64,000 nt of DNA, taken from contig CM119263.1 of assembly GCA_051294375.1 (NCBI GenBank), positions 6,425,645 through 6,489,644 of the forward strand. The letters run 5' to 3'. The stretch is from Paraspadella gotoi. Its lineage: Eukaryota > Animalia > Chaetognatha. Shown here in pieces: positions 1 through 64,000 of this stretch. The notes beneath the pieces were generated by a model, which made no database searches, was not told the origin of the DNA, and saw only the letters and a program-made list of their open reading frames with translations. Made by a program: the position numbers and the translations under genes. Position 1 is the first letter of the stretch; every line of letters starts with the position of its first letter.

Positions 1-662
1 ATCTAAACATAATATTAAGACATAATCTAAAACATATTGCATCCGATACTTATTTTCTACAAAATTTCTGAGCGAAGTTTGTTGATGGTACAAAATAATA
101 TATAATTGACCATCAATAATCCAAAATATAGAAAAATATTTCTTGAACAAGGGGGGGAAGATAAATAAATGTAAAGTATTCACATAGTTTGCTTGTTATT
201 ATTTGGATAAAAAAAACCATCGTAGTTATCAAACCATTCCTTTTTTCGGATTTTGACAAAAAAATAACTAAAATGTTAGTGAATCAAAAATCGCAGTTAT
301 GTAGATTACAAAACCGTTGATATTATTTTTAATTTAAATCTGCATCGAGAAGGAATAAAATTCTATCGGTGACGGTTTCTCATTCAGATTAATAAGAAAT
401 TCAAATTTCAATCCTTGACTTTTTGTTTGAAATTGAGTGACTGATTATAACCTAAGTTCGACTTCGTGAGTTTGAAAACAAAACCACAATAGTACTTGGC
501 TAGCGTTATATAACATAACATATGCCAATATAGATCTTCAAAGTTTGGTTTGGTTTTGCTTTAGATAGAAAAAATAATTGCAAAAAACAGAATTTAGTTC
601 AAAATTTTCTATTGAAGAGACAGTAATTATTTTTGAGTTAGTGATAGAACCGTTCAATATAA

Positions 663-739
663 GCAGTCCCTGAGCTTCGGATCAGGCTGTAACAACATGT
701 TACAGGCGGGGTTAAGCGCCCCCGTCCTCTTATAACTGC
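663..739 (-). ncRNA. Type-P5 twister ribozyme candidate in the 3' LTR
   Basis: Near-identical to 1107-1179 and 4647-4720 apart from small indels. Confidence 0.7.
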
Positions 740-1106
740 CAGACGACCACCGGGGTAGAACCCCGGACCTTTGGGTTGGGAGCGCGAATGACTTGCCTCC
801 GGCACAATGGCCGCTGAGTATGAACGGTTGGTGGAGTTTTAGTCCACCATACATCCCCCCCTCCCGGTAGGGAAGATGTTTCTTGCGTCTCTTCAATGAA
901 TTGTTGTTGCTGGTGGAAAGGTGCGTTCACCAAGTTGCAGGCATGATACGCCTGATGTGTTGTGGGGCGGAAGTGCCATCGCCAGGTTGAGGCATGTCGC
1001 CTGATAATGTTTGTTGTGTTTGCTGTTGTGTTCCGGAGTCGGGCATCAACCAATGAAGAGGACAGTAATTATTGTTTATAGTTAGTGATAGAACCGTTCA
1101 ATATAA

Positions 1107-1179
1107 GCAGTCCCTGAGCTCGGATCAGGCTGTAACACCATGTTACAGGCGGGTTAAGCGCCCCGTCCCTCTTAACTGC
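1107..1179 (-). ncRNA. Type-P5 twister ribozyme candidate in the 5' LTR
   Basis: Same fold as 4647-4720, with one base missing in loop L4 (possible read error). Confidence 0.7.
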
Positions 1180-1350
1180 CAGGACGACACCGGGCTAGAA
1201 CCCCGACCTTTGGGTTTGGGAAGGCGAATGACTTTTGCCTCCGGCACCAATGGCCGCTGATGAACGGTTGGTGGGTTTTAGTCCACCATACTATTTCTGA
1301 TTAACATACTGATTCGATATGAATTTAAAAATGGTAACGTTTATTTACAG

Positions 1351-1446
1351 GCTGCCCTTCGCTGTACTAGATCCTCACTATGGATGTAGATGTACACACA
1401 ACTTGGACTTTTTACAAAGGCTTTCACCTCAATATTGTTCGTTGCA
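1351..1446 (+). CDS. Exon of the PKD1-like gene encoding part of a WSC domain
   Basis: tttacag|...|gtaagt. Reads LPFAVLDPHYGCRCTHNLDFLQRLSPQYCSL and joins in phase to the 5061 exon (QCTQ...GGSNVAFNIYHV), giving WSC-like CxC...C...C...GG..Y spacing. Confidence 0.7.
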
Positions 1447-4400
1447 GTAAGTAATACAAAATCAAATTCATCTATTAGTATCTAAGATAAATTTGTTATT
1501 TGGCACGTATTGTAAACAATTTTAAATAAAAATATTCTTAACCTGCGTAATAAATATATTCTTTATGATACAGCACCGAATTTATTGATTAAGAAGTTCT
1601 TGTGCTTTTTGGTCAAGGGCGTAGCGGAAAGTTTCCACATTAACCTTACCTTGCCCAGAAATCTTCTCTGCATTCTCCCAAATTTTATGGAAGGATTCCT
1701 CATTTATATTTATTACCGGAGAAAATATTTTTTTTATTTCTTCTTTCGATCTTGATTGAAAAAAGTCTTTTTCAAAAACCCCTTTTTGAGCATAGATGGA
1801 TGGATGGACTATTCCATAAGCATTTGTTTGGTCTCCGTAGTTCGTTGTGTCAGAAATTCTCCTTAACCTCGGGGCAGCTTTATCGCATCTAATAGTAGGA
1901 ATTCCATACCTTCGCCATTCTCTTGTATCGTTTTTTTCAGATCCTCCAATTACCGATTTTATTTTCATTGCAGAAGTTTTATAGTTGCCGATAGCCTTAT
2001 CAATACTTTTTGGTATATTTGGTAATTTTTCCAATTCCTGTCCTGGCTTTCCGCTTGGAAGATAATCCTTCCAGTTAAGATAGTTGACAAATGCTAGGAA
2101 GCTTATTTTACCATTTGTATCTCCGCCGCACTGTTTTACTAACTCGTTTAGCAATTCTTCTTCTAGTGTAAATCCAGCTCTGCTGCAAGCTTCCGCTAAT
2201 TCGGACTTTTCAATGAAGCCATTCTTATTCCTATCGTAATCGTTGAATGCTTGCCACAGCGTTCGATATTGTTGATAATTAATCTTCTTCATCTGGTGCT
2301 GCACAATCGCAACTGAGCCTCGTGCTCGATCTTTACCTCTCATAGTTTTTGATTCCTTTGTCTGGTTAGATTGAACGCGGCCATGAATAACATCACCTGC
2401 TCCATAGGGATCTGGCTTGATGAGTATGCCGAATGTGTGATCTTTAGGCAAGTGTTCGATCGTAAGTTTTAGCGGATCATGGACCGACGATATCTGATGT
2501 TGACTTCTCTCCCTGTAATCATCCACCCGTTTGCTAACGAGCGGAGCCGCTCTCCGAGCTGCGGTTTCCGTCAGCCAGATCATGCTTCGTTTGATGTTGC
2601 GTCCGGCGTTGTCATGAGGAGTCGGTTTTCCCCGAATTTCCTGGGAATCGAAGTTGACGTCGTACACTCGGTGCTTCTGCTCTCCCACGAAATAACTGTT
2701 GTGACTCTTTACATATAGTCTGTGGCCTGAGACATGATTGGCGTCTATCTCCGTCGGATCTAGTTCCGGATTGACGAGCGCTTTGGCGCCGATATCCTTA
2801 AGACTTTTAACTCCGAAAGTTGTAGATAAAAGGTTTACTCCTTCGGGAAGACCCGGTCCCTGGTCGTGGGAGGAACCCAGAGGTGCTCTCCTTACTGAAT
2901 CATAAACAGATTCGTCCCTTTGCCTTTGGTGGTTGGAAAATTTTGAAAGCGGCGCCGGATTGACGACGGCTCCAGCTGCTTGAGACGATTTCGTGGAAAC
3001 TCCGTGACGCAATGCTTCAAAGGTGCGCGTTCGGTCATAGTCGTCTGCGACGCCATAAAAGACCCGTCTTTCCGATGGAGCAGGTCGCAACGTCAACCGG
3101 AACTTTTTAACTGCAGCAGGTGACGTCGGCCTCGGAACGTGGTTGTCGGGCTGGATGCAGGGATCGACCCTTTCACCAGGATTGATAAGAATGCCGGCCG
3201 CGCGTTCATCGGGGTTGCGATCTCTGAAGTACCCTTCGTAAATTCGGCTGAATTTTGTTGCCGTTGACATTTTTAAGATGATATTCAAGAAAAAAACGTC
3301 TCTAGTTGCTGAAAATTTTTGTAAACGTTTTATGACTTTTTTAGTTCTCTAGTTTTGTCTGGTTGGACTTAGAACTAGTAACTCTGGTTACGTTTTCTAT
3401 CGTTGCCAAGCGTTGCTATGAAAATCAGCTGATAAATAGGTTATTGACGCATGCGAACTAGCTCGATGAAAAGTTTTTCTCATTAATCCCAATTTTTGAT
3501 TCTTGAAGACGAACTGTCTTAGCACATGTGATACGTATTACGTATGGTAAATTGAGTGTTCGTAGGATAGAGGCAAGAGTACTGTCACTGACAGTGTCAG
3601 ACTGATTTATCTTTTCAAAAAACAAAAGATAGATTCTGAGTTTTTCTTTCATAATTTTTACTCATTCTGAAGTTGTGTTATTCTGTTAGTCTAATAGTTA
3701 CATATATAATATATTATTAATGCAAAGCATGATTTTAACCAAAACCAAAAGTTTTTCTTTAAAAAATTTCGGTAGCCTAGATTTAATCATGCATACTGCA
3801 TAGAATATGTAATTGAGCTGCGTCAAAATAGCAATCATTATATATTCAAGAAATACTGCCATATACAGTTATTGATTGTAATCTTGATCGTTACTATGTA
3901 GTATGTAAGGTATTACTTTCAACACACCATCTTTGGTTAGATTATACGTTCGAAAACGTGAAGGCAACTAAAAATGACGTCAACAAGAACAAAAATATCT
4001 AAAAGGTTGCAAAAAATGTTCAAAAGAAGCGTCGGGCAATACCAATTGTTGTGACTCGAAAACCAGAATTTGGAGAAAAATTCGAGGCATGTTTTTAGGG
4101 AGAGAAGAAATACGTATATTTATAAAATTGGTACAACCAATATAAAAATTATACCATTCATTTAATAAATAAGCTATCTTGCCCCTGACTTTGGACAGTA
4201 AGGCCTAGTGAAAGTTGCAGATCAAAATAGTAAAAAACATTTTAAAATTTTAGCATTTTCTATGGTGAGTACTATGTATAAATATGGGCGCATGCGAAAA
4301 TTAAAAAAAAATTTTTTTTATTTAAAAATGTTCACAGGTACAAGCCTGTTCATGATCTATTATTCGAATTTTGATTCTACTTGATTTTAATATTTTTGCT

Positions 4401-7400
4401 ACGCTTTATTGGACAGGCTTTAGTGGTTTAAGGCCTCCATCATTCTTACAAGATAATGACATAGCAGTTCCCTGCAAGCTCTCAATCAAGATTCACTCAG
4501 TCTTGTTTATTCACACCCAAAGTACTTGATATCTCTATCAAGGATGTGTATATTACCAAAAACAGAGAAAAAACAAAAACAGTAAATATCACAATGAAGA
4601 GACAGTAATTATTGTTAAGTGTTAATGACAGAACCGTTCAATTAAAGCAGTCCCTGAGCTTCGGATCAGGCTGTAACACCATGTTACAGGCGGGTTAAGC
4701 GCCCCGTCCCTCTTAACTGCCAGGCGACCACCGGGCTAGAACCCGGGACCTTTGGGTTGGGAAGGCGAATGACTTTTCCTCCGGCACCAATGGCCGCTGA
4801 TGAACGGTTGGTGGACTTTCGTCCACCATAACAACAACAAAAACCACGAATTTACATTAGCTGAAAAGGTCAGCCATAACAAGTTCATTCATGGTCGAAT
4901 ATAACCGGATCATTCTTCGTCATGTCGTCGTCGTCAAATCAAAATACATTCAATTAAATATACTTTCGAAATAGAATTTTCTTTTTTATTGACTTAGTAT
5001 GCTGATTGTTTGATGCTTGTTAAAAGAACTTTTTGGCGAAACCTTTCCGAATTCTTGCAGATGCACGCAGTCTTCGCCTCCTTTGTTCTCCCAACTTCTG
5101 GGGGAATCGGCGGAAGAGACTCTCCCTCGGAGTCCCCCGGCGGTTCTTCCTTTCGGGGGATCAAACGTCGCCTTCAACATCTATCACGTGAGGGGACCTT
5201 TCATCAGAGATATGCAGCTCACCGCAGGGCCTCACTACATCGTCGAAGGCGACGAGGTTCCGTTCGAAGCGCAGATCAACCTAGAATCCATGAAAAACCT
5301 GGGTAAGTTCTAGTTATTTGCGAGTTTTTTGTTGCAACTCACTTTTCGGTTGGTAGGTAGGTCTGTCCGTTAATTTTTTTTTATATGTTCATATTGATTA
5401 ATATTATGAAAATTTGCAAAATTACTAATATTATATAATTTTCGATAACATTTGGTAAAAAGGTTAAATACTAGGAAATCCTCAATGTTTGTATATTTTA
5501 TACATATATGCAGACATTGAAAATGAGCTTACTTGTAACAAACCAAGGTAATGATATATGCGAAAAGAAAAATAACCGACAGGCTCGGTTCCAGTCGGCG
5601 AAAGTCAAATAGTTCCTCATAATTTTTTAAATATTTAGTTAATATAATTAATATTTTGCGAGGTGTTATTAAATGCTGTTTGAGCATGTTAAATATTTGT
5701 AAATATTTATAATTTATATTTATATTGTAATAATTATATATATGTTTTATACTTAAATGAATATAGTGACGTATTTATCGGGAAAGGCTTGTCAATGCGG
5801 TAACACACTGAAATTGCGGTTTTGTGTTTTTCTTAATTATCGATCCAACACGATGTTACGTAATTTTGGGGAGACAATTCGGCCGGATTCTAAAAAATTA
5901 GGTATTAAGGTATTATCACAAAACACGACCCAAACTCTAAAATCAAAGTCAAGCCAAAGTCTATCTTATTTCCTCGTTTTTCTATTCGATATCTGAATTA
6001 CCCGGATTGTGTTTCAATAACAATTTGTGATTTTTCTTTCTTAGGAATTGGTTTAAATGATTCCCTGGTAAAAATTTTGACGTTTGATTGGTCGATAGCG
6101 AACAACGTCTCCCAAGAAAGAGTTAACGTTTCTCCGACTGGCTTGGCCTCCTCAGTCAGGGTCCAAACCTTTCACAAGCGGGGAATTTATCCAATAGGTA
6201 TATATTTCTAATTTTGTCGCATCTAGACTTGATGCATTTACCAGTTTTTTACTTCTTTTTTTTGGTTCCGATTCCATCTGCGATGGTATAGTACTTTGTC
6301 TGATTTGTAGTTTAAATTTAAATTACTTACAGCGGTGGTCGTTTCAAACGCCATCTCTTTCGGAGCAATCGCTGACAACATTACCGTCCGCTCGCCCGCT
6401 CCCTATGATCTTCAAATTCGGCAGTCGTCGGAATCTACTCCGCCATCTTGCTTTCTATATGGGGATGGGTGAGCCCTTAATTATTTTGTTTTTTTAAATT
6501 AAATGAAAGGAGAATGCCTCATGGTGATTTGCCATTAAAAATTTTAATAAAATTGAGGTAATAAATTTTAACTTTCAAGTTAAATAGAATTACTAAGAAA
6601 AAATAAATTGAGAGCCGACCGAAATTTTAAGTCATATTCAGTATCAGCCAAAGTTAGAAACAGTTTCGTATATTAGTGAGTAGCATTTTTAAGATTATCA
6701 ACATTACGAACACATTAAAACATCGCTCCTGAAAGTACATTTTAAAAAAACCTTTAAAAAAAAAACGCAGGAACAATGCAGAAGAAAAACTTGAAATCTA
6801 AGAGAGCGAGAAAAATGTTTTTCTTCTGTGATCCCCTTTGTTATGTAAATTTAATCCGGTTCGTTATTTGCTCATTTCAGCAGAAATTTTCAGTTTTCAC
6901 TATTTACTTCCCCGGCCTCCACCCACTCGCCCCTTTATCTTGTCCCATAAAGATAAACCGATGCCATACCTCGCCCTGGCACTGGCTTTGCTGCCCCTTT
7001 CTCTTTTTTTCCTCATTGCTTCTTCTTCCTTTTAATATTTTTCTTCTATTCTCTTCTTAATTTTCCCCCTCTATTTTTCTTTTATTTCCTCTTCCTTTCT
7101 TCTCCTTTCTTTCTTTTTTCTTCCTTTCTTCTCCTCTGTTATCGTATTTCTTTTCCCTTTTACTATGTTTTCTTTTCTTCCTCCTTTGTGCTGGATCGAG
7201 GATTAAACGTTTTCAATGTTGAAGATAGACCAAAGTGTTTTCGCATTAGCATCGGATAGCAAAGACTACGCATAATTACTTATGTAGATGGTGAAGTATA
7301 TTTCGTAAAGTAGTGCTTTGGCTTTGTCTTGTTTATCGCATTAGCAAGTATAATTTGTTAAAAATATTTTTTATGGTAAATATAACGTATATAAAATAAT

Positions 7401-10400
7401 TTAATTATAACTGAAACACTGAATTCAGTTTGCCCGCGGACGCAATTTTGGAAGGCGTTTACGTGGATACTATCGTCCGGCTGCAAGCGGAGGTGACCAC
7501 TGGGCGCAACTTGACTTTCGAATGGCGGCTATTGGGTCCCGACGGTGAGGGTACCTCGAAGAGAGAGGCGAAAATCGCTCCAGACTGCTACCGATTGTCT
7601 TGTCTCATCAACGAGCAGGTGACGTTTCTAATTCTTTATTTTTGGCCGAGTAGCGACCCCCTGACTTTCCCTTTTCACTCCAGACTTACAAGTTTACCTC
7701 GACCGGACTTCACGTCATTTCCGTCACGGTTTCCAACCGCCACGGGGAAATCACTCGAACGATATACGTGGTGAGTCACCCATCCGTTTTCCGATGGCAA
7801 AACATTTTTATTTTATTTTTCTTCTTGTCGAATAAAAACATAATCCAAGTTGGATTACGAGCCGTAAGTTCTTTCATTGCCATCATTATAATGGTTCCCT
7901 TTTATTGACGTCGTTATCGAGAATTTCGTTGCGAGAGCTTTTTTTTTTTCATATCCGCGTGTGAGAACATCTATTTTATTACGGCATATTTTCTATTTGC
8001 TCCTCGCGTTTAGAATAACTTTTCTCTCGCGCAGAATGAGAGAGACGGAGGCGCACCTGGATAAAAAGGATGTCTCCTCGCGTTAGGCTATTTTTTCCTC
8101 GAAGAGAAACGGCTCGAGATCTTTAATTTATGAGAAATTATGAAGAAACGTTTTATTTGGTTTAAGAAAAAAAAGACCTCTTACTCTCGCTGCCTGCTCT
8201 ATTCAGGGATAGATAAGCGCAATTGGAAAAGCAATTCGCCAAACCGATTCTCTGAAGTCTCGTGTGACTGGGGTCACGTGATCCTTCCTCTGACCGCTTA
8301 TCCTCCTCGGCCTGAAAGCAGGCAGTCTCTCTCTCTCTCTCTCTCTCCTCTCCTCTCCTCCCCCCTCTCCTCTCCTCCCCCCTCTCTTCCCTTCCGTGCT
8401 ACTAAGATGTGAAAAGAAATCAATTAACGCTGGTCGAACTTCGGGTGGATTTTACTGGAGAAAGAGATGTAACCGAGGATTTAAGTTTGTTCTCGAGGGA
8501 CAAAAAAGGAAAATCCCCCTGAAAAATATTTGTACCCCCGCAATTTCTTTTTTGTTAATTAATCTCCCAGGGCTTATGTAAGAAATTGTTTTACGTATAT
8601 TTTTTCGATTGTGATGTTTTCAGCTTTTATCTCGCCAGACGGGCGAATGCCCGACTTGGGCGAAATTTTAATTCGTTTTTGCTTTTTGACCGTAGTCGTT
8701 GTCACGCTGTTTTAATATTAAAAATAGATTAAGTGTATAACCATAGAAAGCTGAAAATTTAGATATGGCTTTTCATCATTGAGGTCTTTTAAATTGTTGT
8801 TTTATATTCCTACACTCATTTGTTTGTTTTATTTATAAAACAATTTTTATATATATATATATAGACAAGTTCAGCTCTGCAGCGGCTGTCCCTTGGCTGT
8901 TCAGCGGCTGTCCAGTTTTTCTTTTTCTCTCTCTCTCTAAAAACGAGTTCAATCAATTACTATTATATCAATCAATCCATCAATTACTATTACATCAATA
9001 ATTTGTTATCGTATCAATTTTTTTTTTTTAATGTTTGGCGAGATCACTATACTTTTAAGATTTTTTTTCCATCTTCATGAAACTTTGGCGTTTTCTTTGT
9101 TTTCTATCTGTTTTCCTTCTGTTTTCTTACTTAAATCGCTTTTCCTGTCTTACGAATTTTCCTCCATTTTCCTCCATTAACAATTTTTCCCTTTTGTCAT
9201 CCTTTTCTATACTACCTCCTTTATTTCCCACGATCCCTTCCCTTATTGCCCCTCAGGCTGTCCTTGAGCGTAAAACGTGGAACCCCTCGTTCTTGATCCA
9301 CGAAGAGTCTCCCTCCACGACGACGACGACGACCCCGCCTCCTTACGTGGCCACCGCCCGAGCGCCCCTAAACTTCGTCTTCTCCTTTCAATCGTCCTTC
9401 GGGCCGGACATCCCTCTTCTCTTTGACTTGGACGATGGAACAAAGTTCAGACTCTCGGGTGAGAGAGAGAGAGCGAGAGAGAGCGAACTGTAAAAGCGAG
9501 CCCTATTTGGTCTTCTTTGTCCTTGAAAACGATCATTTCTCTTTTCCTCCACTGCCATCTCCAAGATCCCCCGTCTTCTCCAACTGGAAACCCACGGGTG
9601 GAGAGAGTCTTCGATAACCACGACTGCCGCGTCTCGGTGCTACTACGCCACGCTTTCGTCGACGAGGGCGATTATCTGCCCAACGTCGTCGTCGAATCTC
9701 CACTGGGGCGAATGAGGGTCGAGCTAGACAAGCGCGTTGGGGTCTTTCAAATCCTCGACGGCCCAATCATTAATGCCTCCCAGGTCTCTGGATTTCTTCA
9801 TTTTTTTTCATTTTTCATTATCATAAATTTTTAAAATTGTTGGCTTTAATTTCAGGCCGTAGAGACGAAGATTGGTCACCGCTTCGCCGTTCAGTTAATG
9901 AATAAACCCTCGAGAAAAATTAGGCGAGTTTAAGGCGCCGTTGAGAGAAATGACTCGTCTCTCATGGAACGCCCCATCCATTCTCAATTTTTCTTTCCCC
10001 CTCATCTCCACTCTTTTTCGTAGGTACGAGTGGCGGGCGACCTCTTCCAATTCTTCCTTCTCCTTTGCCTTTGGTCCTTCCTCGTCCCCATATTTGGATA
10101 TCGTTTTTCCATTCCCCGATGTCTACACACTTTGGGTCAATTCTTCCAACCCAGTTTCCTTTGTCGCGGCCACCGAAGAGGTTTCTGCCGAGGATTCCAT
10201 CAGGGGTGAGAGTTTCCTAAGCGTTAGATTTATGCGGAAGGGGGGGGTAAAGGGATGGGTGGTGCCTTCTGGCGCGTGAAATTACGTGCACACGAGCATT
10301 GTCCGCGTGCTCATTTATTGAAACTTTCCTCACTGAGAGCATGCGACTCACGTGCGCACTTAAAAAAAGTTAGTATCAGTCGTGTGGTTTGAGTGTGTTT

Positions 10401-12783
10401 GCAACCACCAAAGCCGTCTCTTTTGACTTCCGATTGAAAAATGGAAGTTTTAGCCATTTTTTTTTCTTTTTGCGAGCTTAAAATATTTTATTAAATCTGA
10501 AAGAAAAGGAAAAAAATGGAAAGAGAAACTCAGAGCTGCGAGCGAAAACGATTGAGAGCTTCAGTACTGAATCTGGGAGGTTATAAATCTCGCTGGGTTT
10601 CGTGCAAATATTTTGTCGAAAATATTTTGATAAAAGCGTGCGCGCTCTGTGTAAAGGAATCCGTGTTTTATTTGTTAACCATTTTTTTTTAATTATTCTC
10701 ACTGTCCCCGCCCCTCGCCTACGTACTCCCTAGGTCTAGAAGCGTCGACGAATCACAGCGAGTATCTGGCGGTTGGTGAGACGCTTCGAGTTAAGGCTTG
10801 GGTGCGGAGCGGCACCAAAGTCAAATTCAAATGGAAATTCGAACCTCATTCACAGACGGAAAGGTTGGTCCTTTCGCTCGGGACGGAAATTGATGTGAAA
10901 GCATTTTTTTCGTGGGATTGATGTGTATTTTCGTTTAGGCTTCAGTCGAGTAACTTGAGTTATGAAGAGAAATAAATATATTAGGGCAGTAAATTGAAAC
11001 AATTTGACATGGATAAAGTGATAATTTTTTTTAGATTTCTTAAAAAGTAATTAGGTTTTCGTTTTTTAAAACTACCGTGTACACTATACAGTAATGCGGG
11101 CCAAAATTGAACACTTTTTATATCTTCTAGTTCTCTCAAAAAAATTTTTTTCAATGCAACTTTTTGAATTAGTTCATTGGGTTGTTGCACTGAAGCTTTT
11201 AAATATTTATTAATGTATATTATATAAGAAATGACAAAAAAATTTTATTTTTTAATAACTATTTTCAATTATTTTCATAATTCTCTAACCATTATTTATT
11301 TGAGAGAACTTCTAGTTTTCAACCTGTTCCGGCCTACTATAAAGTATACACTGTATGAAGTGTATATGCTGAAGAATTGAATTATAATTTTTTATATACA
11401 TTTTATAATCAACACACTTCTCTGATTTTTGATTCGCAAACGCATGCATAATTGGTAATTTGAATATAAAAAAAAATATTCTTTATAATTAAGCTCGAGA
11501 ATGGAGACCAGTCACGTTTTCCTCACTACCGGCATTTACAACATCATCGTAGAAGCGTCCAACCCTGTTTCCTTCGCCATGTTCGAATTAGGTCAGTCCC
11601 TTTCTAGTTTTTGCAACTATTGAAAAGAAGTACAGTAAATAACGACGATGTTTGAGTCAATCTGCGTTTCCATCATTTCACCTCCCCGTTCTCGAATTTG
11701 GTAATCTGTTCAGAAATAACGGGAATCCATGATTCCTCCTTCTCCTCCTCCTCCTCCTCCCCCGCATAAATAAAAAGAAGAGAAAAAAAACCTTGGGTAG
11801 ATCTCGGATTCCCTTAGTTTTCTATATCGAGATTCAATTGGGAGAAAAAGATTGGGAACCGCAACGCGCTCGCGAGCGCGCGGATAAAGCGCCCTTGGGT
11901 ACGGGTCGGAATATGTAATTCGAGATCCCTCGTTTTATGACATCCTCCTCCTTCCAATTTTTTTTTCTCGACTCCTCCCATCGAGCTCCACCCCCCGTTC
12001 ACTCTCGCCGATCCAGCGAACGGAAACCCATTCATTTCCCCCTCGCGCAACTGGCCTGATTATCCTCGAATCTGCATTCGTTCGGCCGTCTCTTTCTCCC
12101 GCACTTTCTCTCTATTTTTTTTTCATCCTTCCATCTAACCATCCATTGTTTGCATTCCCCGTTTCATTTCCTCTACTCTCTCTCTCCCTCTCGCTCTCTC
12201 TCTTGTGTCGCATCTGCATTTTTTATTGTTTGTCAATTTTCCCTTCAGGGGATTACATCGTGGAGGATCGAATCCGGACCTTGCTCGTCGGCCCCGTCGT
12301 ACCGCTGCTTGTGGGTCGACCCTTTCAACTGCGCGTGGAGACGCTCGGGGGCTCCAGCGTCCGGTTCGAAGTTGATTTCGGCGATGGCGACCTTCCCATC
12401 AAATGCGAAAGCGTCGTCGATAACGCTTGCGTGCTTTCTTATTCTTACGAGTAAGTTACTGTGTCAATTCCCATCCCCTTCTACATATTTTTTAGTCCCA
12501 TTGCCTGACATATTACATCGTCTAATATTTACTTGGACGGTTTGATGTTGGCTCGATTTTCCTTTTCACATTAACTTTGTTCTGTCCTTTTGTTGTTACC
12601 CCAGGACGTGTTCCATTCTCGTAATTTAATGTCTTTGATTATAGCGCAATTATGCGGATGCGATGCAGTTCTGCAAAGCAAATGCAGAACATTAATGATA
12701 AATTATGCCCAGTATTTTTCATCGACTGAGCCACCCCGGTTGTTCCTTCATTTTTTTCTGAAACCCGATCTCTCTTCCTGATT

Positions 12784-12827
<44 letters not shown>

Positions 12828-15800
12828 GCGAAAGGGGAAATCGAAGGGGGGAAAGAAAAAAAAACAAAAAAAAACAATTTCTCCATAATTGATTCAGCGT
12901 TGCCGGCTTCTACGTGATTTCCGTGCACGCTCACAATCACGTTTCTTGGAAGGCGGATTCTGTTGGGGTGACGGTGGAGAGGGCCGTGCCCGAGGTGTCC
13001 CTCTCCGCGCTCGGCGGACAGTGCCTGCCGAAGGAGCCTTGCCTCTTCGCCGCCAAACTCGCCAACGGCAGTATCAGCCCTCAGAGCACTTTCGTCTATG
13101 AGTGGGATAATCAGGTGTGACAGGGAAAGAAAATGGTTGGAAGGGGAGGTGATGCTGAGTTTTCCGTTTAAATTCTTCTTCTAATTGTACTAGCAGAACC
13201 TGACCACTATCTCTTTTCCATATCTACCACCCCATTGGTAGTGGTCACCACCGATGTTGGACTCTTCCCCCGTTCACTCCATCGTCTTTCCCACTCCCGG
13301 CAATCACCGCCTCTCCCTGCGGGCGTTCAATGGCGCCTCAAACGTCACGGCTTCCCTCGTCGCTCACGTTGCCTCCGCCCCCGACCCTGCTCCCCGCCTT
13401 CAGCATCCCGCCCACACCCCCACCGATCAAACCGTCAACTTCACCCTGAAAAACCTTCCCGCGAACGCCAAGAGAATTCTTTTCGTCACCACGAGGTTGT
13501 TAAGTCACGCCCCGTTTTTCACGCTTTGTCGCTATTTTTCGGGGGGGGGTCCCTAAAAATTCTCTTTCTCGACGTGTAAATGTTAAATAGTAAAACCTAT
13601 TGTTAATATAAGAGATACCCCAAAAAATATGAAAGTTGCCAAATTACTTGTTACTTTTTTTTTTAAATCGTTTTATCTTTTTATATCACAAAGAAAGTTT
13701 CTTTCGGTTCAAGAACGACGGATTCGGCGACTCGACTTTCCACTCATCGCGGTCCCTCGATCACGTGGTCTTTCTCCTTTCCCGCGCCGACGGTGGAATC
13801 CCTCTCGGTGGTGATCAAGGACAAGGACGACGGGGAATTGGCCAGGATTCTCTCCGCCATAACCATCGAGGATCCCATTCGGGTACGAGAGACGTCATTC
13901 CCGACCAATTTTCATCATCGACTCGTGGGGGGGGAAGGAGTCGGGGGGTTTTTCGGTAACCGTTATGTCCAATTGGCAGAGAAAGGGATCGTGCGTGGAA
14001 ATTAAGGATATTTTTTTTGGGGGGGGGTTATTTAAATTAAATATTTCGCCGCTTTTTTTTTTTTTTTTTTTTTTTTTTACGTATTATCGTAAAATGTGAT
14101 GATGAAGTGAAGTGAGCGGCTTGGTTAAAAAAAAAAAAGACACTGTCACGCTGACAAAAAGAACTTCGTGAGACCCCGAGATGAGGCGATGAAGGGCGAG
14201 TAAAGCCCATTTCTTTTAATGGCCCCTTATCGAAAGGTCGAGGGCAAAAACTAAAAGTAAAAATTGCTTCGAGGATAAATGGTCTTAAGTGGGGCTCAGT
14301 TACTTACGTTACGACCGTTTTTTGGGTTATTTCAGACCAAAACTATACTTACAATTTTAAACTTGAATTGTTTTGCTCTCATACTTTTTTTTTGTTTTTA
14401 TTACTTTTGAACGACAACCCCGTTTTACTATTAACTTCTTTACAATCAACAGTCGTTAGCCGTGGAAGGTCCGGCGGTGGTGTCGTGGGGAATCGGGCAC
14501 CGGCTTCCCATTCAGTGGACGTTGGTTCAACGAGGCGGTTCTAGCGTTTTCTACCAGGCGTCGCTTCCGGCCCCCGACGACGAGGTTGACGGCACCAACG
14601 GTGATGTCGTCACTCAGATCCACCCTACCTTTCGCTTCAAATTCCCGCGACCGGGTAAGGAAAATCGTGTTTAACGAGTTGGCGTTCTGTAGATTTTGGT
14701 CTGGCTTTTACTATTCAGACTATTTCACTTTTGGTAACATTCGTCACAAGGAATTAAGTGGTTGATTTAATTTTATCAATTTTTATATTAACTATTACTT
14801 AAAAGCCAATGTTGAAATTCGAATGAGTGACTTTTCACAATGTAAAGAGAGACGACGACTGAGGCTTCGCAGTTGTTCGATGAAAGGGAGACTGAGGTCG
14901 ATTGGAGTCGTACACTGATATATTTTATTTACATTTCACTGATATATTTCACATACCTAATTTATGTGAAACGAATTTCTTTTCCGTTTTTGTGCTATCA
15001 TAATTTTCGCAAAGAGCCTCAAAAAATCTGACCCTCTTCGCCCCCTAATCCGTTTTGCCTTTTATTTTTCGTGCTGGAAATAATTCGATTCCCGTTCGTT
15101 CCTCCTTTCCATCGCTCTCCGTATACTTCCCCCCCCCCCAGATTTTTACCGCTTTCCTACTTTGCCTTTCTCGTTTCAACCAAAAGTTGGTTAAATTTTT
15201 TTTTATCATGTAACTTACAAAATATATACCTGCTACTTTTCATTTTCGTGACCTACCCCTTAACACGGTTTCCTTCAACCATTCATCAATCGGGTTTCCC
15301 GCCTTCCCCCTCCCCATCTTTTTTCATCGCATCACGCCTCTCGTGCGAACGTGTCTTTAGCGTTTGAGCGGCGGTTAAGCGTTGGCAAATTGCGGGGCGA
15401 CAATTGCCTCTTCACGCAGCGCCCAACGAGGGTCAATCCGTCTCTTCTCACGTAGTTCATCCTCAAAATAGTTATAGTTATAGTTATAGTCCTTGGTCGT
15501 TCTCTCTCCTCGCTCCATATTTCAATTTGTCCCTTTCTTTTGCAAGTCCGCGTTTCTTTGAGTTTCTTTCCGCGGTATTCTCGTCCTATCACGTTTGATG
15601 GACACATTAAACATCAGCTAATGACTAATTCATAATATGTAGAATCAGTAGAAACGATAAGCTCAACATTAGATTTTAGGATGCGGGGTGTTAAAATGTT
15701 TTCGGCATATCCGATAAAAAATACAGTCCGAACAAAAATACAGTCCGAACAAATTTCATCTTTAAGTGGCGGAAACTAAACTCGGAAACTCCTTTAGTTA

Positions 15801-18800
15801 TTTGACACGCGGTTCCCCTGCTATGCCCCCCTTTTTTTATCTTCCTTTTTTGGACAAAAATAGGTCGTTACCAGATTCGTCTCGCCGCTTTGAATTCTGT
15901 ATCGCGCGCAGAGACACGTCACTCTGTGCGGGTGATGCACCCAGTGCGCGTGCTCGATCTCGCCGCGAGATCGCCTCTGGTCGGGGTCGACTGCGTTTTG
16001 GAGGTCATTGTTCAGGGACAGGTGGGTTCCATGTTTGGTGGTGTGTTGGTTGGCCATCGACAGTGGTGACTTTTTAAGTGCAAATTTCTAGTATTTATGC
16101 TGATATGCTTTTAATAATGAATGATAACAATTTTATTTTAAAATAGGATGAAATTACTTTTTCTACCAATTATTTAAAATAGTTAACTGCTCTAAATCCA
16201 CAGACCCCTCTGGATTTACTGGTGGACTGGGGTGACGGCGGCACTCCGTACTCTTTCCACCTGAACGCCTCGCACCCTTCCCTGCGTCGCTTCCTTCGCA
16301 ACGGCGTCAACCCGCGTCTCCACGTCGAAGCGCCGCAAATCCTCGGCTTCGAGGACGTTTTTAGGAGGGTTTATTCCAGAGGTCAGCCACCGAGGCAGGA
16401 GTTGGTTAGGGAGGTGGGGGGTTTGACTCGGGTAGGGGGATGACTTTGGTGGCTGGCAACCAAGATGTCTGTCGCGTCAGGCTTCAAAGAAGTTTAATGA
16501 AATATCTAAATATATAAACATTGTACATAAATGAGTCCTTTATATTTTCGGGATAAGTATGTATGTTAGACCTTGCCATATATGAAAAGTTTTGAAATCA
16601 AAAAACGGTATTGTGTAAAAGGTGCCCATACATCATATGAAATTTTTGAACATTTTTTTTCAAAAAAAAATTTACAGTAAATGCTGCCAACTTTGAAAAA
16701 AAAAAAAAAAATGGTAAAAAATGGACTTTTTGCTAAATATCTTTAAAAGCTTTATTGCTAGAGGAACGAAACCCAAAACTATCTTGTAGAGTGGAAAAAA
16801 TTGATATGTTACATACTCGTATTATAAATTAAGTTAGTTTTTTACTAAGGAAAATTTTTTTAAAACCTATTGTTTTTGGTCAATTTTTGATAAAATTTTT
16901 AAAAAATGATATTTTTAACAATGTTTGTGAAATATTTTGTAAAAAAAAATTATGGCGAATTGAATAAAGAAATAATTGCCTTTGTTTTGCTGAAAGAATT
17001 TTTAAAAAAGGATTATCGGTAAAAAGTTATAATTTTTTTAAATTTAAAAAAAATCACTTTTCTTAATAATTATTTTTATTTAATAGGTTTGAACTGGCTA
17101 AAGGGAAAAAGGGAATGCACTTTTTTCAGAGTAAATAAAAAAATAGTAAATTCTGATTTGACAATAGGTAACTTTAATATTTTGTCTCACCAAGGTCATT
17201 AAAGTTTTTTTTAAATTTTTATTATTTTATAATGGAATTATGACTTTAAATAAGGTGAGTTTTTTTAATTTTTTTCTATATAAAAGAAAAAGAAAAAATT
17301 GACAAAAGCGATTAAAATATTAAAAATTGATAAATGAGACAAAAAGAGTAAAATTAATGAAAGTATAAATAACTGAGAAAAGAGTTGCTTGCTGCTTGCC
17401 AGTCCGAGAAAAAAAGGTATAGTGCCAAAGAAAGAAAAACTATTATTCAATTCTCATACGGTCCGCCTCGCCACGAAATGCCCCTTTGTTCGCGCTAAGT
17501 CGATAGATGCGCGTTTATCAGAAGTAAGAAAAAACGAACAAAATAACATCGAAAGATGCAAAAAAAGAAAAACCAGGAAATGCCGTCCACGTGACGGCCC
17601 TGACCAATGGGAGCCCGGCAAATCCGCAAGCCGGCTTCTCTCCCTCCATCCGGCATACGGAAGCCTCAATTCTTTTTCGCGCTCATCTAGTTTCGGTTGG
17701 TTTCTTATGATTTCCGCGTTTTTTTTTCTTGACTTTTTTCAACAGATTTTCTCGTATATCAACGTTCGAAACCCCGCTCATTAGAAAGTCAAGTAGAGAC
17801 GAACGTTCGGACAAGAAGTCCACAGCCGAAAACGTTCGGACAATGTCCTCTAAAGTAGAGAGGGCTGGAGATCCCTCGGGCTCGAGAGGTCCAAGAGAAG
17901 ACCGAGCGGTCCTCTGCCCCCGCCGCCACATGCCCCACCGCACCCGCCTTACTCCCCCCTTTTAACCGTGGTTTTTCGGCAGCGTGCACCCGTTCCATCG
18001 GTTTTGGGACTCGGCCCGCGTACCAACCGACAATTTTCCGTTGCCGCGCCGAGCGGTGGGGCCTTTGTCCGAGGCGCCCTCTCTCGCTTGCTCTCGACCA
18101 AGTGGCGGCCGGTCTGGTCATCCCCCACTGCCGGATGACGTGAACCACAGGAATGGAGTCCTGTCCTTACGACGATGGTTTCGTCACTGAACAGCTTTAG
18201 GAAGGATTCGACGAATTTCGCCGAGTCTGCAGCGCGTTTCGACGCTTTGGGGCGGTGGTTTTTCCCGCCAAGATGGCGTAAGTGGGGGTTTTTAGTATTC
18301 GTTTTTTCAAACGCCTCGCCTCCCTCTTTTTGTTTCTCCTTTAATTTCTTTCTTTCTTTTTTCGAATTATTCATTTTTGAAATTTTTAGGAAAATTTTTA
18401 TTTCGGGTCTGATTCGATCGAAATATTTTTTGTTGAAATAACCAGCTTTCCTCGCCTCTTGGCATGGGGCATTTCGTGGCGAGGCGGACCGATATGAGAA
18501 TTTTTAATTCCTTTATGGAATATTAATTCTATATCGGTCCGCTCGCCACGACCCACCCGCGCCTCTTTTGTCTCCTAACCATGTTTTTTCGTGGCCTTTT
18601 GGCGTGGCCTTAGGGAAGGGGTTGGGGAAAGGGAGGGGGGGGGTTCGGTGAGTTTTTTTTCTGTTTAATTCTCGCGCTAATTTGGCTTACACGCTTACGT
18701 TTTTTAAGCATGTGGACGATTCAATATCGGTCCGGTTTTGCTCGTCCACTACGCTTCGCCTCGTTGAACGAGTCTCGAATGTCCTTCCATGCTGTCCGTA

Positions 18801-21800
18801 CTCCAGTAGGCCGGCCCCTCCTCAGATCGGGCGCCCGCCTCGACCGTCACAACGGTCTCCGCCTCTACCAAGCGTCATCGTCCCACACAGTGCCGGATCG
18901 CGGACGCCAAGTACTCCTCCGATTCGGCGGAGGAGGGAGAAGTTTTTCGTCTTCGGATGAGACGTCGGCGTTTTTCGACGGCTTTCCTGCCCACGAGCAG
19001 GTCAGCGCGTTCCAGTTCGTTCATTGGCGTTTTCTTCGCTGCGTTGGGGAAGGGGGTCTTCCTCACGGCCAACTGGACTCGCTGGGACGCCCAGCGATCG
19101 GCAGTATACGCCACTGGATCGACGTCGCTTACTCCTCCGGAGTTCACCGCTCCGAAGAGCCGGACACGTGCCTCTCCGGCTCAATTTCGAGTCGGCGTTT
19201 TCAAAGGGGGAATAACGCGACTACTCTCCGCTCCTTTCACGTGCGATGCAGGAGAACGGCGCTACGCGCATGCCATCGCTTACAGTTGTCGAATGACTGC
19301 GCGGAATCAAGGAGGCTTCCGTTCCGGTTCGTTCCAGAAATGAGGTCAGCGCTGGCCGTCCGACGCCCTTGCCGCCCCGATTTCGCGACGCGGCTTCTTA
19401 ATTCAAAGCGGGCGTCCCTCAAACTTTCAGTCGGCGAGTTTCCGCCGCCAAGTTCTCGCTGTGGCGCGCCCACGCATCTTCCTTTTCTTGTATTCAGGAA
19501 AGCGCCGGTGGAAAATCGGCGCTTCAATCGACGCTTTCTCGAAACGTCGCACGCGCCAAACCCGCTGCCGACAAAGCGCCTCATTTCCGCTCGAAGTCTC
19601 CTTCAAGCGCAAGTGGACCACAAAGAAGTTCCCTCGCAAGAAGTCGGGAGACGGGAAGGGCCGGATTCGCATCCGGCGAAATGACTCGAAACGCCTCCCT
19701 CGCGGTCGGCGCGCCTCGTCCGACAGCCCAGGTTTTTAGGCCTGGATCCGCCCCATAGACTCGAGTCTCGACACGGACCCTTTACCACGCGGTGGCTTCT
19801 TCCGGAAGTCCCCGTCGGAAGGGTCGGCTTTGTATCCTTCAACCCCTTTGGACGACGCTCGTTGGCGAGAACGTTCGCCCATTCTAGATAACTTCTGGGA
19901 TTTTGCTCGAGGGGCGAAGCCAGTTCCAGCACGACTTCCATCTTCCCTCGACGTGCAACCGAGACGCCTGGTCGACGCGGAGATTGCGGGCGGCTTTTGG
20001 GGGAGGACGCCATCGAGGTAGTCCCGGTTTCTCCGGGTTTCTTTTCATGCTTTTTCCTCGTTACGAAGAAAGATGGAGGCTGGCGGCCCGGATTTTGACT
20101 TAAAAGAGCCTCAACTCTCGTTACTTTCGCCGCCCTTATTTTCTGGAGGGAAGGAGCCCCGGACTTTTGAAGGATGTTTCGACGAGGCGATTGGGGTGCC
20201 TCGGTAAGAACTCCGAGATGCTTTCCTTCTCCCCGAATCCACGAGGATCATCCGAAAATTTTGCCGCCTTGGAAGGGCCGCCTCTACCAGTACAGAGTCC
20301 TTCTTTCGGCCTCTTCGACGGCCTGGCTTTTTCACAAGGACGAACGAGGCCCCTTAGTGCGTTGGCTCCGCCCACATGGGGATTCGATGCCTTTTTTTCA
20401 AGTAGACCGGCATCTTGATCCTGGTTTTCCTCGCGGGACGTTTGTCGAACGAGCCACTCCGGAAGGCTGGTGTGGCTACTCAAGAAGGCGGGGTTCGTCA
20501 TCCACCTTCAGAGGTCGAGCCTGTCTCCCTCTCAGAGCTTCGATTTTCCTCGATTTCGTTGGGACCAGCCTCTCCCACTCCATCGCGCTCCCGGAGACGA
20601 AAAATTAACGACTCCTTCGCTCTCGCGGAGAATCTTGCCAACGACCGCTCCCACGTGCTCGTCAGTGCTTCAGCTCCTAGGCCATTCGACGGCGGCGGTC
20701 CCTTGGCAGTACCGCTGCTACGGCTTGCAGGTTTTCGAGGATTCAACGAGACGTCTTTAGTGTCTACAAGTTCGAAGAAGGTTCTCGACCGCGTTGTTCC
20801 TCTCACTCGCAAGGCGATGGAGGAGCTGCGGTTGGATCGCAGCCCTCTCTCCAGACCAAGTGCTTCGCTCCGCTCGATGACCTCCTCTCTCGGAGGTTTG
20901 CAACGCGAGGTGACGACGAATGCTTTCGTCGCAGGGATGGGGGTTTTCTCCATCAGGCCACTGGTCGATGGAACCTGGTCGTCTCGGATGCCCTCTCCTT
21001 TTTCTTTGTGTGAAGGAGTTCACAGTTTTGAGATCCTCAAAACGATTTCGGAGCTTCCCTTCCACGGTCGCGTCCATCCTTGGAAGACGGACAGCTTCGT
21101 CTCTCTCTCCTTGCCTTAGTCGGGGCTGCAGCAAGAGTCCGTCCTCTTCGGAGGAGATTCTCATCAACGGCCCGCGGCGTCGAGGGCCGCAAGGTGGCGG
21201 ACTGGAAACTCCTTACGAGAGTTTTCCGCCAGACATGGTCCGACATATTCGGTTCTCCCCACATCGGTTTTTTCGGCACTCCCGGGCCTCAAAGTTCCAC
21301 GTTTTTCGCCTGGGAAGGCGACGCTGAAGGCGGAGGGGAATAGACGCTTTGGGCCGCAACGCTGGGTCTTCGAACCTGGCCTTAATCTTTCTCCCCCTCC
21401 TCTGCTGATGAATGGTGATCCGCAAGCTGGAGAGGGCGAGGGCTCCCTCCCTAATCAACCCCCGTTTTGGCCGACTCAGAAGTGGTTCCAGGCCTCCTTT
21501 TTTCCTTCGTTTCTGGACGCGAGGCGCTTCCGGCCGCCGAAAACCTCGTCGTCGACCTCGTGTCCGGACTTCCCGCCTCCGCAAGCGGATCGCTTCAGGC
21601 TCGTCGTCCTGGAGGTTTTTTAGGCGTGCCACAACCTCTTCCGACATCGACGACTCACCTTCTCCGTCATCGTCGACAGCTGGAGAAGGCCTCTACCAGA
21701 GAGTGCTACGCCAGAGCTTGGGAGCTCCTTCTGCGACCGTCCTTAGGATAGGGAGGTTCGGAACTCAAGCCTCTCTAGAGGATGTTCTACTACGATACCT

Positions 21801-24800
21801 CGGTTTTCTGTGCGAGAAGGATCTCGTACAGCACGATCACCTCAACAGGTGGCCATATCAGCTGCTCTCCCCCTGGCGGGAGCGCGGTTTGGAGAGCATC
21901 TTTTGGTTCCGGCGCCTTCTCAAGGGAAGTTTTTCGAAGAGACGCCCCCTCAAACGTCGGAATTTCCGCCACGTGGAATGGCGGTCTCGGTTTCACGCAT
22001 TCTCGACTCGGCGCACTCCCGATCGCGCGAGGGGATCTTCTTACGACGCTCGCTCTTTTCTCGTCACGCTTTTTAGCGTCAGTCGTCGCCCTTCAGAGAT
22101 CGTCTCTCTTCGTTGCGACGAGGGCTATCTTTCCTTAGCGGCAAGTTCACGTTCGTCTGTTCCAATCGACACTCTAGAGGACGGACAGGGTCCGGAACAC
22201 ATGGGTCCCGGCGTTCCGTCTCGATTCGCTGCGCCAGATCGCTGCCCGGTTCAGGCCCGCTGCGCCAATTGACTCTTTTCGTTCGGAATTAGGCGCCGCC
22301 ACGATTTTCTTTTTCTGCGCTCCCGCGCCGCCTCTCGCAACTCTCGACGCAGCGTTCGCCTCCCTTTTCAAGGACACTTTTTCTTAGGAGCGGACGTTTC
22401 CTGCGGCCCCGGGCCGACGCGCGCTAATGGCGGTCTCGGACGCCCTTGCCGCGGAATGGAATCTTGGCGTCTTCCTTCGCGCGGGAGATTGGTCATGGCG
22501 CGCCGAACCTATTCTTCCGTTTCCACTGCAGGGACGTCGCGTGAGCGCCCCTCCGGGATCTTCTAGGGACGTTTGAAGCTTCCCGATGCCGGATGAGGGA
22601 GAAGAGCCGCTTGGGGGGATTTGCCGGGCTCCCATTGGTCAGGGGCCCGGTTCACGTGACGCATTCGCTGGTTTTTTTCTTTTTTGCATCTTTCGATGTT
22701 ATTTGTTCGTTTTTTCTTAACTCTGATAAACGCGCGATCTATCGACTAGCGCGAACAAAAGGGCAATTTCGTGGCGAGGCGGACCGATATAGAATTAATA
22801 TTCCAATAAAGGAATTAAAAATTTTTTGTTAATCTATTCATGATTTATAGTTAATAATTAAGTCTATTGTAAATAGTCCGATTTAGTTTTGAAAATTTAT
22901 TTTAATCATCTTTGATTTTTATTCAATTTTCATATCTTTTATAGTTGATGAATTTATCAACAAGTTGGAATCTATTCTTAAATTTAATCAAAAGCAAGCT
23001 TAATATATTTTTTCAATCTTTTAACAACTTTTGATTAAGCAATATATTTTAACACAAATATAATTTCAACTCAATTCTTGGAGAACCACGCTCTTGGACA
23101 AAGGTAATTTTGAAAAAAAAAACGAATAACTAGTTTTCTCTTCCCTTTGCGCCACTCTACGATGATGACTTTTTTTTCCTCCGAATACGGTAAAACAGGC
23201 AAGCACACCTCCCCTTCTCCTCAGCACCCCTGCTATCTTCCTTTTGTCTCATTTTATCAATTTTTAATCATTTAATCGCATTTTTCGTTAATTTTTCTTT
23301 TCTTTTATATAGAAAAAAAATTAACAAAACTACCATTATTAAAACCCATAATTCCATATAAACAATGATAAAAAGTTCAAAAAAACTTTAATGACCGTAG
23401 TGAGGACAAAATAATTAAAGTTACCCCATTGTCAAATAAGAATTTACTATTTTATTTATTTACTCTGAAAAAAGTGCATTCCCTTTTTCCCTTTAAGCCC
23501 TAGTTTCAAACCTATTAAATAAAAATAATTTTAAGAAAATCGATTTTTTAATATTTAAAAAAAAATTAATAAACTTTTGAAACCGATAATCCTTTTTTTA
23601 ACAAATTTCTTTCAAGCAAAACCAAAGGCAATTATTTCTTTATCTTCAATCGCCATAATTTTTTTAACAAAATATCTTCACAAACAATATGTTAAAAATT
23701 ATATTTTTAAATATATTACTAATAAAAATTGCCCAACATAGGTTTTAAAAAAAATTTTCCTTAAGTAAAAAACTAACTAATCTTATAATGCGAGGTATGT
23801 AACATAGTCAATTTTTTCCACTCTACAAGATAGTTTGGGTTTCGTCCCTCTAGCAATAAAGCTTTTAAAAGTATATTTAGCGAAAAAGTCCATTTTTTAA
23901 CCATTTTTTTTCTCCATTTTTTCAAAGGTTGGCAGCCATTTACTGTAAAATTTTTTTTTGAAAAAAAAATGTTCAAAAAAATTCTATGATGTAGGGCACC
24001 TCTTTACAAATATCCTCGTTTTTTTGATTTCAAAACTTTTTCATATATGGCAAGGTCTAATGTATGTAAATTATTTTTAAAGACGAAGCATAAGTCGGCC
24101 TTTTATTTAATCCTTACCCGGCAACGGTGATCCGCCTGGGCGGTTCGCCAAGTAACTCCCGATGCCAGGGACGAGGGAGCCAAGTTTCGGTCACGCCCGA
24201 GCTCGCGCCAAATCTGGCAACAAGCGATAAATCCCCGTTTAACGTTGGCGCTGATCTTATTCCTTCATTTCCCGGGAGAACGAGTTTTCGGGAGGCGGCG
24301 TCGCGATTTTCGATTCCAAATGAGCGAAAACAGAAGCCGAATTTGTAGTGAAAATATTTCTCCGTTTTGGGTGGGGGGGTGTTGGAAATTGTTTCGGTAA
24401 TTTCTACGACATAAATTCCAAAATCTTATTACTTATTACCTTACACGATATTTTTTAATGAACGTATTTTATATCCTAATTTTCAGTCGGACACTACACC
24501 GTGACAGTCAACGCCTCAAACCCGGTTTCGAGCCACGGTCTTTCTGTCACTATCTACGTTGACGAACGCATCGACGAAATAAGGTTGACGCCCTTGTCAC
24601 CCTACGTTCTTGTCATCGGATCCGGCGTCAACGGCGCCGCGGCGCGAGTCAGGGTCGACGTCGCCTCAGGATCCAACCTTACCTTCGGGTGGGATTTTGG
24701 CGACGGCGCCGGCTATAGAACACAGCAGGAGGACGGGTGAGTTTTGCTTGGAAGTTTTGAAGGCTTTAGAGCGGATTTGCGTTAGAGGAAACAAGATGAG

Positions 24801-27800
24801 AGCAAAAAAAAGGGGAGGGAAGGAAACGGAGAGAGACAAACAGACTCAAAAACAAAAGCGCGCGTGCACGTAAATATCAACAAAGATAAAGTCGAAAACA
24901 ATGGGAAGAATTTTTTTTTCGTCTTTATTCGACTCGAGTCTGACGATGAATTAGGCCTCGGAGGAGTGGAAAGAATTCTCAATTAGGAACGGAAATAGAA
25001 TTAACATGAAAAGCAAAAGAGTTGTCGCTCTCTTCTTTTCTTTTTTTTTTACTCTTCCTCTCAGCAGTACATCGCGTTCATCCTTTTCTTCTCCTCCCTT
25101 TTATCTCGCTTCGGATGAATTAAGTTTGCTTCGGCTTTTTTCTTATGTAATATCAGCTTTGTTTTTTTTATAAAATTTTGTGATTTAGTCATTGATTTTT
25201 AAAAATTTCTTTTCTTATCATTCTTTGTTTAAATTGTTATTTTTTTATCATTTTTTGCATTTTTGTATTCATTCCTCCTAATTTTGAGGCTTCCGAGATC
25301 CGTCTACTTTTTTCTCTTTACCTATTTCTTTTAACCTCTCGTATTTATAGAAAAGGTTTTCGGAGAGGGTTTCTCTTGTCACTCGACTGATTTTGTGGCA
25401 TGGGTACAACCATAGGGCATAGTCTGTCATAGAAAATAGCAGTTTCAAAACTTGACTTTACCTTGACTTTTCATTATTGTTTATTTTTCCGTCGATTCTT
25501 TTATTTCCTCGTTTCTGTCCTCATCTTTACAATCTCCCCAACCTTCCTATCCCCACTTCGCTCCGTTCAGCCAAAACTACTCGATCGCTCACCACGTCTA
25601 CACCGACGTCGGTGAATATCTGGTCAACGTCTCCGTCAAGAATCACGTCGACGGACCTAAATTCGTAACGAGGCGGATCTCGGTCGCGGAAAGCATCTCC
25701 GGTTAGCTTTGGCTCGCTTTTCGTATTGTTATTCTTATTAATCTGATGAGCTGAAAAACTATTGGAAGCAAACTTTGAAGTCAAAGTTCTTCACAATAGC
25801 ACATCGCCGGGGTTTCTAAAACAAAGGTCCACCAAACTCAATCAAGAATCCAAAAGGCTAGGTTGATTACACGTCGAGCTTAGTCATGGGGTCACGATCT
25901 GCCAGAAGTTGATCTCGCACACTCCATCTACTTGTACCCACATAAAGGAAAGACAGGCTCTGACGCGGAATGAAACAAAGACTTCGATTATTGGGGGGGA
26001 ATATTGGGGTGCGCCACAAAATGCTCCAGAGGCGCACTGACGGCCATGTGACGGAGTCGTGCCACGTGAGGATAGACCGCATAGCACGTTTCTACCTCCG
26101 ACTTTAAAAGACAGCAGATGATATGAGCCAACAGGACAACTCCAGCTCTTCCGTTTGGTGCGATCAAGTGAGAGCAGAATAGCCAAACATCACAGGTTAC
26201 ACTGGCATAAGCATCAGCCGAAACGAGCGACCAAGAGTAATGACTGCTTGTGAATGGATCAGCATGAGCCAGATGACCAAAGCACTCACACCTTCAAGAA
26301 TCAGCTAAAAGTACTTCAAATTGACACTAGAGCATCTGCAGATGAAAAATAATGAAAAGAACCGTCGTCTTCACGGCCTACTCAAAACCCTAGGAAAGTT
26401 GGGCCTATTAAATTGAACAGGACTGCTGATGGATTTTGTTGGGTACTACTTATGAAGTGCCTCAGAATCACCTGACAGACTTAAGGGTGACAAAGCATCC
26501 GCACCCACTGGGTGTGGACGAGGGGGGGGATACCCGGGATTCTGACACAAAAAAGTGAACTTCTAGTTCTTTCAAAAAAAATTTTTTCTTCTATTACCAT
26601 ATCGATTTTCAAAGCAAATTTTTGAATTAGTTCATTGGGTTGTTGCACTGAAGCTTTTAAATATTTATAAATATATAACAAATGACAAAAAAATTTTGTT
26701 TGAAATTTTTTTTTCAAGAACGGATTCCTATAGAGCTTGAAAAGTTAAATGAAAGTTAGTACTACAATTTTTTAAAATTTTTTATAATAAATTGGTTAAA
26801 AATATAAAAAACCTTAAAAAATTATTATCATCATCATCATTGGCTGAATTTTATGGTTTTTTAAACTTTTTATCAATAAAACAAAAAAATTGTAAAAAGT
26901 TGTATTAATAACCTTTATCTAACTTTTAAAGCTCTACTAGAATCTATTAAAAAAAAATTTTAAACTTTATATAGTAATAAAAAAATTTTTAAATGCTTCC
27001 GTGCGCTAATCAATAAAATAAATTTTAGAAATTATTTTTATTTTCATATTCTCTAACAGTTACCATTATTATTATTATTATTATTACCATTATTATTTGA
27101 GAGAACTTCTAGTTTTCAACCTGTTCCGGCCTACTACATACACATACACCATCTTGATAGATGGCATCTATGAACTTTATGTAAACTATATACCAATAAA
27201 CAACCCACAAATAAACCGACGATGGCTAATCATTATTATCACAATCTGTATAAAGGAAATCATGAGTAATGAAATAACAACGAACTGTATTGTTTGTAAA
27301 CATATATCGATTTTTTATATTTTTAAACACTTTTACAAAAGGAAAATAAGATCGACGAACTACGATAGTTTGTCCAACAAGTCGTAAATTTAAAAAATTA
27401 TAAATAGGGAAAAAACCTATTTCTAATGATGATTAATTTGTTCTGGTCAGCGGTGAATTTCGTGGACAACGAATACTACGCGACTGACTCGTTGGCGCCC
27501 TTCGATCCGGCGTCGTCGACGTCGCGCGTCGTCCGTTTCAGCGTAGACGTCGACCGCGGGTCCGGCGTCAAACTCCTCTTCGATTTCGGCGATGGATCCA
27601 CGGAGGTCGTCGACCCGCAAGAGGATTGGAACTTTATGAAGGTCGGGGGCGATGGTCGCGTGAGGTGACTTTGATTATTTGGAAATTGAAATCTCTAGGC
27701 TGCCTATTAAAATGTACAAATTAAATATGTAAATGCTGATGAGTCTTCCTCAAAGTTAAGTCGTGAGTATATTGTGAGTTTCGTGAAAGATGACCTCGGA

Positions 27801-27965
27801 TCGAAACCTAAATTACTCTTGGTATGCGTAAATTTGTGCATTGACGCCTTTCCTGTCTCACGGTAAGAGATTTCTCCTCTTTATCTAGACTCTCTGCACA
27901 CACCTTTGAATCGAAGCCAATCTCGGCTCTCTCTCGAAATTCCTTGATGCGAAGTGGAGTAAAAA

Positions 27966-28019
<54 letters not shown>

Positions 28020-30436
28020 GAGTGGCGTTGCGGGGGGCGAACTGAAGGAGTTGATTATTGGGCCGGCTATGCGGCGCAACAAAGAGAACGAGCGGGCAAC
28101 CTTGTCTTTGTTTTTTGCGGGTAATATTTAGTCGTTAGTTTAAGAAATACGATTCGATGAACGTCATATTATGTTATATTTAGTATTTTCCCTACATAGT
28201 TTCAGTTGATGCCAATCTGGTGGATTCAGTTTTAAGTCAAAATATTTTACGCCTTTCGGGTTAACGCAGAACTTGCTTGCGAAAACAAAAAAATGTCTTG
28301 GTTCAAGGATATGAGAGAGAAAGAGAGAGGGAGGAGAGCGAAAAGAGAGAGAGAAATTTGAGGATTTCGGCATATCGATCGCAAAGAGAATTCAGGAAAC
28401 CTCTTTTTTGTTTACCTTGATAGGAGTCCAAAAATTTTTTTTCATTACCGAGTTGGACCGAGTCTTCTTAGAAAAAAAGAACTTTATTAATATTCTTGAA
28501 AAGCAGCTGCCAAAATATATTCGGAAAGCGACGCTGATGCAACCTATGATAGAACTGATTTGCAAGCGACTAAAACATTGAATAAATACCTGAATAATTT
28601 CTTTGGAACTTTTCCCCGATTTTTTTTTCTGCGGCGATAAAATAAAAGCTTTATAGCTCTCCGAAAGATTGTCTTTGGAAAATTTGCGTATATTATTCTT
28701 TATTTTTAAAAAAAACCTAATCCTGTTGCTATCCCACCGGAAAATCTGCCACGCTCTCTATTCCAAGTTTTTGGGCGACTACAAGTGTTGGCCACACTGC
28801 GACAAAAATAATCACTATTTTAACACCAATCTTTGCTGATGCCCCACCCTTACCCGGCCCATCTTTATCTTCTCCTCTCGATCCTCCAGCTAATTGGTGT
28901 TGCGCGCCACGTTTACCGTCGCGTTGGCGCCTTCGACGTGCGCGTCACGGCCTTTAACGTGTTGGGCAACGTGACGGCGACGCTCTCCTCGCCCGTCGTC
29001 GTGCAGGTCCCACCCACAGGCCTGCGCCTGGAGACCAAACACCGGGACGGATTCGTTACCCTTTTCGGGACAGCAACCGATTTCAAAGGTGAGAGTTGTC
29101 CGCTCCGGACCTATTTTGTATTGAGTTGGTAAGGATCCTTTCCAGAAGCGTCTGTAAGGAACCGTTTTACCTTTTCTCGTTTTTCTTCTTACTCGCAGCC
29201 ACCCTCCGAAACGGGACTGACGTGAAGTTCTCCTGGGATTTTGGGGATGGTTCCAAATTGGACAACGCGGGACCCACTCACCGCCACCGCTACGAGCGCC
29301 GACCTGTGGGCGCCGCCTACTTCAACGTCACGGTGGTGGCCAGGAATCGAGCCGGAACCGCCGCCGAGCGAGCCAAAGTTTTTGTTCAGGCAAGGAGAGA
29401 TTAAGGACGTAGTAGCTGGCGAGTGATAATCAGGGAAGGTTGGAAATCGGAATCTTAATTCTATTTTTTCTTGGCAGACAAAAATCCAAGCGGTGGAGTT
29501 GACGCTACCGTCCACGCCCCAAATGGCGTTCTTAACTGGAAAGGAGGTGACGTTTGCCGCGAGGGCGTCGCCCCCTGACGCCGTCGACTACTACGCTTGG
29601 GACTTTGGCGACGACGACCTCCCCAAGCAGACACGCATCAACACCACCACTCACGTCTTCTCTGCCGCTGAACGGTGAGATTTCTTTTCTTTTTCCTTTT
29701 CTCAATCCTTAGGCAGTGTCCCTTTTTAGAAAATAACAAGTAACAAACAAAAAACTAAAAACTACCGTTACATTAACGACAACTTTAACACTACTCGTTT
29801 GCTAAACAAGAAACAAATTCTGAAGTTTATACAATTGACCCTTACAAGCTTACACTCTCGCTCTCTCTCTGTCTCTCTCTTTCTCCCTCTCTTTCTCCCC
29901 GTCTCTCTCTCTCTCTCTTTCTCCCTGTCTCTCTCTCCTCTTTCTCCCTGTGTCTCTCTCTCTCTTTCTCCCTGTGTCTCTCTCTTTCTNNNNNNNNNNN
30001 NNNNNNNNNNNNNNATCTCCCTGTGTGTCTCTCTCTTTCTTTTTCCTGTGTTGTCTCTCTTTCTTTTTTTTCCCTGTGTGTCTCTCTTTTTTCTTTCTCC
30101 CTGTGTCTCTCTCTCTTTTCTTTCTCCCAGTGTCTCTCTCTCTTTTTCTTTCTCCCGTGTTCTCTCTCTTTCTTTCTCCCTGTGTGTCTCTCTCTTTCTT
30201 TCTCCCTGTGTGTCTCTCTCTCTTTCTTTCTCCCTGTGTGTCTCCTCTTCTTTCTTTCTCCCGTTGTCTCTCGCTCTTTCTTTCTCCCTGTGTGTCTCTC
30301 TCTCTTTCTTTCTCCCTGTGTGTCTCTCTCTCTCTCTTTTCTCCGGTTTCTCTCTCTTTCTTCTCCCTGTGTGTGTTCACTCTCTCTTTTTCTTTCTCCC
30401 TGTGTGTGTCTCACTCTCTCTCTTTCTTTCTCCCTG

Positions 30437-30495
<59 letters not shown>

Positions 30496-31282
30496 ACGTC
30501 TAAACACCCAGGGACGTACACGCTCAAACTCACGAGCTTTCCCCTTCTGCTCAAGGATGAAAAAGGGGAAAAGAAGGCTAGTTGAAAAAAGAAAGTGAAA
30601 GTCGGAAATGTCAAGGATGAATTTATGTATGTCGTAGAGAAAGATCGTTGCGAAGAAAGGGTGCATGTACATAAAGACTCGCTCTTAACCGCCTTTATCC
30701 CCCCCTCTCTCACTTTCTTTTTGGAAAGGAGCTTTCTTCCGTTCCATGCCATTCGCCTTTCAGTCACGACTCAATGAGTCATAGTTGATGACTAATTCAG
30801 TACTCCTAACTCTCCCCTTCCCCCCCCCCACGCACTCCAATATTCCCTCAGTGTTTTGGCGAAAGTGACGGCCTGGAACAAACTGGGTCAGGCAGTCTCG
30901 TCTCACGTCGCCCTCACTCTCTTCGACCCTGTGGAGGTGGTGTCGGTCGTGGGCTCCCCCACTTCGGCCCCGGGACAAGCCACCCGGTTCGAGGTGAGGT
31001 TCTGGCGCGGCACCCGCGTCAGCTGCCTCTGGGACTTTGGCGACGGTTCCCAGCCCGTCTTCGCGCCCGCGTGTGAATCCGGACACGTCCGCGCTCATCG
31101 CTACGAAAGTGCTGCTGTCCCGTCCGTTCCATCGATTTTTTTTTTCGCTCGCTCTCGCCTTAATTAGAGGAAGAGAATGTGGAGGTTTTTAGCCTAAGGG
31201 TCGGGGGTTTGTGTTAGAAAGAGAAATTTCCTCTACCGATTTAGTTTTTTTGAAAAAAAGATTTCACCCCTATTTATATTAG

Positions 31283-31324
<42 letters not shown>

Positions 31325-32100
31325 TTTCTAGATAATACTACTCACTATTTTCTTTTTGTTTAGAAAGCAATTTTTTTCTGCGCGTCTTTCTTTTTTTTTT
31401 TTAACTTTTCTCTCTTCCTTATTCCATTCATCGCCCCTTCCGGCCTCTTCCGTTGTTTGAACAGCGGAGGGAAGTTCGACGTTTTCGTGAGCGTCAACAA
31501 TTCGTTGTCGTCGTCGCGCGCGTCCGTCGTCCATTTCGTCGTCGGTTACGATTGTCAACCTCCGCGGTGGAAATCGACTCTCCTTCGTGCCGTTGCCCGG
31601 CCACGATGCCGGCTTCGGCGTCGTTCTCTGCAACCTCAAATTGACGCCGAAGCAACCAGTCTGGATCGAACCCAGGGTGAGTCGCTTAAACATAGTCCCC
31701 TTTGTTTTACTTTCTTTGCTCTTCGATGTTTGCGATGTATTACAGATGGATGAGATTAGATCTGTTTGTTTTAAAAATTCTCTGTATTCGATCTTTCTTT
31801 TTTGTTTGTGTGTTTAAGGAGTGTAACGAAAAATTCGTTTTGAACAACAATTTTAAACAGTTTCTCAGGACATGTTTCGACTCTGTTTCGAGTCTTCATC
31901 AGCAAGTGAAAATATTAGAGTCAGTTATCTCAAACATCAGTTTTGGAGAGAGAGAGAGAGAGAGAGTAAGAGAGAGAAAAAAAAAGAAAAAGAGTTTCCA
32001 ACAAAGAATTGAGTGAGGGATAGTGGTCAGATGTGAGGACAGGTGAAGGTAAAGGCAGGAAGAAGAGAGTGAGTGAATTGAAAATTGGAAAAATTGGTGA

Positions 32101-32147
<47 letters not shown>

Positions 32148-35100
32148 AAAGATGAATCAATACATTAGGCAATGTACAACATGATAAAATTAGAAGGAAT
32201 ACTAAATGTATAACAATAATTAATAAGTTAGTTATTGACTGAGTTTGAAATTGAAGTAAGACATAGAGTCGAAACAAATTGTTGTTCAAAAAAGAATTTT
32301 CGTTACACTCCTTTAAAAAAAATTCTCTGTAAATAGTTTCCTCTTTTCGTCGTTCAATTATTTTGTAGCCGCTCGATTTCATTAATTTTTTCCTCTTTCC
32401 CAACCAAGTGAAAGTCTCATGCGCGAAGACCCCAACAGTTCGTCACCGGTGGAGCGTGTGGAGGTTCGAGGACGGTGAGCGAACCAAAAGCGTACGGTTG
32501 GAGGATGGTCTTGTCACAAATTTGGATCATCGCAGTATTTATCTGCCGGAAGGAAGCCTCGACGTCGGTCATTACGTCTGGACGTTCACGTAAGCTTATA
32601 AGTTTTGCTTCGATTTCTAATGTCTATGCTGCTTTGTACTTAATTTTTTATTAGTTTCTGACTTTTTTAATAACTTCAATTGCACTGTGTGAAATCGAGG
32701 TATCCATGAACGGCACGATTCTCGAGGCAAACGCATCTTGCAAAGTGGACATCACCGATGAGCCTCTCAAGCTTTTTGTGGATGGCGGATCCTTCAAGCA
32801 AGTTTTCGTCTCGGAAGCGGTCGTTGTCAACTCTCGCATTAATCGAAAGTCGTTGGAAGGTTCGCGAGACTAAGTTAATTTACAAAGTAGTGGGAACCGC
32901 TAACCCCTTTTTGATTAACTGTAACTTACCTTCCAGGAATCGCCTTGGCCTGGGATTGTTATCCTCTCGATGGCTTCGGGAAACCCTGTTTTCCTCAGCT
33001 CTGTGCCGCTTCCAACCAACGTCACCTCTGTCTCCGTTCCGGCGTCGTCGTTCGACGTCTCCAACGGCGCCGCCTTCGTCTTCAACTTGACGGCGACCAC
33101 TGCCGGCGCCAACGCTTCCGTCGATCAAGTCATCCAGATCGTCGATCGCGGTTGTTGAGGTCAGTTGTTGTTGTAGTTTTGAAATGGGCTGAAATTGCCT
33201 GATGACTAAATTTTAATTTTTGTTATAATTATGTGAAAATTATTCACTAACCTATTTTTCTGTCTCCCTGACAGCCTCGCGTGGGAATGCGATCAATGTC
33301 GATCCGGGCGCGTCAACTCGAAACGAGCGACTTTACCTGCGAGCCCTTTGCAACGGAGCTATTTGTGATCGTGGTGCGGTTGAGTTGAAGTGGTCGCTAA
33401 GTCTGGTATTGGACGCGATCGCAACAGGATTTCAACGGTGAGTAGGCGTCGTAGTTTCCTTTGCTTTGCAATAGGTTTTGCAAGAATACAGAATGTAGTC
33501 CATCGATATTCGTTGATGTATTTTAAGGTCCTGTCCAGAAGCGAACCTCTATTTTTGGTACATATCCTTTGTTAGTCTCCCATGTTTGGTTTTTTGTTTA
33601 CTAGGAAACAGATTTTAATTATTCTCGGTGTCATTTTGTCACCTTCCTTTCTAATGAGTCTAAAAGAGTCCGTCCTCGCAGACACAAGAAAAGAAGAGCC
33701 CAAGTTTTGTTTAAAATGGAAACAGAAATGGAAAAAATACGTGATCCGCCTCCTATGCACTCGTTGCTTCTTTTCTTTCTAATCGCTATAGGGCCTCAAT
33801 CAGTTAGTTTTCCTGAGCATCTGTTTTTTTCCATATGATATGATGAAAGATTAAGAGCATTTTCATGTAGCAATTATTGTTTTAAAATAAAAATTATTAA
33901 TAACTTCATCGGCGGAAACTAAAATGGGCTAAATTTTAAAAGGTGAAAGTTTATGATAATATGATGAAACTTGAAGCTTTCCTGAAAAACACAAAAAGTC
34001 TTCAAATTTTTGTTCACTTTGTCTCACGACTTTTTCTTTCCTTTTGTTTCTCCCGTCGCTGGGAATTGTTTTAATGTTTGGTCGGCGAGAAAGAAGAAGG
34101 AAATGAATTCCCGCCAAGGAATCGTGTTTTTTAGCGCCAAACCAACGTTTTCCAAGTCAAGGTGAAAAGTAAGCCTTGGAGGCTTTTCCTCTCTTGCGTA
34201 CGTGCTGCCACAAAAATGACGAGACCGCCGGACCGCCGTCCATTATACGACGGACGAACCCCCTGTTTACCGACTTTACCGTCGATGTTTGCCAATCCTA
34301 TCACTCGGGGTTCCTCTCTTTATTTCGGATAATTTTTTTTCATGTACGACTGAAAATGCGCGTTCGTGATAGTTTTAATTCTTGCTAATGACGATTTTAA
34401 AGTAACCGTTACAATTTAAATGCCGTAATTTCGTTTATTTTAAAATAAAAAAGTTTTTTAATTGCTATTCGCTAACGGAGGTCGTTTTCTTTTTATGAGT
34501 TGTCCTGCGGGGAAGGAAGAAGCAATTATTGATTTTCTTTGCTGCTCAGCCGATTCCACGCCGATTCCACGCTGATTAAGGCTGAAATAGAGCAAATCCT
34601 CTGAGAGTGGAAGGAGCAAGAAAAATCGATGCTCTCAGAAAATATTAGGAAAATGTACGATCAAACGAAACTCGTACGGAACGTGGCAGAAAAATAACAT
34701 TCACTCTCAGTTTAGACTTTTCTTACCTAAACAATGATAACAATCATAGAGGAGGGAAACACTGAATTGATCTAAAGAAAAATAGACAGTTTTCTGAAGC
34801 ATGCTTTATTTCAAAAAAATATTTGTATTCAACGCACCACTTGAAGTTGAAAGATTCTTTTTTCTGGAAAACTCCGCTACGGAAAAATCCAGAAATCTTG
34901 CTCTTTTTGACATTTAACGACCGAGGGTCGTTTTTGTCCAGTTTTATTCGAACAACATCGAAAACGTGCGCAGATTTCGTATATAGTTTTGCGAAAATGA
35001 AGAAGTATAAGCTACATTGTGACCATTTAAAACCCGTCGCTAGAAAAAAATTCACCATACGAAAAAGTGTAAAGATTTTAATATTTTGACAAAAAGATAC

Positions 35101-36414
35101 TAGAAGACAAAACCGATACATTTTTATGTATAGATATCATGTCCTTCGGCATAACTTTTACTTAAAAAGTGAGAGGTAAATGATGGGCTTGAAAAATTTC
35201 TCCTCGCTCGATCCTCAATGCTTTTAAATTGAAAAAAATTCTTACTTTCGCGGACGATTTATGAAAAAGTCTTGAAAATTAGCAATCATATTGATTTTGC
35301 CTTAAAGCCCTTAAAAAATTGTATACTATGATATATTTTTTAATTCTGTAGCATAAAAAATATTTTCTTAACAAGGCTCTCTTATGATACTATATTATTA
35401 CATTATTATTACAGATTAATTTTTTACCAAGCCATAAATTCCAGGTGACGAATTTCCTTTTATTCTTATTGAAAAGCTCGAATTTACTCCTATCTTTTTA
35501 CAAAACAAAATCAATTATAAAGAAATTTATACATAATGTATGCCTCATGTCTTTATCTATATAATAAAAATTTTGAGTTCAACCGAATTTCAAATGTTAT
35601 TAAAACCTCCGCTAACTATTCTAATCTCGTCTCATGCCCAAAATTGAGGGAAAGTTGTTGTTGCGACGTCGTTTCCCGGTACATCCATCCATTATTTAGC
35701 GATCTTTATCAACTTTTCATGTTTTTCTCGTCGGCAACTATTTTCCTCCGGTACGTGAGGGTGCGCGCTATCACGCGACGACGTGACGCGGTCGCTGGAA
35801 CGTCACGTGAAAGGTCAGTGTCGCGCGCGCGTAACGCGCCTCGTCCTCGTCGACGTCCCTTGTCTCTCCATCCAGTTTTTTCTCCGCCTCTTCGTGTTTA
35901 ACGTCTCCGCAACGAAAGGGCTTCTTTCACTTTTCTCTACTTTACCTTTCTTAATTATTCCTTACTCGGAATGGAGGCATTGACTTTAATTGTAATTTTA
36001 TTTTTTTTTTATTTAACCTCATAAAGTTTTTTTTCAACGTACTTTTCCTCTTCAAAATTTTTTTATGAATGTTTTATCCACTTCATAATTACAAACACAA
36101 AAAAGTTTTATGATTTTTAATATGAACTTTCAGACTTATTTTGTCCGTTGAAGCGGATGAGAAAACGAGCTGCACCGAAATATTTGCCACTTCTGATTTA
36201 AAAACGCCTTTCTCTTCACGCCAGAATTCTCATTTAGCGACCTCGAACGAGATATATATATATGAAATTGGTACAACCAATAATAAAAATTATCCATTCA
36301 TTTAATAAATAAGCTATCTTGCCCCTGACTTTGGACAGGCTTTGGTGGTTTAAGGCCTCCATCACTCTTACAAGATAATGTCATAGCAGGTCCTGCAAGC
36401 TTTCAATTCCAAGA

Positions 36415-36456
<42 letters not shown>

Positions 36457-38267
36457 GAGAGAGAGAGAGAGAAAGAGAGACAGCGTGCGAGATATAGAGC
36501 GGGCTCCTTCATTCCCTGAGTCGGGCGGGTGTGGAAGAGGATGAAAGGGGATACTTCACTCCTTTTTTTCTGGGTGGTTGAGAACTTCCAAGGATGAACC
36601 GATCGAGTCAGCTTCTTTAACGTGTTAAAACTCGAAATGATTTATTGTGTGGAAAAATACTTGTATGGCTTCCGACCATCCTTTTCTGATTGATGGGTCT
36701 CTTTTAACTCACTTCCTTTTCCACTACAACTCCGATTTGGCATAAGTGGGGAATTTTTTTTTCCTGTTTTCCTGTTAATCAGCTTTAAAATTACTCTTAA
36801 CTTGATAAATTTTTTTATCAAGTTTCTAACATATTAGAAACTTGAAACTGAAACGAAAAAAAATAAATTCACAAGATTTTTGTTGTATTTTTTCTTGTTT
36901 AATTTGATTTAAAACCTTTGGTTAAAATTTCTATCTTCACCATCTGCGTTTAATTTCCTCTTTGGGAGTTTCTTCGCCTCGTTCCTCTCAATCCACGAAG
37001 GCATCATAAGCATTGACTCTGAATTCTCGCCCCTCGAACAGAAACTTTCCGCTCAAACTAAGGATTGCGATCGAATGGCAAAAAAAAAAGAAATAAAAAT
37101 TAAAAAAAAAACACTTTCTTTTCGATGCGTTTACTGCTCAACACTGACTTGTTTATTCCGACTAACAAAAGAAAAATATAACTCGATTTAAAAAAAAAAA
37201 CTGATGTAAAAAAAGCACGGAAGTAATTCAATTGTATAGTGCCGAGAAGAAAAACCATCGTTCGGACTTCGCCAAACAAATTAAAATTCGGCTCATATCA
37301 CGTCTTTAAAGTGGCGATTTGGATTTATGAGAGCATGGTTGAATCAGCTTAAAAAAACTATATTTATTTTTGTTCTTATAATTCTCTTCTCTTTTTCTCT
37401 CTCTCTCTCTCTCTGCAAACGTCTAAACACCCAGGGACGTACACGCTCAAACTCACGAGCTTTCCCCCTTCTGCTCAAGGATGAAAAAGGGGAAAAGAAG
37501 GCTAGTTGAAAAAAGAAAGTGAAAGTCGGAAATGTCAAGGATGAATTTATGTATGTCGTAGAGAAAGATCGTTGCGAAGAAAGGGTTGCATGTACATAAA
37601 GACTCGCTCTTAACCGCCTTTATCCCCCCCCNNNNNNNNNNNNNNNNNNNNNNNNNNNNNNNNNNNNNNNNNNNNNNNNNNNNNNNNNNNNNNNNNNNNN
37701 NNNNNNNNNNNNNNNNNNNNNNNNNNNNNNNNNNNNNNNNNNNNNNNNNNNNNNNNNNNNNNNNNNNNNNNNNNNNNNNNNNNNNNNNNNNNNNNNNNNN
37801 NNNNNNNNNNNNNNNNNNNNCAATATTCCCTCAGTGTTTTGGCGAAAGTGACGGCCTGGAACAAACTGGGTCAGGCAGTCTCGTCTCACGTCGCCCTCAC
37901 TCTCTTCGACCCTGTGGAGGTGGTGTCGGTCGTGGGCTCCCCCACTTCGGCCCCGGGACAAGCCACCCGGTTCGAGGTGAGGTTCTGGCGCGGCACCCGC
38001 GTCAGCTGCCTCTGGGACTTTGGCGACGGTTCCCAGCCCGTCTTCGCGCCCGCGTGTGAATCCGGACACGTCCGCGCTCATCGCTACGAAAGGTGCTGCT
38101 GTCCCGTCCGTTCCATCGATTTTTTTTTCGCTCGCTCTCGCCTTAATTAGAGGAAGAGAATGTTGGAGGTTTTTAGCCTAAGGGTCGGGGGTTTGTGTTA
38201 GAAAGAGAAATTTCCTCTACCGATTTAGTTTTTTTGAAAAAAAGATTTCACCCCTATTTATATTTAG

Positions 38268-38312
<45 letters not shown>

Positions 38313-39120
38313 TTTCTAGATAATACTACTCACTATTTTCTTTTTGTTTAGAAAGCAATTTTTTTCTGCGGTCTTTCTTTTTTTTTTTTAACTTTTTCTC
38401 TCTTCCTTATTCCATTCATCGCCCCCTTCCGGCCTCTTCCGTTGTTTGAACAGCGGAGGGAAGTTCGACGTTTTCGTGAGCGTCAACAATTCGTTGTCGT
38501 CGTCGCGCGCGTCCGTCGTCCATTTCGTCGTCGGTTACGATTGTCAACCTCCGCGGGTGGAAATCGACTCTCCTTCGGTGCCGTTGCCCGGCCACGATGC
38601 CGGCTTCGGCGTCGTTCTCTGCAACCTCAAATTGACGCCGAAGCAACCAGTCTGGATCGAACCCAGGGTGAGTCGCTTAAACATAGTCCCCTTTGTTTTA
38701 CTTTCTTTGCTCTTCGATGTTTGCGATGTATTACAGATGGATGAGATTGATATCTGTTTGTTTTAAAAAATTCTCTGTATTCGATCTTTCTTTTTGTTGT
38801 TTGTGTGTTTAAGGAGTGTAACGAAAAATTCGTTTTTGAACAACAATTTGTTAAACAGTTTCTCAGGACATGTTTCGACTCTGTTTCGAGTCTTCATCAG
38901 CAAGTGAAAGAGAACATATAAGAATGCGCAGGATTTTATTCGTAAAACATCAGTTTTGGAGAGAGAGAGAGAGAGAGAGAGAGTAAGAGAGAGAAAAAAA
39001 GAAAAGAGTTTCCAACAAAGAATTGAGTGAGGGATAGTGGTCAGATGTGAGGACAGGTGAAGGTAAAGGCAGGGAAGAAGAGAGTGAGTGAATTTGAAAA
39101 TTGGAAAAATTGTGAAGAGA

Positions 39121-39151
<31 letters not shown>

Positions 39152-42100
39152 AGAGAGTGGAGAGAGAAAGATGAATCAATACATTAGGCAATGTACAACA
39201 ATGATAATTAGAGAATAACTAAATGTATAACTATAATTAAATAAGTTAGTTATTGACTGAGTTTGAATTTGAAGTAAGACATAGAGTCGAAACAAATTGT
39301 TGTTCAAAAAAGAATTTTTCGTTACACTCCTTAAAAAAATTCTCTGTAAATAGTTTCCTCTTTTTCGTCGTTCAATTATTTTGTAGCCGCTCGATTTCAT
39401 TAATTTTTTCCTCTTTCCCAACCAAGGTGAAAGTCTCATGCGCGAAGACCCAAACAGTTCGTCACCGGTGGAGCGTGTGGAGGTTCGAGGACGGTGAGCG
39501 AACCAAAAGCGTACGGTTGGAGGATGGTCTTGTCACAAATTTGGATCATCGCAGTATTTATCTGCCGGAAGGAAGCCTCGACGTCGGTCATTACGTCTTG
39601 GACGTTCACGTAAGCTTATAAGTTTTGCTTCGATTTCTAATGTCTATGCTGCTTTGTACTTAATTTTTATTAGTTTTCTGACTTTTTTAATAACTTCAAT
39701 TGCACTTGTGAAATCGAGGTATCCATGAACGGCACGATTCTCGAGGCAAACGCATCTTGCAAAGTGGACATCACCGATGAGCCTCTCAAGCTTTTTGTGG
39801 ATGGCGGATCCTTCAAGCAAGTTTTCGTCTCGGAAGCGGTCGTTGTCAACTCTCGCATTAATCGAAAGTCGTTGGAAGGTTCGCGAGACTAAGTTAATTT
39901 ACAAAGTAGTGGGAACCGCTAACCCCCTTTTTGATTAACTGTAACTTACCTTCCAGGAATCGCCTTGGCCTGGGATTGTTATCCTCTCGATGGCTTCGGG
40001 AAACCCTGTTTCCTCAGCTCTGTGCCGCTTCCAACCAACGTCACCTCTGTCTCCGTTCCGGCGTCGTCGTTCGACGTCTCCAACGGCGCCGCCTTCGTCT
40101 TCAACTTGACGGCGACCACTGCCGGCGCCAACGCTTCCGTCGATCAAGTCATCCAGATCGTCGATCGCGGGTTGTTGAGGTCAGTTGTTGTTGTAGTTTT
40201 GAAATGGGCTGAAATTGCCTGATGACTAAATTTTTAATTTTTGTTATAATTATGTGAAAATTATTCACTAACCTATTTTTTCTGTCTCCCTGACAGCCTC
40301 GCGGTGGAATGCGATCAATGTCGATCCGGGCGCGTCAACTCGAACGAGCGACTTTACCTGCGAGCCCTTTGCAACGGAGCTATTTGTGATCGTGGTGCGG
40401 TTGAGTTGAAGTGGTCGCTAAGTCTGGTATTGGACGGATCGCAACAGGATTTCAACGGTGAGTAGGCGTCGTAGTTTCCTTGCTTTGCAATAGGTTTTGC
40501 AAGAATACAGAATGTAGTCCATCGATATTCGTTGATGTATTTTAAGGTCCTGTCCAGAAGCGACCTCTATTTTTTGGTACATATCCTTTGTTAGTCTCCC
40601 ATGTTTGGTTTTTTGTTTACTAGGAAACAGATTTTAATTATTCTCGGTGTCAGTTGTCACCTTCCTTTCTAATGAGTCTAAAAGAGTCCGTCCTCGCAGA
40701 CACAAGAAAAAGAGCCCAAGTTTTGTTTAAAATGGAACAGAAATGGAAAAAATACGTGATCCGCCTCCTATGCACTCGTTGCTTCTTTTCTTTCTAATCG
40801 CTATAGGGCCTCAATCAGTTAGTTTTTCCTGAGCATCTGTTTTTTTCCATATGATATGATGAAAGATTAAGAGCATTTTTCATGTAGCAATTATTGTTTT
40901 AAAATAAAAATTATTAATAACTTTCATCGGCGAAACTAAAAATGGGCTAAATTTTTAAAAAGGTGAAAGTTTATGATAATATGATGAAACTTGAAGCTTT
41001 CCTGAAAAAACACAAAAGTCTCAAATTTTTGTTCACTTTGTCTCACGACTTTTTCTTTCCTTCTTGTTCTCCCGTCGCTGGGGAATTGTTTAATGTTTGG
41101 TCGGCGAGAAAGAAGAAGGAAATGAAATTCCCCGCCAAGGAATCGTGTTTTAGCGCCAAACCAACGTTTTCCAAGTCAAGGTGAAAAGTAGCCTTGGAGG
41201 CTTTTCCCTCCTTGCGTACGTGCTGCCACAAAAATGACGAGGACCGCCGGACCGCCGTCCATTATACGACGGACGACCCCCTGTTTACCGACTTTACCGT
41301 CGATGTTTGCCAATCCTATCACTCGGGGTTCCTCTCTTATTTTCGGATAATTTTTTTTCATGTACGACTGAAAATGCGCGTTCGTGATAGTTTTAATTCT
41401 TGCTAATGACGATTTTAAAGTAACCGTTACAATTTAAATGCCGTAATTTCGTTTATTTTAAAATAAAAAAGTTTTTTAATTGCTATTCGCTAACGGAGGT
41501 CGTTTTCTTTTTATGAGTTGTCCTGCGGGGAAGGAAGAAGCAATTATTGATTTTCTTTGCTGCTCAGCCGATTCCACGCCGATTCCACGCTGATTAAGGC
41601 TGAAATAGAGCAAATCCTCTGAGAGTGGAAGGAGCAAGAAAAATCGATGCTCTCAGAAAATATTAGGAAAATGTACGATCAAACGAAACTCGTACGGAAC
41701 GTGCAGAAAAATAACATTCACTCTCAGTTTAGACTTTTCTTACCTAAACAATGATAACAATCATAGAGGAGGGAAACACTGAATTGATCTAAAGAAAAAT
41801 AGACAGTTTTCTGAAGCATGCTTTATTTCAAAAAAATATTTGTATTCAACGCACCACTTGAAGTTGAAAGATTCTTTTTTCTGAAAACTCCGCTACGGAA
41901 AAATCCAGAAATCTTGCTCTTTTTGACATTTAACGACCGAGGGTCGTTTTTGTCCAGTTTTATTCGAACAACATCGAAAACGTGCGCAGATTTCGTTATA
42001 TAGTTTTGCGAAAATGAAGAAGTATAAGCTACATTGTGACCATTTAAAACCCGTCGCTAGAAAAAAATTCACCATACGAAAAAGTGTAAAGATTTTAATA

Positions 42101-43436
42101 TTTTGACAAAAAGATACTAGAAGACAAAACCGATACATTTTTTATGTATAGATATCATGTCCTTCGGCATACTTTTACTTAAAAAGTGAGAGGTAAATGA
42201 TGGCTTGAAAAATTATCTCCTCGCTCGATCGCTCAATGCTTTTAAATGAAAAAAAATTCTTACTTTCCGGACGATTTATGAAAAAGTCTTGAAAATTAGC
42301 AATCATATTGATTTTGCCTTAAAGCCCTTAAAAAATTGTATACTATGATATATTTTTAATTCTGTAGCATAAAAAATATTTTCTTAACAAGGCTTTCTTA
42401 TGATACCTATATTATTACATTATTATTACAGATTAATTTTTTACCAGAGCCATAAATTCCAGGTGACGAATTTCCTTTTATTCTTATTGAAAAGCTCGAA
42501 TTTACTCCTATCTTTTTACAAAACAAAATCAATTATAAAGAAATTTATACATAATGTATGCCTCATGTCTTTATCTATATAATAAAATTTTGAGTTCAAC
42601 CGAATTTCAAATGGTTATTAAAACCTCCGCTAACTATTCTAATCTCGTCTCATGCCCAAAATTGAGGAAAGTTGTTGTTGCGACGTCCGTTTCCCGGTAC
42701 ATCCATCCATTATTTAGCGATCTTTATCAACTTTTCATGTTTTTCTCGTCGGCAACAATTTTCCTCCGGTACGTGAGGGTGCGCGCTATCACGCGACGAC
42801 GTGACGCGGTCGCTGGGAACGTCACGTGAAAGGTCACGTGTCGCGCCGCGTAACGCGCCTCGTCCTCGTCGACGTCCCTTGTCTCTCCATCCCAGTTTTT
42901 TCTCCGCCTCTCGTGTTTAACGTCTCCGCAACGAAAGGGCTTCTTTCACTTTTCTCTACTTTACCCTTTTCTTATTCATTCCTTACTCGGGAATGGAGGC
43001 ATTGACTTGTAATTTGTAATTTTAATTTTTTTTTATTTAACCTTCATAAAGTTTTTTTTCAACGTACTTTTCCTCTTCAAAATTTTTTTATGAATGTTTT
43101 ATCCTACTTCATAATTCAAAACCAAAAAAAGTTTTATGATTTTTAATATGACTTTCAGACTTATTTTGTCCGTTGAAGCGATGAGAAACGAGCTGCACCG
43201 TAATATTTGCCACTTCTGAATTTAAAAACGCCTTTCTCTTCACGCCAGAATTCTCATTTAGCGACCTCGAACGAGATATATATATATGAAATTGGTACAA
43301 CCAATATAAAAATTATCCATTCATTTAATAAATAAGCTATCTTGCCCCTGACTTTGGACAGGCTTTGGTGGTTTAAGGCCTCCATCACTCTTACAAGATA
43401 ATGTCATAGCAGGTCCCTGCAAGCTTTCAATCAAGA

Positions 43437-43512
<76 letters not shown>

Positions 43513-46500
43513 AAGAGAGACAGCGTGCGAGATATAGAGCCGGGCTCCTTCATTCCCTGAGTCGGGCGTGTGGAAGAGGATGAAAAGGGGAATACTTCAC
43601 TCCTTTCTTTTCTGGGTGGTTGAGAACTTCCAAGGATGAACCGATCGAGTCAGCTTCTTTAACGTGTTAAACTCGAAATGATTTATTGTGTGAAAAATAC
43701 TTGTATGGCTTCCGACCATCCTTTTCTTGATTGATGGGTCTCTTTTAACTCACTTCTTTCCACTTACAACTCCGATTTGGCATAAGTGGGGAATTTTTTT
43801 TTCCTGTTTTCCTGTTAATCAGCTTTAAAATTACTCTTAACTTGATAAATTTTTTTATCAAGTTTCTAACATATAGAAACTTGAAACTGAAACGAAAAAA
43901 ATAAATTCACAAGATTTTTGTTGTATTTTTCTTGTTTAATTTGATTTAAAACCTTTGGTTAAAATTTCTATCTTCACCATCTGCGTTTAATTTCCTCTTG
44001 GGAGTTTCTTCGCCTCGTTCCTTCTCAATCCACGAAGGCATCATAAGCATTGACTCTGAATTCTCGCCCCTCGAACAGAAACTTTCCGCTCAAACTAAGG
44101 ATTGCGATCGAATGGCAAAAAAAAAAGAAATAAAAATTAAAAAAAAAACACTTTCTTTTCGATGCGTTTACTGCTCAACACTGACTTGTTTATTCCCGAC
44201 TAACAAAAGAAAAATATAACTCGATTTAAAAAAAAAAACTGATGTAAAAAAAGCACGGAAGTAATTCAATTGTATAGGTGCCGAGAGAAAACCATCGTTC
44301 GGACTTCGCCAACAAATTAAATTCGGCTCAATCACGTCTTTAAAGTGGCGATTTGGTATGAGAGCATGGTTTGAATCAGCTTAAAAAAACCTATATTTAT
44401 TTTTGTTCTTATACAGTCCGATCGGATGACACACCTGCACAATTGCTCAGTTAATTACGAAGCAATGTAAAAATAATCTCTAAATGTTGAAACTTTCCGA
44501 AGCAGCATTTGTCAAACGAATTGTAATTAACTCTTCGAACTTAAAAAACACGTAAGTTTATTTTCAGTTCCGATCTCTTAAAACAATTATTTACAACTGT
44601 AATGATTGTTGATCTTACTCTGTAGTCTACACCTTGTTAGTGTATATCTGTTTCGAATTAAATTTTATTTTTGGCAGAGATTGTGATGGTTGTGACAGTA
44701 ATGTGAAGATGATCTGTTTATATGATTAAATCCGTTTTTGGCGGTTAATTTTATCTGTTACTCTTTCTTAGTATTAACTTGCCTACTTTAACGGTAGTAT
44801 TTCATACCCCGTTACTCGTCCGAGAATCAGCAGCACCTATGGCGCCGGAGGTAGCACGAGCTCCTCCCAACCCAAAGGACTCAGCTTCACGCCCTGCTGA
44901 TTCGCACAGAACAGCGCGACGGGGGCGTCTCACCCACCTATAGTGACTGACTACAGCCCGATCCGAAGTTCGGGACCTTGTGTGCAACGGACGGTGAACT
45001 GCTCGCGGCATCGTCTTCCACACTGCAATATTTTTAGTTGCGCCGCTAGTACTCAATAAGTCACTTTTCTGTTGGTTGATATGTCTGACAATCGGTCTGT
45101 ACTACTTGCGTTAAAAATATTTATGAGTTGGATAATAATTCATTGATTTGTTTTATCTTTTTTAGGTACTGTGCATTAAGTATGCTTGTTCAGTCACGTG
45201 ATTTTTTTACTGAAGATTACATGACCCGATATTAAATGCTGCATAACTCGTGAAAAACTGAGTTTTTTTAATAATTATTTGGCAGAATAGTGAAGTATCT
45301 GTGAATGATTCTTGTGTAATGTGTATGTGTTTTATAAAATTGGTACAACCAATATAAAAATTATCCATTCATTTAATAAACAAGCTATATTGCCCCTGAC
45401 TTTGGACAGGTTTTGGTGGTTTAAGGCCTTCATCACTCTTACAATCTTATATTTGTTTAGTCACATGACTGCAAAACTGGTGAAGTAATCATAAAGTAAA
45501 TGCGCGTATTTGGCCTAAAATTTGTTCGTTTTAATTAAAACTTTGTAGATTAACCATAGAATGTTTATCACTCCTATATTTTAAAGTTATGTTGTCTCGT
45601 TATTACGCAGGAATACATGTGATAATAAAGTCACTATGGCGCATCACATTGAAATTACCGTTTTTATTTATGCAAATGAATGTTTGATACAATCATTATA
45701 ATTTTGATAGGAAAAAATAGCAATAGTTTTGAGCAGAACATAATGAGTAATAAAAGGAAATTTTAACTCTCGTACCTTTCATGAAAAACGGTTTAAAAAA
45801 GTATTGCCGGCCATAATGTAAAATGTAAACAAATTGGGTCAAACACCGAGCCTTGAAATCTGCCATCATCGGATTTCAATTTGTCTGATTTTAAAGACAT
45901 TTTATAAAACATTATTTTATTGTATCCTGAACGCCTCAAAAAACCGAATAGCTTATTTATTAGTACTGTTGCATTAAATCCCGCTTTCCCAGTCTCAAAC
46001 AGATCAGTACTGTTATAAAGGATGTTTTATCACTTAAGGATCAAGGTATAAACTTTTGTAGTATAAAAATAAATAAAAAATAATCTTTATTTATAAAAAT
46101 TTATCTAAGTACTTTTGCTAAACCGTTGGAACCCAATGCTGTTCGAAATTAAGTTTTTAAAACGCGCCAGAAAAAGGATTGTCGGAAAAGATTGGTTCCA
46201 TTGAATGTGAGGAAGAGAGAGCGCCGCGGGTAGAATTTTTCAATCAGAATCTTGGAGCGCGCGCGTGCTCTCAGACAAGAAGTGGGTCCCCGAAGGAAGG
46301 AGATTATGAGTTTCATTATTTCGGTAAATATGGCCAAGCACGATATCACGCACGCGGGATAAGTCACGTGACGAGGGTCGCAGCAAGGGAAACGGATATT
46401 AGATAAGATTTTGAGCCTCTTTCGATTTCACCCGCTCCCGTCAACTTGCACTGATTTTTATCTCCACTTGCATCCAACCAATTTTCTTTTTTTTTTCAAA

Positions 46501-49500
46501 CTTTTTTATAATCTATGCTTTGCCCAAGATTGCCTTTAATGTATCGGTTTTTACAGGTCTTAAATTCCCTCAACATTGGTTATAATCTCATTTCTAATAA
46601 TATCATTTCCCCGTTTTCCCGTTTTTATTTAAACTGGATTTTAATGTTTACCGATTATTGAGCTGTTTCACTCTGACGCCTGAACTCCTCGAAGAGAAGA
46701 TCCTCACAAAAAAAAAAAATCTCGCGTGATTCTTTTCCCTAATAAAAATAAAAGGACATAATATCGCGAATAATGGATCGCTCCCTGCCGCTTAAAATTA
46801 TATATTAAGCCTCGCATTGCAGGAGTCAAAAAGAAATTTCTCTTATTACGAGTTATTATTTAGGACATTAACTTAGTGATGTTGTCCAGATATTTTTTTA
46901 AAGTTTTATTGCGGTTCTACTTTCCTCAACCGTCTCTCATTAAGCTTTTCAGTGTAGTGGCCTCAGAAAAAAACGAAAGGGTTTTTAACAGATTCGCCAA
47001 GTCAAGTATTTAGTTGTTTTTTTTTGTTTTTTTTTTCTGAAAAGAAAACGGAGCAAACAAATAATTGCGGTAATGGTTGCAAAAACTTATATATGTTAAC
47101 AATCAAAGTGAAGTATTTAGTAAAAAGAAACAATTATTTTTTCGTCACTGTCTCTAGTACAAAGTAACCTAAAATCGTTTCCGACATACTAACCAAATAC
47201 TGTTTGTTCGTTTAGCGAACCGAGCGACAGCTGGTCGCTGCCAAGTTTACCCAATGTCCTCGGTTGAGAAGGAGCTCGTCTCTCAAAGCCGCTTTTCAAA
47301 CTCCAAATCCCGCAGGGGAGAAAGAGCTGTCGCCCATCCCTTTTTTCTCCTTCGACCCTCTTTCGTCGGCGTCTCCCAATATCCGGTGACGTGGCGGTCG
47401 TTTAGCTCAGCGCTCCGGCTCTGCTTCCGCCGTGTCGAGACAATCTTATCGGACCGAAAAGGGGAAATTAGGGGAACTCGATTAGATTCCGTGGAGAAAC
47501 TTGATGAAAAAAATTTTTATGACCTCTAACTTTTCGGTGTACTGAAACGGGGCGATTCGCCCTGGAAATTTTTTTCAACGAGCTTGAAGAATAAAATCAT
47601 GTATAATATGTATTTATTTTGGTTTAATCTGTATTGTTGCGTACCTACCATGAGGACACTCGGTGGAAAAAGTATTTAGGATTAGTATTTAGGATTCGCC
47701 ACTGTTTGTCGAAATATTGATCCAAAAAATTTTCATGCCGGTGCATTAATGTGACTTGAGATCGAGATCAGAGAAAACCCAACTCCGAACGAATTTCAAA
47801 TCGGATTCGGAACCATCTGTCGGCCTTCGCTTTTGCTTAAATAAATTTAACTCCTTCGTATGTCCATTTGCGAATTACACCCATGAAATATTTACATAAG
47901 CTGTTGTTTTAATATAAACTGGATAATGGATTGTGGCAGCAAGACTTAAAGCTGCCTCACTGCTGTCCGTCCTCAGCCTCGTCTCAATGGCTGAGCAGGC
48001 TAAATCATCTCATTCCATCCGTGCGTCCCGGGTTCAATCCCTGGGTATCCCGGTTCTGGCTTAAATGTGACGGTGCCGGTATAAACATGCCAGTGACAGG
48101 AGGCGGTCACTGAGGGTCCGCAGCCCCTATGCCAGTTGGTGAGATACCCCGCGCCCCGGGTATCACATGCTATCCTCCCGTTGCCATAGGATATCCTTTC
48201 CATTTTTAATTTACCATTAATAATTTGATTTAATGCCGTCGAATAAGATAATTAAAAATATGGTGGTTTTTGTTTGGCATGGTTAAAAGTATGAAATGTT
48301 TTACATTTGCTGAACATAAGTGGACGATTGTTAAACATGGGCTAAATTGTACATTCGCCGACCGGAATTTTGTGGTCGGTTTTTCGTTTCTTATGAGCGA
48401 TATATTAAAATTTCATTACGTAAAAAAACAATAATAGTAAAAAAACTTTTAATTAAATATTTTATTTTGAAAACTATCCCTATCCCGAACCACAATTAAC
48501 CCTAACCAATTAAAGAAGAATGTAAAAAAAATTTTTGTCAACTAACGAAAATGTAAAAAAAAACATAAAATTAAAATGAATATTCATATTATTGTGTAAA
48601 CTGAAACTCGAGGATATTGTTAGAGGGAAAAAAAAAGTTAGGGTAGTTAAGGTAAAAAAGTCGAAAAATAAATTTACCCGAAACCTGATTAATAAAAAAA
48701 TAGTTGTTAGAAAATTTGTTTATAAAAAAAATTAAATTTGAAAATAATATGGTTTAACGGGCATAAAGGCTGTCGGCGAAAGAAAAATTTTACCATTTAA
48801 CGTATAACAAAAATTAATTTCCCTTGTATAATTACTTTAAACATTCGGAAACAACTGTTTACTACTTCATTGAATTTATTTTATGCCCTTTGTTGGATGT
48901 AATATCAATGTTTTTTTCATAACTATTTCATGTATTTGGTTTTTAGTTCCAAAGTTATCTTTTTCAACGATTCATACATTTTCACAAGTTTTCCGCCACT
49001 ACGGTATATTTGCATAAAATTATTTTGATAAGTCTTTAACTCTTTTGTAACAGGAGATTGAGAAAACTTTTGAGACCCTTAGTGATTTTATTTAATTTTC
49101 TCTTTTCCACCCCCACATTTTTTGGCTTTGCTTTTGCAAGAGAATCTGAGGTGTTTACTCCCTGGAGGGTTGTCGGAATTTTCTTCACATCTGGTCACGT
49201 GACGTCATCTTTTCAGCAGTCTTCAATTTGTCTAACACATTTTCCCGCGATTATTTCTCTGGATAGAAAAAATTTTGCATAATATTTCGGTTTTTTTTAG
49301 CTGCCTTGAAGAAATATTAAAGAAACGATTGCAACACATTGAGCGTAATCGACTCTAACCCTGGTTTTATTTTTTTTTCTTTAGAGAAAACAAAGTGTTT
49401 TTGAATTTTTTACGATTTTATTTTAATAGACGGACATGTTTCGACTCTTTGAATTCGTGTCTTCATCAGCATTTTTTTTCCCTATATTTTGACAAATAAT

Positions 49501-51564
49501 CTTCCATAGACAGATTTTGCCACTTCGAGCTGTTTTTTGGCCATATATTTTATTTTGCTTTTTCTTAATTTCCTTTTAGAAGTCACAAATGGATGCATGC
49601 GGGAAAATGATGCTGGGTCATATATCGCCAGAGACAAAAGCTCCGGAGGTAAGATCATTCGTTTTTCTGTTTGCCTTTAGATCTGTACTGTATGATGTGC
49701 TTTAATTTTTTCTGGCCTGCGAGGCTCCAAAGGGATGCTCGTTTAAAAGTTTTTGCAATAAGTTGCATTTAAGAAAACTCCATTTCTTAAAGAGCTAAGC
49801 TAAGCTACATATATTATGAACACACCCACCTCTTCGACATAACTTTTTTTATTTTGTGGTTTTGCACATAAGTGGCGTCGTCGTCGTCGTTGTCGTTGGC
49901 GTTCCAAATTATAGATCGCCTTTTTGATGATTAAATTTATATACAGCTTCTCATCATCGATGTCCTTAAAATTGAGTCTGGTCAGTTATTAAATATGTTT
50001 TGTTTACGTTTTAACAAAACAAACAAATTTTCTCTTTTATTTTTATATTTATTTCTCTCTCTTTTCTTTTTTAATTACATGTCTCTCTCCCTCTCTCTTT
50101 TCCCAAGTCACTGAAAAAAACGAGTCTGCAGCTGGCTCTGCAGGGGCTTATTCTTTTTCTCTCTTTTCTCCTGCTGCTTCTGCTGCTGCCTTTTGATTTT
50201 TTTTTTTCTCTCTCTCTCTGCGTTTTTATTAAAAAAATTTAAATAGGATTGAACTCGTAAAATTAGGCATTGCATTTGTGCATGTTATCATTTTGCTATT
50301 GCAACATCGGGTTTTTATTTCGTTTTTTTTTTCAGGGGCTGCGTCTGCTGATTAGTTTATTTTTTGACAATGACAATTTTTTTTCTTCTTTTTTTTCAGA
50401 AACTGTAACTTTAATTTTCCTCGGTACTTTATTATTTTTTTCATTACCAATCGTAAAATATAGTTTTTCTTTCTGTTTATAAATTAATTTTTATTTTTTT
50501 TAGTATCAAAATTTGTCGTCAATCCAGATTTTTCTCATGCAATTGCGACGATCCTTATGCTTTTAAGATTTTTTTAACGTAGTATTAACCGTAAAATATA
50601 ATTCTTTCTTTCTTAGCCACCTTTCGCTCCTACAACGACGACCCTCTGACCGCTAGCCGAGCCTCTCGCCGCTCGCAGATAGGATTGCCGGAAGTCGATC
50701 GCGATGCGGTGGCCCCGGGTCTTGCGGAACAATGGCCGCCGTCGCGGTGGCGGCTGCAGCAGGAGCCGCAGCAGTCACAGCGTGGCCAACGAAGCGGTCA
50801 CTCCCTTTTCGACGACGGTTCGGGTTTCTCCGCCGCGGACGGACGGACGGACACCCGACACCAGGGCGCCGACCAGTCGCTGGATACCCGACACGAGGGG
50901 CTCGAGTTACGGTCGGTCAACGGGTCGCCCGCCTTGACCGAAGGGGAGGGTAGTAGACGTCGTCGTTCGCTTGGACGACGAGGGCAAAGAGGAGGAGAGT
51001 GGAAGGAGGAAGATGGGGAGGAGAGTGAAAGAGGGGGTGGACGAGATAATCGAAGACGGCAGAGCGCGGGACGCGACGGGTTTTCACGATCTATCGAGCG
51101 GCGACCCCAGATGGACACGCCCCTGCTTTCGGGGCAGAGGAGGAGCGGTGGAGGTAAGCTGAAAAGATATTTTGTTTGTAAAATTATCAGAGTTGCAGTT
51201 TATGCCGAAACTCTCCATACTGACCTTTATTTTTTTATTTATTTTTTATTTATTTTTTTTTTTTTTTGCAATTTTCAGATCCTGTGGATCTTTCCCCCTT
51301 TCCCGGTCCCGATTCCAACCCCGTCGAAATGGGGTGGGGTCAGGAAGGAGCTTCCGGGGGACGACAACCCAATAACCCCGCCGAACCGGAAACCAAACCA
51401 GGTAGAACTTGCTTTTCTTTTTGGTTTTTCCGGGTGGAAATAAAGGCTAATGGGAGAATAAATACGGAGAAAAAAAAAAGACCCAAACTTTTTGCAGCTT
51501 AATCGGGGGATCTGTTTGTTTTCTTTTTGTTTTGTCTTTTTGTTTTTTTTTGTTTTGTCTTTTC

Positions 51565-51601
<37 letters not shown>

Positions 51602-53330
51602 TTTTTTTTTAGACCTGACACTATCGACTATCCCCTCAAAAAAATTAATTCACTTACAATTCAAAAATAAATGTTCGTTCTCATCTTTTCGCTCGATGGC
51701 GAATAATTTCGTTTGGTCATCCTCTATTTTTTTTCGGTCGCCATCGGAATTACAACATTTTCTAGATTCTCTCATCTTTTGATTCCTCCTAATATTTAAT
51801 TCAGCGCGGCTCTCAATTAATTTATCCCCTTTTTCATCAGATCCCGAGAATCCTGGTCCAGTAATTCCCCAGGGAACGAACGCCGAGGCCGATCACGTCA
51901 CGCACGTGATCCGCATGAGGGATCAGCGCGTGACGCTGGCCGCGGCCGACGTCGCCACGCCGACCGACTCCCCTCAACTTGTCATCAATGCCGACGTGCT
52001 CAAACCAGGCCGAACGTACATCGTCAGGGTGACGGCTTCCTCACCCGGTGAGTTCTTTAGATTTTCTTGTTTCTTTTCGTTGTCGCTTTGTCAATCCGCA
52101 TCCTATATAGTTTTTGTTCAATTTTGATCTTTCTTTTATCATATTTTCTTCTTTTTTTTCTTTCTCTTTTTCTCCTTATTTTTTTCTTTTTTTTTTCTCT
52201 GTCAAAACACAAAAGAAGACGCGCGCGCACAAGCCGCATTCGAACTCTCGAATGAAAAATGACCTATCGGGGGTGAGGGTCAAAGGGCACGACTTTTTCG
52301 GGGTTGACCTTTTTTTGTGTGTGTGTGTGTATGCGCGCGTGCGTACTTGGCACTCTGCAGTACTCGTCTAGCTTCCGCGCCATTTTAGACGCATTTATAT
52401 AAATTCCTTTCTCGTCGTTTTTATCTCTCAGGAGGGTGGTCCCGTTCGGTGGCACCCCCCACCTCCACCTCCCTGACAGTAGTTCGAGTCAACCGAGGCC
52501 CTTTCAAGGGGAAGTGCGCCGTCTCCCCCGATGAGGGCGTCGAAGCCGAAACTCCTTTCAGGCTGATTTGCTACGAATGGAAGGACGAGGACGACAGCCA
52601 TTTGCCCCTCACTTACCAAATTGATTTTCGGACGACGCCGTTTGGCCTCAAAGTAAGTTATGCTCTATTTTTATCCTCTCACTTCTTCTTTCCACACTCG
52701 CGGGAAAATGTCTTGTTTCGTTCTCACTAAAAGCAGGAATGGCTTTAAAAATCTTAGTCCCATAGAATGTAAAAGGAAAAAAATCGTAGAATAACAACGG
52801 ACATTTATTTCCCCAATCTCAAATTTTTACTAAGCAAGTCAATCTGTTTCTTCCCTCCTTTCACCTACCTTTTCACTATCCCCAATTTTAAATGATTTAC
52901 TATCTCTTTCAATGTCTCGATCTCTCAGACTTGGACGGACGACGCTCGCGGCGCCAATCTTATTTACTCCGGGTTAAAACGAGACTTGACGTTTCGACTT
53001 CCGGCCGGCAACGCCGACCGTCACTTCCTCGTTTACCTTCGCGTCGCCGTTTTCGACGCCCTCGGTGCCAGGACGCCCGTTTGCGCCTTTCCGGTCAAAG
53101 TCCGTTCCATCGCTTCGGTGAGTCGACCGGAAAAAGGGAAGTCCTGGGATTCGCGCGGCTCCATTCTTTCCACTTTTCCCAAGTATAATCCCGCTCTTAA
53201 TTTTTCGAAGTTAGAAAAGGGAAACAAAGTGAGAGAGAAAGATCAACAGAGGGCAGTGATGCTAGAATTTGTTCAATGTCACGATTTCGCTCTCTCACCT
53301 TTTGACGCGCCAAAACACAAACCAAAAAGG

Positions 53331-53392
<62 letters not shown>

Positions 53393-54776
53393 CCCGATAT
53401 TTCGCCAACTCTTTCCTTTTTCTTTCCACATTTCCCCCGCTTTTTTTCATCCACAACTCGTCCTTCTTCTTCTTTGCCATTAAGATGATTTCGCATTCCA
53501 TCTCCGGAGGGACGAATCTTCAGTCGCCGAAATCCGAGCCCAACGCCGAAGAAGAAACTGGAGACGCCGACGTCAACAGACAAATCGAATTTAACTTGTG
53601 AGTTTGTTTCACTCGGTTATTGAATATTATTAACTTAGTTTGTGCATGGAAGAGGAAGAGCGAAACCATTGATGCTGGGGTGGGGGAAAGAGAAGAAGGA
53701 AAAAGACGACGACGATGAAACCGATAATGCGGGTTAATTCGACGATGGAAGAGAGAGAGAGAGAAAGAGAGAGACTGAGAGATTTTTTTTTCTCCCTTTG
53801 GACTTTCACCCTAACCCTTTTTATCCGGATCGCTGCTTGCGGTGCCAGTACCCGTTGCGAAATAAGATGGATTAGCGGTGGAAAAATATGTGGTCCAAAA
53901 GAATAATTGAAAGCCGTTAAGGAAATCGTGGGGGAGGTGGGGGGGCGTAGAAAATCGATGGAAGTTGCGAGAGCACTCTCGGTAGAATCACTTGGATATT
54001 TTAAATGTAGTAGTACAGTCTTATATATTCAATGATTTATGTCACTTATGTTAATTTGGTACATTACTAGTAGTACTTAGTTGAATTTGTACCCAGGTAT
54101 TTTATGAAATAAGTACGACCAATATAAAAATTATCCATTCATTTAATAAATAAGCTAATAAATAAGCCCCTGACTTTGAACAGGCTATGCTGGGTTAATG
54201 CCTCCATCACTCCAGACTAACTGGCTTATTTCATTGCCTTTAGTATGTTTATTATGTATATTTCTTGTTTTCCTTCAATTATAGTTTTTATCGTTAAGAA
54301 AGATTGACCTATATCCCTTGAGCATAACTAAGTCACTCTCTGAAAAAATGTTAGGAGATGGAATTTCCCCATGAGTGAACCTCTTTAAAGAAAAAATGGG
54401 GAAAATCAACGTATTCCATCAACGAAAAATTTTTTTTTCTTCATCGCCTATAGTTTGAGTGGTTTTAAAAGAAGCTCGGTGAAGCATTAAAATTTTCACT
54501 GAGCCTCTTTACATCTTGTTATTGATTTTTTTTCCCTTGGAAAGCTCGTGCGTCGGCTTTGCAGTCGTTGTCCCTTTACTCACGGAGCCCCTTACCCCTT
54601 TCTAGGTTTGACGTTGATTTGTTGAAAAATAGGAAAGCATTTCTAAGGCTCGACGTTCTCCGTTACTCGCGTGGGTTAAAAAAAAGAAGGGCTGGGTGGA
54701 ATGAAGAGGTTGATGGAGGCGGTTGGATAGGAAAATTGTGAAGAGTTCAGCTTTAAAATCGAGGCGATCTCCTCTC

Positions 54777-54841
<65 letters not shown>

Positions 54842-57503
54842 GTTTAGTTCAGTCTGATTCGAACATCCTTCCTGTTTTCAGTGTAAACAACCAAGCATCA
54901 TGGGCTTTCAAAGCTTTTTTTTAGCTTTCTGCGATCGAAGTTTTCTTGAAAGCTCTCTTTCTGTTCCTAATCTACCGCCGACGCCGGCGCCGCTTCGAAC
55001 CGAAGCGTCGAGAGCGACTATCGCCCCACATGCTGCCTCTCTTTAAATCTCCCCTTTCAATTTCTTCGTCCCGATCAAAGCCTCTATTATTCGACCGGCT
55101 TTCAGACTCAATCTTTTTTCGCTTTATTCCAGATCTAATTATAATCTATGGTTAGTATTGGTTACTCTACTTCTCTCTTTTTCAGCTCGGCTTGACTCGA
55201 CGTTTTTACTCTAAAGGCACATTATTAAACTAATTAAAATTAATTATCTAATGCGTTCTGCTGGGGAAAAAAATTAATTTAAATTTATTTTCACGATAGA
55301 AATTCGAGAGTAAGTTCGGAAAAAAAGACTCGATAATTTTATGCATTTTGTAATTTTGAGATTTAAATGCAAATTTAATTCTTAGCAGTATGCAGGAAAT
55401 TACGTTATAATCAAATGTATTCCAAGAAAGTTGAATAGATAGTCGGTGGTTTGATGACGAAATTTTGTGAAAATTCAGATTTGGACATATCTATTCTAAT
55501 TATTACGTTGGGATGACAAGTTTATCCTTGAATGAGATAAAAAATTCTGTTCGTTTTTTTTTCGCCCGGTTCGAATTTCCTTTTTTACCAACTGTGGTGA
55601 TCAATGTGGTTGGACGACCTTTGCATTTATATTACATAATAGTAATGAATTGATGATCATTGACGGCTTTCATGTCCTCGTTAGTACAAAGAGCGAATTA
55701 AAACTCCTATTGAGAGAAGTGTGGGATGAGGCACTTGACTCAAATTTATTTTACAAAAATTTGACAATTTTATTGTAGGTCCGAGGACTAGGATGAAAAA
55801 ATGCTTCAAAACGTACATTACAAATGAGAAAGACATGATTATAACTATTACGTGATAGCTTGTGCCGTTGAGATAAGTTTAGGAGAATACATGTATGGTT
55901 GTTATTTATTGCACTTAACAATAAACATAGATTACGAGTATGAACGCTTCTCACATCAGTTGAAAATTTTTTTTTTCTCAGAAAAAACGAAATTTTTGGG
56001 TGCGCCTCTCTCAACCTTTCTGACTATATTCACCACGGCGACGTACGCCTTGCGCGAATCCGCATCCAGTACTTGGCGACGCAGATGAATCGCCTGGAGC
56101 CGCTCGCGCCGACAACGCCATCTTCCGGTCACGCGGAGGAATCAACTACAGCGCCGCCACCCGAGGCGTGCGACGTCGGGGGCGGCGCCGCCTGCTGCGA
56201 CACCAAACGCGTTTCGAATCAGGTTCGAGGCTTTTATCGACTTTCGCTCGATATCTCGGTTAGGGGCGGGCGAAGGGGGTTAGGGGGTAGGGCGTGGTAT
56301 GCAAGGCGTCGCTAGGGGGCGGATTGAAAGGATATGAAGTCGCGTTTGAGCGAGAATTAAAAAGGGATTAAGGCGAGAACCGTTGAAGCGACTGTAACTG
56401 GATCTTTCTTTCATTTTTCCCCCCCTCTTTTTTTCCCTCCTCTTGTTTTCGCCCTTTCCGGATATTAAAGGAGCGCCTCCTCCTCCGGTCGGAGTTGCGC
56501 CTTCAATTGCTACGACGTTTGGCGCCACTTCCGGTCCGCCACCCCACGGAGGCGCTTCAGACGTTGACGGCATTGGCGCGGACGACGCTCGTCTCCGACG
56601 AATTGTCAACCGTTGGCGTGGCGGTGGCTGCAGATGTGCTCAACAAGGCGGCTGAAAGCGTCGTTTTCGATCGCCGAGGAGTCGAGAGGTCAACGCTGCC
56701 GCAAGTGAGTCTTTAGTTTTGAGGGAAGCAAGAGGAAGGCAAAGTAGGTGTGTTTATTTATTGTGAGGTTGGTTCAGGATTTGTGCTTCTTTTTAGCTTC
56801 ACAACATCCCACCCCGATGACTGCGATGATGTTAATCTTTAGGGTATGTCGACGCTGGCGCCTCATTTTATTGACGGCGTCGTCGGTGCTTTCTCAAACC
56901 TCTTGGAATCGATCGTCAATGGCCGGGCACTAAAAGAGTCGGCCGATATCGCGGTTCGCGCCGAGAAGGTTCTGACCGGCGTCGTTAAGGTAAGGATTGG
57001 CTTAGCTTTTGCAAGTAAGGATGTCGCAAAATTTTACTGATATTGTGACAGAAACTAAGCACTAAAACCGTGACTAAAAAACTGTTTTCGATTTCGCCGA
57101 ACTCGCTGTGACTCGGCAATAACACGGGATTCGCCCCGCGGTTATCTTTTATTTGACGTCGACCCGAATGTGAATATTCAGGAACTTGGACCGCCTTCGC
57201 TTTTTTACGAGCAAAAAAAACATTAGACAGAAAAAAAAAATCCTTTTCTGTGTTTTTTCCTGGATTATTTTTCTTTTCGCCGAGTCCGAGTTGAAAGAAA
57301 AGCGAAAGAAAGAATCTTAATCCTGTTACGGGGGGACTCGTTTGCTGGCTCCTTCATTTCCCCTTCTGACTCAAGTTGGGGATAAAAACCGCGTTAAATA
57401 AAAAAAAAATCTTTAAAATTTAAAAAGTTTCATTAATTTTTTTCGTTCACCTATTATATTTTATTTTGCAAGTCAAGCTGTTCCTCACGATTCTAAAATT
57501 TCC

Positions 57504-57550
<47 letters not shown>

Positions 57551-58056
57551 CCTTCTCTCTCTCTCTCTCTCTCTCGAATTGGCAATGGTTGCCGGCCGTC
57601 CCTTTAAAAAGTTTACTTTGTGTTCCTCCTTCGCGAAATTCTGCCAACGCCATTGTTTCGGGTGAAGAGGCGATGGAGGGCGATCGCCGAGCGAAATGGA
57701 AAGTGAGGGAGGGCGATGGATCGTGACGGAAAGAGATTGCAGTTGCAGACGATGGGACCGACGACGGTGGGATGGGAAGGTGAAGTTGGAAAGTCTGCGA
57801 AATGAGTATTGAGCAGTTGGGTTTTGGGAGGCGACCAAAGGCGAAGGAGAGGCGATCGGGAAACAAAAGGAGAACCGATGAACTTCGCGGGAAAAATGGG
57901 GAAAAAAAAAATTTCGTTTGCGCATTTTTCCCCCTTCGTGATTTTCCCCGACGGCGTTCAAAACTCCTTCCGATTCTCTCTATTCCTTCTGTCAACAACT
58001 GAATTGTTTTCTTTGCTCTTTCCACTCTTGGCTGAACCTTTTCAAAAAAGCTTTTG

Positions 58057-58124
<68 letters not shown>

Positions 58125-58566
58125 GCACACACTGCCCAAGATCCCGACCTCTCTCGACCGGGACTGACTTACTTTTTTGTTTTCTTGGCGGGTGATTGAT
58201 TTTTCTCTCCTTTCTTGACTCTCGAAGCTTTCTTCGCGTTTCCTCTCCGCGTCGCCTTCAGATCTCGGAAGTCGATTGTTATCGCGACGCCGCTTTTTTT
58301 TTCGGCGTCATTCCGTCGCGGTCGCAGCGGCGCCAAACCATCGGATTTCGATTTCCCTTTTTTTTTCTGCTTCGCGTTAAATCCTTAAATCACCTCGCGT
58401 CTCATTTTCAAACCTCGTTGGAAAAAAAAAGGTGCGGAAAGGGAGAGTGGGATCGGGGAAAAAAAAGGAAAAAAATCCTGGAAACGAAGGAAACTAATAA
58501 AGTTTAACCTTAAGCACAAAAGCCGAGAGAAAAAGTCGCTACGAGCAATAAATGTTTTCTCCTTCG

Positions 58567-58612
<46 letters not shown>

Positions 58613-58680
58613 GGGCTTAGTTTGGAAGGCCGATATTGCTGTTGCGAGGACTAGCGCGAAGCCATTGATGAGAGAGAGAG

Positions 58681-58715
<35 letters not shown>

Positions 58716-61700
58716 AGGGAAAGGGTCGGGTTTGATATAGGATGGTAAATAAAGAAGGGCATTCGATATGGAAAGGGGGCGAAAGGAATTAAAAGCAGGG
58801 GCGTTAGAAGTCGAACGGAAGGATAATTTAAAATGGGTGGGCGAAAAACCGCAGTCGAGGTTTGAGAAATGAGGAGCGAGGGAGAGAAAGAGCCCTCGTC
58901 GAAAGGCGCGAAATAAACGACTGGAGGCGATGGAAGGCCGAAGATGGATTCCGCCCTCCCCCCTTCACTTTCTCTCGGATCTTTCCCTCTCAATTTTCTT
59001 CTTTCGTCCGCCCCCTCTGGATATCAGTCCTCGACCGAGCGCCGAGGTGTGGCTCTCGATATTTCGTGAACAAACAAAGAAGAGGCCGGGTGAATTCCGC
59101 TAGCAAGAGAGAGAGAAAGATTGTGAAAGAGGGAGAGAGATTCGCGGCGAGAAGCAGTGAATCGTCTTGATTCAATTAACTGGCCCGGGAAAATATATCG
59201 AAAGGAGAAAGAGAAAGAGAAAAAAAAAGCTTGGATTCGCTCGTTGCGGCGTTGGACAAGGTCGTTGGTTTGTTGGTTTGTGGAAAGGGGGGGGGAGGTG
59301 AGAGCCGGGCCTCGCGGATTGCTCGGGATTTGATTTCCAAGATATCGCGAGGGAAGCAATAGCCTAGCGTTTCGGGTCATTCTTTTTTATTTTTCGTCGA
59401 CCGATAGAGAGAGGTACGTAGAAAGAGGGAGAATGAGAGAGATTTAAATTTTTTGGAGGGAGAGCGAAAGATAGAAACCGAGAGATTGAAAAAACCTGCG
59501 GGGAGAACACGTTAAAGATGTTCTTTACGGCTTGGGTAGAGAAAGAGAAATAGAAATGAAAGAAAAAATTTTTTTCTGGAAATTTCGCCGCTGATCCGAA
59601 TCTCTTAAAATATTTTTTGAGCGAAATGTAGATCTTGCTGGATCGAAAGGGCGTCGCTTCGGATTAAATTTTCTATTCGGATCTTTGGGATTTCTATTCG
59701 CCTCTAACTATTCAGTCATCTCAACCATTCTGTGAAAAAAAAAACCACTGACAGAAAATAAAGGACCAGAAAAAAAACTCGTTACCAAAAAGAATGTTCC
59801 TTTCCGAAACTATAACTGACGCCATAAAAAACCTAAAAATTGCGATAATCGTTACATTTGTTTTATGATCAACGAAGTTTAAAAAAAAAAGAAATATTTC
59901 TACAACAATTACTGAATGCGGACAATTTAAGTAACAACCAACTTTTTCAAAGTCGTGACAATGCGTCTCCCCGCACTTGTTTACCCGTCTCTTCCTTTTC
60001 GTCCAGCTGGAGGTCGGCGCCACCCGCGTTCCGAATCAGGCGCCACTCATCAGCGCCTCCCCTTTCGTCAAGATCCTCGGGGTCAAACTCTCCGGGGACT
60101 CAGCCCGAGATGGAACCGGGGATGGAACCCAGACTCTCGCCGTGGAAAACGTTACTTTCGTCTTCCCACGAGGATTCGTCGCACAGGTAAAAAGGGGAAC
60201 ATTCTATGCTACTTTCCCCCTTCACGCTCGCATAAACCCTCTTTTTTTATTACCACCAAGAGAGTGTGAGCTAGCGACCTCCCTTTTCCTCCCTCTCCTT
60301 TCACCCCGAGTTGGATTTCGTCAAAAAGATTGGCCAACAGCTCGTCTTTCGCGCCACCGCGTCAAATTCGCGGCAGATGGCGTCCGAGTTAATCGCCTCG
60401 TCGCCGTTCGAGAGGAATGGAAAAAGAGAGGGGGGAAAGTGGCCTAAAGAGGGTTATAGAAAAGAGAAGCTGGTTGTGTGGTTGTGTTTGTGTTTAATCT
60501 CGCTTTTTTCATCGCCCTCCACCCCCTCTCCTCCACCTTCAACCCCCAGGCGCTGTTGTCTCTTTCGACGCGGCGCGACGACGCCGGTCGATCTCGTTCA
60601 GGTCGCGCCGCCATTCCACCGCCGGATTGTCTCATGGCCATCATAATCAACTATCGGGGGAACCCTTTTCTAAAGGATGCTCTCGGACCAGAGGTTAGTT
60701 CTCGTTACAAACCTACCGCCACCACTCCCCTCAACCAAAACCTCCGCCACCTCGCGGCCTCCTTGCAACCAAAATAAAAACAAAAGGATGAAACGAGGAG
60801 CGGAGGCTGTGTTATCGAATCGCGTCGTATAAACAACGTTCGCCTTTCGCAACCTCGTCGGGGGTTTTTATTTGGGCTTTAGCGTCGGCGGAACGACGCC
60901 TCGGACCGCCTCGCGAGGATTGAAGAGGGGGGAGAAGGATCAAGACCAAACTCGAGTTTGTCTAAACCTTTTCCCTTTTGTTTTTCAGATCGTCACCGTC
61001 GTTTCTTCGATACGTCTGTTCAGTTGCCATGCCGACGTTCGATCGAACTCGGCGACGCAGATCACGGCGAAGAAGGGGGGCCACCCTTTCGAGATTAGGC
61101 TTCCTATCAAAGAAGACGTCGCTTCGAAGGTGAGGGAAAGCCGGGGATTTTAATGATCCGTTAATTTCTCTCTCTCTTCGATTCTTTTTCCACTTTTTCC
61201 GCTTTGTATCCGGGAAGTGAGTGGCAGGTTTTTTGGAGCCTATTTCGTCTATTGGGAATCGCACCCACTTCCTCTCTCTTTCTTCTTCCTGCGAGGTTAC
61301 CTCTAAATTCCCTTTCCTGTTTCCCTAGCTTTTCCAAGAANNNNNNNNNNGTTGTTTTCGTCCGCATTTGTTTCATTTCATTTTCTTCCCAGACTTGATG
61401 ATAAATTTTACGTATCCTGTGATAAATATTTCCTGTTAATCCTTTTTCGATTTACGTCAGATTCCGGCCTCGCCAAATTTTTGGCTTCCGCGAAGTCGTA
61501 TGAACGTTCATCCGTTCAATGTGACGCGCGAGAATTTGGGACACGCCCTCCGCGTCACCGTTCGTCTGGATCCACTTCCTGCGACGTCAGGCGGATCGAA
61601 GAAACACCACTTTCCATTAGCCCTGCTGGTCGGGTGAGTGCGAGTTTGAGAGAGCGATTTTTTTATCTCGCCCGGATGTGGAGGAAGAAAGGGACGGGGG

Positions 61701-62171
61701 GGAGAGGGGGTGCAGGTCAGACGTGGCGGTGTTTTTGTTAGCGTTCTAGTTGGGCGACTTCCGAGTTGGTATTTTTGTTTTTTGAAAGTAGTGGTATTGT
61801 TGGCGCATGAGTCCTCCGCTAGGGGGTGTTGTGTATAAGTAGCGTCGATTGGCTAAAAAGATAAATTAAATGGAAAACCGGCCTCTCTCTCTCTTTTTCA
61901 AAGCGAAAACCTCAATCAATCTCGCATTCGATCGTCAGCGAATAAAATTACGAGTCTCGACTGAAAAAAAAGGGGGAATTATGGATGAAAGGAGGCGAAA
62001 ATCGAGCGAGTTGCATTATGATGGATGAAAGGCGCGCCTACTCTCAGCATCAAAGAAATTTTGATTCCATCGCCAGTTGCGCCTGACTCTGAAAAAAAAA
62101 ATAAGGAAAAAGACAAATATAAAAAGCGAGGGAGTGAGGTTTTGGGGGTGAGGCGGCCTCCATTTCTCTAG

Positions 62172-62215
<44 letters not shown>

Positions 62216-62955
62216 TTCCCCTCCCCTTCCTCACTCTTCTTATAATTCATTCGTGTCGCGCGATGTTTGCTCTTAACGCTTTGTTTTTCGTCGTCAACGT
62301 CACGTTATTTTACTGCACGTCACAACGCCGCCACGGCGTGACTCCACGACGCTCGACATCCATTCGCCACCGGCGACGTCGCAAAAGCATTTCAACAAAA
62401 AAGAAAAAGAAAAAATACAAAAAAAAACGTTTTTTTGTCATCGCGGATATTAAAAAAGTATGGACGACAAAAGGCTATTTTCGAGTACATAAGTTTTTTG
62501 TAATTATACTCCGTTCAAACAAAATAACGGGGATACGTCATGAATTATTCCTCTCTCCTTTCTTGATCGACTGGGAATAAATTTGTCAGACGATAAACGG
62601 AAAATATGGGTGTCGCGCCTCTCGCGCTTTAGGAAATTTGTCGAGGGATGAACAGGAAATATGTGCTCGTGTCAAACGCTCTTTTAATAAATTCATACGT
62701 CGTAGAAAGAATACGTGGTAAAAAAAGGGAGAGAGATTCTCTTTAATTTGGTCGATTTGGTGGCGGGGAGAGTATAGCGTTGGGAGGGGGGGAGGCGTTG
62801 GTTTGTAATGCGTGTGAAAGTTGCCGTTGGTCGAACATTGGAACACAATGGAAATAATGGAAGTGAGAAGGAGGGGATTTGAGAGATGAATGGAATCATA
62901 AAGGAATAAGAAAAGGGTCGATGTAGGATATTGGAAGAGGAGAGACCGAGAGTTT

Positions 62956-63010
<55 letters not shown>

Positions 63011-63691
63011 CCACGAAGAATGGATTGGAAAAATTGAAAGCTCGGCTAATTACCGAGAAGGGAAATACGAGGGGAGGGGGGGGGGCCGGGGCAGAGAGAG
63101 AGAAAAATGTTGCCCCCTCCAAGACTCGAGAGGAGAAAAAATATACAAAAGAACCGTAAAGAGAAGAAAAAAGCAGAAACTCGACTACTCGACTCCATTT
63201 CTTCGATTTCTATGCGAAAAAATGTGGAAAAATGATATGGAAACGAAAAAGAAAAAAAAAAAAAATTTGGTCGTAGGGCGGACCAGCCTGAAATTTTGTC
63301 TCAAACCTGTGTTTTAAAAATTCCAGAGGTGAGCAAAGTTTCAGGTGTGTTCGACCTCGGCGATTTCCTCGGCGATTTTCTCTCGTCTCAGCGCCCCGAA
63401 TCTCGCGTGAACATTAAATTGTAAATATATTTTTTGTTGTTTTTTTTTCGGTAATCGTATATGATGAAAGTCTACAAAATTAATTTGGGCGTAAAAAGTG
63501 CATTATTCAGTCGTATTATTGATTAAGATCTTTATTCAAAATTTTCTTTTTCTCTGGCTCTATTTTTTTTATCACTCTTTTTTGTATCCGCAGGGAAAAA
63601 GATCCTCCGACGCCGACAAAATACATCAAGAAATGGGTCTTTGACCGGAAGAGCGAACGGCTCGATCTATTCCTGGACTCCTTCTTCAATG
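1351..63691 (+). CDS. PKD1L1: Polycystin-1-family (PKD1/PKD1L1-like) multi-exon gene, partial at both ends: WSC - PKD repeats - REJ - GAIN
   Basis: Manually spliced, mostly phase-compatible exons: 1351-1446, 5061-5302, 6045-6197, 6333-6468, 7429-7618, 7684-7770, 9257-9458, 9566-9783, 9856-9923, 10024-10205, 10734-10863, 11494-11591, 12249-12450, 12898-13114, 13242-13495, ~13708-13882 (frameshifted), 14453-14654, 15864-16021, 16204-16381, 24487-24736, 25571-25701, 27451-~27659, 28890-29088, 29199-29389, 29478-29674, 37835-38092, 38454-38667, 39427-39609, 39719-39878, 39957-40179, 40297-40457, 49580-49648, 50617-51153, 51279-51401, 51841-52047, 52432-52652, 52929-53117, 53485-53597, several at ~56000-56990, 60007-60186, ~60550-60692, ~60989-61129, 61461-61633, 63594-63691. 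PKD motifs WDFGDG and ASNPVS recur; REJ motifs CQPPRV, GKCAVSPDEG, FRLPAG, VFDALGA. The segment MNVHPF..HFPLALLVGEKDPPTP resembles PKD1L1 from memory, so the symbol is tentative. Confidence 0.88.
1582..3288 (-). CDS. EFHB: EF-hand domain-containing family member B (EFHB/CFAP21), ciliary protein; single exon, nested antisense in the PKD1-like intron
   Basis: 568-aa ORF with EF-hand pair (DRNKNGFIEKSE; DTNGKISFLAF) and EFHB-type motifs YVKSHNSYFVGEQKHRVY, GKPTPHDNAG and YGIPTIRCD..P.LRRISDTTNYGD. Confidence 0.9.
   Translation of the reverse strand: MNIILKMSTATKFSRIYEGYFRDRNPDERAAGILINPGERVDPCIQPDNHVPRPTSPAAVKKFRLTLRPAPSERRVFYGVADDYDRTRTFEALRHGVSTKSSQAAGAVVNPAPLSKFSNHQRQRDESVYDSVRRAPLGSSHDQGPGLPEGVNLLSTTFGVKSLKDIGAKALVNPELDPTEIDANHVSGHRLYVKSHNSYFVGEQKHRVYDVNFDSQEIRGKPTPHDNAGRNIKRSMIWLTETAARRAAPLVSKRVDDYRERSQHQISSVHDPLKLTIEHLPKDHTFGILIKPDPYGAGDVIHGRVQSNQTKESKTMRGKDRARGSVAIVQHQMKKINYQQYRTLWQAFNDYDRNKNGFIEKSELAEACSRAGFTLEEELLNELVKQCGGDTNGKISFLAFVNYLNWKDYLPSGKPGQELEKLPNIPKSIDKAIGNYKTSAMKIKSVIGGSEKNDTREWRRYGIPTIRCDKAAPRLRRISDTTNYGDQTNAYGIVHPSIYAQKGVFEKDFFQSRSKEEIKKIFSPVININEESFHKIWENAEKISGQGKVNVETFRYALDQKAQELLNQ
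3402..3425. promoter_or_regulatory. Possible RFX X-box-like site upstream of EFHB
   Basis: GTTGCCAAGC plus GTTGCTATGAAAAT ~120 bp upstream of the ORF; imperfect match to GTNRCC(N0-3)RGYAAC next to a ciliary gene. Confidence 0.4.
4121..4492. repeat. Dispersed repeat (non-LTR 3'-tail-like), here split by a MITE; other copies ~36265-36418, ~43289-43440, ~45333-45443, ~54106-54211
   Basis: Shared sequence aaattggtacaaccaatataaaaattatccattcatttaataaataagctatcttgcccctgactttggacaggctttggtggtttaaggcctccatca, often next to (TA)n. Confidence 0.8.
4199..4408. mobile_element. 210-bp hAT-like MITE with 8-bp TSD TTGGACAG
   Basis: TTGGACAG at 4191-4198 and 4409-4416; imperfect TIRs TAAGGCCTAGTGAAA / TTTTGCTACGCTTTA. 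The empty site is visible in other copies of the host repeat. Confidence 0.8.
4647..4720 (-). ncRNA. Type-P5 twister ribozyme candidate
   Basis: Minus strand GCAGUU AA GAGG GACGG GGCGCU UAA CCC GC CUGUAACA UGG UGUUACAG CCUGA UCCGAAGC UCAGG GACUGC. P5 GCAGUU/GACUGC, P3, P4 CCUGA/UCAGG, T1 CCG/CGG and T2 GC/GC are present; P2 is imperfect and P1 minimal. Confidence 0.75.
4724..4797 (-). ncRNA. tRNA-derived module inside the LTR (not a functional tRNA gene)
   Basis: 74 nt: acceptor-like stem GCGGCCA/TGGTCGC, A-box-like TGGTGCCGGAGG, variable loop AGGTC, T-arm CCGGG-TTCTAG-CCCGG; the anticodon arm is degenerate. Confidence 0.7.
11087..11341. mobile_element. Degenerate Tc1/mariner-like MITE; related copy at ~26555-27138
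   Basis: TA-CAGT start, imperfect terminal and subterminal inverted repeats (ctagttctctcaaa / tttgagagaacttctag). The internal sequence recurs near 26610-26700 and 27095-27138. Confidence 0.5.
18466..18551 (+). other. DIRS internal complementary region (ICR)
   Basis: Its reverse complement reads gcggaccgatatagaattaatattccataaaggaattaaaaattctcatatcggtccgcc, i.e. the right end joined to the left end. Confidence 0.9.
19800..21620 (+). pseudogene. DIRS reverse transcriptase / RNase H / methyltransferase-like region (frameshifted)
   Basis: Fragments VPVG(G)RL, FRRGDWGASV, RIHEDH, WKGRLYQYRVL-(P)FGL, WLRPHG; RNase H-like TSSLGG; MT-like PPP..VIRKLER..PFWPTQKWFQA. Confidence 0.8.
21620..22575 (+). 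pseudogene. DIRS tyrosine recombinase (frameshifted)
   Basis: Fragments LRYLGFL, YSTI, FRRLLKG, SRRPSEIVSL (RxSE), DRCPVQA and LRAGDWS, ending at the right ITR. Confidence 0.8.
25795..26545. other. Balanced-GC block in an AT-rich intron, possible TE relic
   Basis: Compositional contrast only; ends with a hairpin and a G-tract; no recognisable motif. Confidence 0.25.
29857..30490. repeat. CT-rich degenerate minisatellite (~24-26-nt unit tctttctccctgtgtgtctctctc) plus (CT)n, containing an N gap
   Basis: Directly visible periodicity. Confidence 0.9.
38813..39330. mobile_element. TTAA-flanked MITE (Kolobok-like ends); duplicate at 31818-32311
   Basis: TTAA|GGAGTGTAACGAAAAATTC ... GAATTTTTCGTTACACTCC|TTAA, imperfect TIR extending further inward. 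Confidence 0.7.
38866..38900 (-). ncRNA. Minimal (Penelope-type) hammerhead-like motif; copies 31869-31902 and 49433-49469
   Basis: CUGAUGA-A-GACUC-GAAACA-GAGUC-GAAAC-AU-GUC with palindromic stem III; stem I is weak. Confidence 0.5.
44811..44999 (+). mobile_element. Diverged tRNA-module plus twister-like cassette (second family, boundaries unresolved)
   Basis: tggcgccggagg...cccaacccaaagg is shared with family 1; stem gaatcagcag/ctgctgattc; GACGG..UCA CCC AC..CCCGA UCCGAAGU UCGGG; outer stem gttactcgtccg/cggacggtgaac. Confidence 0.65.
47932..48188 (+). mobile_element. 257-bp solo-LTR-like element (third family), 4-bp TSD GGAT, with tRNA module and twister
   Basis: GGAT|TGTGGCA...TGCCATA|GGAT; 5' hairpin ggcagc/gctgcc; A box TGGCTGAGCAGG; B box GGTTCAATCCC. 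Confidence 0.85.
48056..48135 (+). ncRNA. Type-P5 twister ribozyme (best match in the window)
   Basis: CUGGC UUAA AUGU GACGG UGCCGGUA UAA ACAU GC CAGUGAC..GUCACUG AGGG UCCGCAGC CCCU AU GCCAG: P5, P2 (ACAU/AUGU), P3, P4, T1 CCG/CGG and T2 GC/GC all pair. Confidence 0.85.
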
Positions 63692-64000
63692 GCAAGTACC
63701 TCCATTACCTTTTTCTTTTTTCGTCCATTTTCATCCAGTTAAATTGTTAGAATAATATTATAACCATTTTGAGGAACGAACGCTCGTAAATTTTGCTTTT
63801 TCTGTCCGATTGTTTTTCTACTTAAAGTGATCCAAAACATAACAGATTATCGTTGTTGTCTCCGTTGCCATGTGTTTCTCAATGTCCCTATTTCCCCTCT
63901 TCTCCTTCTATTTTGCCTTATCCGGTATCGCTACAGTTCTCCTTTTGCCGATATCTCACGCATTTTGCCCTCATGTCTCTTTCTCTATCTCTCCTTCTCG

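Follow-up and report, generated by a model that had tools for sequence, protein, structure and literature searches.

A non-coding chaetognath LTR element with a tRNA-like module and a type-P5 twister-like fold in each LTR, a likely animal LTR retrozyme

How could an LTR element that encodes no protein, and whose LTRs each combine a tRNA-like module with a ribozyme-like fold, yield an RNA with defined ends and be copied to new genomic sites? The question is raised by a 678-bp element in a 64,000-nucleotide stretch of the genome of the chaetognath Paraspadella gotoi (hereafter, the window), which the initial annotation had interpreted as a miniature LTR retroelement whose RNA polymerase III (Pol III) transcript is cut twice by twister ribozymes and circularized as a monomer of about 442 nucleotides (nt). 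The reading that we favor, with moderate confidence, is that of a Helenus-type TRIM (terminal-repeat retrotransposon in miniature) that carries a tRNA-like module and a type-P5 twister in its LTRs and likely acts as an animal LTR retrozyme. The features on which this reading draws are collected in Table 1, where the 3′ LTR (A) and the 5′ LTR (B) of the element, along with a solo LTR (C), make up family 1, and D, E and R denote related families.

Table 1. Coordinates of the element and of related repeats in the window
Feature	Positions	Strand	Remarks
Non-coding LTR element, family 1	613-1290	- (sense)	678 bp; LTRs of 239 and 237 bp
Target site duplication (TSD), left copy, CTAT	609-612	.	4 bp; identical to 1291-1294
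TSD, right copy, CTAT	1291-1294	.	4 bp; identical to 609-612
3′ LTR, copy A	613-851	-	LTR termini TA...CA
tRNA-like module of A	741-814	-	A box 807-796, B box 762-752; ARAGORN -ps90
Type-P5 twister-like fold of A	662-740	-	predicted cut 714/713; 85.9 bits; P2 disturbed by indels as assembled
Polypurine tract (PPT)	852-865	-	adjoins 3′ LTR; read from sequence; PPT side poorly covered by public contigs
Internal region, non-coding	852-1053	-	202 bp
Primer-binding site (PBS), PBS-like	1038-1053	-	adjoins 5′ LTR; window copy with two extra letters relative to the family form
5′ LTR, copy B	1054-1290	-	terminal hairpin about 1288-1270; outer stem 1269-1261 with 1100-1092
tRNA-like module of B, predicted Pol III promoter	1184-1257	-	A box 1249-1238, B box 1202-1192
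Type-P5 twister-like fold of B	1106-1180	-	catalytic G 1167; P1 linker 1162-1157; predicted cut 1156/1155; one L4 A missing as assembled
Predicted monomer between cut sites (inferred)	714-1155	-	442 nt; fold z = -4.0
Solo LTR, copy C, family 1	4595-4830	-	own 4-bp TSD; intact twister 4646-4721; predicted cut 4697/4696
Diverged solo LTR, family D	44789-45063	+	tRNA-like boxes and twister fold; ends uncertain by 1 nt; E 3.5e-9
Diverged solo LTR, family E	47932-48188	+	4-bp TSD; perfect A and B boxes; type-P5 twister 48055-48136
Repeat family R	43283-43444	-	twister variant 43339-43399; without P3 and without tRNA head
R copy	near 36250-36427		duplicate of the 43283-43444 locus
R copy	45333-45447
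R copy	54101-54213
R copy	4114-4499		split by insertion

The basic anatomy of the element bears out the initial annotation. The LTRs are direct repeats with 89.5% identity by BLAST, flanked by matching 4-bp TSDs; a PBS-like stretch and a PPT each adjoin an LTR on the minus strand; and the longest ATG-started frame inside the element spans 66 codons, in line with the claim that there is no credible open reading frame. The terminal hairpin, outer stem and 74-nt tRNA-like module proposed for each LTR are present in the fold of the intact copy C, with a 9-bp outer stem and a 7-bp acceptor-like stem (z = -3.1). The two predicted U^A cut positions are indeed 442 nt apart and, as had been stated, no run of four T residues (T4) separates them on the minus strand, where none occurs between 1290 and 605, the first lying at 604, in the flank. 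Helenus (TRIMp3) elements are defined as non-coding units shorter than about 1.3 kb with two LTRs, a PBS and a PPT at the ends of the internal region, a 4-bp TSD and tRNA-derived A and B boxes in the LTR. All of the structural features on this list are found at 613-1290, and the 4-bp TSD also in the solo LTRs C and E. LTR retrozymes combine a ribozyme in both LTRs with PBS, PPT and a 4-bp TSD, a combination seen here with a twister fold predicted in the place of the ribozyme; the type III hammerhead of LTR retrozymes is absent, Rfam scans having detected no hammerhead in family 1. The family 1 PBS, as read from the loose ends of public contigs, is identical at 13 of 14 positions to the tRNA-Trp PBS of Gypsy-32_NVi and Helenus-2_SyJa.

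Reading the two LTRs letter by letter calls for some caution. Between A and B we counted 16 indel events (11 of homopolymer type) and 5 substitutions, and a 6.6-kb duplicated stretch in the window displays 28 substitutions along with 137 indels (101 of homopolymer type). From the duplicated stretch and the indel excess between A and B, we infer noisy long-read sequence, so that the LTRs are probably about 98% alike, the insertion is young and single-base defects may not be real. The single-base indels in both A and B look like assembly noise, and the L4 base that is absent from B (place 1119) is present in public contigs, namely, in 68 from run X1 and 44 from run X7.

The tRNA-like module appears to be a tRNA-type promoter. 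The A and B boxes of LTRs B and C have one mismatch each and are 46-47 nt apart, those of family E are perfect, and the box pairs occupy the same place in all three LTR families; equally good pairs were found in 8 of 1500 shuffles for B, 12 of 1500 for C, 43 of 1500 for D, none of 1500 for E and 74 of 1500 for A. At a 90% threshold, ARAGORN calls the module of A (1 of 1000 shuffles), and at 80% that of C, yet 87 of 1000 shuffles were also called at this level; neither default ARAGORN nor Rfam reports a tRNA in family 1. Thus, from the claim of a tRNA-derived Pol III module, the A and B boxes and the 7-bp stem stand, as they do for the corresponding part of the Helenus definition, whereas a tRNA is called only by ARAGORN at lowered thresholds, and the best reading of the module is a decayed tRNA-type promoter. 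No T4 occurs inside LTR E; LTR D contains a T5 run at 45031, and therefore the argument from a missing terminator fails to cover all families. For Helenus, too, Pol III transcription is a prediction (PMC10886601).

The second component of the LTRs is the putative ribozyme. Thousands of twister ribozymes are known. In copy C, the cut triplet, the catalytic G-A, L4, a 3-bp T1, a 2-bp T2, P3, P4 and P5 follow each other in type-P5 order, with three departures from the type: a 3-bp P2 with a bulged A, a 6-nt linker replacing P1 and a 5-bp P4, which in family 1 is closed by A-U where a near-invariant G-C is expected. We built a descriptor from published descriptions (PMC8501958, Table 1, and PMC5408937, each drawn on in part) and relaxed it at P2 and P4 after families 1 and R were seen; in this form, it matches only C and two R copies in the window, with no matches in 562 window shuffles or in 164,335 LTR shuffles, and the strict version with a 4-bp P2 has no match in the window. 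As assembled, A and B fail even the relaxed descriptor, B for want of the L4 base and A because of its P2 indels, and C passes. Rfam contains no twister match to family 1 at E-values up to 10, including sub-windows cut for truncated matches, where only chance-level, unrelated matches were obtained; the Rfam Twister-P5 match by which the initial annotation was to be checked is accordingly missing for this family. Within 4646-4721, family 1 contigs carry variants at a frequency of at least 5% at 4662, 4681, 4682, 4701, 4706 and 4721, none of which affects the catalytic G, the AA of the cut site or T2; the T1 variants at 4662 (13%) and 4706 (7% in X1) could break a pair.

Three other interpretations were set aside. 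The P4/L4 hairpin might have come from 5S rRNA, or the plus strand might hold an HDV-like ribozyme; both ideas, considered by eye, have no Rfam match, and family D changes the letters but keeps P4. A register in which an upstream GAGGG serves as L1 would leave both P2 and one pair of T1 open, and neither D nor E nor R preserves it.

An independent test of the twister assignment comes from the sister families. A covariance model made from C and B alone, with the pseudoknots not modelled, was searched over the window and recovered D at 44905 (E 3.6e-7), R at 36316 and 43339 (2.4e-6), E at 48055 (1.3e-4) and R at 45387; further matches at 42818, 35799, 29626, 56472 and 45821 (E 0.04-3.7) are devoid of the core and were treated as chance. 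The R matches at 36316 and 43339 count once because both lie in the duplicated stretch. On the resulting 7 distinct rows (8 matches), 19 of the 27 pairs change on both sides, including one pair each of T1 and T2, and 94% of the pairing cells are paired, compared to 27-41% with the partners slid. The rows represent four related families and the alignment was fitted to the nested helices of the proposed structure, so shuffle counts should not be taken as probabilities; the fit did not extend to T1 and T2, where a C-G pair of T1 becomes U-A in R and a G-C pair of T2 becomes A-U in D and R. Pairing of the 3-bp T1 and 2-bp T2 is complete in C, D, E and the R copies R43/R36, and the catalytic G of L1 together with the AA after the cut is present in A, B, C, E and R. 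In contrast to these, D has UCA at the cut site, with the general-acid A (A1) changed, as well as a broken P2 pair, and its twister is probably dead, judging from these letters. Family E possesses a full 4-bp P2, where families 1 and R have 3 bp and a bulged A, and an 8-nt self-complementary linker. In both D and E, a terminal hairpin is followed by the A and B boxes and then by the twister; the TSD of E is exact and the flanks of D match at 4 bp only in a shifted register. For family R, no LTR structure was demonstrated.

In Rfam, the best match of R is Twister-P5, at 25.8 bits and E 4.6e-4, below the gathering threshold of 37.6, and E matches twister-P1, at 18.8 bits and E 0.057, below the threshold of 67.2. 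P3 is absent from the Rfam Twister-P5 consensus, a possible reason for its failure to recognize family 1; if P3-containing type-P5 twisters escape Rfam, more of them are probably hidden in animal genomes. Altogether, the fold is very probably a true twister homologue. The permuted twister proposed initially is therefore supported as a type-P5 fold, through covariation in four families and the sub-threshold Rfam match of a sister family; copies A and B themselves are damaged as assembled.

Whether the fold is also active is a separate question. An altered P2 length might upset the active site, according to the portion of the structural literature consulted (PMC5408937). In tests of natural type-P1 twisters, as far as the account used here extends, flaws in P1, P2 and P4 were tolerated, P1 being dispensable, whereas changes in the pseudoknots and the general acid were not (McKinley 2024, PMC11662667); this rule would make C, E and R competent to cut, but not D. 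With reasonable confidence, we expect intact copies to cleave. The contrary view, that the twister is a passenger or relic that a Helenus-type LTR captured from another repeat such as R and that is now inactive or irrelevant, could account for the short P2, abnormal P1, altered P4 closure and lack of an Rfam match in family 1, for the loss of the general-acid A in D and for the presence of the same fold in R without a tRNA head or demonstrated LTR structure. It is nevertheless distinctly improbable, given that compensatory changes extend across P2 to P5 and both pseudoknots, that is, all six helices, in families that have diverged elsewhere, that the twister occupies the same place after the B box in three LTR families and that the catalytic positions are free of variants at or above 5% in family 1 contigs.

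Instead of the loop-closed P1 of type P5, all four families have a self-complementary linker of 6-8 nt that gives at most 1-2 pairs in cis and whose letters differ among the families. Nine of the 10 copies have a linker with complete self-complementarity (one extra leading G being set aside for A and D), with duplexes of -6.3 to -10.9 kcal/mol, against a chance background of 3.5% of 6-mers and 0.9% of 8-mers. A one-pair cis stem could accommodate the outer linker pairs, but not the central ones, which are Watson-Crick in each family, a coincidence with a roughly estimated chance of 0.004. Such self-complementarity suggests that two LTRs cut as a dimer, and we give about even chances to P1 forming between two LTRs in this manner. 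In axolotl, a hammerhead with a one-pair helix III and a palindromic tetraloop works as a dimer, as related in the retrozyme account used here (PMC7229834), an arrangement that the palindromic linker would mirror. No description of a dimeric twister was found in the literature searched (open-access papers, most of them by title).

The nested folding model favors a different state. The minimum-energy nested fold has the cut site within a rival hairpin and not within the twister P2, at -29.0 compared to -19.5 kcal/mol for the nested twister fold, a difference of 9.5 kcal/mol in which pseudoknot energy is not counted. Because this hairpin takes the same bases, the LTR-to-LTR linker duplex has a probability of 0 in the nested model of the real transcript, again with pseudoknots not counted. 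The dominance of the hairpin is compatible with an alternative without a circle, in which the twister is active only in forming the 3′ end, as a replacement for the Pol III terminator, and the 5′ LTR stays in the rival hairpin; the product would be a linear RNA that spans roughly 1257 to 714 and carries a terminal repeat of about 100 nt; it would be reverse-transcribed as in TRIM and Cassandra elements and, owing to its R repeats, needs no ligase. The absence of T4 from the element and from LTR E fits as well, whereas many Helenus LTRs in the portion of the supplement consulted show a T run after the tRNA part (PMC10886601). We consider this scheme unlikely: the two LTRs have the same sequence, so nothing obvious restricts cutting to one of them, pairing of the LTRs through P1 would switch on both sites, and the paired ribozymes of plant LTR retrozymes yield circles in the descriptions compared (PMC4918200, PMC7761336).

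If the element instead acts as an LTR retrozyme, its cycle can be outlined as follows. Transcription by Pol III would begin near 1257, at the 5′ LTR's tRNA module, and meet no T4 stop inside the element. Both twisters would cut, probably as a pair joined through their self-complementary P1 linkers, releasing the 442-nt monomer, which would be closed by a tRNA ligase such as RtcB; without a terminal R repeat, the cut monomer needs closure to serve as a template for LTR synthesis. Circles have been produced in mammalian cells with twisters in tandem, and dimeric hammerheads and RtcB circularization have been shown for animal retrozymes, in the portion of the literature drawn on (PMC7229834). In a two-strand fold, the halves of the cut LTR stay paired via the outer stem, P5 and the rival hairpin, which may keep the two ends close to each other and could prevent the circle from being cut anew. 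A tRNA-Trp would then prime reverse transcription around the circle, rebuilding two LTRs, and an integrase would insert the DNA with a 4-bp TSD, copying being provided by a Gypsy-type element, a partner suggested by the PBS and the 4-bp TSD. No autonomous Gypsy partner was found within the 64-kb window, where 9 of the 12 other frames of at least 200 codons were scanned and produced no Pfam family. We put the circular RNA intermediate at slightly better than even. A bolder version, which is possible but doubtful, is that these would be the first animal LTR retrozymes driven by Pol III and the first built on a twister, with the twister as an obligate dimer whose P1 forms only between the 5′ and 3′ LTRs of one transcript, so that both ends would be cut together only in full-length elements, after which the RNA would refold into the inactive hairpin that offers its ends to RtcB.

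Public sequence data place the element in a large family. In DNA run X1, 11,889 contigs match copy C, and the summed depth, which is not a copy number, is 1.3-4.8 million over most LTR bins versus 134-327 in the left flank of C, pointing to thousands of family 1 copies. Contigs depart from the LTR exactly at 4595 into unrelated flanks (161 in X1, 163 in X3 and 42 in X9), with flank agreement beyond 4595 of 0.41-0.42 in X1 and X3, and similar contig sets depart at 4830/4831. The empty site of copy C is represented by a single X1 contig, in which 4590 runs directly on to 4831 with an overlap of 4 letters. Family 1 is high-copy, sharp-ended and still polymorphic for insertion. Within the internal region, only 947-1041 is deep, 852-946 (including the PPT) reaching 0-930 in X1 and nothing in X7; the coverage gap at 928-946 proves nothing on its own. 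As the PPT side is scarcely covered and a single two-LTR copy of family 1 was seen, the LTR-internal-LTR form is not established family-wide.

These data bear on a further alternative, namely, that the mobile unit is mainly a single LTR, copied from the circle as LTR-only DNA and integrated directly, the two-LTR form being rare or incidental. Of the four tRNA-twister loci in the window, three consist of a solo LTR with 4-bp flanking matches, and solo C still varies by insertion; moreover, depth over the LTR is more than 10-fold that over the internal region, and LTR-only cDNAs from circles have been proposed (Cervera 2016, PMC4918200, as far as consulted). Still, recombination between LTRs also gives rise to solo LTRs, and LTRs outnumber internal parts in Helenus as described (PMC10886601); low internal depth may reflect divergence or assembly errors of the copy at 613-1290, and the PBS adjoins the LTR in other family 1 copies. 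We regard this possibility as very improbable.

Several observations concern the surroundings and the sources. The gene beside the element encodes EF-hand protein B (EFHB), whose named relatives are animal proteins, with 45% identity to sea urchin, and which is 60% identical to two environmental proteins; in a quick tree (44 of 109 sequences), the host protein sits on a long branch beside vertebrates, with unstarred support. Run X9 has a depth profile and unrelated flanks that are DNA-like, and runs X10 and X11, with only 1-2 low-depth pieces each, were left out of the host-range reading. Pattern scans of metagenome contigs gave no matches, and window positions 1-6000 contain no tandem arrays.

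What is new here can be delimited fairly closely. Animal LTRs that bear a tRNA and have 4-bp TSDs have already been described as Helenus (Kojima 2024, PMC10886601, as far as consulted), and because 613-1290 falls under the Helenus definition, the tRNA-in-LTR design is known; likewise, SINE-like repeats of Schistosoma already place a ribozyme after a Pol III promoter, in the portion of that work consulted (PMC6765202). In the literature searched (with the scope given above), no twister-bearing LTR element was found, twisters being tied only to RTE non-LTR elements, and LTR retrozymes occurring only with hammerheads, mainly in plants. The initial claim that the combination of tRNA, twister and LTR is new for an animal therefore narrows to its twister: the new part is the twister in tRNA-headed LTRs. 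The Helenus paper contains no mention of a ribozyme in its own text, and scans with L4-type and terminal motifs over the sequences in its supplement met no twister context, although line breaks there can hide matches (PMC10886601). By eye, two gall-wasp Helenus LTRs in the portion of that supplement consulted seem to hold a type III hammerhead (Kojima 2024, PMC10886601), and on this reading of their letters seem to be a hidden precedent for tRNA, ribozyme and LTR in an animal.

In the parts of the searched literature that address it, the only role otherwise assigned to eukaryotic twisters is 5′-end formation of RTE elements. An abundant, polymorphic animal LTR family with a tRNA-type promoter and a twister would, if real, carry the retrozyme strategy into animals and over to a second class of ribozyme, suggest how the RNA ends of Pol III TRIMs might be defined, and present a case of a dimeric twister. 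In the bolder, doubtful version outlined above, it would also be a natural counterpart of the engineered twister-RtcB circle makers, of which the system named Tornado is one. Taken with the hammerhead-like gall-wasp Helenus-2 LTRs, that version would imply that Pol III TRIMs repeatedly acquired different ribozymes to define RNA ends.

Among known systems, as far as their published descriptions were compared, Cassandra TRIMs share the Pol III promoter of a small-RNA gene inside the LTR (PMC7215508, PMC10886601) but are plant elements with a 5S rRNA-derived promoter, terminators in the LTR and no ribozyme in those descriptions (PMC7215508). Animal non-LTR retrozymes and the Schistosoma SINE-like hammerhead repeats resemble family 1 in the order of Pol III promoter and ribozyme (Schistosoma), in dimer cleavage through a palindromic mini-helix and in RtcB circularization of 170-400-nt monomers, and differ in having type I hammerheads in tandem repeats, no LTR, PBS, PPT or 4-bp TSD, and a link to Penelope-like elements (PMC7229834, PMC6765202, bioRxiv 10.64898/2026.07.22.740005). 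The twister T-variants of Schistosoma Perere-3/RTE likewise reside in an animal retroelement and have a similar P3 start and L4 (Liu 2021, PMC8501958), but they are of type-P1 order, lie at the 5′ end of a non-LTR element without LTR, PBS or tRNA head, and make one cut that forms the 5′ end (PMC8501958). With type-P5 twisters (Rfam RF02684), family 1 shares the U^AA cut, GA and the three T1 bases, the GC of T2, L4, P4, the P5 closure and, in C, full pairing of both pseudoknots (PMC5408937, PMC11662667); the 3-bp P2 with a bulged A, the 5-bp P4, the long P3 absent from the Rfam P5 consensus and the self-complementary linker of 6-8 nt as P1 set it apart. Plant LTR retrozymes have a ribozyme per LTR, PBS, PPT, a 4-bp TSD and no coding capacity, their ribozyme is predicted in a blocked fold, and mobilization by Gypsy via a circle has been proposed for them (PMC4918200, PMC7761336); they differ in their type III hammerhead, their tRNA-Met PBS, their plant hosts and their circles of 600-1000 nt, which were shown by experiment whereas those of family 1 are only predicted, and in the descriptions compared they have no tRNA-derived promoter (PMC4918200, PMC7761336). 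Helenus/TRIMp3 is matched in the non-coding TRIM within its range of 311-1263 bp, the A and B boxes in each LTR, PBS, PPT, 4-bp TSD and many solo LTRs (PMC10886601), and Helenus-2_SyJa also in the tRNA-Trp-type PBS (PMC10886601); family 1 stands apart from Helenus in its TA...CA termini, its more decayed boxes, its LTR without a T run and the twister after the B box (PMC10886601). The element at 613-1290 resembles an LTR retrozyme in the way it would work, yet with a ribozyme that is not a hammerhead but a twister variant departing from the canonical P1, the canonical P2 and the Rfam thresholds.

Solo LTR E, one of the diverged solo LTRs with tRNA-like boxes, provides the cleanest construct for assaying cleavage, its predicted twister folding with the full 4 bp of P2. 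On the twister strand its termini read TG...TA, and the ends of family 1, to which the miniature LTR element belongs, are reversed relative to these.

Midway through the tRNA-like module, both family 1 and family D (the other diverged solo LTR) have a GGAGG/CCTCC hairpin whose loop varies, followed by a conserved 13-nt run. This hairpin corresponds to neither a normal D arm nor a normal anticodon arm; together with the 13-nt run, it may constitute a second functional element.

The predicted type-P5 twister of repeat family R, which is ~160 bp long, lacks P3 and carries a perfectly palindromic linker in place of helix P1. Because two of the copies are 5'-truncated and have their 3' end in common, R may be something other than an LTR element. 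One R copy is split by an insertion whose flanking duplication, read by eye, resembles that of a hAT-type MITE.

Further features of the window
Feature	Coordinates	Strand	Remarks
EF-hand domain family member B gene	1582-3348	-	intronless
R copies	43283-43444, 36250-36427, 45333-45447, 54101-54213, 4114-4499	-	
Insertion splitting R copy	4200-4408		~210 bp; 8-bp flanking duplication
GGAGG/CCTCC hairpin, family 1	4786-4755	-	
GGAGG/CCTCC hairpin, family D	44840-44880	+	
Solo LTR E	47932-48188	+	perfect A/B boxes; predicted twister
Long inverted repeats	16566-17669, 22573-24060		~86% identical
Tandem duplication	30838-37380, 37821-44413		6.6 kb; 96.8% identity

The EF-hand gene lies between the miniature LTR element and solo LTR C, a family 1 copy. 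Gene and element have the same orientation, the element lying ~290 bp beyond the stop codon of the gene. The long inverted repeats enclose a GC-rich 5-kb stretch holding four frames of 214-356 codons, none of which matched a Pfam family, and the whole is possibly a large TIR element. The tandem duplicates differ by 28 substitutions and 137 indels, differences in which the error type of the window is visible, and may represent one locus duplicated by assembly.

Among the tRNA-bearing Helenus TRIMs of gall wasps, a type III hammerhead-like core was seen by eye 3' of the B box in Helenus-2_SyJa-LTR and Helenus-2_SyUm-LTR (PMC10886601 supplement), a core not mentioned by the author. The tRNA-Trp PBS is, according to the same supplement (PMC10886601), also used by Helenus-2_SyJa and Helenus-2_SyUm.

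Follow-up and report, generated by a model that had tools for sequence, protein, structure and literature searches.

A Predicted Twister Ribozyme in a tRNA-Promoter-Bearing, LTR-Like Repeat of the Chaetognath Paraspadella gotoi

The Locus and the Anatomy of the Element

The DNA analyzed here, hereafter the window, is a 64,000-nucleotide stretch of the Paraspadella gotoi genome (GCA_051294375.1, contig CM119263.1, positions 6,425,645 to 6,489,644, forward strand). It contains a mir-87 precursor found by Rfam, which points to a protostome, an intronless EFHB-like open reading frame with 44–45% identity to its sea urchin and brachiopod counterparts and 60% identity to the best of its other relatives, and several short repeats with twister-like folds, which are numbered here as families 1 to 4 (families 1 to 3 in Table 1).

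The family 2 element, the main subject of this analysis, is an island of 57% GC within AT-rich DNA. Its termini are TGTGGC…GCCATA, and the terminal 9-mers are inverted-identical at seven of nine positions; the 5' arm of the first hairpin has a predicted alternative pairing with the 3' end of the element. The GGAT target site duplication (TSD) on both sides and the TA terminus, which had been noted in a preliminary description of this DNA, are confirmed. A 4-bp TSD is found in all three insertions in the window that can be resolved, namely, GGAT for family 2 and ATAG and TTGT for family 1.

Table 1. Coordinates of the twister-bearing repeats and of the parts of the family 2 element within the window
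Feature	Position	Strand	Remarks
Family 1, full element	613..1290	-	678 nt; TA…CA ends; TSD ATAG
Family 1, 3' LTR	851-613	-	
Family 1, internal part	1053-852	-	202 nt
Family 1, polypurine tract (PPT)	854..865	-	just before 3' LTR
Family 1, PBS-like segment	1038..1052	-	TGG one base past 5' LTR
Family 1, 5' LTR	1290-1054	-	
Family 1, solo LTR	4595..4830	-	236 nt; TSD TTGT; twister at 4654-4717
Family 3, decayed relative of family 1	44800..45027 (approximate ends)	+	twister remains
Family 2, left TSD copy	47928..47931	+	GGAT, 4 bp, read from sequence
Family 2 element	47932..48188	+	257 nt; TG…TA ends; taken as solo LTR of a Helenus-like TRIM
5' hairpin, predicted	47935..47956	+	6 bp, 10-nt loop; upstream of predicted Pol III start
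Box A-like motif of tRNA-derived Pol III promoter	47988..47999	+	TRGCY kept (Helenus motif description, PMC10886601)
tRNA T-arm with box B	48028..48044	+	GGTTC at 48031-48035; acceptor stem unformed
Type-P5 twister fold	48056..48135	+	P3 + P5, minimal P1; T1 GACGG/UCCG, T2 GC/GC; C for A at 48121
P5	48056-60/48131-35	+	5 bp
P2	48065-68/48085-88	+	4 bp
T1 pseudoknot	48071-73/48118-20	+	3 bp
P1	48074-76/48079-81	+	2-3 bp, one G-U
Predicted self-cleavage site U^A	48082..48083	+	UAA position in L1 per Rfam twister consensus and PMC8501958
T2 pseudoknot	48089-90/48123-24	+	2 bp
P3	48091-97/48106-12	+	7 bp
P4	48113-16/48125-28	+	4 bp
3' hairpin, predicted	48143..48164	+	7 bp
Family 2, right TSD copy	48189..48192	+	GGAT, 4 bp, read from sequence
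First downstream run of 4+ T	48203..48207	+	in flank; expected Pol III stop for solo copy

A High-Copy Repeat with Fixed Ends

Contigs from four public sequencing runs were placed on positions 47600-48500, and summed depth, loose ends and differences were tabulated. The summed depth rises about 1000-fold or more exactly across the family 2 element in three of the four runs, the fourth contributing one contig only; in run X4, it is 5.2e5–8.5e5 on the element vs. 161–500 in the upstream flank. Loose contig ends gather at 47930-47932 and 48188-48189, with at least 24 contigs ending loosely at 47932 and at least 41 at 48188 in run X4, and at least 20 and at least 29 loose ends, respectively, in run X5. 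Family 2 is a high-copy repeat with fixed ends that occupies many insertion sites; given that summed contig depth is not equivalent to copy number, it is described here only as high-copy.

Only four differences within the element reach a share of 5% or more, so that the window copy is close to the family 2 majority, and no conserved core position is affected. One (48042) changes a G-U pair of the T-arm to G-C, two (48074 and 48081) lie within P1, and the last (48130) falls in the unpaired joint between P4 and P5, where the window copy departs from the majority. No joint leading from the end of the element back to its start is present among the 15 of 24 joints listed, an observation that, since contigs end at repeats, has no bearing on the presence of two-LTR copies.

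The tRNA-Derived Promoter and the Case for an LTR

The tRNA-derived part of the element comprises boxes A and B and a T-arm in which five of five pairs form. The tRNA module proposed previously thus stands as far as these parts are concerned, but no acceptor stem is left, and a search with ARAGORN gave 0 tRNA genes. Box A is more degenerate in family 1 than in family 2. The predicted Pol III start lies near 47981, such that 49 nt of the element are located upstream of it; a SINE would not copy these 49 nt, whereas an LTR element would be expected to rebuild them from its 3' LTR. Neither family contains a run of four T, although this lack is not statistically significant (P 0.54 and 0.26).

The link to LTR elements follows from family 1, which has the same order of modules (hairpin, tRNA-derived part, twister), as originally described, and is present in the window as a complete LTR–PBS–PPT–LTR element with a 4-bp duplication. 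Its PBS-like segment is an imperfect match to a tRNA-Trp PBS (Fig. S2, PMC10886601). The LTRs of the full element are only 89.5% alike, with many small indels, a divergence that comes from age or assembly error. Taken together with the TG…TA ends, the GGAT duplication and the sharp ends at many sites, the two-LTR anatomy of family 1 supports the interpretation of 47932-48188 as a solo LTR put forward in the preliminary description. The element is likely to be the solo LTR of a non-coding, Helenus-like mini-retrotransposon (TRIM), a described group that the preliminary description did not take into account.

A tRNA-derived SINE (SINE2) was considered and rejected, given that 49 nt precede the tRNA head, no tail is present, and the 3' end at 48188 is sharp. 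A broader form of the same idea is that family 2 is a tRNA-headed, SINE-like retrozyme, or else a MITE flanked by 4-bp duplications, and that its likeness to family 1 is due only to shared modules. The window holds a single family 2 copy, for which no PBS, PPT or second LTR is seen, and accordingly no two-LTR copy of family 2 is found within these 64 kb; the short inverted ends would fit such an element, and SINE-like repeats of Schistosoma do join a Pol III promoter to a hammerhead (PMC6765202). However, the 49 nt that precede the promoter, the TG…TA termini with a 4-bp TSD, and two sharp ends with no A-rich or repeat tail are not expected of such elements; the animal non-LTR retrozymes described are tandem and have longer TSDs (PMC7229834), and family 1, which is laid out in the same way, has two LTRs. 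We therefore consider a non-LTR origin of family 2 very improbable.

The Twister Fold

The complete twister fold reported previously is corroborated: the order of P1, P2, P4, T1 and T2 is that of the P5-permuted type, and five helices and both pseudoknots are fully paired. When the motif letters were kept fixed, none of the 200,000 shuffles reached the observed 18 of 18 pairs (maximum 17). A pattern combining box B with the twister motifs matches the window twice, in the family 2 copy and in one family 1 copy, and has no match in 100 shuffles. A pairing score, which was designed with the family 1 and family 2 elements in view, is 22 for the family 2 copy and 21 for family 1 but does not exceed 15 at any of 127 other loci, of which 120 were collected from metagenomes by the box B and twister pattern and 7 from viruses by a related pattern.

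All conserved core letters (U^AA, the catalytic G and A, the loop-4 motif) are kept with the exception of the equivalent of A28, which is C48121. Thus, of the earlier claim of a conserved core, GACGG, UAA, UCCG and GC/GC hold, but the replacement of the consensus A at 48121 and the minimal size of P1 had been overlooked. The cleavage site predicted previously, 48082/48083, agrees in position with U^AA of the Rfam consensus model.

Conventional folding does not favor this structure. Minimum-energy folding did not return the twister fold; with nested pairs only and pseudoknots unscored, the structure containing the twister helices lies 7 kcal/mol higher than the predicted minimum, and the pair probability of P1, P2 and P4 is near 0 (z-scores 0.59 and -0.93).

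At the gathering score, the Rfam scan of the 64-kb window detects only mir-87, with no twister and no hammerhead match. Neither do E-value scans of 501 nt and 45 nt around the element yield a twister match; the best match in the E-value scans of 501, 101, 111 and 45 nt is twister-P1 at 15.4 bits (E 0.5), in that of 101 nt, and a scan of family 1 gives no match. Because the gathering threshold of RF02684 (37.6 bits) is missed, the family 2 twister is not an Rfam member, although it is built like one, with the motifs in the order of the Rfam Twister-P5 consensus. These thresholds miss twisters with a short P1, which may be common in invertebrate repeats.

A further model was derived from phages. 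Phage twisters were gathered by pattern and 20 loci were scanned with Rfam, of which 14 match Twister-P5, 13 of them above the threshold; a custom model was then built from 18 phage twisters, 11 with Rfam matches and 7 picked by eye. In a search of the whole window, which gave 14 matches up to E 5 with E-values that are rough, two family 1 LTRs come first (E 0.00026 and 0.00029) and the family 2 element third (E 0.0056), followed by family 4 (E 0.032 twice), family 3 (E 0.052) and a third family 1 LTR (E 0.13). Since the collection patterns were built around the family 2 motifs, the phage model is not wholly independent.

GACGG/UCCG also occurs in two phage twisters (L146 and L179) that score above the Rfam threshold. 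At the position equivalent to A28, the 50 phage loci where this position is free, mostly of one lineage, have A in 49 cases, T in one and C in none. Nevertheless, in the mutagenesis of the rice Osa-1-4 twister (Kobori and Yokobayashi, PMC5113685), A28C has a relative activity of 1.00, the C27G/G47C swap, which yields GACGG/UCCG, retains 0.86, and P1 is tolerant to mutation; the cells of the published matrix were located by position and checked against A28G = 0.48. By this analogy, the two core deviations of the family 2 twister are among those tolerated in Osa-1-4, an assay of single and double changes in another twister with a 2-hour end point in which large rate losses may hide (PMC5113685).

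Several Families with Twister-Like Folds

The preliminary description considered family 2 to be unrelated in sequence to family 1. This is an overstatement: the global alignment score of the two is 72 vs. 40±10 for shuffles, none of which (0/300) reaches it, and the best local match is 15 of 17 at box B. Beyond box B and the twister motifs, the two families have little in common. P3, P4 and P5 are retained with different letters between them, and the family 1 twister has a bulge in P2; in one of the LTRs, an A is missing from loop 4.

The two remaining families extend the comparison. The family 3 twister has AC/GU at T2 and UCA in place of UAA in L1, and family 4, an unrelated twister-bearing repeat, has GAUGG/UCCA at T1 and AC/GU at T2, so that both pseudoknots are altered on both sides across families of a single genome. 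The compensatory changes claimed earlier amount to helices kept with different letters in families that are barely alignable, and not to column-wise covariation with statistics (a MAFFT alignment of the five twister domains did not align the helices). Given that three TRIM-like families and family 4 all preserve helices and pseudoknots while the letters differ, it is reasonable to infer that selection maintains the twister fold, a conclusion based on four families. The notion of an old, multi-family class is borne out in part: several families (1, 2 and the decayed 3) are present here, but great age has no support beyond this genome.

An alternative view of these data is that family 2 is a Helenus-type TRIM of the ordinary kind that captured its twister from another retroelement; the twister would now be a slow or silent passenger, retained through descent or because it serves as a structural handle. 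The Rfam miss, the unfavorable nested fold, C48121 and the tiny P1 all fit a passenger, as does the decayed L1 of family 3, and family 4 in the same window could have been the donor of the twister. On the other hand, family 2 is young and high-copy, and it has preserved all 18 pairs examined as well as both pseudoknots although its stems differ in sequence from those of family 1, and the deviations are known to be tolerated. A passenger twister thus appears improbable to us.

A Hypothetical Life Cycle

We propose that the twister participates in propagation. Family 2 very probably has or had two-LTR masters. Pol III would probably start near 47981 and meet no run of four T inside the element. 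The predicted cut at 48082^48083 would then, with good probability, leave a 5'-OH and a 2',3'-cyclic phosphate. From a copy with two LTRs, an RNA of unit length would result; for family 1, the predicted cuts at 1156^1155 and 714^713 would delimit a unit of 442 nt, whose circular fold scores -142.9 vs. -116±7 for 60 single-base shuffles, a weak control. Cuts in both LTRs would remove the terminal repeat that strand transfer needs; an RtcB-type ligase would join the ends, a Gypsy-type reverse transcriptase, tRNA-primed at the PBS, would round the circle and so rebuild the two LTRs together with the 49 nt that precede the promoter, and a Gypsy-type integrase would generate the 4-bp TSD. Taken jointly, this last group of steps seems to us slightly better than an even bet, and to the whole chain, from the Pol III transcript through cuts in both LTRs and the RtcB circle to reverse transcription by a Gypsy partner, we give an even chance. 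In the window itself, six long open reading frames have no Pfam match, and no partner reverse transcriptase was found.

A circle is favored because double cleavage leaves no terminal repeat, a difficulty that the circle solves; by the same argument, a circle has been proposed as the template for reverse transcription of plant retrozymes after double cleavage without an R repeat (PMC4918200). In vitro, RtcB converts retrozyme RNAs of animals into circles to an extent of 30–80% (PMC7229834), and in the Tornado system a twister together with RtcB gives circles in cells (PMC11263348). Within such a circle, an intact twister would fold anew and could then cut it open again. The solo copy has neither PBS nor PPT and therefore would produce at most a tRNA-like fragment of ~100 nt and a 3' fragment of ~120 nt and would not move autonomously.

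The main alternative role for an active ribozyme would be that of a substitute terminator: in transcripts left uncut in the 5' LTR, cleavage in the 3' LTR would leave a linear RNA with a terminal repeat of ~100 nt, reaching from the tRNA start to the cut, and ordinary strand transfer would follow with no circle. Indeed, the twister stands where most of the animal Helenus LTRs inspected by eye in the available text have a T-run after the tRNA part, no run of four T occurs in the elements analyzed here, competing folds and the minimal P1 could make cutting partial, and the short terminal repeat of Cassandra arises from a Pol III start and stop inside the LTRs (PMC10886601). However, the same ribozyme is present in both LTRs, and the 5' repeat should consequently be cut off from the majority of transcripts; the cut ends are RtcB substrates; and fish Helenus LTRs in the available text lack the T-run and a ribozyme alike. 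We regard the terminator role as rather unlikely and retain the circular intermediate as the working model.

To our knowledge, few biological roles have been assigned to twister ribozymes, and the LTR retrozymes that we know of are hammerhead elements of plants. If each LTR of a high-copy TRIM in an animal combines a Pol III promoter with a twister, two questions could be tested directly: what twisters do in eukaryotes, and whether a circular RNA lacking a terminal repeat can serve as template for LTR reverse transcription. In its most extended and accordingly most tentative form, to which we assign a somewhat less than even chance, the hypothesis is that these elements constitute a natural circular-RNA retrotransposon system based on Pol III, a twister and RtcB, that is, animal LTR retrozymes with a twister and their own tRNA-derived promoter, which diversified into at least three families within a single invertebrate genome and acquired their ribozyme from a non-LTR repeat of that genome with a twister tail.

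Comparison with Known Systems

The closest match to the overall design is the Helenus group of TRIMs (TRIMp3; Kojima, 2024, PMC10886601), which has a Gypsy-like PBS and for which several origins have been suggested. As in the families described here, Helenus elements carry boxes A and B within a short LTR, with a non-functional tRNA fold, occur as solo LTRs, and have a 4-bp TSD in animals and occasional TA termini, the consensuses including both TA…CA and TG…TA ends. The family 2 element has its tRNA-derived boxes A and B within the LTR in the same manner; family 1 has PBS and PPT between two LTRs, is non-coding and, at 678 nt, is within the Helenus range of 311-1263 bp and under the limit of ~1.3 kb, although its PBS is imperfect. 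In contrast, box B is followed here by ~145 nt, which accommodate the twister fold and the 3' hairpin, compared to a few tens of bases, often T-rich, in the Helenus LTRs inspected, and the host appears to lie outside the species annotated for Helenus in the available text (PMC10886601). The word "twister" does not occur in the text of the Helenus paper, and "ribozyme" occurs once, within a reference. The strings gtccgaagc, gtcccaagc and tccgaagc are found 0 times in its supplement, where line wraps can hide some, and two shorter twister strings are found once each in unrelated contexts. The possibility that twisters are hidden in published animal Helenus families was considered and is unsupported by this search and by the families inspected, which are without a ribozyme.

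The second counterpart is the LTR retrozymes of plants (Cervera et al., 2016, PMC4918200), which likewise are non-coding, with a ribozyme in each of two LTRs, PBS, PPT, a 4-bp TSD, solo LTRs and a predicted circle-based mode of copying. Family 1, with a predicted twister in both LTRs, has the same anatomy. The plant elements contain a type III hammerhead, LTRs of ~350 bp and a middle part of 600-1000 bp, whereas here the ribozyme is of the twister-P5 type, with no hammerhead match in the window, the host is an animal, the LTRs are ~240-257 bp, the middle part is 202 bp, and there is an internal tRNA-type promoter; furthermore, cleavage and circles are established for the plant retrozymes and only predicted here. 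On paper, the system works like both without belonging fully to either group, given the extra module with respect to Helenus and the lack of a hammerhead with respect to LTR retrozymes.

At the level of the ribozyme, the layout P2-GA(C/G)GG-P1-UAA-P2-GC-P4-GUCC(C/G)xAGCC-P4, both pseudoknots and the U^A site are shared with Rfam RF02684 (clan CL00120); the differences are a shorter P1 (2-3 bp compared with about 8), an extra P3 of 7 bp, a closed P5, and C at the A28-equivalent position. Outside this genome no relatives were detected among the 120 metagenome loci (33 of 64 collection parts) and the 7 viral loci, none of which has the pairing. The literature searched, mostly open-access, yielded no twister in an LTR or TRIM; Repbase, Dfam or the list of Roth et al. 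(2014) could hold some. As far as the available texts go, then, TRIMs with a tRNA-derived promoter in the LTR and a 4-bp TSD are known (Helenus, PMC10886601), as are ribozymes in LTRs in plants (PMC4918200), and the twister-bearing hybrid was not found in print.

More distant parallels come from other repeats of animals and from engineering. The twister T-variants of Perere-3 in Schistosoma (PMC8501958) provide for a self-cleaving RNA in an animal retroelement, as proposed here, but belong to type P1 and are located at the 5' end of a LINE described in the available text with no LTR, PBS or PPT. Similarly, the hammerhead SINE-like repeats transcribed by Pol III (PMC6765202) have the Pol III promoter upstream of the ribozyme but, as described in the available text, are tandem, non-LTR repeats with no LTR, PBS or PPT. 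In Tornado (PMC11263348), twister ends are joined by RtcB into a circle in animal cells, and the likeness is limited to the predicted mechanism; that system is engineered, with two different flanking ribozymes, whereas the one described here is natural, with one ribozyme repeated in two LTRs, and would be the natural counterpart of the engineered circular-RNA system.

A minimal twister-like fold in the family 4 repeat

A further repeat, family 4, carries a predicted minimal twister-like fold of type P5, with a long P5 helix, no P3, and pseudoknots T1 and T2 formed by GAUGG/UCCA and AC/GU, respectively. Because P1 is replaced by the palindrome AGGCCU, which has no loop, the sequence suggests that this fold would act as a dimer. 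The copies share a common 3' end and vary at the 5' end, and the repeat resembles the tail of a non-LTR element, Penelope-like or of another kind. Family 4 is a possible source of the twister of the TRIM.

Twisters of families 1 and 3

In family 3, a decayed relative of the Helenus-like TRIM family 1, the remains of the twister include T2 (AC/GU), and UAA, which holds the predicted cut site, has become UCA. For the family-1 twister (4654-4717 and 670-735, both on the reverse strand), the search with the model built from 18 phage twisters picked an alternative pairing, GGCG/CGCC, which is predicted to sequester the cut site and the T2 strand and could represent an off-state of the ribozyme.

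Other features of the window

Two family-1 insertions flank the EFHB-like ORF; the two-LTR copy lies ~290 nt downstream of it on the same strand. The tandem copies are near-identical and possibly represent two haplotypes in the assembly. The inverted repeats and the GC-rich DNA they enclose are possibly a DNA transposon; the tested ORFs of this DNA had no Pfam matches. In the right flank of the family-2 element, a further short repeat reaches a summed contig depth of up to 35,000, which is not a copy number, in one of the public runs (X4).

Features of the window
Feature	Positions	Strand	Remark
EFHB-like ORF (EF-hand domain family member B)	1582-3348	-	intronless
Family 4 copies	36261-36422, 43285-43444, 45331-45444, 54097-54212	-	
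Family 4 pieces	4115-4198, 4409-4499	-	
Family 3	44800-45027	+	approximate ends
Tandem duplication	~30800-37200, ~37800-44200		~7.0 kb
Inverted repeats	~16600-17300, ~23300-24000		long, imperfect; enclose ~6 kb
Short repeat	~48344-48405		
mir-87 precursor	63277-63356	+	61 bits

Twisters in phage contigs

A type-P5 twister with GACGG/UCCG, exceeding the Rfam threshold, is found in many phage contigs that are nearly identical to one another (L146-L195; for example, L146, positions 198-256, reverse strand).
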